From Alphaproteobacteria bacterium (GTDB lineage Bacteria > Pseudomonadota > Alphaproteobacteria > Rickettsiales > UBA3002): a stretch of 64,000 bases of DNA. The translations under genes and the position numbers were made by a program. Below the pieces are notes generated by a model. That model did not search any database. It was not told the DNA's origin and was given only the letters and a program-made list of their open reading frames with translations. The stretch spans positions 862,629 through 926,628 of the forward strand of contig JAFLDD010000001.1 in the NCBI GenBank assembly GCA_017302575.1, in the 5' to 3' direction. Below, in pieces: positions 1 to 64,000 of the stretch; the first letter of the stretch is position 1, and every line of letters starts with the position of its first letter.

Positions 1-9822: not shown

Positions 9823-10881
9823 ATGCGTTCAAATCTTTTGGCCACCCTACTCGCTACGACCGCTATTGCTGTCGTTGCCTCAAGCGCAGAGGCTGCGCCA
9901 CTTAAGTTTGGCAACCACACGTTCGGCGGCAAGTTCGCTGTGACTGCTGGCCAGAACTCCAACGCGGCGGCATCTCCTGCGAAAGCCGGTAAGTCATTCG
10001 ATGACGATGAAGATGAAGACGATGATCTCGCAGAACTCCTCGAGGACAATGAGCTGGATCCAGATGACCTCGATGACGACACCGTGGACGAGGATGAAGA
10101 CGAAGATGATGATTTGGCTGCGGTGGGCACGCCTGCTCAGGTTTACCGCGATTCACGTGTTCAATACTCGTTCGGCGTAAACCACGCCTATAAATTCAGC
10201 GATACATTCTCATGGAAGACTGCCGTGCTGGCAGGCGTTAACCGCCAGATGGACCGCCATGAACTCAACCGCATTAACTGGGCGGTGAATACGGGTGCGG
10301 AATTCAAGATTAAGCAGTGGGATTTGACCCTCAGCCCAACCATTACCTACGCACAGCTTGAGAAGGCTCACAAAGATCAGAGCGAAAGCACCATTCCAGG
10401 CATTGCTGCAAAATGGAAAGCTACCAAGGATTGGGATTTCAGTGCACGCATCAACAAAGAATTCCGTAACAACGTGGTGCCACGCACGACCAACACTAAT
10501 GTGACGGGCTTAAAAGTTGGAACGGCCTACAAGCTGACCGCAAAAGACAAGATTTCTTTCAACTACTCACCGAAAGAAGACCGCAACGAGAACAACCTCA
10601 AGAGCAAGGACGCATGGAGCGCGGATATCGGCTATGCGCGCAAGCTGCCTTGGGATTTGACCCTCGGTCTGGCCTATAAATATGGTGAGTCTACCTTCAT
10701 CAACGGCGCTGATCCACGCCGTGACGACGAGCAGCATGATTACGGTATCGGCTTGAACAAGCAGTTCGATAACGGCATGTTTGCAGCAGTTGGCGCTGGC
10801 TATAAAGGCAAGAAGTCCAACATCGCTAACAAAGGTAACCATGATAAGAGCGTGTTTGTTCAGACGGGCTATAAGTTCTAG
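9823..10881 (+). CDS. Outer-membrane beta-barrel protein with acidic low-complexity insert
   Basis: Signal peptide ending AEA-AP; alternating beta-strand pattern; C-terminal YKF; about 50-aa D/E-rich segment after the signal peptide. Confidence 0.7.
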   Translation: MRSNLLATLLATTAIAVVASSAEAAPLKFGNHTFGGKFAVTAGQNSNAAASPAKAGKSFDDDEDEDDDLAELLEDNELDPDDLDDDTVDEDEDEDDDLAAVGTPAQVYRDSRVQYSFGVNHAYKFSDTFSWKTAVLAGVNRQMDRHELNRINWAVNTGAEFKIKQWDLTLSPTITYAQLEKAHKDQSESTIPGIAAKWKATKDWDFSARINKEFRNNVVPRTTNTNVTGLKVGTAYKLTAKDKISFNYSPKEDRNENNLKSKDAWSADIGYARKLPWDLTLGLAYKYGESTFINGADPRRDDEQHDYGIGLNKQFDNGMFAAVGAGYKGKKSNIANKGNHDKSVFVQTGYKF

Positions 10882-10908
10882 TCTGGATAAAGCTTCATGA
10901 AATGAAAA

Positions 10909-10938
10909 CCCGACCTCAGCAATGCGGTCGGGTTTTTT
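10909..10938 (+). terminator. Rho-independent terminator after OMP gene
   Basis: CCCGACC-N10-GGTCGGG followed by TTTTTT. Confidence 0.8.
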
Positions 10939-10990
10939 GTTATGAATTTTTGTGAACCTGCGGATTCACTCCAACACCAAGCACATAATT

Positions 10991-11026
10991 TTAAGGCACG
11001 GCATACTTTCGTATGCCGTGCCTTAA
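10991..11026. terminator. Perfect 16-bp stem-loop next to tRNA-Lys 3' end
   Basis: TTAAGGCACGGCATAC-tttc-GTATGCCGTGCCTTAA; 2 nt from tRNA 3' end; flanked by A/T on both sides, so possibly bidirectional. Confidence 0.5.
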
Positions 11027-11028
11027 AA

Positions 11029-11104
11029 TGGTGAGTTCGGTGGGGATCGAACCCACGACAACACGATTAAAAGTCGTGTGCTCTACCAACTGAGCTACGA
11101 ACTC
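11029..11104 (-). tRNA. tRNA-Lys (anticodon UUU), CCA encoded
   Basis: Manual cloverleaf: acceptor GAGTTCG/CGAACTC, anticodon arm CACGA-CTTTTAA-TCGTG, T-arm GTGGG-TTCGATC-CCCAC, 3' ACCA. Confidence 0.93.
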
Positions 11105-11135
11105 ACACCTTAACTACGTTGGATTTAGAGGGTGC

Positions 11136-11163
11136 AACTTAAGCAGAAACACCCATTTGTCAA
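11136..11163 (-). promoter_or_regulatory. Putative sigma-70 promoter of tRNA-Lys (TTGACA-N16-TAAGTT)
   Basis: Perfect -35 preceded by GCGC, as in the tRNA-Gly promoter. Confidence 0.4.
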
Positions 11164-11176
11164 GCGCTTGATTGCA

Positions 11177-12304
11177 TTATGTGTGTAGGGGCAAATCGCC
11201 CTTTGCCCAACCGTGATGCAAACGCTCGCAGTGCGAGGAAAACTGCCCTTTTGCGATGGCATCGCGCAGCCCCTGCATCAATTCCTGATAGTAGTGCAGA
11301 TTATGCAAGGTCAGCAGCATTGGTCCTAGCATTTCATCGGCCTTGAATAGATGGTGCAGGTAGGCGCGGCTATAATCACGGCAAATAGGTGAGCTAGACG
11401 TTGGGTCAAGCGGGCGCGGATCATCCGCATGGCGGGCATTGCGGAGGTTAATCTCACCCATGCTCGTATAGGCACGTGCATTACGTGCTGAGCGCGTCGG
11501 GATGACGCAATCAAACATATCGACGCCACGACGGACCGCTTCGACAATATCATCTGGCTTGCCAACGCCCATCAGATAGCGCGGTGCATGCTCTGGAAGA
11601 TGTGGCATCGTGAAATCCAACACGCGAAGCATTTCAGCCTGCCCTTCACCCACCGCCAGACCGCCAATGGCGTAGCCATCAAATCCAATGCCTGTGAGCG
11701 CACGCGAGGAAATCTCGCGCAAATCATCATAGACGCTACCTTGCACGATACCGAATAGCGCATAGCCATCACGCGCCTTGAACGCATCTTTGGAACGCTG
11801 TGCCCAACGCATCGATAGCTCCATCGAACGTTTGGCTTCTTCATGTGTTGCGGGAAATGGCGTGCATTCGTCAAATACCATGGTGATGGTGCTGCCAAGC
11901 AGGTGCTGAATTTCAATGGAACGCTCGGGCGTGAGTTCCCATTTACTGCCATCAATATGCGATTGAAACGTAACGCCCTGCTCGCTCATTTTACGAAGTG
12001 CGGCAAGCGACATAACCTGAAATCCGCCTGAATCGGTAAGGATCGGACCCTGCCAGTTCATGAACTGATGCAGTCCGCCCAAGCGCGCAATACGCTCTGC
12101 CGTGGGGCGCAACATGAGGTGGTAGGTATTGCCTAAAATGATATCTGCACCCGTTGCCTTCACGTCTTCGGGGTGCATGGCTTTTACCGTGGCCGCCGTG
12201 CCAACGGGCATAAAGGCGGGCGTACGTATCGTGCCATGTGCTGTCGTGATTTCACCCGTGCGCGCTGCGCCATCGGTGGTGTGTATGTTTAGAGCAAATG
12301 TCAT
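11177..12304 (-). CDS. tgt: Queuine tRNA-ribosyltransferase
   Basis: [21 protein letters not shown] motifs; ATG 12304 (MTFALN...) chosen; the upstream ORF extension has no Tgt-like sequence. Confidence 0.93.
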
Positions 12305-12343
12305 CAAACCGTCATACTGAAAATAACGACAATTGACTACAAT
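12298..12343 (+). promoter_or_regulatory. Direct-repeat operator plus -10 module (ATGTCAT-CAAA-CCGTCAT-N19-GAC-TACAAT)
   Basis: Read directly; first repeat overlaps the tgt start codon on the other strand; GGAGG SD and ATG 12369 follow. Confidence 0.45.
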
Positions 12344-12368
12344 GGAAATAAGCGGAGGAGCAAGCAGG

Positions 12369-13040
12369 ATGTCGACAAAACCAGTCCCAAAGATAATTGC
12401 AGGCAGTGAGAATGCACCAGAATTGCTCACGCGTGAGACGCTCGATAATATGCGCGACACCATCCAGCAATCCATGCTCGATACAACTAACTATTTTTTC
12501 ATGTATCTTGAGAATCCAAACAATAAGCAAATTCCCGATTGTCTGCGCGTGAAGTTCAAATCTTTTGAGGGGCTCAATTTCTTGCGCGAAGAAGAGCCAG
12601 ATAGCCAATCACCATTTGAGATAATCGCGCAGGGGTTTCGCGAAATTCCCGAGGCAGATCGTAAAGAGATGTTGGCCCATCTCGGACAGATGCTTGAGAA
12701 GACCGTATTGATCTATCGCATCAAAGGACCGATGGAATTTGCTACACTTATTCCGATGGGCTATGCTGAGGAAAAGATGGACCCAGACACGCCGCTCAGC
12801 AGAGAGGAGGTGTTCTTTAAGGACGCGTGCTCGTTATTCCATTTCGTGCTGGCTTATAAAGGCTGCCTAATGCTGAATGAGAACGAATATCGAATGGGTT
12901 GCTACCCTAAAAACATCGATGACAAGCCTATAAATATGGCTGCATTCCTTTTTGAAAAGCGCGAGGGATTGGAAAGTTTCGTTGGTAAAGTTTCGCCCCT
13001 TTCCGAACTAGATCAGGGCGGCAAACGCAACATGTGCTAG
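12369..13040 (+). CDS. Orphan hypothetical protein (223 aa)
   Basis: ORF with GGAGG 10 nt upstream of ATG 12369; no family recognised; wedged between tgt and queA. Confidence 0.55.
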
Positions 13041-14059
13041 TAGCTACGTTCTAGCAAGCATGCATCTCCATATGAATAGAAACGATACTGATTAGCGATA
13101 GCATGCGCATAGGCTTGCTGCATCTTTTCCAATCCCGCAAAGGCGCTGACTAGCATGAACAAGGTTGATTTGGGTAGGTGGAAGTTGGTCATTAGCCTAT
13201 CGACAATTCTGAAGCGATAGCCTGGAGTTATGAAGATATTCGTGTCACCACTATAGGGCTTCAATATGCCATCTTCCGCCGCCACAGTCTCTAGAATGCG
13301 TAAGGACGTCGTGCCCACTGCAATAACTCTACCACCTGCTGCGCGGGCGGCATTAATGGCATCGGCGGTCTCTTGGGTTATCTCTGCCCATTCGTGGTGC
13401 ATGACATGCTCGGCCGTATCTTCGACCTTCACGGGCTGGAAGGTTCCTGCCCCTACATGCAACGTTACAAACGCTGTTTGAACGCCTTTACTTTTTATTT
13501 TTTCGAGCAAGTTTTGAGTGAAATGTAACCCTGCTGTTGGTGCAGCGACGGAGCCTTCATGGCGCGCATAGACGGTTTGGTAATTGGTTTTATCCTCCGC
13601 CGTATCATCGCGCGAGATGTAGGGCGGAAGCGGCATATGGCCATAACGTTCCAGTAGAAGATGAAGTTCGCTGCCGCTCTTTTCGAAGCGTAAAAGCACC
13701 TGCCCATCTTCGGTACGACCCGTTACTTCGGCATGAAAATTTTCACCAAATGTTAGGGTCATTCCCTCTTTTAATTTACGGGCAGGTTTGGCGAAGGCCG
13801 ACCAACCATCTGCCAACTTACGGTGCAGTAAAACTTCAACCTGCTTCTCACCCACGTTCGTGAATAGGCGTGCTGGAATCACTTTGCTGTTATTGAACAC
13901 TACGATATCGCCCGCATCCAGAAACTCTGGCACATCGGCGATGTGCTTATCACTCAGCGTGTCTGATACATGTAGCAGTTTGGCGGATTCGCGCGGTTCT
14001 GCGGGCGTATAAGCAATACGCTCTGGCGGTAGGTTGAAGTCAAACAGCGCGACGCGCAT
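13037..14059 (-). CDS. queA: S-adenosylmethionine:tRNA ribosyltransferase-isomerase
   Basis: FDFNLP N-terminus, PLPPYI, AAPTAGLHFT motifs. Confidence 0.93.
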   Translation of the reverse strand: MRVALFDFNLPPERIAYTPAEPRESAKLLHVSDTLSDKHIADVPEFLDAGDIVVFNNSKVIPARLFTNVGEKQVEVLLHRKLADGWSAFAKPARKLKEGMTLTFGENFHAEVTGRTEDGQVLLRFEKSGSELHLLLERYGHMPLPPYISRDDTAEDKTNYQTVYARHEGSVAAPTAGLHFTQNLLEKIKSKGVQTAFVTLHVGAGTFQPVKVEDTAEHVMHHEWAEITQETADAINAARAAGGRVIAVGTTSLRILETVAAEDGILKPYSGDTNIFITPGYRFRIVDRLMTNFHLPKSTLFMLVSAFAGLEKMQQAYAHAIANQYRFYSYGDACLLERSY

Positions 14060-14559
14060 CAGGCTGCGCTTGCAACGTCGGCAGCGACTTTGAAACTGAT
14101 GATCTTGTCAGGATTCGTAGGCGGCTCACCGCGCGTGATTTTATCTACGAACTCCATACCAGACTTTACTTTACCCCAGACGGTATATTGACCGTCGAGG
14201 AAATTAGCCGACTGGAAGCAGATAAAGAATTGCGAGTCGGCGCTATCGATATTCATCGCGCGCGCCATCGACAGCGTACCACGCTCATGTGGCTCGCGGC
14301 TGAATTCGGCCTTCAACTTTTGCCCAGAACCGCTCATACCCGTGCCCGTAGGGTCACCCGTTTGCGCCATGAACCCATCAATTACACGGTGGAAGATGAT
14401 GCCATCATAGAAACCATCTCGCACCAGCTCTTTGATACGCTTCACATGCTTTGGTGCCAAATCAGGGCGCATTTGGATGGTCACCGTGCCGTCTTTCAGT
14501 TCGAGCAACAGCGTATTTTCGGGTGAATCCAAATCGATTTTTTTATCTTTCTTTGCCAT
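14059..14559 (-). CDS. ppiB: Peptidyl-prolyl cis-trans isomerase, cyclophilin type (cytoplasmic)
   Basis: FHRVIDGFMAQTGDP and SQFFI cyclophilin signatures; no signal peptide. Confidence 0.9.
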   Translation of the reverse strand: MAKKDKKIDLDSPENTLLLELKDGTVTIQMRPDLAPKHVKRIKELVRDGFYDGIIFHRVIDGFMAQTGDPTGTGMSGSGQKLKAEFSREPHERGTLSMARAMNIDSADSQFFICFQSANFLDGQYTVWGKVKSGMEFVDKITRGEPPTNPDKIISFKVAADVASAA

Positions 14560-14567
14560 GTCGAACC

Positions 14568-15116
14568 TTACTGAGCAGCAGGTTTTGCAACATCAGCAGC
14601 GACTTTCAGGCTGATGATCTTGTCTGGATTCGCAGGCGGCTCGCCACGTGTGATGTTATTCACGAACTCCATGCCCTCAATCACCTGACCATAGACGGTG
14701 TACTGCCCATCAAGGAAAGGAGCGGGTTTGAAGCAGATGAAGAATTGCGAGTTTGCACTGTCTGGATCACTTGCACGTGCTGCCGAAAGCGTACCAGTGA
14801 TGTGTTTCTTGCTGTTAAACTCCGCTTTCAAATCTGGCAGGTCGCTACCACCCGTGCCTGTGCCTGTCGGGTCGCCTGTCTGCGCCATGAAGCCTTCGAT
14901 TACGCGGTGGAACACCACGCCATCATAGAAGCCCTTGCGCGCTAGTTCCTTGATGCGCGCCACATGGTTTGGCGCAACTTCAGGCATGAGTTGAATCACC
15001 ACGGTGCCGTCTTTCAATTGTAGCAACAATGTGTTCTCAGGGTCTTTGTAGGTCTGCGCCGTAGCAGCCGTTGCCGTGAGCATAAATACACCTGCAATCA
15101 TCGATAAAATACGCAT
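14568..15116 (-). CDS. ppiA: Peptidyl-prolyl cis-trans isomerase, cyclophilin type (periplasmic)
   Basis: Signal peptide MRILSMIAGVFMLTATAATA; paralog of the downstream gene. Confidence 0.9.
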   Translation of the reverse strand: MRILSMIAGVFMLTATAATAQTYKDPENTLLLQLKDGTVVIQLMPEVAPNHVARIKELARKGFYDGVVFHRVIEGFMAQTGDPTGTGTGGSDLPDLKAEFNSKKHITGTLSAARASDPDSANSQFFICFKPAPFLDGQYTVYGQVIEGMEFVNNITRGEPPANPDKIISLKVAADVAKPAAQ

Positions 15117-15164
15117 AGGATCTCCTTGGGTTTTTGGTGTGATAGCGCAGTTGTGGCGCGATGT

Positions 15165-15665
15165 CTAGCCGCGTGGCAGCAGGAAATGCTGTTGCAGCGC
15201 CTCGGACACGTTGGCGGAAACGAATTTGCTGACATCCCCACCCAAGCGAGCGATTTGCTTCACAAAGCGCGACGAGATGAAGTGCGTCGCGTCGGAAGCA
15301 GTGAGGAACACGGTTTCAATTTCCGGTGCGATTTTGTTGTTCACGCTGGCCATCTGGAATTCGTATTCAAAGTCCGAGACCGCACGAAGACCGCGAATGA
15401 GCAATGTCGCTTTTTCTTCGCTGGCAAATTTAACGAGCAATCCAGAGAAGTGCTTCACCGTTACGCGATCAGCATCTGCACCCAGCATCTTTAAATCTTC
15501 ACGCACAAGACTAGCACGTTTTTTCATATCAAAAATGGGCTCTTTTGCGGAATCCTGCGCGACACCAATAATCAGTTTATCGACCACACGCAACGCACGA
15601 CGAATAATGTCCATATGTCCATGGGTGATGGGGTCAAATGTGCCTGGATAGATACCAATACGCAT
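15165..15665 (-). CDS. coaD: Phosphopantetheine adenylyltransferase
   Basis: YPGTFDPITHGH motif immediately after ATG 15665. Confidence 0.92.
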   Translation of the reverse strand: MRIGIYPGTFDPITHGHMDIIRRALRVVDKLIIGVAQDSAKEPIFDMKKRASLVREDLKMLGADADRVTVKHFSGLLVKFASEEKATLLIRGLRAVSDFEYEFQMASVNNKIAPEIETVFLTASDATHFISSRFVKQIARLGGDVSKFVSANVSEALQQHFLLPRG

Positions 15666-15727
15666 AAAGCTTACTCCGATGATTTGGGGCAGCATGCCCT
15701 TTTTTTGTGAATTGGGCAACTCTCCGT

Positions 15728-16255
15728 TTAAGCGCTTCTACGCGTTGTTACCTGCGATTCATATCGTGTGATAATATCGTCTAGCTGTTTAGCAAGTGCG
15801 TTGGCTTTTTCTTGAAACGTAGCAAGTAGTCTATTGGACGCTTGCAGTTTGTCGCACTCCTCGCCTTCTGCAGCAGGAAAGAACTCTAAATCCATCTTCA
15901 GTAACCTGAACTCTTCGTTACGGCCCTGCATGCGCGCTTGCACCCGCTTCAAGTCGTTTAGCACGGTTTCTGTGTCACGATTTTCTATCCCTTCCAACAG
16001 CATGAGTCCTGAAAAGAGGCGGTTGCCCACGTAATCATAAAACCAATCCACTGCACTATGAGAGGTCGTGCTAGGATGTTCTTGTGGCTTCGCATGCAGC
16101 AAACGCATTTTAGTGCGAATATCTTGAAACAATACGGTTAGCTGCTGATATTCATTCTCGTTAAGACTATTCAGCCCGCTTCGAAATTCTACAATTTCTC
16201 TGCGCAGATTGCTGGCATGAATATGATTATCTGGCGTTGCGTTATCGTAATGCAT
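15728..16255 (-). CDS. Orphan hypothetical protein (175 aa, predicted helical)
   Basis: Clean ORF; no SD; TGC-TAATAG sits 6 nt from the ATG; no family recognised. Confidence 0.55.
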   Translation of the reverse strand: MHYDNATPDNHIHASNLRREIVEFRSGLNSLNENEYQQLTVLFQDIRTKMRLLHAKPQEHPSTTSHSAVDWFYDYVGNRLFSGLMLLEGIENRDTETVLNDLKRVQARMQGRNEEFRLLKMDLEFFPAAEGEECDKLQASNRLLATFQEKANALAKQLDDIITRYESQVTTRRSA

Positions 16256-16261
16256 GCGACG

Positions 16262-16307
16262 CTATTAGCAGAATCCTAGTAGGGTAATTATGACAATTCG
16301 AAGAAAT
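16262..16307 (-). promoter_or_regulatory. Direct-repeat operator plus extended -10 module (ATTTCTT-CGAA-TTGTCAT-N19-TGC-TAATAG)
   Basis: Read directly; 22/23 nt identical to 16874-16896. Confidence 0.5.
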
Positions 16308-16349
16308 TAGAGGTCAAACTTCTCTTGAATAGGCCTAAACTTACGAGAC

Positions 16350-16841
16350 CTATTTTTTTGCGCCATCCATGCCGCTATTATGAAACGCCTTGGCTCTTTC
16401 ATTGAATAGTGGCATCGCAGTATCTAACTGCTGTTTGAGTGCCTCCAAATCTACACGCACCCCGCCGATGAGATACCCTAGCTGATTGTCATTTCTTTGA
16501 TCAATACTGTCCAAGATCTCAATAGCTGTATCGAGACGTTTTGCATAAGAAGAGGATAGTTGTTTTAGCTCGCGGTGGAAAATATCCTGCCCTAGTTCTG
16601 CTTTGGCGACGTAATTATTGATCACATTGCTCAAACGCCCTGGGAAAAAATCAGCACACTCACTATCCCAATGCTTTAGAAATTTAGCCAGTTCTGCACG
16701 AATAGCCGTATCTGTCGTTCTATAATCCAGTATCTCGTTTGCACTCGTAGAGAGCTTGCGCCACGCGTCCTTAACGGGCACGAATGGCCGAGTTTCCTCG
16801 ATTTCTAATACTACAACTTCACTGATAGGTTTAACATTCAT
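16350..16841 (-). CDS. Orphan hypothetical protein (163 aa, predicted helical)
   Basis: ATG 16841 (MNVKPI...) sits 6 nt from TGC-TATGTT; ORF-track start 16868 lies inside the promoter spacer. Confidence 0.55.
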   Translation of the reverse strand: MNVKPISEVVVLEIEETRPFVPVKDAWRKLSTSANEILDYRTTDTAIRAELAKFLKHWDSECADFFPGRLSNVINNYVAKAELGQDIFHRELKQLSSSYAKRLDTAIEILDSIDQRNDNQLGYLIGGVRVDLEALKQQLDTAMPLFNERAKAFHNSGMDGAKK

Positions 16842-16847
16842 GCGATT

Positions 16848-16893
16848 AACATAGCAGGTTAACAGCATGAATTTTATGACAATTCGATGAAAT
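16848..16893 (-). promoter_or_regulatory. Direct-repeat operator plus extended -10 module (ATTTCAT-CGAA-TTGTCAT-N19-TGC-TATGTT)
   Basis: Read directly; abuts the gyrA stop codon. Confidence 0.5.
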
Positions 16894-19628
16894 TAGGCCG
16901 CGTCTGTTGCCTCGGGCGCGTCAGGCGCTTCGCCCTCACCGCCTTCGATGCTGTCATCCACCACTGCGTCTTCTTCCTTGATGCGGGTAGCGGAAATGAC
17001 TTTCTCGCCATCCGTACGGAAGACAATCACACCTTGTGACGTACGGCCGCAGATGCGGATGTCTTTCACATTGGTGCGGATTAAGGTGCCTTTATCGGTC
17101 ATCAGCATGATCTGGTCGCCGTCTTGTACGGGGAAGCTCATCACGATGTTGCCGTTTTTCTTGGTGATGCCCATGGCGGTAACGCCTGAACCACCCCGAT
17201 CCGTCACGCGGTATTCGAAGGCGCTGGTGCGCTTGCCAAACCCGAGTTCGGTGATAGTGAGAATCATTTCTTCGGCCTTCGCCATTTCCTCGATTTGTGC
17301 CTCAGTAATGGTGATTGCGCTCAAATCAATTGAATCGCCTGCGTCTTCTTCGAGGCCTGAGGCACGACGACGCGCCGAAGCCACTTTCAGATATTGCTCG
17401 CGCTCTTCGGCGCTGGCACGAATACCATGCAGAATGGTCATTGATACCACACGGTCTTTATCGGCCAGTTTCATACCGCGCACGCCGTCGGACGTACGAG
17501 ATTTGAATACGCGCACTGCGGTGACTGGGAATCGCACGGCCTTGCCCTCTTTCGAGCAGAGCAATACGTGGTCTTCTTCACTACATGAACGCACGGCGAC
17601 CAATGCATCATCGGCGTCGAGCTTAATGGCAATTTTACCGTTGCTCATCACCGATTTGAAATCGCTCAAGTCGTTACGGCGCACGTTACCCGCAGCTGTC
17701 GAGAAGAAGATGTGGAGGTTATCCCACGTTGATTCGTCTTCCGGCAGTGGCATGAAGTTGGTGATGGTCTCGCCTTCCGCTAGTGGGAAAATATTCACGA
17801 GTGCCTTACCGCGTGCTTGAGGAGTGCTGAGTGGCAGGCGATAGACTTTGAGTTTGTAGACTTTACCCGTTGATGAGAAGAACAGCACCGGCGCGTGGGT
17901 TGATGCCACGAACAGCTCGGTGGTTGCGTCTTCTTCGCGCAGGTCGATACCCGAACGGCCTTTGCCACCGCGCTTTTGCGCACGGTAAGCCGCAAGCGGT
18001 ACGCGCTTGATATAACCACCCGCCGTGACCATCACGACCATTTCTTCGCGCTGGATGAGTGATTCAACATCGGCTTCGAATTCGGAATCTTCCATGATGC
18101 TACGGCGCGGCACGGCGAATTCTTCTTTTACTTTCACCAGCTCATCGCGCATCAGGCCGTAGAGTTTTTCGCGGCTGCCGAGGATGCTCAAGAACTCGGC
18201 GATTTCTACTGCCAGTTCTTTCAACTCACCGTCGATTTTCTCTTGTTCCAAGCCCGTCAGGCGTTGCAAGCGCAACTCAAGAATCGCCTTGGCTTGTGCT
18301 TCGGTGAACTTGATACGGTCGCCTACAAGTTCATTGCCTTTATCTTCAACAAGATCGAGCAGCGCTTTCACATTCGCGGCTTTCCAATCGCGCTTCATCA
18401 GCTCTTCTTTTGCCACGACAGGGTCTTTTGATGCACGAATCACCGCAATCACCTCGTCGATATTCGCAACGGCAATAGCCAGACCTATCAATACGTGTGC
18501 GCGGTCACGCGACTTCGTGAGCAAGAATTGTGTACGGCGCGAAATCACTTCTTCACGGAATTCGATGAATGCCTTCAATACCGTATGAATGTTGAGCAGT
18601 TGTGGGCGGCCATTATTGAGCGCCAGCATGTTCACACCGAAGCTGGTTTGCAACGGCGTATACATATAGAGTTGGTTCAGAACTACGTCGGCCACGGCGT
18701 CTTTTTTCACTTCGACCACTACGCGCACGCCCGATTTGTCGGACTCGTCACGCAGGTCTGAGATGCCTTCGATTTTCTTTTCTTTCACCAATTCGGCCAT
18801 GCGCTCAATCATGCGCGCTTTGTTCACTTGGTATGGAATCTCGGTGATGATGATGGATTCACGGTTGGTTTTCTTATTCACTTCGACTTCGGCTTTACCG
18901 CGCATCACGACCGAACCACGACCCGTGGTCATGGCGCTATACGAACCCGTACGGCCAAGGATGATACCGCCGGTTGGGAAATCAGGGCCTGGGCAAATCG
19001 CCGCGAGTTCTTCAATCGTGACATTCGGATTGTCGATCATTGCGCAGGTCGCGTCGATCACCTCGCCGAGGTTATGTGGCGGAATGTTCGTCGCCATACC
19101 CACCGCGATACCCGAACCACCATTCACCAACAGGTTGGGGAAGCGCGCAGGAAGCACGGATGGTTCTTGTTCAGAACCGTCGTAGTTTTCATGGAAATTG
19201 ACGGTGTCTTTGTCGATGTCTTCAAGCAATGCATGCGCTGCTTTGCTGAGGCGTGATTCGGTATAACGCATCGCGGCGGCGTTATCACCGTCCATCGAAC
19301 CGAAGTTACCCTGACCATCGACCAGCATCAAACCCATGCTAAAGGGCTGCGCCATGCGCACCATCGAGTCGTAAATCGCGCTGTCGCCGTGCGGGTGGTA
19401 TTTACCCATCACGTCACCGACGATACGTGCCGATTTTTTGTAAGGCTTGTTATATTCAACGCCCAGCTCGAGCATGCCGAAAAGAATGCGGCGGTGAACG
19501 GGTTTCAAACCGTCGCGCACGTCGGGAATGGCGCGGGATACGATCACGCTCATCGCGTAATCGAGGTAGCTTTTGCGCATTTCGTCTTCAATGGAAATCG
19601 GCAGGATTTCTGCGGTGGTCTCAACCAT
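16893..19628 (-). CDS. gyrA: DNA gyrase subunit A
   Basis: 911 aa; AAMRYTE active-site Tyr region, [12 protein letters not shown] region, C-terminal beta-pinwheel repeats and acidic tail. Confidence 0.97.
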
Positions 19629-19711
19629 GGTGCTTGCTCTTTTTTACGTTAATTTTATTGGAGCACCAGTTGTAGCGGTTCTATCGGGCTATACAACCCT
19701 AAAAGCCGCAC

Positions 19712-19720
19712 TTATCCACA
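19712..19720 (+). promoter_or_regulatory. Perfect DnaA-box 9-mer TTATCCACA upstream of gyrA
   Basis: Exact match to the consensus; same 12-mer ACTTATCCACAG recurs at 63341-63352. Confidence 0.35.
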
Positions 19721-19724
19721 GTTT

Positions 19725-30098: not shown

Positions 30099-31276
30099 GC
30101 TATCCCCCTCGCCTTTGCTGCCCCATCCAAAAATCCCTGCAAGGTGGCATGTAGGGCCGGCACGTCCAGCAAGAAGGCGTCATGCCCTTTGTCGGTTTTG
30201 ATTTCGGTAAAACTTACACTTGCCGCTACGGCATTCAGCGCACGTACGATACGGCGCGATTCCTCGGTAGGGAATAACCAGTCGCTCGTGAAGCTGATGA
30301 CACAAAAGCGCACAGGCGTATTCAAGAAGGCGTGACTAAGATGCCCGTTATAATCACGCTCTAAATCAAAGTAATCCATCGCGCGGGTGATGTAGAGATA
30401 GGAGTTGGGGTCAAAGCGCTCAATAAAGGTTTTGCCTTGGTGGCGCAGGTACGACTCCACCTGAAAATCGATATCGAAGCCATAACCCAGCGCCGCTTTA
30501 TTCTGCAAGCGCCGACCGAATTTTTCGTGCAATGCCGTTTCAGAAAGATAGGTAACGTGCGCAGTCATGCGTGCAACGGCAAGCCCTTTGGAGGGGAACG
30601 TACCACGCTCAATATAGTGGCCTTCATTCCAATTAGGGTCAGCCATCACCGCTTGTCTGCCGATTTCGTGGAAGGCGATATTTTGTGGGCTGTGACGGGC
30701 GGCAGTGCAAATAGGCATGCAGGCAAACACACGCTCAGGATATTTTGCGGCCCATTCCAGCGCCAACATCCCGCCCATGGAGCCACCAATGACAGCAAAT
30801 AGCTGGTCGATGCCTAGCGCATCCATCAGGAGTGTTTGGGCGCGGGTCATGTCGCTGATGGTGAGGATCGGGAATTCAATGCCATATGGCTTGCCCGTTT
30901 TTGGGTTAATGGATTTGGGCCCTGAGGATCCCAGACATCCGCCCATCACATTGCTGACAATCAGAAAATATCTATCCGTATCCAGCACTTTACCTGGGCC
31001 GACAATATCTTCCCACCATCCAGGCTTCCCCGTGACGGGGTGCGTGCCTGAAATATACTGGTCACCTGTTAAGCCATGGCACAGCAAAATGGCGTTGGAT
31101 TTATCAGCATTCAGCGTGCCAAGCGTTTGGTAGGCTAGCGTAATCGTGTCCATGGTTGCGCCGCAATCAAACTGAAAGGGCGTATCTGGCGTAATATCGA
31201 TAAGCTGCCCAACTTCAGCCGCCGTATGCTGCGGGCCAAAATTCAAGCGCGTGGTGTAAGGTGCGGAAAGCTTCAT
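30095..31276 (-). CDS. metX: Homoserine O-acetyltransferase
   Basis: alpha/beta-hydrolase GGSMGG nucleophile elbow; typical MetX length and N-terminus. Confidence 0.93.
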
Positions 31277-31329
31277 ATGCCTTTCATAGATACTTGCAGT
31301 TCGAAGTGCAATGGTCTAGGCAATGAGCC

Positions 31330-32004
31330 ATGAGTGAGCCAGCAACCAAATCCAGTTTTGATGCACAATTACAGGCCTTGCGCGCCCGTATCGACGCGCT
31401 GGACGATAGGCTGATTGCCCTGATCAAAGAGCGTACGGGCATTATCCAAGAAGTTGCTGTGCTAAAGCGCGCGCACACGCCTAATGATTGTCACATTCGT
31501 CCTGCCCGCGAAGGTCAAATGCATAAGCGCATTTATGAAGCCTTCAAGGGTAGTGATTTCAATGTCCATGCGGCGGTCATTATCTGGCGGCATCTGATTA
31601 GCGCCAGCACCCATCTGGAATCACCTTTGAAAGTCATATCTTCTGCGCCGCGCCATTTAGGGCATGAATATTTTGGCCATTACGTTGACCACCACGATGC
31701 AGCCGATAGCGAAGAAGCCGTGCGCAGCGTAAGCGGCAAGCAGGCAAACATTGCCATTATCCCAACTCAGGATATTGCGCTGCTTGAGAAACACCCGACT
31801 TTGAAAATTTTCGCAGCGCTGCCTGTGATTGGCAATAAAGTCGAGGCAGTAGCCATTGCCGCACTTGCACCCGAACCATCAGGTGATGATGTCAGTTACT
31901 TCATTGACTCTGACCGTCATGTGGTCAGTGTTGCAGGTTTTGTGAAAGACCGCGCCGACTCGGTATGGGTTGGCACCCACCCTGCGCAACTTCGTAAGGA
32001 ATAA
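31330..32004 (+). CDS. Chorismate mutase (type II domain with C-terminal extension)
   Basis: LQALRARIDALDDRLIALIKERTGIIQEVAVLK CM_2 helix; extra C-terminal domain of about 130 aa. Confidence 0.75.
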   Translation: MSEPATKSSFDAQLQALRARIDALDDRLIALIKERTGIIQEVAVLKRAHTPNDCHIRPAREGQMHKRIYEAFKGSDFNVHAAVIIWRHLISASTHLESPLKVISSAPRHLGHEYFGHYVDHHDAADSEEAVRSVSGKQANIAIIPTQDIALLEKHPTLKIFAALPVIGNKVEAVAIAALAPEPSGDDVSYFIDSDRHVVSVAGFVKDRADSVWVGTHPAQLRKE

Positions 32005-32005
32005 T

Positions 32006-33100
32006 ATGACATCGCCCAAGCCTAAAGAATCTATCATGCAAATTAAGCCGTATGTCGGCGGCAAATCCAAAGCGGATGGTGCGCAGCGTATTATCAAGCT
32101 CTCCTCGAATGAGAATCCGTGGGGGCCCTCACCCAAAGCAATTGCCGCATTCGAAGCGGCGGCAAAAAACCTCCACCGCTATCCTGATGGTGGGCATATG
32201 GAATTGCGCGAGACACTCAGCAAAACGCATGGCTTCCCCGAGAACGAACTGATTTGTGGTTCAGGCTCCGACGAATTGATTGGCCTGCTAATTCACGCCT
32301 TCGCTGGTAAAGGTGACGAGGTGCTCTACAGCCAATATGGCTTCTTGATGTATAAAATTTATACACTCGCCAATGAAGCAACACCGGTTACCGCTCCCGA
32401 GAAAGAATTGCATTTCGACGTCGACGCAATGCTGGCTGCTGTCACCCCGCGTACGAAGATTTTGTTCATCGCCAACCCTAATAATCCGACGGGCACTTAT
32501 ATTCCGTTCAGTGAAATCAAGCGCCTGCGCGCTGGCCTGCGCGAGGACGTGATTCTCGCACTCGACGCTGCCTATGCAGAATATATGGACGTGAATGATT
32601 ACGATACAGGTCACGGCTTGGTGAAAGATACCAATACGGTTGTGTTCCACACCTTCTCGAAAATCTTCGGCCTGCCTGCGCTGCGCCTTGGTTGGGCGCA
32701 TGGACCCGCCGCGATTATCGACGCCATGAACCGTATTCGCAGCCCATTCAATGTTACTGCGCCTGCCCTTGCAGCAGGTGTTGCCGCGCTCCACGATACG
32801 GCGTTCGTACCACAGCAGCGCGAGAAGAATGCTATCGAGCGCAAGCGTGTTTGTGACACGTTGAAGCAGCTAGGGTTGGGTTTTGTGCAAAGCCATACTA
32901 ACTTTGTGCTTGTGCATTTTGGTAGTACCCAAAAGGCAACCGAGGCAAATCAGTTTCTCACTCAGCGTGGATTGATTGTACGTGACACGGTAGCTTATGG
33001 TTTACCAGAATATCTACGCATCAGCTTTGGCACGAGCGAAGAGAACAATCTGCTCACTCAAGCACTGAATGATTTTGTTGCGAGCAGGAACGCTGCCTGA
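32006..33100 (+). CDS. hisC: Histidinol-phosphate aminotransferase
   Basis: LSSNENPWGPSP, NPNNPTG, and FSKIFGLPALRLGW (PLP Lys) motifs. Confidence 0.92.
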   Translation: MTSPKPKESIMQIKPYVGGKSKADGAQRIIKLSSNENPWGPSPKAIAAFEAAAKNLHRYPDGGHMELRETLSKTHGFPENELICGSGSDELIGLLIHAFAGKGDEVLYSQYGFLMYKIYTLANEATPVTAPEKELHFDVDAMLAAVTPRTKILFIANPNNPTGTYIPFSEIKRLRAGLREDVILALDAAYAEYMDVNDYDTGHGLVKDTNTVVFHTFSKIFGLPALRLGWAHGPAAIIDAMNRIRSPFNVTAPALAAGVAALHDTAFVPQQREKNAIERKRVCDTLKQLGLGFVQSHTNFVLVHFGSTQKATEANQFLTQRGLIVRDTVAYGLPEYLRISFGTSEENNLLTQALNDFVASRNAA

Positions 33101-34221
33101 TGTTTTCTAAAATCGCGATACTTGGTTTGGGACAACTGGGTGGTTCCTTTGCGCTTGCCTGCCGCAATGCGGGTATTGGCGAACAGATCATTGGCTATGA
33201 CCCAATTACACATCACGGCCAGCTGTTGATTATGAATGAAGCGATTGATGATATCGCCGAAACACCAGCATTAGCAGTGAAGGAGGCAGATTTAATCATG
33301 TTGTCTGCACCGCTTCGCGCCTATCCCGCATTAGCGCAAGCCATTGCGCCACACGTCAAGAAGACGGCGGTGATTACCGATATTGGGTCGGTGAAGCAGC
33401 CCATGCAAGATATTGCCGCTGTGCTCAATGGCATTGCTATCGTGCCAGCGCACCCTATTGCGGGTTCGGAGAAAGCGGGCGCTGCTGTTGCTAATGGCGC
33501 GTTATTTGAAGAAAAGCTGCTCATCATTACGCCACTTGAATCAACACCCAGCCATGCAACTGAGCGCGTGCGCCGACTGTGGGAGAAACTGGATTCACAG
33601 GTGATGGAACTTCCCGTGACCATCCACGACCAGATTTATGCGCATGTCTCGCACCTGCCGCATTTGATTGCATTTGTGGCGTCGAGCTTTTTGTATCGCC
33701 AAGGCTTGCGCGTAGGCAAAGACGACATGACGTTACAAAAATTCCTACGCATTTCGCGCTCCAACCCACGTATGTGGACGGATATATTCATCGAGAATCG
33801 TACGGCGATCCTGCCTGCATTGGCGGCATATAAATCGATTCTTGGACATTTTGTAAAAGAGCTGCGCGAAGGCGAGAATGCACCAACCGACCAAGACATC
33901 AAGCCAGTCGCGGCGCGTTATTTGCCGCGTATTCTTGCGGCGTCACTCATCTCAACGGTGAGCGTGTATGAACAACATGCGGGCGCTTCAGTGCGCCGTT
34001 TCGGTGCAGGTGGCATGCGCGATATTGTTGCACCAGCCGCAGAAGAACCAGAAATCGATATTGAAGAAATCAGCAAGACGGCTGCCATTGTAGCGCTGCT
34101 GATTGAGGGCATTTTGCCACTTTTCGAGGAAGTCGAACGCCTGATGACCTTGAATGAAGAGCCGCAGCTTTTTGCGCATTTACAGGCAATCGAAAAAGAA
34201 GCAACAGCTCTCGTTAGCTAG
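33100..34221 (+). CDS. tyrC: Prephenate/arogenate dehydrogenase
   Basis: GLGQLGGS Rossmann motif, HPIAGSE catalytic His region; coupled to hisC. Confidence 0.85.
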   Translation: MFSKIAILGLGQLGGSFALACRNAGIGEQIIGYDPITHHGQLLIMNEAIDDIAETPALAVKEADLIMLSAPLRAYPALAQAIAPHVKKTAVITDIGSVKQPMQDIAAVLNGIAIVPAHPIAGSEKAGAAVANGALFEEKLLIITPLESTPSHATERVRRLWEKLDSQVMELPVTIHDQIYAHVSHLPHLIAFVASSFLYRQGLRVGKDDMTLQKFLRISRSNPRMWTDIFIENRTAILPALAAYKSILGHFVKELREGENAPTDQDIKPVAARYLPRILAASLISTVSVYEQHAGASVRRFGAGGMRDIVAPAAEEPEIDIEEISKTAAIVALLIEGILPLFEEVERLMTLNEEPQLFAHLQAIEKEATALVS

Positions 34222-34876
34222 CAAACTTCTTCACTAACTCGAGCATTTCTGCATGGTTCTTAACGTGCGCATCGAATGGGAAGCCTTCATAGGTTCCGCC
34301 ATTGGTTTGCACATCACCATAAAGAATCGGTGTTGAGCGTGTTACCTGCGCACATTCTAAATCTACGGCCGTATCGCCCACGAACCAGATATGCGCGCCT
34401 GCCATAATGGCAGTGCTTTTGAGCGCTTCCAGCACTGGGGCTGGATGTGGTTTGTCATACTCAGAATCTTCGGAGCCAATGGCCGCTTGGAAATAATGCC
34501 CCCAACCCAGATGCTCAAGCTCACGACGCAAGCTTGGGCCTTTTTTATTGCTGACGATACCAATGAACCAGTCGGTATTTTTCAGTGCTTTGAGAACGTC
34601 TTCCGCACCCTCAAGCACGCCCAGCTCCTGCAGATGGATGGAGCGATAGGATTGTTGGTAATGGTCTGCGGCGCGCTTCCAATCATCACCAAATAATTCG
34701 GGGAAGGAATCACGCATCGATTTTTTGACCGTCGCTTTCACATAGTCCAACGACCATTCTTCGTGATTCATGAAGCGCATGGTCATATTCAATGCTTTGT
34801 GAATCACCGGCCATGTATCGACCAGCGTATTATCCCAATCAAACAACACTGCTTTTGGCTTTATTAGGCTGCGCAT
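34214..34876 (-). CDS. HAD-superfamily hydrolase (phosphoglycolate phosphatase-like)
   Basis: LFDWDNTLVDT motif I, VSNK motif II, GDTAVD motif IV. Confidence 0.8.
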   Translation of the reverse strand: MRSLIKPKAVLFDWDNTLVDTWPVIHKALNMTMRFMNHEEWSLDYVKATVKKSMRDSFPELFGDDWKRAADHYQQSYRSIHLQELGVLEGAEDVLKALKNTDWFIGIVSNKKGPSLRRELEHLGWGHYFQAAIGSEDSEYDKPHPAPVLEALKSTAIMAGAHIWFVGDTAVDLECAQVTRSTPILYGDVQTNGGTYEGFPFDAHVKNHAEMLELVKKFAS

Positions 34877-35730
34877 CGCTCGCCTACTTCCCTATCGAGA
34901 TGTGCGTCATAAATTTCCATCAGGCGTTTGGTGATTGTTCCAACCTTACCATCGCCAACTTTTTTGCCGTCGATTTCCGTAACAGGCATCACAAAATTAC
35001 TCGTGCTGGTAATGAATGCCTCGGAAGCGGCGGTCATTTCTTTTGGTGTGAAACCGCGCTCTTCCACGGGAATTTGATGCTCGGCAGCGAGTTGCAGCAA
35101 CACGTCGCGCGTTACGCCACCAAGAATGAAGTTATTCGCAGGGTGGGTAATGACTTTACCACCCGCTACAATGAATGCATTGGTCGAGGAGCCTTCGGTG
35201 ATCACACCGTCACGAATCAGCCATGTTTCGCGCAGCTCTGGCTTGTCGGATTTTTTGCGCGCGAGAATGTTCGGCAGCAGTGAAATGGATTTGATATCGC
35301 AGCGCGACCAACGCTCGTCTGCCGCGGTGATGACGGCACAGCCCTTCTCGCGCATTGCCGCGCTTGGGAATTTGGCTGGCAGCACACACATGGTGAGGTT
35401 GGGCTTCATGGTCGATTTCCACAAATGGTTACGCGGCGCCGTGCCACGCGTGATTTGCAGATAGATAATGCCGTAGGTCTTTTCGCTCAGTCGCATCAAC
35501 TCGCGGATTTTGACGATAAGTGCATTACGCGCCATCGGCATTGGAATATCCAGCTTCACTAGCGAACGCTCCAAACGGTCGAGGTGCTTGGCTTCGTCGA
35601 GCAGGCGATTATTGATGAATGCGGCCACTTCATAGACACCGTCGGCAAATTGGTAGCCACGGTCTTCCATCGCCACCGTTGCGAGGTGACTGGGGAGGTA
35701 TTTTCCGTTTACGTATGCAATGCGTGCCAT
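34864..35730 (-). CDS. dat: D-amino-acid aminotransferase (class IV)
   Basis: DRGYQFADGVYEV N-terminal signature; fold-type IV length. Confidence 0.8.
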   Translation of the reverse strand: MARIAYVNGKYLPSHLATVAMEDRGYQFADGVYEVAAFINNRLLDEAKHLDRLERSLVKLDIPMPMARNALIVKIRELMRLSEKTYGIIYLQITRGTAPRNHLWKSTMKPNLTMCVLPAKFPSAAMREKGCAVITAADERWSRCDIKSISLLPNILARKKSDKPELRETWLIRDGVITEGSSTNAFIVAGGKVITHPANNFILGGVTRDVLLQLAAEHQIPVEERGFTPKEMTAASEAFITSTSNFVMPVTEIDGKKVGDGKVGTITKRLMEIYDAHLDREVGERCAA

Positions 35731-35732
35731 AG

Positions 35733-36263
35733 TCAGGCTGGGATAATGGCATCCTTGAGCAATGGCAAGGCTTTATCGCGGTCTGAAAGGATAGGATTTT
35801 CATTTGGCCAGCGTATATTCAGCTCGGGGTCATCATAGCGAATCCCGCCCTCACCCTTGGGGTTATAGCCTGTGGTGACTTTATAAAGCACATCGGCAGG
35901 CTGATCACCCAGTACGCAGAAACCGTGGCCGAAACCTGCTGGAATCCAGAGCATCAGGCCGTTCTCATCGCTCAATTCATGCGCCACATGCTGTTTGTAG
36001 GTGGGCGAGTCTTTGCGCAAATCCACCGCAACATCAAGCACGCGACCGTGGGTGACGCTCACCAACTTACCCTGACCAAGTTGATAATGGATACCGCGCA
36101 ACACGCCAGCAACTGAGCGCGAACGATTATCCTGTACGAATGTTACTTCCAACGCTTCGCCAATCGCTTGCGTGTATTGCTCGCAGAAGAATCCGCGCGC
36201 ATCATGATGCAGTTTCAACTGCACCAGCTTCACTTCTGGAATGTTGGTATCGATTAATTTCAT
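35733..36263 (-). CDS. rfbC: dTDP-4-dehydrorhamnose 3,5-epimerase
   Basis: D(A/E)RGFF, RGIHYQ, and GFGHGF motifs; ATGA overlap with rfbD. Confidence 0.92.
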   Translation of the reverse strand: MKLIDTNIPEVKLVQLKLHHDARGFFCEQYTQAIGEALEVTFVQDNRSRSVAGVLRGIHYQLGQGKLVSVTHGRVLDVAVDLRKDSPTYKQHVAHELSDENGLMLWIPAGFGHGFCVLGDQPADVLYKVTTGYNPKGEGGIRYDDPELNIRWPNENPILSDRDKALPLLKDAIIPA

Positions 36264-37108
36264 GACTTCTTCATAACCTCTTTCAAGCCCTCGCGCCAAT
36301 GGGGAATCACGATACCCGCTTTGGCAAGCTTCGAAGAATCTAGGCGTGAATTAGCTGGGCGCTTGGCTTTGGTTGCGAATTCGTGAGTGAGTGTCGGCGT
36401 GATGGATTCAAGCGTAATGCCAGCTTCTTCCATAATGGCACAAGCGAAACCGTGCCAGCTTGTATGCCCTTGAGGGGTTGCATGGTAAATGCCCGAAGCA
36501 GGTAATTTTTGTAACAGTGCTGCAATCGCCTTAGCCGCAGCCGCAGCACTGGTTGGTGAACCCACTTGGTCAGCGACGACATTCAATGTTTTGTCCGTTG
36601 CGGCACGCGCCATGATCTTGCGCACGAAGCTATGAGCATGCGTGACGCTGTAGACCCATGACAAGCGCAGCACGATGGCTTTGGCGCCGCTTTCTAGCAC
36701 TGCATGTTCGCCCGCCAATTTACTGATACCATAATGGTTGAGAGGATTTGTATCGTCGCGCTCCGTATAGGGCGATTGCTTTTGGCCGTCGAACACATAG
36801 TCCGTAGAGGTGTGAAGGATGGGTACGCGATGTTTGTTGCACCATGCGGCGATTTCTTTAGGCGCGTGTGCATTGACGGTCGTCGCCAAGTCTTTGTCGA
36901 TTTCAGCTTGCTCGACATTGGTATAAGCAGCCAGATTAATGATGATTTCAGGATTGAAACCATCTGCCATGGTATCGAGTGTTTTCTCGATGGCGCTGAG
37001 TTGCGTGAAGTCGAATGCGTCTTTGGTGATGGCCAGCACATCATTACCAAGCATCGGGCATAGCGAGTGCCCCACTTGGCCACGCGCACCTAGCACAATT
37101 GCTCTCAT
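36260..37108 (-). CDS. rfbD: dTDP-4-dehydrorhamnose reductase
   Basis: GARGQVG Rossmann motif, STDYVFDG motif. Confidence 0.9.
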   Translation of the reverse strand: MRAIVLGARGQVGHSLCPMLGNDVLAITKDAFDFTQLSAIEKTLDTMADGFNPEIIINLAAYTNVEQAEIDKDLATTVNAHAPKEIAAWCNKHRVPILHTSTDYVFDGQKQSPYTERDDTNPLNHYGISKLAGEHAVLESGAKAIVLRLSWVYSVTHAHSFVRKIMARAATDKTLNVVADQVGSPTSAAAAAKAIAALLQKLPASGIYHATPQGHTSWHGFACAIMEEAGITLESITPTLTHEFATKAKRPANSRLDSSKLAKAGIVIPHWREGLKEVMKKS

Positions 37109-38166
37109 TGCCCGCGAACCGCTTGGCTATGCTTCATCATCGCCTCTGCCCATTCAGGATGGTTCAAGTACCATAAAATGGTAGTTTTGATGCCTTCTTC
37201 GAATGGCACTTCCGGCGTGAATTTGATCGCTTTATGCGAGGCCTCAACATCCAACGCGTAGCGGAAGTCATGCCCCAAACGGTCTTCGACAAAGGTAATA
37301 AGCTTGAGGTAATCACCGCCCTGCTTCGCGTCAGCAAGCCAAACGCAAAGTGCTTTCACGAGAGTAATATTCTCCATCTCGACACCACTACCGAGCAGAT
37401 AGATGCCACCCGACTCGCCGTTTTTAAGTGCCGCGAACACGCCACGTGCGTGATCATCCACATGTATCCACTCGCGCTTTTGTTTGCCTTGGCCATAGAC
37501 AGGCAGCTTCTCGCCCTTGAGTGCATTGGTCAACATACGGGGGATGAGCTTTTCGGGGTGCTGGCGTGGGCCATAATTATTGCAGCAACGCGTGATGACC
37601 GTATTCAGCCCATGCGTATGGTGCCATGAAAGCACCAGCAAATCCGCCGCCGCTTTGGAAGCTGCATAAGGTGAATTTGGTTTAATCGGTGAATCGACTT
37701 TGAATGTTCCAGTTTCGCCGAGTGCGCCATAGACTTCGTCGGTAGAGACTTGGAGGTAGCGGAATTTTTTACGCTCAGCTTCCGGCAGGCTGGCGACATA
37801 ATTGCGCGAGACTTCGAGCAATGTGTGCGTACCAACCACATTGGTGTGAATGAATGGCGCAGAGCCAGCAATAGAATTATCAACGTGTGATTCGGCAGCC
37901 GCGTGAATCACCGCCTCGAACTTATGAGCGGCGAACAACTCGCTTACCGTTGCCGCGTCACGAATATCGCCGACGACAAGCGCATAGCTTCCCGCCCAGT
38001 CTTGATGGTTTATCCATGTCAGATTTTGTGGGTGGCCTGCATAGGTGAGTTTGTCGAGAACGACGACGTGATAGCCTAATCGCACCGCCTCGGCCACTAG
38101 CGCAGAACCGATAAACCCCGCCCCGCCAGTAATCAGAATGGTGGGTTGTGTGGATGAATAGGACAT
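37105..38166 (-). CDS. rfbB: dTDP-glucose 4,6-dehydratase
   Basis: TGGAGFIGS, STDEVYG, and YAASKAA motifs. Confidence 0.93.
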   Translation of the reverse strand: MSYSSTQPTILITGGAGFIGSALVAEAVRLGYHVVVLDKLTYAGHPQNLTWINHQDWAGSYALVVGDIRDAATVSELFAAHKFEAVIHAAAESHVDNSIAGSAPFIHTNVVGTHTLLEVSRNYVASLPEAERKKFRYLQVSTDEVYGALGETGTFKVDSPIKPNSPYAASKAAADLLVLSWHHTHGLNTVITRCCNNYGPRQHPEKLIPRMLTNALKGEKLPVYGQGKQKREWIHVDDHARGVFAALKNGESGGIYLLGSGVEMENITLVKALCVWLADAKQGGDYLKLITFVEDRLGHDFRYALDVEASHKAIKFTPEVPFEEGIKTTILWYLNHPEWAEAMMKHSQAVRGQ

Positions 38167-38175
38167 GGCTTATTC

Positions 38176-39225
38176 TTAAGGTGCTTCGAAGGTGATGGGA
38201 ATCAGAAACTCGATTAGGTTCCCTGCAGGGTAATTTTCTGGCACGGCTGGTACTGGATTAGCACGACGAATCATATCAATCGCGGCGGAATTGAGCACAG
38301 CAACACCTGAGGATTCCTCCAGCGCGTAGTAACGCACATAGCCTTGACGGTCGATGCGGATGCGCAGCACCGCCCTACCCTCGCGACCACGCGCGGATGC
38401 TGGGTAAATCTTATGCTGCCCAATCCATGCGGAAATGACTTTCTCATAATTGGCGCGCACTTGTTGCTCGGCGCTCATGCCGCTTGTTTGCTCACCCACT
38501 GCGGAAGCTGTGTCTGACTTGGCGAAGGTGTTACGCGCCTGTGCACGTAACGTGTCAATTTCCTGTGAGGGGGCCGCACCATGGTCGCGCACATATTGCT
38601 GCGGGCTATCAGCGATGGCAGGCTTTTTACTATCTGCCGTGATTGCATTGATGGGCAGCATCAAGAAGTCCAGCAGCGAGGATTCTTCTTTCTTAGGCGC
38701 TGGCGGCGCAATTTTTTGCTGGGCGGCGGCGAACTGATTTTCCTGTGGTACTTGGCGTGGCACAGGCGGTGTAACAGTTGGTGCAGCGAGAGGCTTGCTT
38801 CCCACGCTTGGCACTTCTGCTTTTGGTGCATTCGTTTTGATGACTGATTTTTCTGTCGTGGCAGGTTTCCACGTTGGCAATTTGGCAGGTGCTTTTGCAA
38901 CGGGTTTAGGGGCTGGAACTTGTTTCACTGGCTCAGGTTTTACCTCAGGAACGAATTTAGGCTGCGGCACAGGTGCTGGCTGAAAAGCCCGTATAGCCTG
39001 ATTCTCACCAATTTTGAATGAGAGTGAGTGGACTGGAATCGTCGTCACTTTTTCTTCGGGAAGCAAGTTCGTAAGACCAAGCACCAGCACATGAATCACC
39101 AACGCCAGCATGAGCATTTTGTTGAAATCAATGCCGCTTAGATAGGTATTGTTGCCTAACGAGTGATGGGTTGGCATCAATGTCATGCTACGCGGATTGG
39201 GCTGTATGTTACGCCATGTCGTCAT
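38176..39225 (-). CDS. tonB: TonB-family energy transducer
   Basis: N-terminal TM helix, Pro/Lys/Val-rich spacer, C-terminal TonB domain; ATGA overlap with exbD. Confidence 0.85.
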   Translation of the reverse strand: MTTWRNIQPNPRSMTLMPTHHSLGNNTYLSGIDFNKMLMLALVIHVLVLGLTNLLPEEKVTTIPVHSLSFKIGENQAIRAFQPAPVPQPKFVPEVKPEPVKQVPAPKPVAKAPAKLPTWKPATTEKSVIKTNAPKAEVPSVGSKPLAAPTVTPPVPRQVPQENQFAAAQQKIAPPAPKKEESSLLDFLMLPINAITADSKKPAIADSPQQYVRDHGAAPSQEIDTLRAQARNTFAKSDTASAVGEQTSGMSAEQQVRANYEKVISAWIGQHKIYPASARGREGRAVLRIRIDRQGYVRYYALEESSGVAVLNSAAIDMIRRANPVPAVPENYPAGNLIEFLIPITFEAP

Positions 39226-39632
39226 AGGCTGCTTGACTCCGTAATCAGCGAAAGGTTTACCCCGCCCGCATCACGCACCATTTGCATTAAATCCACCAAC
39301 TTATTCGCTTCCAGCGCCGCGTCGGCCTTAATCGTTATGACGCGCTCAGGATTCGTCGCGAGCTGGTTTTTCAACTCTGCCAAGACTTCGCTCGTGGAGC
39401 GCATTTCGTCGTTAATGATGACTTCATCGCGTTTGCCGAGCATGATTTCAATAGGCCCTTCGTCGATCATCTGGCCAGAATCCGCCATGGGCAAATCCAC
39501 CTCGATGATTTGGATTTTTTCCAAGTGACCTGCAATCATGAAGAATAAAATCAACACGAACATAATGGAAATGAGCGGAATGAAGCTCATCGGGCGCGGT
39601 GAACGCTTGGCTCTTATGAAGTCAAAACTCAT
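39222..39632 (-). CDS. exbD: Biopolymer transport protein ExbD/TolR
   Basis: Single N-terminal TM helix with Asp-free PLISIMFVLILFF segment; ExbD fold length. Confidence 0.85.
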   Translation of the reverse strand: MSFDFIRAKRSPRPMSFIPLISIMFVLILFFMIAGHLEKIQIIEVDLPMADSGQMIDEGPIEIMLGKRDEVIINDEMRSTSEVLAELKNQLATNPERVITIKADAALEANKLVDLMQMVRDAGGVNLSLITESSSL

Positions 39633-40024
39633 ACCGCTTTATCCACTTGCACGTTGCGGCCACCACTCAGATATACCAGATCCATTAAGCTTACGAGCTG
39701 CTGAACGCTAACACCTGGGGTGCTTAAGATGGCGATGCGTGCATCAGGGTCACGCGCAATGACTTCAACCAGCTCGTCATTAAGCTGCTCAGCATTCACG
39801 TACACATCGTTAATCGTGACATGGCCTGTTGCCATAATCCGCAGACGCATCACGTCTTTGCCAGAGGCAACGGTAGCGTTTTTGCTGGGCAGTGAAAGCT
39901 CCAGCGATTCGGATGCGGTGAAGCTCGTTGTCATCATGAAGAAAATCACCAGCATGAAAATGATATCCACCAGCGAGGTGAGATTCATATGCAGTGCTTT
40001 ACGGGGCTGGCGCTGGATATCCAT
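39629..40024 (-). CDS. exbD: Biopolymer transport protein ExbD/TolR (second copy)
   Basis: NLTSLVDIIFMLVIFFM ExbD signature. Confidence 0.85.
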   Translation of the reverse strand: MDIQRQPRKALHMNLTSLVDIIFMLVIFFMMTTSFTASESLELSLPSKNATVASGKDVMRLRIMATGHVTINDVYVNAEQLNDELVEVIARDPDARIAILSTPGVSVQQLVSLMDLVYLSGGRNVQVDKAV

Positions 40025-40033
40025 CGCCTTCTC

Positions 40034-40942
40034 CTAGAACTTATTATAGCTGGGGCTGAGTAGGCGCAGCACACTGGCGCTTTGCGGCGCACCGCGCGAC
40101 GTAGCGGTTTCTGCTGTTTTTTCGGCCAGCAATTCCATTTGCTCACGCTTCTTCTTTTCTTTTTCCGTTTTCTCGCGGTCGATGCGCTGCGCAGTTTGTT
40201 GCGCATTGCTATTGGCAACGGCAGCCGCCATCATCGCAGCCGCTTTTTGCTGATCTTCCATCAAGCGGCGACGCGCATTCTCCAACTCAATGGCTTCGCG
40301 CTTCTCTTGTTCTTTTTCGTTTTTGATGAAGCTATCTTCAAGAGCAAGAATCTGCACGGTAACATCACGCATGATGGCACGCACGCGCTCGATTTGCGCA
40401 TCAATCACATAATAAGCAGCCAATGCTGGCACCGCTACCAACAAGCCGCCAACCGTGGTAATCAGCGCTTCCCAGATACCGCCTGCCAGCATGGATGGGT
40501 CAATGCGTGAACCCGCTTGCGAGAGTTTGCTGAAGGATGCAATCATCCCGATAACAGTACCCATCAGGCCCAGCAATGGCGCGATGGTGGAAACCACCTC
40601 GAGCGAGCGCATGTGGGATTCGAGATAGCGCAACTCACCTGCGCCAACACGGGCAATTTCAGCCTCGCGTGATTTGACGCTCATATCGCGGTTCATGATG
40701 CAATCTACCGACACACGCATGATACGTGCGACTGGTCCGCGTTCTTTTTCGAGGAGTTTGCTGGCATCGGTCATCTCGCCGCGCTTGACGAAAAGCATGA
40801 CTGGGTCGATGAAGCGCGTGTTGTAAACGTGCGCATTCACAAACTGGTAAGCCTTGTAAAACAGGATTGCGAGCGTGTAGACCGATAGGGCTACAATGAG
40901 GTACATGACCCATCCGCCCTTGACGAATATCAACTCAACCAT
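40034..40942 (-). CDS. exbB: MotA/TolQ/ExbB proton channel with long charged C-terminal tail
   Basis: ExbB core (PLLGLMGTVIGM...TTVGGL) followed by a K/E/Q-rich tail of about 100 aa. Confidence 0.85.
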   Translation of the reverse strand: MVELIFVKGGWVMYLIVALSVYTLAILFYKAYQFVNAHVYNTRFIDPVMLFVKRGEMTDASKLLEKERGPVARIMRVSVDCIMNRDMSVKSREAEIARVGAGELRYLESHMRSLEVVSTIAPLLGLMGTVIGMIASFSKLSQAGSRIDPSMLAGGIWEALITTVGGLLVAVPALAAYYVIDAQIERVRAIMRDVTVQILALEDSFIKNEKEQEKREAIELENARRRLMEDQQKAAAMMAAAVANSNAQQTAQRIDREKTEKEKKKREQMELLAEKTAETATSRGAPQSASVLRLLSPSYNKF

Positions 40943-41018
40943 ATGCTTTGCCGTTTTGTTTTATTATTGAACCCGCACGCTAGCGCAAATAGCGCCTAGA
41001 GTCGAGGACTCCGTTAGG

Positions 41019-41039
41019 TTTTCCACAGGCTGTGGATAG
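41019..41039. promoter_or_regulatory. Inverted pair of DnaA-box-like 9-mers (TTTTCCACA / CTATCCACA) forming the palindrome CCACAG-g-CTGTGG
   Basis: Read directly; 77-97 nt upstream of the exbB ATG. Confidence 0.3.
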
Positions 41040-41041
41040 GG

Positions 41042-41224
41042 CTATTTCGCCAAACTACGGGCTTCTTCAGGCAGCATAATGGGGATGCCGTCACGGATCG
41101 GGTACGCTAAACCCGCCGCATTGGAAATGAGCTCCTGCGCCTTTTCGTCATAGATCAATGTGCTCTTGCTGACGGGACAGACAAGTAATTCGAGTAAGGC
41201 GCTATCTGGTTTGGAGGTGTGCAT
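41042..41224 (-). CDS. Trm112/YcaR (UPF0434) family small protein
   Basis: [11 protein letters not shown]...[13 protein letters not shown] signature. Confidence 0.85.
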
Positions 41225-41231
41225 GGATTTC

Positions 41232-41555
41232 CTAACTACGCAGCGTATAAACGACGAGAAGAACGAGTGCAATCATTGCAATCATGACCCATGGTGGGCC
41301 AGAGGTCACTTTCTCTTCTGTGATTTCACCCGTTTCGGGGTTTATGACCTGCTCGCGTGCTTCGCTATGATGAGCCGAATACTCAGAATAAGAGAGGCCA
41401 GTTCCAGGCAGGCCGCCCGTTGCACGGGTTCCCTTCTTGCCGATATTATAGGTAAGACCCTTGCCCCCAATCGTCAGGCTGCTGATACCATGTTTCGTGA
41501 TATTCAGCCTCAGTCCGGGCAGGATACGTACGCCTTTGCGGAAACGGAACCCCAT
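41232..41555 (-). CDS. DUF4236-like protein with C-terminal TM helix
   Basis: [23 protein letters not shown]... N-terminal repeat typical of DUF4236; AGGAG SD. Confidence 0.65.
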
Positions 41556-41650
41556 AAGCACTCCTTTAGCACAGCCTAATCGGCCAAGCGGCAGAGCGCA
41601 ATGCGATAATGCCCCTATAATCCCTTGATAAATCAATCTGTAAGAAGCGC

Positions 41651-41678
41651 TTGCAATTTCATTTTGCTTGCGTATGTT
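41651..41678 (+). promoter_or_regulatory. Putative sigma-70 promoter of tRNA-Gly (TTGCAA-N16-TATGTT)
   Basis: GCGC-TTGCAA context as at the tRNA-Lys promoter. Confidence 0.4.
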
Positions 41679-41694
41679 ACGCAGCCTCACGTGA

Positions 41695-41769
41695 GCGGGC
41701 GTAGCTCAGTGGTAGAGTGTCACCTTGCCAAGGTGAATGTCGAGAGTTCGAATCTCTTCGCCCGCTCCA
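41695..41769 (+). tRNA. tRNA-Gly (anticodon GCC), CCA encoded
   Basis: Acceptor GCGGGCG/CGCCCGC, anticodon arm TCACC-TTGCCAA-GGTGA, T-arm GAGAG-TTCGAAT-CTCTT. Confidence 0.93.
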
Positions 41770-41782
41770 TTTCTCCCCTTTT

Positions 41783-43150
41783 TTATCGACTCACTCTTAG
41801 ATTCGACAGCGAATCCCCAATTGCATTGAAAGCAGCACTCAGATCGGCAGCCGTGGGTGAATTGAAGAAATAGTCTGGATTGGTCGCACAATTTTCGAGC
41901 AAGGTTTCGATATTTGCACCTGGCGCATCGAATGCCACGGTATAGACCAATATACCCTGCGCTTTCATCGATTCGCAGACTTGTGCCAATCTATCATCCA
42001 ATCTGTCGGGTGCGACACTGGTGCTCGTCGTGCCTAGACGATTATCGGTGATATAACCGTAAGATGTTCGCGTCGTATTACCATAGACGTTTTCACCATC
42101 AGTCATGATGATTACGGCTTTGTTCATCAGCGGTGTATCGTAATCAAGTGGTAGAGCGTTTGCATCCATATCGCCCCCCCACAGACCGCGCCAACGAGGT
42201 GATAGCATACGCCAGCCCCATATAGCGCCGACATTCACGTGCGTATTACCATTGGTCGTAAGATTCGTAATTGCATTATCCAATGTTGTTCGGTTGGTGG
42301 TCATCGGAACCAGCGGGTTCAGCGTACAATGCTTGTTGGGACCTTTGCTATAACCGATACCCGAACGCAAGCTACCACCATTGGTAAGCCAGTCATTGGC
42401 GTAGTTGCCGCTATTCACATCGGGCCAGAAGAACGCTCGGAAGGCTTCTACCGATGGCGGGTCGTCCGTCACATCACGATTATTGAAGCGCTCCTCCACA
42501 CAACCTGCCCATGTTACGCCTCGCCAATTCAGGGTTGCCCAATGGGTCGCATCGCGCCATGCGGTGCGCGTATTGCCGACATTCACGTTCTGCGAGAAGG
42601 GTACAATACCGACATATAAGTCCTCTGGATTTTCTTCCTCCCCATAGAGAATGCCGATGAGATCATGGGCAGCATCTTTCAATGCATCAATCTTGGTACA
42701 AGGGGAACACATCGAACCGGTCGTATCGACTACTAGCACGACCTCCAGCCCTTTGGTCTGGCGCGTAATCTCCGAGGTGGCGCGTACCGTAATCGTATCA
42801 AACCCCATCACCTGCATAATACGTACAGGCACCACCGCCTCGGCACTGAGTGAAATCACTGTATTGTCGTCATTGACGGTTGCGACAAGCTCCGTGACTT
42901 CGGAACCCAGATAGTCGTCTGGGAAATTCGCATCGAAATATTTTTGCACCTCGGCTTGTACATCTTGTGTGTTGATATTCGATCCTGCTGCTAGTCCTGC
43001 CGCATCCAGCGCGCTTGATAGTTTGGACTGCACCAGTTGTGCGCGCCCTGTATCAACGGCTGCACCTGTCATACCTACCAGCGCAATGATGCTGACGGCC
43101 ATCAGTGGCATCACCGCACCTGCTCTGTTATTCCACCATTGTTTACGCAT
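41783..43150 (-). CDS. TadG-like pilus-associated protein with vWA domain
   Basis: TadE/G-like N-terminus (GAVMPLMAVSIIALVGMTGAAVD), MIDAS VVDTTGSM. Confidence 0.8.
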   Translation of the reverse strand: MRKQWWNNRAGAVMPLMAVSIIALVGMTGAAVDTGRAQLVQSKLSSALDAAGLAAGSNINTQDVQAEVQKYFDANFPDDYLGSEVTELVATVNDDNTVISLSAEAVVPVRIMQVMGFDTITVRATSEITRQTKGLEVVLVVDTTGSMCSPCTKIDALKDAAHDLIGILYGEEENPEDLYVGIVPFSQNVNVGNTRTAWRDATHWATLNWRGVTWAGCVEERFNNRDVTDDPPSVEAFRAFFWPDVNSGNYANDWLTNGGSLRSGIGYSKGPNKHCTLNPLVPMTTNRTTLDNAITNLTTNGNTHVNVGAIWGWRMLSPRWRGLWGGDMDANALPLDYDTPLMNKAVIIMTDGENVYGNTTRTSYGYITDNRLGTTSTSVAPDRLDDRLAQVCESMKAQGILVYTVAFDAPGANIETLLENCATNPDYFFNSPTAADLSAAFNAIGDSLSNLRVSR

Positions 43151-43161
43151 AAACGATCTCC

Positions 43162-43722
43162 CTATTGGGGTGCGGTCGTGAGTGCACCTAATCGCGGCTT
43201 GAATACGGCCGTTTTGTAAATATCTGTCTCTTCATATAAACCATTGGCTGCAAACATCGGTGTGTAGCGATAGAATACTTCCGCTACGATGACGTTATCG
43301 CGCTCGTTGATGATGAGGCCTTCAGGTAATACCGCCGTAACGCCCACTGCCAAGCCAACACGACTTTCGGCCTCGAGCGATCCACCGCCCTCATATTGCC
43401 AACGAATGCGTTGTACATCGCCAGGGTCGCGCTCAACAGAGGTTACGATCACCACGCCATTCTCGGCGAATTCAAATGGGTCCATCACCTGTGAAGCAGC
43501 AAGTAAATATTCGTCCATTTGGTCGGCGGTCAAAACCGTTGCCTGCGAGGTAACGTCGGCCGTGATATAGGCAACTTTCTCGACTTTCTGATTCACAAGC
43601 ACGGCGCGTGACAACTCAAATCCTCCCAACAGCAATATCATAAAAAAGCCCGAAGCAATCGCAAACTCGGTGACGGCTATCCCCGACTCATTACGCAAAA
43701 ACTGTGTGCGAAATCCCATCAA
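43162..43722 (-). CDS. TadE-like pseudopilin
   Basis: ESGIAVTEFAIASGFFMILLL TadE signature. Confidence 0.8.
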   Translation of the reverse strand: MMGFRTQFLRNESGIAVTEFAIASGFFMILLLGGFELSRAVLVNQKVEKVAYITADVTSQATVLTADQMDEYLLAASQVMDPFEFAENGVVIVTSVERDPGDVQRIRWQYEGGGSLEAESRVGLAVGVTAVLPEGLIINERDNVIVAEVFYRYTPMFAANGLYEETDIYKTAVFKPRLGALTTAPQ

Positions 43723-44303
43723 AATGGCTCATTCCTAACAACAGCCCGCGCGGTAAGCACAATGACGGGGTCTTCATCTGGATCCAACTCATCATTGCCG
43801 AAAAACGCACCTGCCATCGGTGTTAATAAGGTCCATGGATATTGTACGGTGTAGACAACGACATCGCCCGCATTCCCTAAACCTGCGGCACCCATATCCG
43901 CGTCCCACTGTCCATTACCATTGGAATCAATATAAGGCTCTGCACCATCTTTAGTGCCGTTACCGTTACTATCCGTGTAGGGTTCAGGTTGGTTGATATC
44001 GCCGAAGCCACCACCATATGCCATCGAATCGATCTCGATCAATTCTGCATCCAACAAACCACCTGCCCGCTCATCGATCATCGCACGGATGGTTTCTTCG
44101 CGCGTTGCACCTTCCGTTGCGAATCCTGTCTTTCCCAAACGCGATGCATTGAAGGTCGCGCTTTCGATAATGTTTTGCACGAACATCATCATCGCTGCTT
44201 CAATGACACCCATCACGAACAATGACAGTACAGGCGCCACGAACGCGAATTCGAGCGCGGTCACGCCGTCATCGTTCTTACGAAACTGCTTCAGAAAGCG
44301 CAT
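43719..44303 (-). CDS. TadE/TadF-like pseudopilin with DSNGNG repeats
   Basis: DDGVTALEFAFVAPVL signature; two DSNGNGxxD Ca-binding-like repeats. Confidence 0.8.
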   Translation of the reverse strand: MRFLKQFRKNDDGVTALEFAFVAPVLSLFVMGVIEAAMMMFVQNIIESATFNASRLGKTGFATEGATREETIRAMIDERAGGLLDAELIEIDSMAYGGGFGDINQPEPYTDSNGNGTKDGAEPYIDSNGNGQWDADMGAAGLGNAGDVVVYTVQYPWTLLTPMAGAFFGNDELDPDEDPVIVLTARAVVRNEPF

Positions 44304-44479
44304 GATTCACCTCACGCTATAGTATAGAGAAGTGGGCCGCTTACGTCACGCAAAATCATTTCCAATTCATTGATATTGATGGATATTTTAATGGTGTTTC
44401 GCTCAAATTGTACCTATTTTGCACGCTTGTTTTCTACGTTCAATGTCGTTAGGTTATAGGACATTCACACGAGGTTATT

Positions 44480-45316
44480 ATGCGCGCACATCTTCGTTTA
44501 CTCTGCACCGTCTCACTTTTAGCGCTTGCTGCCTGCGACGGTACGATGGAAACCACCAAGGGGCCTGTTGACCCTGCAACACTTGGGCCACTCCCTGCAC
44601 GCGAACTGCTCGCTATTGAATCTGGCAATCAATCCCTGCGTGCTGGCCAGACCGCACAAGCAGAAGCCTCTTACCGCAGCGCCATCGCACTCTCCAAAGG
44701 ACATGTTGATGCGCATATCATGCTGGCACGACTACTTGCCAATCAAGGGCGTGCAGCCGAGGCACAAAAGATCGTGCAAGAAGGCCTAAGCTGGCAACCT
44801 GAGCAGCCAGACCTGAACTTGATGCTGGGTAAATATTTATTGTCGCAAGGTTATTATACCGAAGCACAGCGCGTCTTCGAAAATGGCCTGATCGCCATGC
44901 CGCGCAATATTGATTTGCTGGCGGGCAAAGGGATCGCCATGGACATGCAGGGTGACCATATTGGTGCACAACTCGCTTACAAGGAAGCGCTGACCTATAA
45001 TCCACGCGAGCAAGCAAGCTTCGTGCAGAATAATCTGGGGCTTTCCTATTTGTTTAATAACGAAGCAAAAGAAGCGGTGAGCTTGCTTGAGCCACTCGCT
45101 AAGGAGAAAGACGCCTCGGCGGTGACGATACATAATCTTGCGCTGGCCTATACGTTGCTGAAAGAAGAGAAGAAGGCACAAGAAATCCTTGGTGACGACT
45201 ATGATGCAGATAAGCAAAAAGAAGCGCTTGAGAGCTTAGAAGCATACTACGCTGCCAAGAAAAAAGGCGATGAAGCAGCAACGCCACCAAGCTTGCCTGT
45301 TCAAGCGAGCGAGTAG
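44480..45316 (+). CDS. TadD-like TPR lipoprotein
   Basis: Lipobox LLALAAC; TPR repeats; embedded in the tad locus. Confidence 0.7.
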   Translation: MRAHLRLLCTVSLLALAACDGTMETTKGPVDPATLGPLPARELLAIESGNQSLRAGQTAQAEASYRSAIALSKGHVDAHIMLARLLANQGRAAEAQKIVQEGLSWQPEQPDLNLMLGKYLLSQGYYTEAQRVFENGLIAMPRNIDLLAGKGIAMDMQGDHIGAQLAYKEALTYNPREQASFVQNNLGLSYLFNNEAKEAVSLLEPLAKEKDASAVTIHNLALAYTLLKEEKKAQEILGDDYDADKQKEALESLEAYYAAKKKGDEAATPPSLPVQASE

Positions 45317-45416
45317 TACAAATCCCGTTAGATGAAGCCAGCAGGCTGAATCAGCCTTGAGCCAGCGAAGCTGCGCGAAGGCGAGCACGGCGTGTGCGAG
45401 GCCGAAGCGTTACATG

Positions 45417-46424
45417 CTATTTACTCGTTGTATCCAGCACGCTGATAATGGCCGGAGCCATTACAATCACGAAGAGTGTTGGTAGAATAAATACGATCAT
45501 GGGCACGGTCATCATCGCGGGGAGTCGTGCTGCTTTTTGTTCAGCACGCAACATGCGCTCGGTGCGGAATTCTTTGGAGAGCACACGCAATGCTTGCGAG
45601 ATAGGCGTACCGTATTTATCGGTCTGCACAATCACGTTCACGAACCCTCGAATTTCTTGCAAATCCACACGATCAGCGAGGTTCTTAAGCGCCACTTGCC
45701 TGTCGGGCAGGAATCCCAACTCCACCGAAGTGAGGCTTAACTCCTCAGCAATTTCGGGATAGGTTCGGCCAAGCTCTTTGGAAACGCGATCCAAAGCTGC
45801 GGCCAAGCTTAAGCCAGCCTCGGCACAAATCATCATCAAATCCAGTGCGTCGGGTAAGCCTTTTTGAATCGCGTGATAACGTTTGTCGCGCTTGTTGCGA
45901 ATAATAATGTCGGGCAGCGATGAACCGAAATACGCAACCCCTAGCACGATAAGCCACTTCCACGCTTTCTTGGCTTCAAAGGGTGCTGCCCAGTCAATTT
46001 TAGCGAGAATCAGACCCAGTGCCAATGCTGCAAAAGGCGCAACCAGTTTGGCGAAAGCATAAATAATCACAGCATCTTTGCTACGGAATCCCGCACGCGT
46101 CATGCGTTTTTGCAACTCGCCCATTTGGTGCTGCTGCGTCAACTTCAACTGCGATACGACATTGCGGATAAACTCCATGCCGCTTTGTGATTTCACTTTT
46201 TTACGGCGCGTTGGGCCTATCAACCCTGATTTCAATTCCGCACGGCGTTCAGCGATTGCTTTGAGGCGCGGTGCCATGCGATCACGATCAATGAATAGCT
46301 GACCGATGGAGTATACCAGCAAGAATACCGTACCCATTGCGGTGACAAGCAGCACATCGTCTAAGGTTATCCCAAGGGGCAATAACGCTTCGATATTGAG
46401 TGGCTGTCCTGCTTGGTTGCTCAT
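45417..46424 (-). CDS. tadC: Tad pilus inner-membrane platform protein TadC (T2SS F family)
   Basis: GspF-like domain, C-terminal TM pair. Confidence 0.85.
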   Translation of the reverse strand: MSNQAGQPLNIEALLPLGITLDDVLLVTAMGTVFLLVYSIGQLFIDRDRMAPRLKAIAERRAELKSGLIGPTRRKKVKSQSGMEFIRNVVSQLKLTQQHQMGELQKRMTRAGFRSKDAVIIYAFAKLVAPFAALALGLILAKIDWAAPFEAKKAWKWLIVLGVAYFGSSLPDIIIRNKRDKRYHAIQKGLPDALDLMMICAEAGLSLAAALDRVSKELGRTYPEIAEELSLTSVELGFLPDRQVALKNLADRVDLQEIRGFVNVIVQTDKYGTPISQALRVLSKEFRTERMLRAEQKAARLPAMMTVPMIVFILPTLFVIVMAPAIISVLDTTSK

Positions 46425-47374
46425 ATTTCAAACTGCGTCATCTTACGCATGACGAACGCCCCCATAGCCATACTACATGCTGCACCAAGTGCTGACAGGT
46501 TGCCGCGATAATCCGTGTACAGCACCTTGATATAATCCGGCGAAACAATCGCCAGCATAATGAGAACGAAGAACGGCAAGGCGCCAACGATAAAACCAGA
46601 AGCCTTGGCTTCCGATGAGAGCGCTTTAATTTTGAGTTTCATCATAGCGCGGGCACGCAAAATTTCTGAGAGGTTACTCAGAATCTCGCCGAGGTTACCC
46701 CCCGTTTCACGCTGCAAGATAATGGTCGTCACGAAGAAGTTAAACTCGGTAAGCCCCAGTTTCGTCGCCACATCAGTCAGTGCCTTTTCAACGGGCACAC
46801 CCAGTGCGATTTGCTGGGCAATCGTGCCGAATACGGGTCCCACAGGTTGGCCAATCTCGCGTGAGACGATTTGCATCGACTCACTCACTGGCAAACCTGC
46901 GCGCAAACCCCGTACAATCAAATCAATCGCATCAGGGAACAGTTTAATGAATTCGATTTTGCGCTTCGCAAGCTTTTTGCCAACAATCATGTGCGGAAAG
47001 CCAATCCCGACAATCAGCCCGATGAGCAAGCCCAGAAGGATTTTCTTTTTAAGAATGATAACCAGCAGCGCCACTACAATCACGATAATCAGATTCATCA
47101 TCAAATAGCGCTTCGGCGTCATCTGCATGCCTGCGGTTTGCAGGCGCTCTGCGAGTGTTTCGAGATTCAGCTTTTTGACTTCACCAATGAATGGAAGCTT
47201 TGAATCCACTGCTTTACGACGCAAGCTTGATTGCCCCGACGTGCTTAGGGTGCTGGTGGCTGGCGTGCGCCCAACTACGCGTGCCATGCGAGCATTGCGT
47301 TTCTTGGCGCTGCCATCCGAGAAGGCGAACACTACGAGTAGCGCACCTAAAATCCCTGTGATTAAATACAGCAT
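46421..47374 (-). CDS. tadB: Tad pilus inner-membrane platform protein TadB
   Basis: GspF-like domain; overlaps tadC. Confidence 0.85.
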   Translation of the reverse strand: MLYLITGILGALLVVFAFSDGSAKKRNARMARVVGRTPATSTLSTSGQSSLRRKAVDSKLPFIGEVKKLNLETLAERLQTAGMQMTPKRYLMMNLIIVIVVALLVIILKKKILLGLLIGLIVGIGFPHMIVGKKLAKRKIEFIKLFPDAIDLIVRGLRAGLPVSESMQIVSREIGQPVGPVFGTIAQQIALGVPVEKALTDVATKLGLTEFNFFVTTIILQRETGGNLGEILSNLSEILRARAMMKLKIKALSSEAKASGFIVGALPFFVLIMLAIVSPDYIKVLYTDYRGNLSALGAACSMAMGAFVMRKMTQFEI

Positions 47375-47376
47375 GA

Positions 47377-48804
47377 TTACATCGCATCCAGCAGCGCTTT
47401 TTCGAGTCCGAAATAGGCTGCTTGTTTACAGAAATTGGGGCGTAATCCCGTGGATTTGAATTCACCAATCAGCTTGCCGTTAGCGTCTTCGCCTTGGAAT
47501 ACGTAGGTGTAGAGGTCTTGTGTAATCACCACCTCACCTTCCATCCCCACTACTTCTGTGACGTGCGTGATGCGGCGCATACCGTCACGCATACGCTGAA
47601 TCTGGACAATGAGCTGCACAGCAGAAGCAATCTGATGTCGTATGGCGCTCGATGGCAACTTGGTACCCGCCATGTTCACCATGTTCTCCAAACGCGTCAG
47701 CGCCTCACGCGGGTTATTGGCGTGGAGCGTTCCAAGCGAACCGTCGTGACCTGTGTTCATCGCTTGTAGTAAGTCGAGCGCCTCGCCACCGCGTACCTCA
47801 CCAAGGATAATGCGGTCAGGACGCATACGCAGCGCGTTTTTCACGAGGTCGCGCATGTTGATTTCACCACCACCCTCAAGGTTGGCTGGGCGTGTTTCAA
47901 GTGGCACGACGTGTGGCTGCTGTAATTGCAACTCTGCCGCATCCTCGATCGTTACGACGCGCTCGCCATGGTCAATCATGCGGCTGAGTGCGTTGAGTAA
48001 CGTGGTCTTACCCGAACCCGTACCGCCCGATACGATGATGTTGAGACGGCATGCGCCAGCAATCTTAAGGACCGTACAGAGATTTGGAGAAATATTGCCC
48101 TGCTGCGCCATGATATCGAGCGTGATTTTCTTTTTAGAGAATTTACGAATCGAAATACTACAGCCTTTAAGTGATAATGGCGTAGCAATGACGTTTACGC
48201 GTGAACCGTCTTTTAGGCGCGCATCGCATATTGGGCTTGATTCATCGACACGACGACCAACCGCTGTAACGATACGCTGCGCAATGTTCATGACGTGTTC
48301 ATTGTCGCGGAATTGAATGTCGGTCAGCTCCAACTTACCCTTGCGCTCGACATAAATTTGCTGTGGTCCATTCACCATAATATCCGTCACTGCTTCGTCT
48401 TTTAGCAGTGGCTCAAGCGGCCCTAGGCCAATCATGTCGTCCACGATTTGGTTGGCGAGTACGTGCTGCTCTGCCTGGTTGATGGCGAGTTTCTTCTCCA
48501 TCACGATTTCACCAATCAGGTCGGTAATCTGGCGACGCAATTCCTCTGCCTTAAGGCGCGAAGCGGTAGGCAGGTCAATCTGCTCCATCAAGGTGTTGTA
48601 GATAAGCTCTTTGGTTTTCTGCAATTCATCGTCAAGCTGCGGCGCATCCTTTGATACGGCCGTCATGTTCGGGTCACGCTCACTCAAACGCTCGTTAGTT
48701 GGTGCGGGCGCCGAGGTTGCTGCGGCTTCGGCGGGAACTGCTGGCGGCGTAGCAGCACTGGCAGGGCTAGCAACAGGGATATTCCTGCGTCCAAAACCTG
48801 ACAT
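47377..48804 (-). CDS. cpaF: Tad/Cpa pilus secretion ATPase CpaF/TadA
   Basis: Walker A GGTGSGKTT, Asp/His boxes, VirB11-like family. Confidence 0.93.
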   Translation of the reverse strand: MSGFGRRNIPVASPASAATPPAVPAEAAATSAPAPTNERLSERDPNMTAVSKDAPQLDDELQKTKELIYNTLMEQIDLPTASRLKAEELRRQITDLIGEIVMEKKLAINQAEQHVLANQIVDDMIGLGPLEPLLKDEAVTDIMVNGPQQIYVERKGKLELTDIQFRDNEHVMNIAQRIVTAVGRRVDESSPICDARLKDGSRVNVIATPLSLKGCSISIRKFSKKKITLDIMAQQGNISPNLCTVLKIAGACRLNIIVSGGTGSGKTTLLNALSRMIDHGERVVTIEDAAELQLQQPHVVPLETRPANLEGGGEINMRDLVKNALRMRPDRIILGEVRGGEALDLLQAMNTGHDGSLGTLHANNPREALTRLENMVNMAGTKLPSSAIRHQIASAVQLIVQIQRMRDGMRRITHVTEVVGMEGEVVITQDLYTYVFQGEDANGKLIGEFKSTGLRPNFCKQAAYFGLEKALLDAM

Positions 48805-48807
48805 GGC

Positions 48808-49986
48808 CTACGCTTTCTTGGGTGCGAATAGCCCACCCAACAATGGCTTGGCTTGAGGCTTTGCGCCATCTGCTGGTTTTTTTGCACCCACAATGAGCTG
48901 CACCACCGCATGAAGTGCCTTTTGTACATCAACATGCTTAACAGCTTTGGCTGCTAATTCACCTTGCGTTGCGGCGACAAAAATATCTGCTGTGAAGGGA
49001 ACATGGGCACTTATTTTTGTGCCAATATGCTTTTCAAAATCCGCTAATTTCAATTCGTGTTTGCCGTACATGCCTTCGCGATTACTAATGATTTTTGGCG
49101 CGGGGCGATGCAGTTGTTCCACCACATAGTCCTTGATACGCAGCGCGTCACGCAAGCTACCCAATGATAATTCGCTGACGATGATCACCTCATCTGCGGC
49201 CAGTAGCACGGCGCGGGTGAGCGGTGTCATCACGTGCGGCAAATCAACCAGTATCACTTCAAATTTCTCTCGCATCACCAGCAGCAGTTTCTCGGCGGCG
49301 TTGGCATCATGCGGCGTTGCCTCATGCAGAGGCTCTTCGGCGCTCAGCAAATAGAGGTTATCGACATACTTGGTCATCACACGATCGAGGAACAGTCCGT
49401 CGATACGGTCTGGTTTTTCAAGCGCGTCCTGCAAGCCACGGCTTGGCTCGATATCATGGGTGAGTGCTAGCGCACCAAAGTGCAAATCGAGGTCAATAAT
49501 AGCGGTTGGCTTCTTTTGCTCAGTGGCGATGATATAGCCCGTATTCGCAACAATAGTTGTTGCACCTACGCCGCCACGCGCACCAATGAATGCGACCACC
49601 TTGGATGGTTTCTTAGCCTCAGATTTATCGCCGCGCGCTGGCGCTTCCTTAAGAATTTCCTGCAATTGTGCGGCGGTGAACGGCTCAAGCAAATAGCCAT
49701 GCACGCCAATATCTTTGAGCCATTGATAAAAACGGAACGTGTCAATTTTTCCAGTAATCACCACTTTCGTTTCTGGCGCCACGACATCGGCCAATTGGTC
49801 GAGCATCGCTGGTGCGGCGTCGGCAGAAGGCACTTCGACGATCAAAAAGTCGGGTGAGGGATTTTCTTTTAGATACCCTACGGCATCCACTGCGCCGCCC
49901 TGAATCACCTTGGACGGCAGGGTGCTGAAGGCCTGCGCACACGCGTCTTTGCTGGGGCCATCGGTAAGAAACGCTATTACTTTCAT
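48808..49986 (-). CDS. cpaE: CpaE/TadZ (receiver-like N-domain plus ParA/MinD-type ATPase)
   Basis: Deviant Walker A GARGGVGATT. Confidence 0.85.
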   Translation of the reverse strand: MKVIAFLTDGPSKDACAQAFSTLPSKVIQGGAVDAVGYLKENPSPDFLIVEVPSADAAPAMLDQLADVVAPETKVVITGKIDTFRFYQWLKDIGVHGYLLEPFTAAQLQEILKEAPARGDKSEAKKPSKVVAFIGARGGVGATTIVANTGYIIATEQKKPTAIIDLDLHFGALALTHDIEPSRGLQDALEKPDRIDGLFLDRVMTKYVDNLYLLSAEEPLHEATPHDANAAEKLLLVMREKFEVILVDLPHVMTPLTRAVLLAADEVIIVSELSLGSLRDALRIKDYVVEQLHRPAPKIISNREGMYGKHELKLADFEKHIGTKISAHVPFTADIFVAATQGELAAKAVKHVDVQKALHAVVQLIVGAKKPADGAKPQAKPLLGGLFAPKKA

Positions 49987-50010
49987 GGTCGCCTATCGTT
50001 TGTTTAGTCG

Positions 50011-50355
50011 TTAGTTGCCAACATCGCTGAGTGGTTGGAGTGGTTGTGGAATCTCGCCAGCGCGATAACGCCCTACCGTACGCACGGTGCTCTCTGTATC
50101 GGTGCCAGAACCATGGCCGCGCACAGCATCGGCGGGGTCATCGAGTTGAATCGCTATGTTATTTGCCGTCGCACAGCCAAAATTACTATGCACACTATTA
50201 TCATAATTTTCTGTCTGATGGCTCCAATCCGGGCATGGTGCGGGCTTGGTGATTTCGCGAGTGACTGGATTGATCACCGCTTTTTTCTCGGCGGGCACAT
50301 AGTCATCGCATGCAGCAAGGGAGGCCAGTAACAGAATTGGCAGTATATGTTTCAT
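50011..50355 (-). CDS. cpaD: CpaD-like pilus assembly lipoprotein
   Basis: Lipobox LLLASLAAC; position between cpaE and cpaC. Confidence 0.65.
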   Translation of the reverse strand: MKHILPILLLASLAACDDYVPAEKKAVINPVTREITKPAPCPDWSHQTENYDNSVHSNFGCATANNIAIQLDDPADAVRGHGSGTDTESTVRTVGRYRAGEIPQPLQPLSDVGN

Positions 50356-50359
50356 GGCA

Positions 50360-51913
50360 TTACCTCATCAAGAATCCAGCTTGACCACGGCTACCTGCAA
50401 ATGCTGCATCAGGCGTCGTGGGTGCAGCAGGTGCTGCGGGCGGTAAATCGGCTTGCTTGGTTTCATCTACAGGCGCTGCTTCTGCATCACGAATCGCCTT
50501 CTCGGAATGCGGTGTTTTTGGCGACTCTCCTTGCAGTTTGCCAAGCACAATGCGCTCATAATCCGTTGGTGGCGTGTAGCCATCAAGCGGTGTAGCAAGC
50601 GTTGAGGGATCATCAATTGGCTTCACGATGTAAGGCGTGACGAGGATGACCAACTCGGTTTGGTTATTGCGGAATTCGCTTGAACGGAACAATGCACCCA
50701 AGACGGGAATATCACCCAGAATTGGGAATTCATTGATGTTATTTGCGTTGTCACTACGCAATAATCCTGCAATCGCGAAGGTCTGGCCACTACCTAAATC
50801 GACCGAGGTATTGGCGCGACGCGTTGTCAGTGCAGGTATGGTACCAAACGTTCCGCCCGTTATCGCGTTCTCGGTTGAAAGGGCGCTTACCTCAGGCAAG
50901 ACAGCAAGGTTGATTTTATCCTTGCTCATGACCGTCGGTGTAAATTGAAGGCTGACACCAAATTGGCGATATTCAATCGTCACGGTACCATCATCGCCTG
51001 GCACAGGAATTGGAATCTCACCACCCGCAAGGAAGTTAGCAGCTTGGCCCGAGCGCGCTGTTAAATTAGGCTCTGCGAGGATGCTGACCAATCCATCACG
51101 CTCGAGCGCATCAATCACCGCCGTGAAGTTATTGCCACCATCAATGTTACGAATGAAAAGGCTGTTATCGCCACTGGTGGTGTTGCGCAGCAATGTTCCC
51201 GTATCGCTGACAAAATCACGCCCCTGCCCCAAGCCGAAAATGAAATTACCTGGGCCGTTAAAGAGGCTCTCCCAGTTAATGCCAAAGCGTTTCAGCTCGG
51301 TGCGCGCCACCTCAACAATTTTAACTTTGAGCAACACCTGATCGCTCTGACTTGTATCCATCATATTAATGACGCTTTGGCCATTGCCACGCAGGAACGA
51401 TGTCGCCAAGCGACTGACCTTCTCGGCAAGCACGGGCGAGTTCACATCGCCTTTTAGGATGATTGCGTTATCGGTGGATGCTGCATCAATCTCGGCACCT
51501 GGCATCATTTGCGCGACGGCTTTGCGCAATTTGCTCAGGTTATGCGTTACAGTCACGGTACCTTGCAGAATAATGCGGTCATTCGCATCGACTGCCATAA
51601 TACTGGTTTCACCAATATTGCGACCGTTCACATAAATCATTTTAGGTGAGACTACTTGAACATCGGCGATGTCTGAATCCGCCACCACAACGGAAACTGC
51701 AGGTTCTTTTAAGCGGATCGGAATACCCTTATTTACTTCTACCGCGAACCCACTATCGAGCGAGGAACGCGCCAGCGTATCATAAAATTCTCCAGCTTCT
51801 TTGGTCGGCTTCGGTGGCGCAGCCATCACAGGATTCGCGCTAGCAAATACGAGTGCGCATGATGCGACATAGGATGTTGCACGACGCGTGAGCGATGTAC
51901 GTGGATGGGTCAT
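50360..51913 (-). CDS. cpaC: Tad/Cpa pilus secretin CpaC/RcpA
   Basis: BON-like N-domains and secretin C-domain (VLGDIPVLGALFRS). Confidence 0.9.
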   Translation of the reverse strand: MTHPRTSLTRRATSYVASCALVFASANPVMAAPPKPTKEAGEFYDTLARSSLDSGFAVEVNKGIPIRLKEPAVSVVVADSDIADVQVVSPKMIYVNGRNIGETSIMAVDANDRIILQGTVTVTHNLSKLRKAVAQMMPGAEIDAASTDNAIILKGDVNSPVLAEKVSRLATSFLRGNGQSVINMMDTSQSDQVLLKVKIVEVARTELKRFGINWESLFNGPGNFIFGLGQGRDFVSDTGTLLRNTTSGDNSLFIRNIDGGNNFTAVIDALERDGLVSILAEPNLTARSGQAANFLAGGEIPIPVPGDDGTVTIEYRQFGVSLQFTPTVMSKDKINLAVLPEVSALSTENAITGGTFGTIPALTTRRANTSVDLGSGQTFAIAGLLRSDNANNINEFPILGDIPVLGALFRSSEFRNNQTELVILVTPYIVKPIDDPSTLATPLDGYTPPTDYERIVLGKLQGESPKTPHSEKAIRDAEAAPVDETKQADLPPAAPAAPTTPDAAFAGSRGQAGFLMR

Positions 51914-52767
51914 TAGCGGAACTCCACTTCTTCGCGTTCTTTACCGCCGCGAATAATTTGCACTTTGGCACCAACAGCCATACGTGGCGTCACGATGGAG
52001 CTGACGTCACTATCACGCGTAACACTCTCCTCCTGACTTTTTTCAGCATTCTCTAATAAGGTGTGCAGATCAATCTCGCCTGCATCTTCCGTTTTTTCTG
52101 AGTCATCGTCTTTGGCAAGGCTACGCAAGCTTAGGCTGATTTTACCCAAATCCTTCGCAACGTTGATTTTCTCGGCTTGCTTGGGGGTGACCTCCAACGT
52201 CACCGTCTTAGCGAGCATGGCTTTATTCTCGGGATTATCGAGCATCTGATCGACCGCGAGGACACGCACGTCCTCTACGAAGGTTTCACTCGCACGCACG
52301 GGCGACTGACGACTTCCAGTGGAAAGCGTCAAAATCAAATCGACTTTATCACCAGGAAAAATAAAGCCCGCATTGCCCGACGTTGAATCCACCGCTATAG
52401 AAACTGCGCGCTTACCTTGCTCAAGCACCGCAGACATAAATCCGCCTTCGGTTGCTTTCACGAGCACATTTTTTACGACCGCCTCACCTTTTTGGATAGC
52501 GCGACGCGCAACGGAGCCGTCGAATTCTTTTAAGGTCACCTGACCATCCACCAACATAGATTCGGTGATGTTATCTTCAGGCCATTCTTTGAAGGTTAGA
52601 AAATCATTGGCACGCACGAAAGCGCCAGCAGGAATATCAATCGTTGCAACGACAATGCGTGGCCCCGTATTGGCATCGTCACTGCCCATACGACTTTTAA
52701 GGCCTAACGCCGTCACCAGCGCCAATATGGCGGCAACACCCAGCAATAGCAGACTACGTCCTTGCAT
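51913..52767 (-). CDS. cpaB: Flp pilus assembly protein CpaB/RcpC
   Basis: N-terminal TM helix, SAF-like domain; GGAG SD before ATG 52767. Confidence 0.85.
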   Translation of the reverse strand: MQGRSLLLLGVAAILALVTALGLKSRMGSDDANTGPRIVVATIDIPAGAFVRANDFLTFKEWPEDNITESMLVDGQVTLKEFDGSVARRAIQKGEAVVKNVLVKATEGGFMSAVLEQGKRAVSIAVDSTSGNAGFIFPGDKVDLILTLSTGSRQSPVRASETFVEDVRVLAVDQMLDNPENKAMLAKTVTLEVTPKQAEKINVAKDLGKISLSLRSLAKDDDSEKTEDAGEIDLHTLLENAEKSQEESVTRDSDVSSIVTPRMAVGAKVQIIRGGKEREEVEFR

Positions 52768-52851
52768 CGCTTCTCCCCTGTGCACTCTGCCGATTTACTC
52801 GGCTTATTTGTTTTTTAACTGTGGCACCCTACCACAGCTTTCACCACTTTA

Positions 52852-53949
52852 CTAGCTATTGATTTTTAACATTTTATTAGCATTTGAATCAAATTTCACT
52901 CTCTCTGGCACGCCTAACAAATAGCCCTGGAACATGCCCACGCCCATATCACTTAAGCGCTGATGCTGCGCCTCTGTCTCCACCCCCTCCGCGACCACGG
53001 TAGCACCAGATGTATGCGCCAGCTCCACCATGGCAGAGACATTGCTCGCCACACGCGCTTCCGTGATGTTACGGCTTAAGCGACCATCAAGCTTCACGAA
53101 ATCTGGTTTGATCTCAGCGATCACATGCTTGAGCTCTTCTGCGGTCATCACATCGTCCACTGCGAGCGAGAAGCCGCGCGTGCGACAATAATCGACGAGC
53201 GTCTTGAGTTGTTTTAACCCAGCCAGTGGTGGCTGAATCGAAATATCGAGCACAATGTGGCGCGGCATCAGACCAAACGACTCAACCGCCTGCGACAATC
53301 CTTCGAGATAATGCTCGGGACGGCTAATGGAACCCGTGACGAAATTGATGAAGAGATACCCATCACTATCTGAGCCCACAAACGTACGCACCGCCTCTTT
53401 GTGCAGCATGCGATCAAGCTGGAACTCAAGGTTCAGCATACGACTGGCTAGCATAATGGCTCCACCATCACGCATTGACCCGCCTTCTTCTTCAATGCGG
53501 GCGAAGGCTTCGAAGCCTGCCACTTTACCGCGCTTATCAATCACACGCTGCATGAAGCAGATCAGCCGATGATCCAGCAGCGCGTGCATAAGCCAAATAT
53601 GTTTGCTCGCCTGCTCCATCTCGATGTAGGAGCGCATAAGCATCGTCGCTTCTTCTTTGAGTGGTTGGGGCTGCGCCGGAATGAGTGCGACCTTGATGAC
53701 AGATGCGGCGCCGTGTTTCTTGATCACTTCACCAACATCATTAAACGCGCTTACCCATGGGTGCTTAATCGCCATGCCGAACATGAGCGACGAGTCATAC
53801 AGAGGCTTCATTCCCTTTGCTGCAAAATCCGCTTTGAGGCGTTCGGACAGGGCATTATCTGCGCATTGATAAATAAGCCAATAGTGCGGGGAAGGAATCC
53901 AAGGCGAATAAAAAGCGGGGCTGGGTGTCGTCACTGCGCTATCACTCAC
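52852..53949 (-). CDS. EAL-domain protein (putative c-di-GMP phosphodiesterase) with unknown N-terminal domain
   Basis: FEAFAR, KLD, VAEGVET, and QGYLLG EAL motifs; GTG start. Confidence 0.8.
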   Translation of the reverse strand: MSDSAVTTPSPAFYSPWIPSPHYWLIYQCADNALSERLKADFAAKGMKPLYDSSLMFGMAIKHPWVSAFNDVGEVIKKHGAASVIKVALIPAQPQPLKEEATMLMRSYIEMEQASKHIWLMHALLDHRLICFMQRVIDKRGKVAGFEAFARIEEEGGSMRDGGAIMLASRMLNLEFQLDRMLHKEAVRTFVGSDSDGYLFINFVTGSISRPEHYLEGLSQAVESFGLMPRHIVLDISIQPPLAGLKQLKTLVDYCRTRGFSLAVDDVMTAEELKHVIAEIKPDFVKLDGRLSRNITEARVASNVSAMVELAHTSGATVVAEGVETEAQHQRLSDMGVGMFQGYLLGVPERVKFDSNANKMLKINS

Positions 53950-54071
53950 GTAAAGTTACGTTGGTTAGGTTGCGCTTTTAGAGGCGCAATTGCAAGCGCG
54001 AGATAAAAATAACGTATTGGATTTAATTCAATTTTTCGGAAGTGTGTCAGAGGACACAAAGGCAACAATGC

Positions 54072-54236
54072 CTAGCGCATCATGATCAGGAAGCCGTTCT
54101 TCACCGTGGCTGCTTCAGGCGCTACTGCCAGTTCGTCCCAGTTTGCTTTATTCTGGTCGAGCATCGCAGTGTTCTGCTGGTTGCCGCAAGCTGTGAGGCA
54201 AAGCATCACGGCAGTAAGTGCAATCAGGTTTTTCAT
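54072..54236 (-). CDS. Small lipoprotein (54 aa)
   Basis: MKNLIALTAVMLCLTAC lipobox; GGAG SD. Confidence 0.5.
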   Translation of the reverse strand: MKNLIALTAVMLCLTACGNQQNTAMLDQNKANWDELAVAPEAATVKNGFLIMMR

Positions 54237-54437
54237 GTGTAGCTCCATGTGGGGCGTTTGTTTCTTGACGCCCTTATGCGCCTGTTGCGCTGCAATGAGG
54301 AGTGCTCTTTCGGAAGCCAAGCTATGCAGCAAACGCATAGCTAAAAAATGCTATAAATTACAACGGATCGGCTGTTGTAAAGGCGCAACCCACTATATAT
54401 AGCGTACTACATCTAGTGGGTGTGCATAACTTATTGA

Positions 54438-54824
54438 TTAGATTTCGCGGTGACCACCGCCGCCAGTGCCTAAATCACGCGGCAAGCCATGGCTAATCGG
54501 TGCGGACTGCACATCGTGAGCAAGCATGCGGGCAAACTCTGCGGCTTGTTGGTTGGCCTTGCTGAAATCCGACGACATTTGTGCCGCGATACGCGCCAGC
54601 AATGCTTGTTTACCAGGCTTAGCACCAATACGGCCACTATTAAGAAGCGATACGAGTGGTGTGTTGAGCGGGTTCTTGCCGATACCCAAAATCATCATCT
54701 GGAAACCGCCTGAAACATCCGCGTCAGGAATCATGCCGAATAGCGAGCCAGGCCCCATACCACCACGGGCGGCCTGCTCCATCGACTGCATTTGGGCTAT
54801 TCGACTGATAATATCATCTGCCAT
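54438..54824 (-). CDS. Orphan Gly-rich hypothetical protein (128 aa)
   Basis: Clean ORF; no SD; perfect extended -10 sits 6 nt from the ATG. Confidence 0.5.
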   Translation of the reverse strand: MADDIISRIAQMQSMEQAARGGMGPGSLFGMIPDADVSGGFQMMILGIGKNPLNTPLVSLLNSGRIGAKPGKQALLARIAAQMSSDFSKANQQAAEFARMLAHDVQSAPISHGLPRDLGTGGGGHREI

Positions 54825-54830
54825 GGACCC

Positions 54831-54839
54831 ATTATACCA
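54831..54839 (-). promoter_or_regulatory. Extended -10 promoter TGGTATAAT, 6 nt from ATG 54824 (leaderless arrangement)
   Basis: Read directly on the minus strand: TGGTATAAT-GGGTCC-ATG. Confidence 0.55.
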
Positions 54840-54870
54840 CGATAAAGGTTACGATAGTATTACAAAAACA

Positions 54871-55263
54871 CTAGTTTACGAGGGCTTTCTTAAAGGGGCA
54901 ATCGAGCGAAAACGCTGGGATATCAACGTCAAAATGCTCTCCCTTGGTGTTCACCATTTCGTAGGCGCCGAGCATAATGCCTGATGGCGTATTCAGCGAC
55001 GTGCCCGAGGTATATTGAAATGCCTTGCCTGGTTCAATCACTGGCGTTTCACCAATGACCCCTGGCCCACGCACTTCTTGGGTGAGGCCCTGCTCGTCCG
55101 TAATCTGCCAATAACGATTGAGCAGTTGCACCGTTTCGGAACCATGATTTTCAAGTTGAATCGTGTAGGCCCAGACATAATGACCGTCTGATGGCTCGGA
55201 GTGCTCGTTCAAGAACGTCGGCACTGCGGTGACTTTAATGTCGCGTGTAACTTTGCTGAACAT
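54871..55263 (-). CDS. apaG: ApaG (DUF525) protein
   Basis: YVWAYTIQLENHG...YWQITD...VRGPGVIGETP signature. Confidence 0.92.
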   Translation of the reverse strand: MFSKVTRDIKVTAVPTFLNEHSEPSDGHYVWAYTIQLENHGSETVQLLNRYWQITDEQGLTQEVRGPGVIGETPVIEPGKAFQYTSGTSLNTPSGIMLGAYEMVNTKGEHFDVDIPAFSLDCPFKKALVN

Positions 55264-55307
55264 AGGATGGGGATATAAGTACGATGTAGCGTGAAAGTCA
55301 AGGGTGG

Positions 55308-56459
55308 CTAAGCACCAATTCTGCGCATAAATTCCATACCCAACTGCAATTGGGCGCTTTCGATAAATTCATCGGGCTGGTGCGCTTGGTCGATGGAGCC
55401 TGGGCCGCAAATAATGGTGTTCAAGCCGTGATGTTGGAAGATGCCGCCCTCTGTCCCGTAGGAGACATATTCGGCGTGGTTGCTATTGGCCAAGCGCTTG
55501 GCGAGTGCGACATGTTCACTTGCTTCATCTACCGCACCAAGACCATGGACATTGGTGAGTTGGCGCGTGACGATCGAGGTGGTGGGGTCGATTTGCTTCA
55601 TCGCATCTTCTAGCGCAATGCATTGCTCGTAATATGGCTTAAGAATTTCCGCTACATCCGTACCTGGCAGTGGGCGCACTTCCCACGCGATGCGGCAATG
55701 ACGCGGGATGATATTGCGTGCCGTGCCCCCCTCGACCACGCCAACATGCACGGTGGAGTAGTTGGGAGTGAACCCTGATTTTTTGTCGGCCTTTTTGCGT
55801 GCACGGATGGAAATATCGTTGAGCGTATGAATTAACTCACCCATCAACATCACGGCGTTTACGCCTTGTTGTGGCATGCTCGAATGCGCCTCGCGCCCTG
55901 TGATAATTGTTTCGTAAGAAAGTATACCCTTATGCGCGATGACGAGCTTCATCTCGGTCGGTTCACCAACCACGATTAAGGATGGCTCTACATGCTCGTC
56001 GATTAATTTCTGCGCCATTGGCGCTGCGCCTAGGCAGCCGATCTCTTCATCATGCGAGAAGGCAAACCAGATTGGTTTTCTTGGTGATTGCGCCTTCCAA
56101 TAGTCCACATGCGCCAGCGCAAGCGCAAGGAATGACTTCATGTCACTCGTACCGCGACCATAAAAACGCCCGCCTCGAAAAGCGAGTTGGTAAGGGTCGC
56201 TCGACCATGGCTGACCAACCGTTGGTACAACATCCGTGTGGCCTGAAAGCACAATTCCGCCCTGCCCCTTGGGTCCCACACGCGCTAAGAGTGATGCTTT
56301 GCCATTGCCTTCGTTGACACGTTCATAGGGCACGGCGCGCCGACCCAAGAAATCTTCCACCCATTCGATAAGCGCGAGATTGCTTTGGTGGCTGGTCGTA
56401 TCGAAGCTCACCAGCTTGGCGAGAATTTCAATGACGTTCTCTAGTGACGGATAACTCAT
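55308..56459 (-). CDS. argE: Acetylornithine deacetylase (M20 peptidase family)
   Basis: LSGHTDVVP, SHDEEIGC metal-binding motifs. Confidence 0.85.
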   Translation of the reverse strand: MSYPSLENVIEILAKLVSFDTTSHQSNLALIEWVEDFLGRRAVPYERVNEGNGKASLLARVGPKGQGGIVLSGHTDVVPTVGQPWSSDPYQLAFRGGRFYGRGTSDMKSFLALALAHVDYWKAQSPRKPIWFAFSHDEEIGCLGAAPMAQKLIDEHVEPSLIVVGEPTEMKLVIAHKGILSYETIITGREAHSSMPQQGVNAVMLMGELIHTLNDISIRARKKADKKSGFTPNYSTVHVGVVEGGTARNIIPRHCRIAWEVRPLPGTDVAEILKPYYEQCIALEDAMKQIDPTTSIVTRQLTNVHGLGAVDEASEHVALAKRLANSNHAEYVSYGTEGGIFQHHGLNTIICGPGSIDQAHQPDEFIESAQLQLGMEFMRRIGA

Positions 56460-57685
56460 GCCACCTTTTTAGGCGGTTCCATCATCTTTGGCAAATCACC
56501 AATGAGCCCCATCGCATGACGCATGAAGAAATGTTTGAGAGGCGGCATACGCTCGACCATCTTAAGGCCAGTGCGACGCAAGAATGCCAACGATGGCGAG
56601 CGGTTCGAGAATAGGCGATTCAGCAAGTCGGTGCTTGCGGTCATGCTTACAGAATCAAATTTCCGCCAGCGTTGATAATGCTTCAACAGCTCGGCATCGC
56701 CCAAGTCGCGTTTGTGTTGGTGCTGTTCAATCAGCAACTCAGATAGCACTGCGACATCGCGGTAACCAAGGTTCACACCCTGACCCGCAATGGGGTGAAT
56801 GCCATGCGCTGCATCACCCACTAATACAAAACGTGACGCGATGAATTCCGTCGCGGTTTGGAGTTTGAGCGGATAGGCGAAGCGCTTGCCCACGGCTTTT
56901 ACCTTGCCCCAATACTCGCCGCTGCGACGCGCAAGCTCGGCATTAAATTCGTCGTCACTTAGTTTCATATAATGTGCAGCGTCATCTTCATGCTCTGTCC
57001 AGACGATGCCACTACGATGCGTTCCATGCGCATCGTCGATCAATGGCAACACCGCAAACGGCCCTGCAGGCATGAAGCGTTCCAGCGCGAGGCCTTGATG
57101 GGGATTCTCATGCTCCATCACACACACAATCGCCGTTTGGTCATAGGAGATGATGCGATAATCAATGCCCGCTTTATCGCGCAGGCCTGAAAATCTACCA
57201 TCCGCCGCGACGAGCAATGGGGCTTTGAGTTCGCGACCATTATCGAGTTTAGCGACCACATGTGTATCGAAGGTTTCATAATCCGTGACTTTCAGGCCGC
57301 TCAACATGGTGATGCCCGACTGCTCGGTAACTTTCTTATAAAGCCCACGGCGAATCATGTGATTTTCGATGATGTAGCCAAATGGTTCATCGCCCACGTC
57401 TTTGTCGTGGTAATGCACGAAACCTTGGGCGAAACCATCGCACACGCGAATATCGTGGATGGGCGAAATATTCGGCGCGATATAATTCCACGCACCGATA
57501 TGCTCTAAGATTCGCACCGAGCCGAGCGCGATGGCGCTGGTGCGCCCATCAAAACTGGTTTCGATCTGATCCTTGGCGGGGATTGGGTCAATTACCACCA
57601 CATTCAGGCCGCCCTGCGCGAGTGCGAGCGCCAGCGCATTGCCAACCAGACCGCCCCCTGCGATGATGATGTCATGAGATTCCAT
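56456..57685 (-). CDS. UbiH/UbiF/Coq6-family FAD-dependent ubiquinone hydroxylase
   Basis: IIIAGGGLVG FAD motif, LVGDAAHGIHPIAGQG motif. Confidence 0.88.
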   Translation of the reverse strand: MESHDIIIAGGGLVGNALALALAQGGLNVVVIDPIPAKDQIETSFDGRTSAIALGSVRILEHIGAWNYIAPNISPIHDIRVCDGFAQGFVHYHDKDVGDEPFGYIIENHMIRRGLYKKVTEQSGITMLSGLKVTDYETFDTHVVAKLDNGRELKAPLLVAADGRFSGLRDKAGIDYRIISYDQTAIVCVMEHENPHQGLALERFMPAGPFAVLPLIDDAHGTHRSGIVWTEHEDDAAHYMKLSDDEFNAELARRSGEYWGKVKAVGKRFAYPLKLQTATEFIASRFVLVGDAAHGIHPIAGQGVNLGYRDVAVLSELLIEQHQHKRDLGDAELLKHYQRWRKFDSVSMTASTDLLNRLFSNRSPSLAFLRRTGLKMVERMPPLKHFFMRHAMGLIGDLPKMMEPPKKVA

Positions 57686-57812
57686 GACGCTGGTGTAGCA
57701 CGCGCCAGATTACTTGCAAACATGACTCTTTTTTATGCAGCTTGCTGTTTCTATTGGCATGGCCGCGACGCAGGCCAATGTTTATCCTATTGATTTCACT
57801 CATTATATAGAC

Positions 57813-57828
57813 TGGCACGGGTCTTGTA
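57813..57828 (+). promoter_or_regulatory. Sigma-54-like -24/-12 element TGGCAC-N5-TTGTA
   Basis: One mismatch to TGGCAC-N5-TTGCW; 40 nt upstream of an orphan terminator stem. Confidence 0.3.
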
Positions 57829-57838
57829 ACACTTGACC

Positions 57839-57894
57839 CACTTTATTTGTTCCTGCAACCACTAAGGGGGAGGCTTTACGGCCTCCCTTTTTTT
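57839..57894 (+). ncRNA. Candidate small RNA ending at an orphan intrinsic terminator
   Basis: Terminator GGGAGGC-tttacg-GCCTCCC plus T7 (57868-57894) with no plus-strand gene upstream; 5' end only inferred from the sigma-54-like element. Confidence 0.25.
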
Positions 57895-57910
57895 GTGTCA
57901 TAAGCGTCGG

Positions 57911-58699
57911 ATGAAAATTGCATCGTGGAACGTCAACTCCGTCCGCATTCGCGGGCATATTCTCAAACGCTATGTCGAGATGGCCAAGCCCGATGTGCTG
58001 TGCCTGCAAGAAACCAAGGTCGAGGATAAAGACTTCCCGCATGATTTGGTGGGAGAGCTTGGCTTTAAGCATCACCTGTTTTCAGGGCAGAAGAGTTATA
58101 ATGGTGTTGCCATCTTCTCAAAGGTTCCGCTGACATTGCACAGCACGAACGATGTTTCGGGCAGTGGTGCGAAACGCCATATCGCCGCGACATTACCTAA
58201 CGGTATCGAGATTCATAATTTCTACGTGCCTGCGGGCGGTGACATTCCCGACCCGAAAGAAAACGAGAAGTTCGACGATAAATTGAAGTTCGTGGCAGGG
58301 ATGACGAAATGGTCAAAAACCGTGAACCCTAAAAAGCCTGTAGTGATTTTGGGTGATATGAACATCGCGCCCTATGAGCATGATGTGTGGTCATCCAAAC
58401 AATTGCGCGACGTGGTGAGCCATACGCCGATTGAGCGCGAGAAGATGCTGGCGCTACGCGACACGATTGGTTGGATTGACGCGGCGCGCGAATTCACCCC
58501 GATGGAAGAGAAGCTCTTCAGTTGGTGGAGCTATCGCAACCGTGATTGGAAAGTGGCGAATCGTGGCCGCAGACTAGACCATATCTGGGTAACGCCTGCG
58601 CTGAAGTCGGCGCTTAAGGGGCATGTGATTACCAAGGAGACCAGAGATTGGGAAAGCACGTCGGACCACGTGCCGATACTTTTGGAATTGAAGCTCTAA
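57911..58699 (+). CDS. xthA: Exodeoxyribonuclease III
   Basis: MKIASWNVNS, LCLQETK, and SDHVP motifs. Confidence 0.93.
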   Translation: MKIASWNVNSVRIRGHILKRYVEMAKPDVLCLQETKVEDKDFPHDLVGELGFKHHLFSGQKSYNGVAIFSKVPLTLHSTNDVSGSGAKRHIAATLPNGIEIHNFYVPAGGDIPDPKENEKFDDKLKFVAGMTKWSKTVNPKKPVVILGDMNIAPYEHDVWSSKQLRDVVSHTPIEREKMLALRDTIGWIDAAREFTPMEEKLFSWWSYRNRDWKVANRGRRLDHIWVTPALKSALKGHVITKETRDWESTSDHVPILLELKL

Positions 58700-58807
58700 T
58701 CGAGCAGATTTCGAATCGAGATGTTTTTGAGTGCGGGGCGTGTGCAATAGAAGAGTACACCAAGCCACACGAAACCAAGTACTGCTGCAACGGGCAATAG
58801 ATACATA

Positions 58808-59017
58808 CTAGTGGAGGCTCACAGGGTCGAGGTTGTTTTGACGCGCCGTGTAATAGGCGCCTTCCTCGGTTGGGAAGATGGCAAGCTGCGTACCGTCTGC
58901 GGCGAATACTGCAAAGCCTGCTTCGTTACCATCGGTTACTGGCTTAATGTAGGCCATGGTCTCAACGCCTACCATTGACATCATCAGCTCTTCCAAGGTT
59001 ACGGTTTCAACTTGCAT
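58808..59017 (-). CDS. DUF1150-family small protein
   Basis: MAYIKPV...FAVFAADGTQLAIF...ARQNNLDPVSLH pattern; GGAGA SD before ATG 59017. Confidence 0.75.
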   Translation of the reverse strand: MQVETVTLEELMMSMVGVETMAYIKPVTDGNEAGFAVFAADGTQLAIFPTEEGAYYTARQNNLDPVSLH

Positions 59018-59051
59018 ATTCTGTCTCCCAGTCGGTTTTTGTCTTACTTGC

Positions 59052-59097
59052 AATCTAACAAAAATCGGCCGCGCCATGTGTGACAGTTGCGTGAAAT
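59052..59097 (-). promoter_or_regulatory. Direct-repeat operator plus extended -10 module (ATTTCAC-GCAA-CTGTCAC-N19-TGT-TAGATT)
   Basis: Read directly; same 46-nt architecture as the other sites. Confidence 0.45.
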
Positions 59098-59112
59098 CGT
59101 TGCATCTGTGGA

Positions 59113-59130
59113 TTGTCATAGAGTTGTCAT
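59113..59130 (+). promoter_or_regulatory. Near-consensus Pho-box-like direct repeat TTGTCAT-AGAG-TTGTCAT, inverted relative to 59080-59097
   Basis: Read directly; no -10 at the module spacing on the plus strand. Confidence 0.4.
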
Positions 59131-59164
59131 ATTTGAAGGGGGTCTTACCCCCGCCGCTTTACGG

Positions 59165-59194
59165 CTCGCGCTGCTGCGCTCGAATAACGGGATT
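59165..59194 (+). repeat. 30-nt repeat, copy 1 (28/30 identical to 63683-63712, first 24 nt exact)
   Basis: ctcgcgctgctgcgctcgaataacgggatt vs ctcgcgctgctgcgctcgaataacaggaat. Confidence 0.9.
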
Positions 59195-59203
59195 TGGTAT
59201 GTC

Positions 59204-59809
59204 CTAGCGCTTTCTAGGCGCGACGCCGCGCGGGTCGATGAAGACAAACATCTTGTCTTGAATGACGGGCCCAAAGGCAGCGTTTTGCAACTGAATGCTC
59301 GTTTCGCCACCTGACGCGTCGATGATTTTCATCTGCTTAAGCTGCATGGGCTTTTCGGTTAACTCGAGCGTGAGCGTGCCTTGTTCTGGCTGCTCGCGCT
59401 GTACGATGGAAGCGCGGATAATCCCGCCAGATTTCTTGAAGTCGACCAGCACCGTTGCGGGGCTTTGCAAGCGAATATCTTTTTGCGCAAGGAAGCCCGC
59501 CAAGGTCTCATCCAAGGGGATGTAATTCACTTGGTCCAACGACGCGTCGAAGTAAGTTACCGTCTTGCCATTCGATACCAGAAGGATCGGCGTAGGTGGA
59601 TTATATTGCCAGCGCATTTTGCCAGGGCGCTTGAGATAGAATTTTCCTGTCGCCAATTCACCATTAGGTGAGACTTGATTAAAGTCCGCCACGATGGAGC
59701 TAATACTCGAAAGATACGTTTCAACGGCCTTCACTTGCTTGGCGTTCCACTCCCCCGCGAAGGCTGGGGTGGCAAAAAGGCAGAGAATCATCGCTAGAGC
59801 TTTTTTCAT
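59204..59809 (-). CDS. lolA: Outer-membrane lipoprotein carrier LolA
   Basis: Signal peptide MKKALAMILCLFATPAFA; FxQ...GxxxxKRPGKMRW LolA pattern. Confidence 0.88.
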   Translation of the reverse strand: MKKALAMILCLFATPAFAGEWNAKQVKAVETYLSSISSIVADFNQVSPNGELATGKFYLKRPGKMRWQYNPPTPILLVSNGKTVTYFDASLDQVNYIPLDETLAGFLAQKDIRLQSPATVLVDFKKSGGIIRASIVQREQPEQGTLTLELTEKPMQLKQMKIIDASGGETSIQLQNAAFGPVIQDKMFVFIDPRGVAPRKR

Positions 59810-59902
59810 GAGATATGGATTGCCACGAAGCATGGCGACTCGCAATGACAAAGTGAATAAAGAGTGCTTCAATTTTAGCTGAATGCTTGGAGTTCAAGGC
59901 GA

Positions 59903-60946
59903 TTATCTACCGCCCCTACCATCATTCTGTCGGATAAGTGGCGCGGGAGATTCCGCTGGTGCTTCTGTAGCAGGCTGAATAGGCGCAACTTGTCCAGCGC
60001 CGTTTAATATATCCCTCTGCTGCTGTAAGATGCCTTCTGCTGTTTCTTCAAATAACTGCCTGCGTTCATCCACTGTTGTAAAACTAAGGGATGCAGTAGC
60101 TAAATTTTGATAGTCTCTGGATTGTATGGCTTCTAAGCGCTGGTCGCGCGCGGACTGAAAATCCACGTTGTTAAAATAACCTTGATTATATATTGCTATT
60201 TCCTCAGGGTACATAAGAGGTGTAGTTGTCATTGCGTCTTCATCAACAGAAGCGGGCACGCCAACAAAGGGAAAGCCTGCGATAAATCTATCAAAACTCC
60301 AATTTGAGCCTTCCATTGATTGGTAATATACTGGCATTGACCCACTATTAATTGTTGATTCAAATACGTTGCCCGTTATTGAAGATATATGCCACTGATG
60401 CCACTCGCTTACTGAGGCATCAGCGTAAAAGCCTTCAACCACGTAATAATCTCCAGCACGCCTTAAGTCGTTTGGACGATCACTATTAATAGATCCAAGC
60501 ACATCGTCATCGTTCTCAACACGTTGCATCAGCAATGCTTCAACTACCGACATTTCTGAACAATCAAACTTACGTTGATCTGATAGAGTATTAAAGTTGC
60601 TGAGTCGCAAACCACTTGCTCGATATTCAGAGAAAAGTGGCTCTTCGCCCATTTCTTCAGAAACGATTTGTCCTAAGTTAGCTTCCCACGCTTCGCGTTG
60701 AGATCTCCCCCAACCAGGCATGGCTAATAGGCTCTGTGCGGTTGATGAAGTTGCCAATCTATCTCTAATACGCGACTCAACTCTTCGAAACGCCTGAGCA
60801 AATTCAGAATCATCTTCAATATTAATCGGTCGACTTAACTCTGGAACGGTAGTTGTATTCACCGCTCTATCACGCAAAATAGCATTCGCAGACACAGCAA
60901 CATAGCCGTCACGAATCATTTCAATTCTATCAGGATACTGACCCAC
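59903..60946 (-). CDS. Orphan protein (347 aa) with possible Cys/His transglutaminase-like core
   Basis: AT-rich ORF inserted between ftsK and lolA; FDCSEMSVVEALL ... EWHQWHISSITGNVFEST ordering; start GTG 60946 or ATG 60919. Confidence 0.55.
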   Translation of the reverse strand: MGQYPDRIEMIRDGYVAVSANAILRDRAVNTTTVPELSRPINIEDDSEFAQAFRRVESRIRDRLATSSTAQSLLAMPGWGRSQREAWEANLGQIVSEEMGEEPLFSEYRASGLRLSNFNTLSDQRKFDCSEMSVVEALLMQRVENDDDVLGSINSDRPNDLRRAGDYYVVEGFYADASVSEWHQWHISSITGNVFESTINSGSMPVYYQSMEGSNWSFDRFIAGFPFVGVPASVDEDAMTTTPLMYPEEIAIYNQGYFNNVDFQSARDQRLEAIQSRDYQNLATASLSFTTVDERRQLFEETAEGILQQQRDILNGAGQVAPIQPATEAPAESPAPLIRQNDGRGGR

Positions 60947-60980
60947 GATTTAAGTTTATGACCTAAATATTAATTTCTGC

Positions 60981-63263
60981 TTAACGCATCAAGACTTCAC
61001 GTTTACCCACGTGATTGGCGGGGCCGACGATGCCCTCCTCCTCCATGCGGTCAATCATCCGCGCGGCGCGGTTATAGCCGAGCTTCAGGCGGCGCTGCAG
61101 ATAGCTGGTGGATGCCTTGCCGTCCTGAATCACGATTTGTTTGGCCTGACGGTAGAGGTCTTCTTCGGCGCCACCCTCACCTTCCATCATATCGGCCATG
61201 TTGGATTCTTCTTCGTCGTCGCGGGTCACCGCCTCTTCATATTGCGGCTCGCCTTGCGTGCGCAGATAGTTGGTGACGGCTTCGACTTCCTTGTCGGAAA
61301 TGAAGGGGCCATGCACGCGGGTGATGCGACCACCACCAGCCATATGTAGCATGTCACCTTGGCCGAGCAGTTGCTCTGCCCCCTGCTCACCCAGAATGGT
61401 GCGCGAGTCGATTTTGCTGGTGACTTGGAACGAAATACGCGTCGGGAAGTTGGCTTTGATAACACCGGTAATCACATCCACCGACGGGCGCTGCGTTGCC
61501 ATAATAATGTGAATACCCGCTGCACGCGCCATCTGCGCGAGGCGCTGGATGGAACCTTCGATTTCTTTACCTGCGACGATCATCAAATCGGCCATCTCAT
61601 CGACGATGACGACGATGAATGGCAGCGGCGTGGTATCAAGCGCCTGCTTTTCCATGATGGGTTTGCCGGTTTCAGCATCAAAACCCGTCTGCACGGTGCG
61701 GAATAATTCCTCGTCGTTCTGACGCGCTTCGTCGAGGCGCTTATTATAGTTCTCGATATTGCGCACGCCGAGATTGCTCATCAGGCGATAACGATTTTCC
61801 ATTTCCTTCACCGCCCACTTGAGCGCGACGACCGCTTTACCCGGCTCGGTCACAACGGGTGAAAGTAGATGCGGAATATTGTCGTAAATCGAAAGCTCGA
61901 GCATCTTCGGGTCGATCATGATGAACTTACATTGATCCGGCGTCAGATGATAAACGAGCGACATGATCATGGTGTTAATCGCCACCGATTTACCCGAACC
62001 TGTCGTACCCGCGACGAGCAAATGCGGCATTTTTGCGAGGTCGGCAATAATCGGCTCGCCACCGATGTCGCGACCCAGCACGAGTGGCAATTTTGCTTCC
62101 GTGTCTTCGTAGCTATCGTCCTCGAACAACTCACGCAACACCACCATTTCGCGGTTGCTGTTTGGTAATTCGATACCAATCGCGTTACGGCCTGGGATCA
62201 CCGCGATACGTGCAGAAATCGCGCTCATCGAGCGGGCAATATCGTCCGCCAAACCAATCACGCGGGATGATTTGATGCCTGGTGCAGGCTCGAGTTCATA
62301 GAGCGTCACCACAGGGCCTGGACGCACGTTGGTGATTTCACCTTTAATACCGAAATCAAGCAATACCGACTCAAGTAGTCGTGCGTTTTGTTCCAGCGCA
62401 GACTCGCTTTGTTGCTTCACTGCCTTACTGGATTTCTTTTGTAATAGATCCAACGAAGGCAGGGTGAATGCACCCTTGCGTGGTCGTAAGCCAAGCGATG
62501 CTTGGTTGTCGACTTTTTTCGATTTTTTGGATTGGACGCGTTTCTTAGTGAGCACCGGCTCGTCATCTTCTTCGTCGATTTCATCGTCGTCCGCTTCATC
62601 GACGGTTTCTTCTTCCGCTTCTTCGTCTTCTTCCTCATGGCGGCGACGCGCTACCATTTGCCAAAGGGTTATGGCACCGCCTGCAATCGCGGCAGTTACC
62701 GTACGAAGGATAATGGATAATGCGATATACTCATGCAGACGCAAGCCAAGCGCCAGAGGTAGCGTTACGAGGCATAACACCACCATCAATGCGATTGCTG
62801 CTAATGCAGGCAGTAATTGAATCAGCGCCATGCTGATCACAATGCCGATGGCACCGCTAGCCTGTGCAAGCCACGCAGCACCTGTATAAGCGGCCAACAA
62901 CGCAAGCGCTGCTGAACCTGTTACCAGCGCCAACACAAGCGCCAGAATGCGCCAGCCCATGCTGGACTCAGTATCTTTCATCACCCAGCGCCATGCCCAA
63001 CCCAGCGGCGCAACAACCAGTATCGCTGCCATCACACCAAAAAGCTGGCGGCACATATCCGCGAGAATCGCGCCCGTTAAACCTACGGCATTGTGAATCG
63101 TATCATTGCCCGAATGGTTCCATGATGGATCGCCTGCGTGATAGGTTAATAACGAGGCAGCCAGTATGATGCTAAACGTCACCGCAATGAGCGCATAGAG
63201 CTCAGAACTGCGGCGGGCGATGAATTCAGGAACAGGAATCATATTGACGGCGCGACGAAGCAT
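60981..63263 (-). CDS. ftsK: DNA translocase FtsK
   Basis: N-terminal TM segments, acidic linker, Walker [10 protein letters not shown]-terminal gamma winged-helix. Confidence 0.96.
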
Positions 63264-63342
63264 TGCAAAGTCCTTTTACAGTTTGTTCCCAGCTTGCCTC
63301 GCGCGCAATGGAACGCCGCTTAGCGGGCTGAGGGCTCTTTAC

Positions 63343-63351
63343 TTATCCACA
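63343..63351 (+). promoter_or_regulatory. Perfect DnaA-box 9-mer TTATCCACA upstream of ftsK
   Basis: Exact consensus; 12-mer ACTTATCCACAG identical to the gyrA upstream copy. Confidence 0.35.
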
Positions 63352-63467
63352 GCTAGACTAGACACCCCAAACAACCCTACAGCAAGCAGAAACCCTTGGT
63401 TTTTTGGCTTTTAACCCGTCTATTCGTTACCTGTTGCGGCAAAGGCGCATCTGGGGGCGTTTCGGCC

Positions 63468-63495
63468 TTGCATTAACCCCTATTTTGCCTAGGTT
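63468..63495 (+). promoter_or_regulatory. Putative promoter of SRP RNA (TTGCAT-N16-TAGGTT)
   Basis: Places the TSS about 63502, at the first base of the SRP RNA helix. Confidence 0.4.
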
Positions 63496-63501
63496 AGAAG
63501 C

Positions 63502-63590
63502 GGCTGGCGGCGGGCGATGCCCCCGCGAATCCGGTCAGGGCCGAAAGGCAGCAGCCGTAACGGGATTCGCATCGGGTCGTCCGTCAGCCA
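63502..63590 (+). ncRNA. ffs: Signal recognition particle 4.5S RNA
   Basis: Conserved GGTCAGGGCCGAAAGGCAGCAGCC domain-IV core; long terminal helix GGCTGGCGG.../...CCGTCAGCC; located upstream of dnaX. Confidence 0.85.
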
Positions 63591-63620
63591 CTTCACCGCA
63601 AGGCGAAGTGGCTTCGTCTT
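63587..63620 (+). terminator. Stem-loop after ffs
   Basis: GCCACTTC-N10-GAAGTGGC followed by a T-rich ttcgtctt. Confidence 0.45.
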
Positions 63621-63682
63621 CCAATGTTTCCGGCTCGGTCTACTGACCTCGCCATGAAACACGCTCCGCTGCTCATGGCTGT

Positions 63683-63712
63683 CTCGCGCTGCTGCGCTCG
63701 AATAACAGGAAT
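63683..63712 (+). repeat. 30-nt repeat, copy 2, in the dnaX leader (ends 5 nt before the ATG)
   Basis: See copy 1 at 59165-59194. Confidence 0.9.
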
Positions 63713-63717
63713 ATAGA

Positions 63718-64000
63718 ATGTATCGCGTTTTAGCTCGCAAATATCGCCCACAAACCTTCCACGACCTGATTGGTCAGGAAGTGTTGGTGCGCACACTCAC
63801 CAATGCCTTTGCGTCGGGTCGTATCGCGCATGCATTCATGCTTACTGGCATTCGCGGGATTGGTAAAACCACCACGGCACGTATTATTGCGCGCGGCCTG
63901 AATTGCATCGGCGCGGATGGCAATGGCGAAGCCACGACCGACCCGTGCGGCGTGTGCAGCAACTGCATTGCGATTGCCGAAGACCGGCATGTTGATGTCA
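63718..64000 (+). CDS. dnaX: DNA polymerase III subunit gamma/tau (3' end outside window)
   Basis: My own translation: MYRVLARKYRPQTFHDLIGQE...GIRGIGKTTTARI...CGVCSNC; AGGA SD; open to the window end. Confidence 0.93.
   Translation, partial: MYRVLARKYRPQTFHDLIGQEVLVRTLTNAFASGRIAHAFMLTGIRGIGKTTTARIIARGLNCIGADGNGEATTDPCGVCSNCIAIAEDRHVDV

Follow-up and report, generated by a model that had tools for sequence, protein, structure and literature searches.

A shared promoter module ahead of two fast-evolving orphan genes between gyrA and coaD in a rare alphaproteobacterial lineage

How do two adjacent genes, whose products show no significant similarity to each other, come to be preceded by almost the same sequence? 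The question is raised by the region between gyrA and coaD in the alphaproteobacterial DNA analysed here, a stretch of 64,000 nucleotides that we refer to as the window. In this stretch gyrA (positions 16893-19628, 911 amino acids; Pfam DNA_topoisoIV at 3e-162, together with DNA_gyraseA_C) is separated from coaD, the gene for phosphopantetheine adenylyltransferase (15165-15665; Pfam CTP_transf_like at 5e-23), by two all-helical orphans. The first, ORF163 or family A (16350-16841, NCBI J0M34_04570), encodes 163 amino acids, or 172 from an alternative start at 16868; the second, ORF175 or family B (15728-16255, NCBI J0M34_04565), encodes 175 amino acids, and coaD forms the downstream edge of the insertion. 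All four genes are on the minus strand, and the GC content of the inserted ORFs is 44-46% as against 52-55% in their flanks.

Two orphan genes at a conserved junction

The original prediction placed the pair as an insertion between gyrA and coaD, and comparative genomics of the interval bears this out. In about 45 of about 50 more distant gyrA-containing loci, the gap between gyrA and coaD is 11-183 bp, and four larger gaps are filled by unrelated genes. These loci come from a metagenome scan, also carry coaD, and include no relative closer than 59% identity, so that they inform on the ancestral gene order only. Because gyrA adjoins coaD in so many of them, the A-B pair is, judged by synteny, a lineage-specific insertion. 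Both genes would have entered this conserved junction before the present genome separated from its relative L014, which is represented by a Logan contig. Logan contigs with the present locus and that of its relative derive from the samples SRR13786856 and SRR13871843. A second conserved junction, between queA and tgt, also contains an inserted ORF.

Since L014 carries both genes in the order gyrA-A-B-coaD, between a gyrA tail (positions 1-189, 81% identical) and coaD (91% identical), the comparison of the two loci indicates that ORF163 and ORF175 are real protein genes, restricted to one rare alphaproteobacterial lineage. ORF163 is 25% identical to its L014 orthologue (pairwise E = 1e-13; 163 versus 155 amino acids) and ORF175 is 29% identical to the orthologue at 820-1359 (E = 3e-8; 175 versus 179 amino acids), whereas neighbouring housekeeping genes retain 78-92% identity (coaD 91%, pyrF 92%, DHOase 91%, queA 79% and tgt 78%). 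Both frames remain open in L014 despite saturated silent sites (dS > 1.2). Values of dN are 0.88 for A and 0.83 for B, compared with 0.05-0.18 for the neighbours, a non-synonymous rate roughly 5-17 times higher, or overall a pace of change about tenfold that of the neighbours. The very fast protein divergence that had been proposed from the sequence of this genome is therefore a measured property of the pair, and it marks A and B as candidates for diversifying or relaxed selection on their functions. Conserved segments are HW[DE]x7FPxRLSxVxNNY in family A, and A[VA][DE]WFxxYVG together with EKANAL in family B.

The original prediction described two helical, unrelated-looking proteins of no recognised family, and named relatives with the same genes in annotated families as the finding that would speak against it. 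L014 supplies the relative with the genes but not the family. Neither protein matched Pfam, NCBIfam, PADLOC or PHROGs at the curated cut-off or at significance, a word-indexed search of 5.8 billion clusters retrieved each protein itself only, tblastn against plasmids and phages found no match to either, and the best hit to PDB sequence profiles had E = 0.015. An exhaustive HMMER search of 1.84e9 representatives with ORF163 gave one distant homologue, P0003 (E = 1.9e-4), which is syntenic in L014, and a word-indexed search with the family A alignment returned the query and P0003 only. A search of every six-frame ORF in the window turned up no further A or B paralogues. A and B define two new and very narrow families, with two known members each among billions of sequences.

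Both proteins are predicted to be all-helical, as originally described. The AF2 models (pLDDT 69 and pTM 0.63 for ORF163; pLDDT 62 and pTM 0.60 for ORF175) place terminal helices of 30 and 43 residues at 85-114 and 119-161 in ORF163, and at 95-124 and 132-174 in ORF175. According to these models A and B are generic long helical bundles, soluble, acidic and elongated, which share with long single-chain four-helix bundles the elongated all-alpha class and a length of about 160-180 residues. The best Foldseek matches are de novo designs (6z0c, 8d9o and 9e0h), no PDB match to either model reached E = 1e-3, and Foldseek pointed to neither a natural family nor a cofactor-ligand pattern.

The repeat and the promoter module

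The two genes are preceded by copies of a 23-nt repeat, both on the minus strand, at 16874-16896 ahead of ORF163 (CTAATTTCATCGAATTGTCATAA) and at 16288-16310 ahead of ORF175 (CTAATTTCTTCGAATTGTCATAA). As the original prediction had it, the copies agree at 22 of 23 positions; the window holds no further match with up to three mismatches, and shuffled sequence is expected to yield 0.00. Each copy includes a 17-nt box, TTTCAT-CGAAT-TGTCAT at 16876-16892 and TTTCTT-CGAAT-TGTCAT at 16290-16306, and the copy ahead of ORF163 overlaps the gyrA stop codon TAA (16893-16895), as had also been noted. Read on the gene strand, the upstream regions form a gapless alignment, as CTAATTTCWTCGAATTGTCATAA, 17 nt, CTGCTA, 6-7 nt and TCGCATG, with 40 of 58 positions identical and with the TGC-extended -10 and the ATG in the same register. 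The element ahead of ORF163 (16839-16856, minus strand) comprises an extended -10 TGC-TATGTT (16848-16856), the 6 nt AATCGC and an ATG at 16839-16841, and that of ORF175 (16253-16270, minus strand) comprises TGC-TAATAG (16262-16270), CGTCGC and an ATG at 16253-16255. The claim of a regulatory module duplicated ahead of both ORFs, with its parts at identical distances, is thereby upheld. Outside the 23 nt and the functional promoter elements 5 of 22 positions are identical, which is the random level. The geometry TCAY-N19-TKYTA-N10-ATG has three occurrences in the window, where 0.05 would be expected.

The original prediction spoke of an operator, which is probably the wrong word for a direct repeat with an 11-bp phase that is positioned upstream of an extended -10 with no -35. 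It is because of this arrangement that the 17-nt box probably looks like an activator site of the OmpR/PhoB type. Several other elements were considered and rejected. For a sigma-70 -35, TTGTCA would require a 23-nt spacer, and a promoter scan was empty there. By inspection, the GG/GC spacing is wrong for a sigma-54 promoter, and the sigma-32 and EcfG consensus sequences, the CtrA box TTAA-N7-TTAA and palindromic sites of the CRP/FNR type do not fit. Compared with the alpha-type LexA box GTTC-N7-GTTC, the site has TGTC as its second half, and its conserved A-Y does not match. Integron gene cassettes were discounted given that the repeats are direct, 5' of the ORFs and not attC-like, with no integrase nearby. 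The sole Rfam hit, a sub-threshold SAH-riboswitch inside coaD, was taken as chance.

No Shine-Dalgarno sequence precedes ORF163 or ORF175, and the -10/N6/ATG geometry suggests that their mRNAs would be leaderless. The same -10, N6 and ATG without a Shine-Dalgarno sequence is found at a third window gene, o332, and with N5 at gene B of L014. Leaderless mRNAs are common in Caulobacter. The genes described here resemble such alphaproteobacterial transcripts in having an ATG 6 nt past the -10 hexamer and no Shine-Dalgarno sequence, but differ in that the predicted start belongs to a module of constant layout (box, N19, TGY, -10, N6, ATG) at three window genes.

Recurrence of the box in the window and in L014

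The cassette is not specific to the A-B pair: the core recurs before at least five other window genes and is conserved in L014, marking it as a regulon motif. A search pattern built from the four A and B promoters only (TTCWTNNAAYTGTCAY, up to two mismatches) gave nine hits in the window against 2.9 expected, eight of them in the intergenic DNA that makes up 6.2% of its length. These eight intergenic sites are mostly ahead of low-GC orphan genes.

A third full module (3300-3353, minus strand), with CTTCAT-AAAAT-CTTCAC, N19, TGC-TAGACT, N6 and ATG, precedes the orphan o332 (2304-3302, minus strand), which has no match in Pfam or NCBIfam. Before o389 (7073-8242, minus strand), an unannotated membrane protein, the box CTTCAC-ACGAT-TGTCAC (8279-8295, minus strand) is followed after 7 nt by TGT-TACTCT, and it is conserved before the L014 orthologue (6958-6974, 20 of 23 positions identical). 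The box TGTCAT-CAAAC-CGTCAT (12299-12315, plus strand), with TACAAT after 22 nt, precedes a 223-aa orphan (12369-13040, plus strand) that is absent from L014; one half-site of this box is the reverse complement of the tgt start codon. CGTCAT-CAGAC-TGTCAT (26294-26310, minus strand) is found ahead of an 88-aa low-GC orphan (25988-26254, minus strand). Finally, a DUF1150/LarA-like gene (58808-59017, minus strand) is preceded by divergent boxes on both strands (59080-59130), TTTCAC-GCAAC-TGTCAC with N19 and TGT-TAGATT at 59080-59096 on the minus strand, and TGTCAT-AGAGT-TGTCAT at 59114-59130 on the plus strand. Within the window, the orphan proteins encoded behind the box show no similarity to one another.

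All 11 aligned sites have a 6+5+6 layout with an 11-bp offset and a spacer ending in RAY. The proximal repeat is TGTCAY in nine, the distal repeat is TTCAY in eight and GTCAY in three, and in 8 of the 11 promoters the TA of the -10 is exactly 22 nt past the box. Box and N19-TGY-TA spacing are kept before both L014 orthologues and before the orthologue of o389, with silent sites saturated. At a PWM score of at least 15 there is one hit in 507 kb of other alphaproteobacterial loci (0.13 per 64 kb) and eight in the 64-kb window, the counts for the window and L014 being partly circular as the matrix was trained on those sites. An exact scan of species-representative genomes with the 18-specified-base core returned 13 hits, about the estimated chance number. 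One of the scan hits is in another alphaproteobacterial MAG (L005), following an ihfB-like gene, where the similarity ends at the pattern.

Candidate regulators and the origin of the repeat

On balance, we lean towards the view that ORF163 and ORF175 belong, each with a promoter of its own, to a response-regulator regulon, possibly that of PhoB, and that their two promoters have been homogenised locally. The module would consist of a 17-bp direct repeat kTTCAY-nnRAY-TGTCAY (core kTTCAY-N5-TGTCAY) with the OmpR/PhoB-family layout, suited to a head-to-tail dimer, of an extended -10, TGY-TAnnnn, exactly 22 nt downstream with no -35, and of an ATG 6 nt further on with no Shine-Dalgarno sequence, such that the A of the start codon would be the first nucleotide transcribed. 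The box, at about -51 to -35, would be bound by a response regulator in its phosphorylated form, PhoB or a close paralogue being the most likely, which would recruit RNA polymerase to the extended -10. A single signal, for which phosphate limitation is the leading candidate, would then co-induce A, B and the other box-bearing genes. If this is correct, a small-genome lineage known from metagenomes only has wired unannotated, fast-evolving genes to one response-regulator box by way of a minimal leaderless promoter, which would provide a clean natural example of orphan or acquired genes joining an existing regulon. Known principles are not overturned by this, and the box offers a handle for predicting the rest of the regulon and the inducing condition.

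Pho boxes are defined as two 7-nt direct repeats with a 4-nt A/T-rich spacer (PMC4415409, PMC3465305), and their 11-nt direct-repeat units are occupied in a head-to-tail arrangement (PMC4415409). In E. coli the consensus reads CTGTCAT-A(AT)A(TA)-CTGT(CA)A(CT), genuine sites including TTTTCATAAATCTGTCAT (PMC3465305), and the ChIP-seq motif of Caulobacter PhoB is YGTCAYR, an A-rich 4-nt spacer and YGTCAYR (bioRxiv 10.1101/741363). The window sites share with these the two direct repeats in 11-bp phase, the TGTCAY proximal core, the A-rich spacer ending in A-Y and a promoter with no -35, and their weaker distal repeat has a counterpart in genuine E. coli sites such as TTTTCATAAATCTGTCAT. They differ in that the distal half-site is usually TTCAY, not TGTCAY. 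At E. coli phoA and pstS, the Pho box takes the place of the -35, with about 10 nt between its end and the -10, a spacing seen here only at o389 and its L014 orthologue; at the promoters of A, B, o332 and the DUF1150 gene it is 22 nt, one helical turn further upstream. As most PHO boxes in S. meliloti are upstream of the promoter (PMC3131613), however, the 10-nt spacing may not be defining for Pho boxes in Alphaproteobacteria.

The targets of the box also depart from a Pho regulon, in that they are orphans and not phosphate-acquisition genes. None of pstS, pstCAB-phoU, phoB or phn is present in the 64-kb window or in L014, so that it is motif resemblance which links the box to PhoB. The site density is far above that of known Pho regulons: at the rate of the window, with eight sites in 64 kb, a genome would contain about 200, which favours a different or expanded regulator because known PhoB regulons are far smaller. 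It is thus possible, if somewhat unlikely in our estimation, that the same architecture serves a regulator other than PhoB, a lineage-specific global member of the OmpR family that controls accessory, low-GC and fast-evolving genes. The scarcity of the motif in other alphaproteobacterial loci compared with the window would agree with this, as would box-promoter spacing unlike that of E. coli and targets that are mostly unannotated and low in GC (o332, the 223-aa and 88-aa orphans, o389, A and B). Caulobacter LarA is a heat-shock protein (PMC10665427), and the DUF1150/LarA-like target, which is not a phosphate gene, therefore does not point to phosphate. The TGTCAY core with its A-rich spacer is, on the other hand, the signature of PhoB, and we know of no alternative regulator with TGTCAY-type specificity. 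In gamma-proteobacteria PhoP, PmrA and SsrB control horizontally acquired or effector genes, as in the Salmonella PhoP and the Legionella and Coxiella PmrA regulons. The window sites resemble the PhoP and PmrA regulons in the OmpR-family direct repeat, the fixed distance to the -10 and the lineage-specific, fast-evolving, low-GC targets, but the recognition sequences, TGTTTA repeats for PhoP and TTAA repeats for PmrA, differ from the TGTCAY box, and the organism studied here is not known to have a secretion system or a host association.

The near-identity of the two boxes calls for an explanation of its own. Other pairs of sites agree at a mean of 13.8 and a maximum of 20 of 23 positions, and the orthologous A and B boxes of L014 at 15 of 23. 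Because 22 of 23 exceeds every other pair, it suggests that the promoter was recently copied locally or converted, and not that the genes were duplicated long ago. Under the regulon reading, such an event between the A and B promoters in this lineage would have produced the present boxes.

Alternatively, A and B could be ancient tandem duplicates in which selection kept the promoter recognisable and the coding sequences lost all detectable similarity. We regard this as unlikely, even though loss of signal between paralogues is plausible where orthologues have already fallen to 25-29% and neighbours stand at 78-92%. Both models have the same predicted helix layout, ending in the 30- and 43-residue helices (pLDDT 62-69), both match long single-chain four-helix bundles in Foldseek (8d9o, 8d9p, 9e0h and 9fed), and in both a Trp-containing conserved segment is found about 25 residues before the 30-residue helix. 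Such bundles are generic, however, and the models are of moderate confidence. Direct comparison of A with B gave a BLASTP E of 1.6, an alignment score indistinguishable from shuffles (z = 0.06) and, by profile-profile comparison in hhalign, which has low power with two 2-sequence profiles (Neff about 1.5), a probability of 0.3%. The same module would also drive unrelated genes (o332 and the DUF1150 gene), so that a shared promoter is not evidence of ancestry, and the L014 boxes agree at 15 positions only. The original prediction had offered promoter capture or very fast divergence and proposed profile and structure searches of the two proteins against each other and against databases; the fast divergence has now been measured. 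Either promoter capture or divergence from a duplicate could underlie the pair; profile-profile comparison showed no A-B homology.

It is more doubtful still that a module of about 58 bp, copied or converted within the lineage, recruits new ORFs at the gyrA-coaD and queA-tgt junctions into one large stress regulon. If it did, spread of the module would amount to promoter propagation, bringing orphan genes under regulation with no need of a ribosome-binding site, and A and B could then also be paralogues that have diverged beyond recognition while retaining the module.

We consider it improbable that the ORFs were brought in or picked up by a small mobile element or mobile promoter, of which the repeat would be the trace, with no dedicated regulator involved. 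Such an origin would fit the short near-identical sequences ahead of non-homologous genes, the low GC of the inserts and the arrival of ORFs at two conserved junctions. Putative mobile promoters are likewise recognised as highly similar upstream sequences before non-homologous genes with no IS element, the criterion being 80% or more identity across 50 nt or longer (Matus-Garcia, Nijveen and van Passel 2012; PMC3575422). The two regions described here fall below this threshold, with 69% over the 58-nt module and 22 of 23 in the core only, and their similarity is short and largely explained by regulator site, -10 and start, the remainder being at the 5-of-22 level. Against an element of this kind are also the lack of terminal inverted repeats, target-site duplications or a transposase, the absence of plasmid or phage matches for either protein, and the chance-level outcome of the exact genome scan. 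That the ORFs are non-functional, decaying or spurious and the repeat due to chance or neutral duplication is very hard to credit, since despite homologues in one relative only, low GC and high dN, the two frames are still intact and of similar length in L014, where silent sites are saturated, local motifs persist at the pairwise E-values given above, the promoter elements are conserved and chance would yield 0.00 copies of the repeat.

Under the favoured regulon reading, regulated expression would add to any read-through from gyrA. Downstream of ORF163 and ORF175 there are weak hairpins (z = -0.06 and -1.3) that face the plus strand, and with no convincing terminators read-through is likely. 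Counting against the regulon reading is the arrangement in L014, where 7 nt separate the end of gene B from the coaD ATG; as the coaD ribosome-binding site is inside gene B, transcription across the pair would have to be at least partly constitutive.

The gyrA–coaD junction and its orphan pair

The sequence comes from a metagenome-assembled genome labelled 'Alphaproteobacteria bacterium' (1.86-Mb contig). All genes of the gyrA–coaD region are encoded on the minus strand: gyrA (16893-19628), ORF163 (16350-16841; NCBI J0M34_04570, annotated as the 163-aa form, an alternative start at 16868 giving 172 aa), ORF175 (15728-16255; J0M34_04565) and coaD (15165-15665). The two intervening ORFs had been described as orphan, helical and mutually dissimilar, and this description holds. 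Neither matches Pfam, NCBIfam, PADLOC or PHROGs at curated cut-off or significance, neither has a match in plasmid or phage collections or a significant one among PDB sequence profiles, and in a word-indexed search of 5.8 billion protein clusters each finds nothing but itself. Both are predicted to be all-helical (ORF163, pLDDT 69, pTM 0.63; ORF175, pLDDT 62, pTM 0.60); Foldseek against the PDB gives no match at E = 1e-3 or better for either model, the top hits being generic or de novo designed long four-helix bundles. Sequence comparison brings out no similarity between the two proteins (BLASTP E = 1.6; alignment score z = 0.06 against shuffles).

An exhaustive HMMER search of ORF163 against 1.84 billion representatives turned up a single remote homologue, P0003 (155 aa, 25% identical, E = 1.9e-4; pairwise E = 1e-13). 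It lies on a 16.7-kb Logan contig of a relative (L014) in the same context as in the window, namely gyrA tail, P0003, a 179-aa ORF, coaD, two PPIases, queA and tgt, and the 179-aa ORF is the ORF175 orthologue (29% identity, E = 3e-8). As judged from these searches, ORF163 and ORF175 define two new, very narrow protein families, A and B, with sharply conserved segments HW[DE]x7FPxRLSxVxNNY in A and A[VA][DE]WFxxYVG, plus EKANAL, in B. Between window and L014, amino acid identity is 91-92% for coaD, pyrF and DHOase (dN 0.05-0.07), 81% for the last 63 aa of gyrA and 78-79% for queA and tgt (dN 0.16-0.18), against 25% for A (dN 0.88) and 29% for B (dN 0.83), so that the pair evolves some 5-17 times faster than its neighbours. 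Synonymous sites are saturated (dS > 1.2). At a distance that randomises neutral sequence, both reading frames are nevertheless open and similar in length in the two contigs, so that A and B are genuine genes under some constraint.

The original prediction offered promoter capture or very fast protein divergence. The divergence is borne out by these rates. The two models are alike in helix layout, each closing with a 30- and a 43-residue helix, but profile–profile comparison of the families (two members each) gives a probability of 0.3%; A and B may thus be paralogues or not, and either promoter capture or divergence of duplicates may apply.

A metagenome scan with coaD returned distant relatives only (at most 59% identical), among which coaD comes 11-183 bp after gyrA in about 45 of about 50 gyrA-containing loci; the four larger gaps hold unrelated genes. 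On this comparison the A–B pair is thus an insertion specific to this lineage, placed in a junction that is otherwise conserved, and its GC content is 44-46% compared with 52-55% in the flanks. In L014 (1340-1375) only 7 nt separate the end of gene B, the ORF175 orthologue, from the coaD ATG (62 nt in the window), and the coaD ribosome-binding site AAGGAG sits inside gene B, indicating that essential coaD is co-transcribed with an orphan there.

A recurrent putative promoter module

The 23-mers at 16288-16310 and 16874-16896 agree at 22/23 positions, the upstream copy overlapping the gyrA stop codon, and have no third match in the window even with 3 mismatches allowed (shuffles expect 0.00). 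Read in gene orientation, the sequences upstream of both ORFs form a gap-free alignment, CTAATTTCWTCGAATTGTCATAA - 17 nt - CTGCTA - 6/7 nt - TCGCATG, with 40/58 positions identical and the TGC-extended -10 and ATG in equal register, so the near-identity and common spacing first reported both stand.

The cassette extends beyond the pair. A pattern built solely from the four A/B promoters (two in the window, two in L014), TTCWTNNAAYTGTCAY, has nine window matches at up to 2 mismatches (2.9 expected), eight of which fall in intergenic sequence, 6.2% of the window. Once aligned, the box reads kTTCAY-nnRAY-TGTCAY, two direct repeats in 11-bp phase, and precedes the unannotated ORFs o332 (2304-3302) and o389 (7073-8242), a 223-aa orphan (12369-13040), ORF175, ORF163, an 88-aa orphan (25988-26254) and a DUF1150/LarA-like gene (58808-59017), where a second, inverted box is also present. 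Most of these genes are low in GC, and only the DUF1150 gene is assigned to a Pfam or NCBIfam family.

Of 11 promoters aligned, 8 have a -10 hexamer that opens with TA, mostly preceded by TGY, exactly 22 nt past the box; a -35 element is absent. Between -10 and ATG lie 6 nt in ORF163, ORF175 and o332, where a Shine-Dalgarno sequence is lacking, and 5 nt in L014 gene B; this geometry would place the transcription start at the A of the ATG, and the mRNAs are accordingly predicted to be leaderless. The composite TCAY-N19-TKYTA-N10-ATG occurs three times in the window against 0.05 expected. The best evidence here for a functional box is that box and spacing are kept before both L014 A/B orthologues and the o389 orthologue although silent sites are saturated. 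At an equal score threshold there is one site in 507 kb taken from other alphaproteobacterial loci and eight in the window; the background figure alone is independent, because the matrix was trained on window and L014 sites. An exact AATTTCATCGAATTGTCAT lies between ihfB-like and pilin-like genes of a 1.79-Mb alphaproteobacterial MAG (L005, CBDFFW010000001.1, 7437-7455), oriented to fire antisense into ihfB; nothing is similar beyond the pattern.

A second lineage-specific insertion (12299-13040, plus), the 223-aa low-GC orphan without a Pfam or NCBIfam family, separates tgt (11177-12304, minus) from queA (13037-14059, minus); in L014 these two genes share a 4-nt overlap. Cut off from queA, tgt must now have its own promoter, and as one of its half-sites the orphan's Pho-like box uses the tgt start codon in reverse complement (ATGACA). 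The 332-aa orphan o332 (region 2304-3353, minus) has the predicted leaderless module in full, the third such copy, and its HLDHVKKDN...NLIDLF looks by eye like a kinase catalytic loop with a metal-binding motif after it, with no confirmation from Pfam, NCBIfam or PDB sequence searches. The DUF1150/LarA-like gene (69 aa; region 58808-59130) has divergent boxes at 59080-59096 (minus) and 59114-59130 (plus). The multi-pass membrane protein o389 (region 7073-8295, minus; L014 6958-8129) changes at an intermediate pace (46-50% identical to L014, dN 0.44), keeps its box in L014, and alone in the window has an E. coli-like 10 nt between box and extended -10.

Origin of the near-identical copies

Over 23 nt, all site pairs share a mean of 13.8 positions and at most 20 (an orthologous pair), the two window copies 22 and the two L014 boxes 15. 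Outside box, -10 and start region, identity is at the random level (5/22). The gene pair is older than the split from L014, so the near-identity probably stems from recent copying or gene conversion that affected the promoter core within this lineage, rather than from an old gene duplication, and constraint by a shared regulon does not account for it by itself. The similarity stays below the published threshold for 'putative mobile promoters' (PMC3575422), set at 80% or more identity across 50 nt or more. That a leaderless promoter module is spreading and draws orphan genes into a stress regulon seems rather unlikely.

Candidate regulators and neighbouring features

Direct repeats spaced by 11 bp are a signature of OmpR/PhoB-family winged-helix regulators bound head to tail (PMC4415409). 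The box core closely resembles PhoB sites of both E. coli, where the Pho box is CTGTCAT-A(AT)A(TA)-CTGT(CA)A(CT) and real sites include TTTTCATAAATCTGTCAT (PMC3465305), and Caulobacter, whose ChIP-seq motif is YGTCAYR, an A-rich 4-nt spacer and YGTCAYR (bioRxiv 10.1101/741363). Repeat and core together suggest an activator-dependent promoter with an extended -10 and no -35. On this reading RNA polymerase would be brought in by a phosphorylated PhoB-like regulator bound at about -51 to -35, and ORF163 and ORF175 would be switched on together with the remaining box-bearing genes, their induction adding to read-through from gyrA; no convincing terminator lies between the genes. What had been called an operator is more likely an activator site common to a regulon.

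The assignment to PhoB itself is weakened on several counts. In E. coli Pho promoters the box ends 10 nt from the -10; here the distance is 22 nt, one helical turn farther. The window offers no pst or pho gene for comparison, its box density is far beyond that of known Pho regulons, and the targets include the LarA-like gene, of heat-shock type (in Caulobacter, heat-shock LarA activates Lon protease; PMC10665427). A serious rival to PhoB is a global regulator, specific to this lineage, that controls accessory genes, set against the likeness of the core to Pho boxes. The closest known kinds are PhoB/Pho-box promoters and promoter reuse, together with response-regulator regulons of acquired genes and the leaderless mRNAs of Alphaproteobacteria.

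Just past the ORF175 and ORF163 stops, at 15686-15707 and 16330-16359, a hairpin is followed by a T-run in plus-strand orientation, antisense to all local genes; their energies are weak (z = -0.2 to -1.8), and they could be barriers to antisense transcription. An SAH riboswitch candidate at the coaD 3' end and downstream spacer (15136-15209, minus) was taken as chance (Rfam 25.2 bits, below the gathering score of 37; E = 0.06). Elsewhere, Tad/Flp pilus genes (RcpC, secretin) and an EAL-domain protein occupy about 50360-53949 (Pfam labels; matching Logan contig L095), and further unannotated ORFs of low GC are found at 59903-60946 and at 6601-7071, where a HAD_SAK_2 domain protein is encoded.

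Follow-up and report, generated by a model that had tools for sequence, protein, structure and literature searches.

The window, i.e. the whole stretch of 64,000 nucleotides that was analysed, carries on its minus strand four genes, here called A to D, for which an earlier note had described an unusual start: a TGn-hexamer, six nucleotides, and then the ATG. All four sites were read letter for letter and are present as described; for gene A the segment from 54822 to 54839 runs from the TGG through the ATG. The absence of a Shine-Dalgarno (SD) sequence held up as well. None of the four starts (0/4) has a GGAG, GAGG or AGGA core, and the duplex energies with the anti-SD sequence were -3.3, +0.4, +0.2 and +1.0 kcal/mol for A, B, C and D, respectively. 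The genes had also been called orphans, and A-D indeed have no Pfam match, A and B no NCBIfam match either. A -35 hexamer is absent at A, B, C and D, a scan with the sigma-70 consensus called 0/4, and no known RNA family from Rfam was detected near the sites. The features discussed below are collected in Table 1.

Table 1. Genes, promoter elements and further starts in the window. Positions are those of the window; sequences are read in the direction of the gene.
Feature	Position	Strand	Description
Gene A	54438..54824	(-)	128-aa orphan; ATG is the first possible start of the ORF
Gene A promoter core	54825..54839	(-)	TGG (54839-54837)-TATAAT (54836-54831)-GGGTCC-ATG (54824)
Gene A half-site	54858..54863	(-)	GTAATA, exactly 21 nt upstream of TATAAT
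Gene B	2304..3302	(-)	332-aa orphan; ATG is the first start of the ORF
Gene B promoter core	3303..3317	(-)	TGC-TAGACT (3314-3309)-GAAAAA-ATG (3302)
Gene B direct repeat	3336..3352	(-)	TTCATAaaatcTTCACA, 21 nt upstream of the B -10
Gene C	15728..16255	(-)	175 aa; absolute ORFan
Gene C core		(-)	TGC-TAATAG (16267-16262)-CGTCGC-ATG (16255)
Gene C promoter	16256..16305	(-)	repeat TTCTTCgaattGTCATA (16305-16289), N21, TAATAG (16267-16262), CGTCGC
Gene D	16350..16841	(-)	163 aa; absolute ORFan
Gene D core		(-)	TGC-TATGTT (16853-16848)-AATCGC-ATG (16841)
Gene D promoter	16842..16891	(-)	repeat TTCATCgaattGTCATA (16891-16875), N21, TATGTT (16853-16848), AATCGC
Leadered repeat member 1	12300..12371	(+)	GTCATCaaaccGTCATA, N21, TACAAT (12338-12343), predicted 19-nt leader, ATG 12369
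Leadered repeat member 2	59015..59095	(-)	TTCACGcaactGTCACA, N21, TAGATT (59057-59052), 34 nt, ATG 59017; DUF1150 protein
ubiH-like gene (UbiH-family hydroxylase)	57683..57719	(-)	TTGCAA-N16-(TGC)TACACC-AGCGTC-ATG (57685)
metX	31274..31332	(-)	TTGCAC-N17-TATGAA-N6-ATG (31276)
Chorismate-mutase gene	31274..31332	(+)	TTGCAG-N17-TAGGCA-N7-ATG (31330)
argG	ATG 21751		full -35/-10 promoter; spacer 8
apaG	ATG 55263		full -35/-10 promoter; borderline, N8
M20 peptidase gene	ATG 56459		full -35/-10 promoter next to the ATG

The arrangement of hexamer and start codon is rare. TGn-TAnnnT-N6-ATG occurs at 3 of the 2547 ATGs on both strands of the window, and each of the three begins a gene (A, B or D). 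The hexamer of C, TAATAG, has no conserved final T and matches TATAAT at 3/6 positions. The looser pattern TGnTA-N10-ATG was found at 13 ATGs; in five cases the ATG opens a gene, namely A-D and the ubiH-like gene. The arrangement is more than a chance occurrence. Public gene calls use the same starts for all four proteins (A, 128 aa; B, 332 aa; C, 175 aa; D, 163 aa). A codon score trained on the window was positive for A-D, with the annotated frame the best of six (A, 0.27; C, 0.17; D, 0.23), and their GC3 is below that of the housekeeping genes (0.43-0.45 in C and D vs 0.56 in the training genes).

Gene A has three homologues with 95, 82 and 66% identity in local BLASTP alignments, the last over 73% of the query. 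Wherever the context exists they lie directly downstream of apaG. dN/dS was 0.04-0.20 and dS 0.83-2.0. An alignment spanning the 3' end of apaG, the intergenic DNA and the beginning of A was made for the window and the three orthologues of distinct sequence. TATAAT is the hexamer of the window and of the 95% and 82% relatives, and TACAAT that of the 66% relative; the distance from the hexamer to the ATG is 6, 7, 7 and 5 nt, respectively. The spacer differs in each (GGGTCC, AGACGCC, AGCTCAC and GACGC, in the same order), and an SD is absent in all four. The 21-nt spacer and the rest of the intergenic region are only about 43% identical, by a count made by eye on the alignment, and contain an 11-nt indel. 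Because dS in the gene itself amounts to 0.83-2.0, conservation of the -10 is not simply due to shared ancestry. The TGn extension is less constant: TGG is present in the window and in the most distant orthologue, and TAG in the two closer ones. The remark that A has only a half-site at the position of the direct repeat was correct. GTAATA takes the place of the promoter-proximal GTCATA/TTCACA of B, C and D, and KTAATA-N21-TAYAAT is kept in the window and the three distinct orthologues. Because A combines a perfect -10 with only a half-site, its sequence makes constitutive expression plausible.

Four homologues of gene B were found (39-62% identity). The window context, with a divergent pyrB on one side and a TPR (tetratricopeptide repeat) gene on the other, is shared by three of these; the neighbours of the fourth, which comes from a 2.3-kb contig, are different. 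The three closer homologues have the N-terminus MD(G/E)NQ(P/L)V in common, to which the most distant one conforms more loosely, changes at third codon positions start immediately 3' of the ATG (by eye on the alignment), and dN/dS was 0.06-0.10. By these substitution ratios A and B are under clear purifying selection. The cores of the closer orthologues are TGC-TAGAGT, TGT-TATAAT and TGT-TATAAT, each exactly 6 nt from the ATG like the window copy, with spacers that are A-rich yet variable. Upstream, AAATCTTCACA is invariant in 5/5 sequences of the B alignment as part of the direct repeat TTCAYAaaatcTTCACA. The most distant homologue (39%) reads CCG-CATAAT, then 30 nt, then ATG; because of this gap the -10/ATG arrangement of B must be considered evolutionarily labile. 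With this exception, the -10 of A and B orthologues stays 5-7 nt from the ATG while the flanking intergenic DNA diverges (dS 0.8-2.7). An AlphaFold2 model of B (pLDDT 70.7) was compared with the PDB, and the best 50 matches listed were all protein kinases. According to the model, B is a divergent protein-kinase-like fold. A scan of genome contigs with the B alignment yielded no more than two matches, both weak and partial, in Granulosicoccaceae.

No such record exists for C and D. HMMER against 1.84 billion representative proteins returned for C the self-hit alone, and a scan of metagenome contigs returned no relatives of C; a word-indexed search of 5.8 billion clustered proteins gave for D again the self-hit alone. 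When the locus was sought in relatives via CoaD, the 80 loci listed were all at most 59% identical, with no close relative among them. Because orthologues are lacking, the case for C and D is one of architecture. Their ORFs (163-175 aa) fill the entire gap between coaD and gyrA in the orientation of the neighbours. The regions upstream of C and D have just three blocks in common, at identical spacing: the repeat, which in both reads TTC(T/A)TCgaattGTCATA, then CTGCTA and TCGCATG. Recent duplication was considered and rejected. Because the two proteins show no relationship (E = 1.5) and the common sequence amounts to just three short blocks, the likeness of the two promoters points to a shared regulatory design. 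The D promoter begins just beyond the gyrA ORF (end 16893). The NCBI annotation of D also has 163 aa, which places its start at 16841; a further in-frame ATG at 16868, 9 codons upstream, lies within the N21 spacer and upstream of the -10. Across the four genes, a -10 of the form TAnnnT about 5-8 nt before the start is kept among orthologues in A and B; D fits TAnnnT, and C fits TAnnnn only.

The end of the repeat and the hexamer are separated by exactly 21 nt in each of B, C and D. The class was defined by the scan pattern [GT]TC[AT][CT]-N6-[GT]TCA[CT]A-N21-TA. KTCAYN-N5-KTCAYA-N21-TAnnnn occurs at 6 sites in the window, compared with 0.03 expected from Markov simulations. The distance from repeat to hexamer is exactly 21 nt in 6/6 window sites, in the B orthologues and before an extra orphan in a relative. 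The latter is a seventh independent case: on the relative's contig the repeat precedes a different orphan, of 145 aa, with TATAAT-N7-ATG. As a negative control, 469 kb of unrelated DNA (the CoaD loci) contained 4 repeat-N21 matches, one identical repeat sequence occurring in all of them. Look-ups by exact protein past the ends of the window (about 2.3 kb on one side, less than 1 kb on the other) revealed no new repeat promoter.

Two members of the class have conventional leaders. The member at 12300..12371 has GGAGGAG 8 nt before the ATG of a 223-aa orphan for which no Pfam or NCBIfam match was found. The member at 59015..59095 has GGGAG in a predicted leader of about 28 nt, and an independent gene call gives a protein of 69 aa. 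Because these two members have SD-bearing leaders with normal spacing, the hexamer in register with the repeat is likely to be the real -10, with the transcription start site (TSS) just downstream. By the same register, the predicted TSS in B, C and D would coincide with the ATG. Two further repeat-type genes, with ATG 8242 and ATG 26254, have the SD-like runs GGAG/GAGGA between the in-register hexamer and the ATG, and a simple leaderless model leaves these unexplained. A reading of TTGTCA/TTCACA in the repeat as a -35 box was rejected, as it is 21-23 nt from the -10.

The earlier note had set the four orphans apart from housekeeping genes, nearly all of which were said to have GGAG-type SDs. 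This contrast did not survive. With a strict core (GGAG/GAGG/AGGA, spacer 4-10) an SD was present at the first start of 14/63 window genes and at any start within the first 30 codons of 21/63, i.e. about a third; the background is 3.2% per random ATG. gyrA, apaG, argG, ubiH, queA, metX and others have no SD core. An energy-based SD measure was uninformative, as 19.5% of random ATGs reach -5 kcal/mol or less, and the core-motif test was used instead. Several housekeeping genes also share the geometry of a -10 next to the ATG. TA at -12/-11, corresponding to spacer 6, is present at 14/63 first starts vs 3.7% of all ATGs (binomial P = 6e-8), and spacer 6 is a sharp peak, with 3-6 genes at each of the other spacers between 3 and 10 nt. 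A full promoter of the form TTGnnn-N16-18-TAnnnn-N5-8-ATG precedes 27 of 2546 ATGs, of which 6 are gene starts (Table 1). That of the ubiH-like gene is kept as a whole in the relative with the 82% gene-A protein, and the DNA farther upstream diverges. metX and the chorismate-mutase gene are divergent, 53 bp apart, and their -35 boxes overlap and are palindromic; because the starts are so close there is almost no space for leaders. As judged from these starts, the leaderless signature is a property of the window as a whole and is not specific to orphans.

Of the earlier proposal that A-D are transcribed into leaderless mRNAs, the core thus stands as the best reading of the sequences, carried for A and B by the orthologues and for B, C and D by the register of repeat and hexamer, and only the part that made it a peculiarity of orphan genes is given up. 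We consider it probable that A and B are genuine coding genes whose -10 ends 6 nt before the ATG and whose mRNA is leaderless; the same probably holds for C and D. RNA polymerase would initiate on the A of the start codon or at most one base away from it. The mRNA would then have neither a 5' UTR nor an SD, and, as with leaderless mRNAs of other bacteria, the unstructured AUG at the 5' end may be what ribosomes recognise. The promoter of A would function without a -35, by its consensus TATAAT, the TGn present in this genome and the conserved half-site. Those of B, C and D would depend on the direct repeat with its 11-bp period, at a fixed 21 bp upstream of the -10, i.e. at about -51 to -35. 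The determinants of leaderless translation reported for Caulobacter include an AUG and an accessible 5' end, and short leaders are reported to lower translation there (bioRxiv 10.1101/2020.05.06.081141). The 5' ends of A-D match these determinants, and also the all-AUG rule of Sinorhizobium meliloti (PMC3616915). Each start is an AUG, and over the first 40 nt the minimum free energies of -0.1 to -4.5 kcal/mol (z +0.37 to +1.56 vs shuffles) show these ends to be no more structured than shuffled sequences, which is weak evidence.

Alternatively, most of the expression of these genes might come from longer transcripts, leadered or polycistronic (apaG-A and gyrA-D-C), with translation by SD-independent internal initiation, as would be the case for most genes here, the hexamers being weak internal promoters or incidental. 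No intrinsic terminator was detected in the 46 nt between apaG and A, nor between gyrA and D or between D and C, and the gaps are very short. About two thirds of the window genes are without a core SD and yet must be translated. Against this, the hexamer and its gap of 5-7 nt are kept at dS 0.8-2.7 and the neighbouring bases are not; between B and the divergent intergenic region upstream there is no other gene, so that B needs a promoter of its own; and the unit of repeat, N21 and hexamer recurs 6-7 times. As the principal mode of expression we therefore regard read-through as unlikely. However, leadered read-through transcripts likely exist too, because there are no terminators between these genes, and probably coexist with leaderless initiation rather than replacing it.

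It is also rather improbable that transcription starts near and not at the ATG, giving leaders of 1-5 nt or of about 10 nt. This would apply especially to C, where TAGGAT, 17 nt upstream of the ATG, could serve as an alternative -10 and would give a leader of about 10 nt, and to the orthologues with 5- or 7-nt spacers. The TAGGAT follows the repeat at 10 nt, a PhoB-like spacing, and the spacer varies from 5 to 8 nt among orthologues and similar genes (5-7 in the A orthologues; 8 in argG, apaG and at ATG 8242). Contrary to this, spacer 6 is the sharp mode among the 63 genes, and short leaders are reported to reduce translation compared with true leaderless mRNAs (bioRxiv 10.1101/2020.05.06.081141), so that selection should favour a start at the A. 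That C and D, or even all four genes, are not expressed and that ORFs and motifs are chance products of intergenic or decaying DNA is highly improbable: C and D are without a homologue in any database searched and their codon scores and GC3 are at the low end, but their ORFs occupy the coaD-gyrA gap in the neighbours' orientation, none of the other five frames scores as well as the annotated one, each has the same three-block promoter, and A and B are under clear purifying selection.

Leaderless initiation as such is textbook knowledge, and the present result is a sound prediction in a new organism. About 17% of the mRNAs of Caulobacter crescentus are leaderless (PMC3616915; bioRxiv 10.1101/2020.05.06.081141), Sinorhizobium meliloti has 171 leaderless TSSs, all at AUG (PMC3616915), in Deinococcus deserti 47-60% are leaderless, and leaderless mRNAs are common in mycobacteria (PMC3616915; bioRxiv 10.1101/2020.05.06.081141). 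The genes described here share with them the AUG, the missing SD, the unstructured 5' end and the restriction to a minority of genes that includes housekeeping genes. They do not differ in kind; here the TSS is a predicted one and the organism is an uncultured one, represented by a metagenome-assembled genome (MAG). A further distinction is that one activator-type promoter class accounts for half of the clearest cases. With extended -10 promoters they share the TGn, i.e. TGG-TATAAT without a -35 in A and TGC or TGT in B, C, D and the closer B orthologues; they differ in that TGn is not kept in the two A orthologues with TAG. Because of these two orthologues, and because the operator is conserved as well (B, C, D), TGn alone is unlikely to explain promoter activity.

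The repeat-N21 class has tandem direct repeats with an 11-bp period and no -35 hexamer in common with class II activation by the PhoB/OmpR family. The pho box of E. coli ends about 10 bp from the -10, whereas the repeat here ends 21 bp from it. Also unlike in the PhoB regulon, there are no pst/pho genes among the targets seen here. In sequence, the half-site GTCAT is similar to CTGTCAT, the core of the E. coli pho box (PMC4415409). By this analogy the class has the signature of promoters switched on by a winged-helix response regulator of the OmpR/PhoB type, which would be the putative activator. A scan of the window ORFs, covering all but about a dozen, found no response-regulator gene. A further parallel is the PmrA regulon of Legionella with its approximately 40 effector genes (PMC6989116), which a regulon of orphan proteins as proposed here would resemble, the targets being mostly lineage-specific and of unknown function.

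Tentatively, and with more doubt than in the case of leaderless initiation itself, it may be suggested that one winged-helix response regulator controls a regulon of fast-evolving, lineage-specific genes through a direct-repeat operator placed 21 bp from the -10. The lineage would be one with small genomes, possibly host-associated; the targets, among them a minimal protein-kinase-fold protein, would perhaps be secreted or effector-like. As most members would be leaderless, activator-dependent transcription would be hard-wired to SD-independent translation. An orphan-gene regulon with an operator repeat at a fixed distance, including the kinase-fold gene B, is the more original by-product of this analysis, and the repeat-N21 class is its more useful one: it provides a sequence handle with which a regulon of otherwise unclassifiable orphan proteins can be listed genome-wide. 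If the leaderless reading is confirmed, an uncultured alphaproteobacterial lineage would use leaderless initiation for about 10-20% of its genes, like Caulobacter. Further, the start codons of ORFans could be fixed with confidence by promoter geometry alone, an aid to the annotation of MAGs.

Finally, ATG 12273 was considered as a leaderless start of tgt but does not lie in the tgt frame and was rejected for this reason; tgt actually starts at ATG 12304. When the operator is read in reverse, TATGAC-N6-ATGAC, it constitutes a ready-made module of a -10 plus a start codon, as seen at the tgt start. Possibly, such a module could ease the origin of new leaderless genes.

A direct repeat, KTCAYN-N5-KTCAYA with a period of 11 bp, precedes a TAnnnn hexamer by exactly 21 nt in the window. 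Six strict repeat-N21-TAnnnn sites were present compared with 0.03 expected. The genes downstream of the repeat operators encode, nearly without exception, proteins that lack a known family. Hence, these sites can be viewed, from sequence, as marking a candidate regulon, in which a response regulator would control orphan genes. Of the roughly 63 ORFs in the window, at least 10 had no Pfam family; six examples are given in the table. The orphan genes C and D (15728-16841, -) are wedged between coaD and gyrA; searches of protein and contig collections yielded no homologue of either, i.e. they are absolute ORFans.

Features located in the window, with strand where assigned
Feature	Position	Strand	Remark
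Direct-repeat operator	3336-3352	-
Direct-repeat operator	8278-8294	-
Direct-repeat operator	12300-12316	+
Direct-repeat operator	16289-16305	-
Direct-repeat operator	16875-16891	-
Direct-repeat operator	26293-26309	-
Direct-repeat operator	59079-59095	-
No-Pfam ORF	7073-8242
No-Pfam ORF	9823-10881
No-Pfam ORF	12369-13040
No-Pfam ORF	24611-25870
No-Pfam ORF	28596-29507
No-Pfam ORF	59903-60919
tRNA-Lys(UUU)	11029-11104	-
tRNA-Gly(GCC)	41695-41769	+
Bacterial small SRP RNA	63499-63595	+
ExbB/ExbD/TonB cluster	38176-40942		upstream of Tad/Flp pilus cluster
Tad/Flp pilus cluster	41783-52785	-	TadE-like, TadG/VWA, T2SS-F, secretin, RcpC genes

Two of the repeat-type promoters, 8242-8294 (-) and 26254-26309 (-), have an SD-like run (GGAG/GAGGA) that follows the in-register hexamer and precedes the ATG; the spacers measure 8 and 10 nt, respectively. 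If transcription started directly after the hexamer, the SD-like run would fall outside of the mRNA. Upstream of the orphan gene A a second kind of repeat was observed at 54858-54874 (-), likewise with an 11 bp period. Its sequence is TGTAATactatCGTAAC in the window, and the most distant A orthologue has TGTAATaaaacTGTAAC; the repeat ends 11 nt ahead of the -10 element. In the two closer orthologues it is missing, with an 11-nt deletion at that place.

A -10 element next to the ATG was also seen at housekeeping genes. At 31274-31332, metX diverges from a gene with a chorismate-mutase domain, and only 53 bp separate the two ATGs. Each has TTGCAx-N17-TAnnnn-N6/7-ATG, and the -35 boxes overlap to form the palindrome TTGCACTTCGAACTGCAA. 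Both mRNAs are probably leaderless. A UbiH-family hydroxylase gene (57683-57719, -) with TTGCAA-N16-TGC-TACACC-N6-ATG and no SD is a further housekeeping candidate for a leaderless transcript; its entire promoter is kept in the relative with an 82% identical gene-A protein, where the farther-upstream DNA has diverged.

The orphan B (2304-3302, -) resembles a minimal, divergent protein kinase. By eye, motifs such as G-x-G-x-x-G-VVY, KRFR, D-H-x-K-K-x-N and IDLF were recognized. The AlphaFold2 model (pLDDT 70.7, pTM 0.72) was compared with the PDB by Foldseek, and the best 50 matches listed were all protein kinases, including LCK, Src, GSK3 and the type III effector kinase NleH2; these matches are weak (E = 5.6e-4, TM about 0.3).

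Read in reverse, the operator repeat is TATGAC-N5-(G/T)ATGAC, itself a TAnnnn-N6-ATG module (12300-12316, 59116-59132). The real start of tgt, ATG 12304, which is backed by a 375-aa gene call and an NCBIfam alignment, lies within the operator belonging to the orphan gene at 12369, which is divergently oriented. ATG 59119 shows the same start-inside-repeat arrangement (59116-59132). Lastly, ORF 41232-41690 is unlikely to be a real gene; it stops 5 nt from the tRNA-Gly gene, which lies on the opposite strand.
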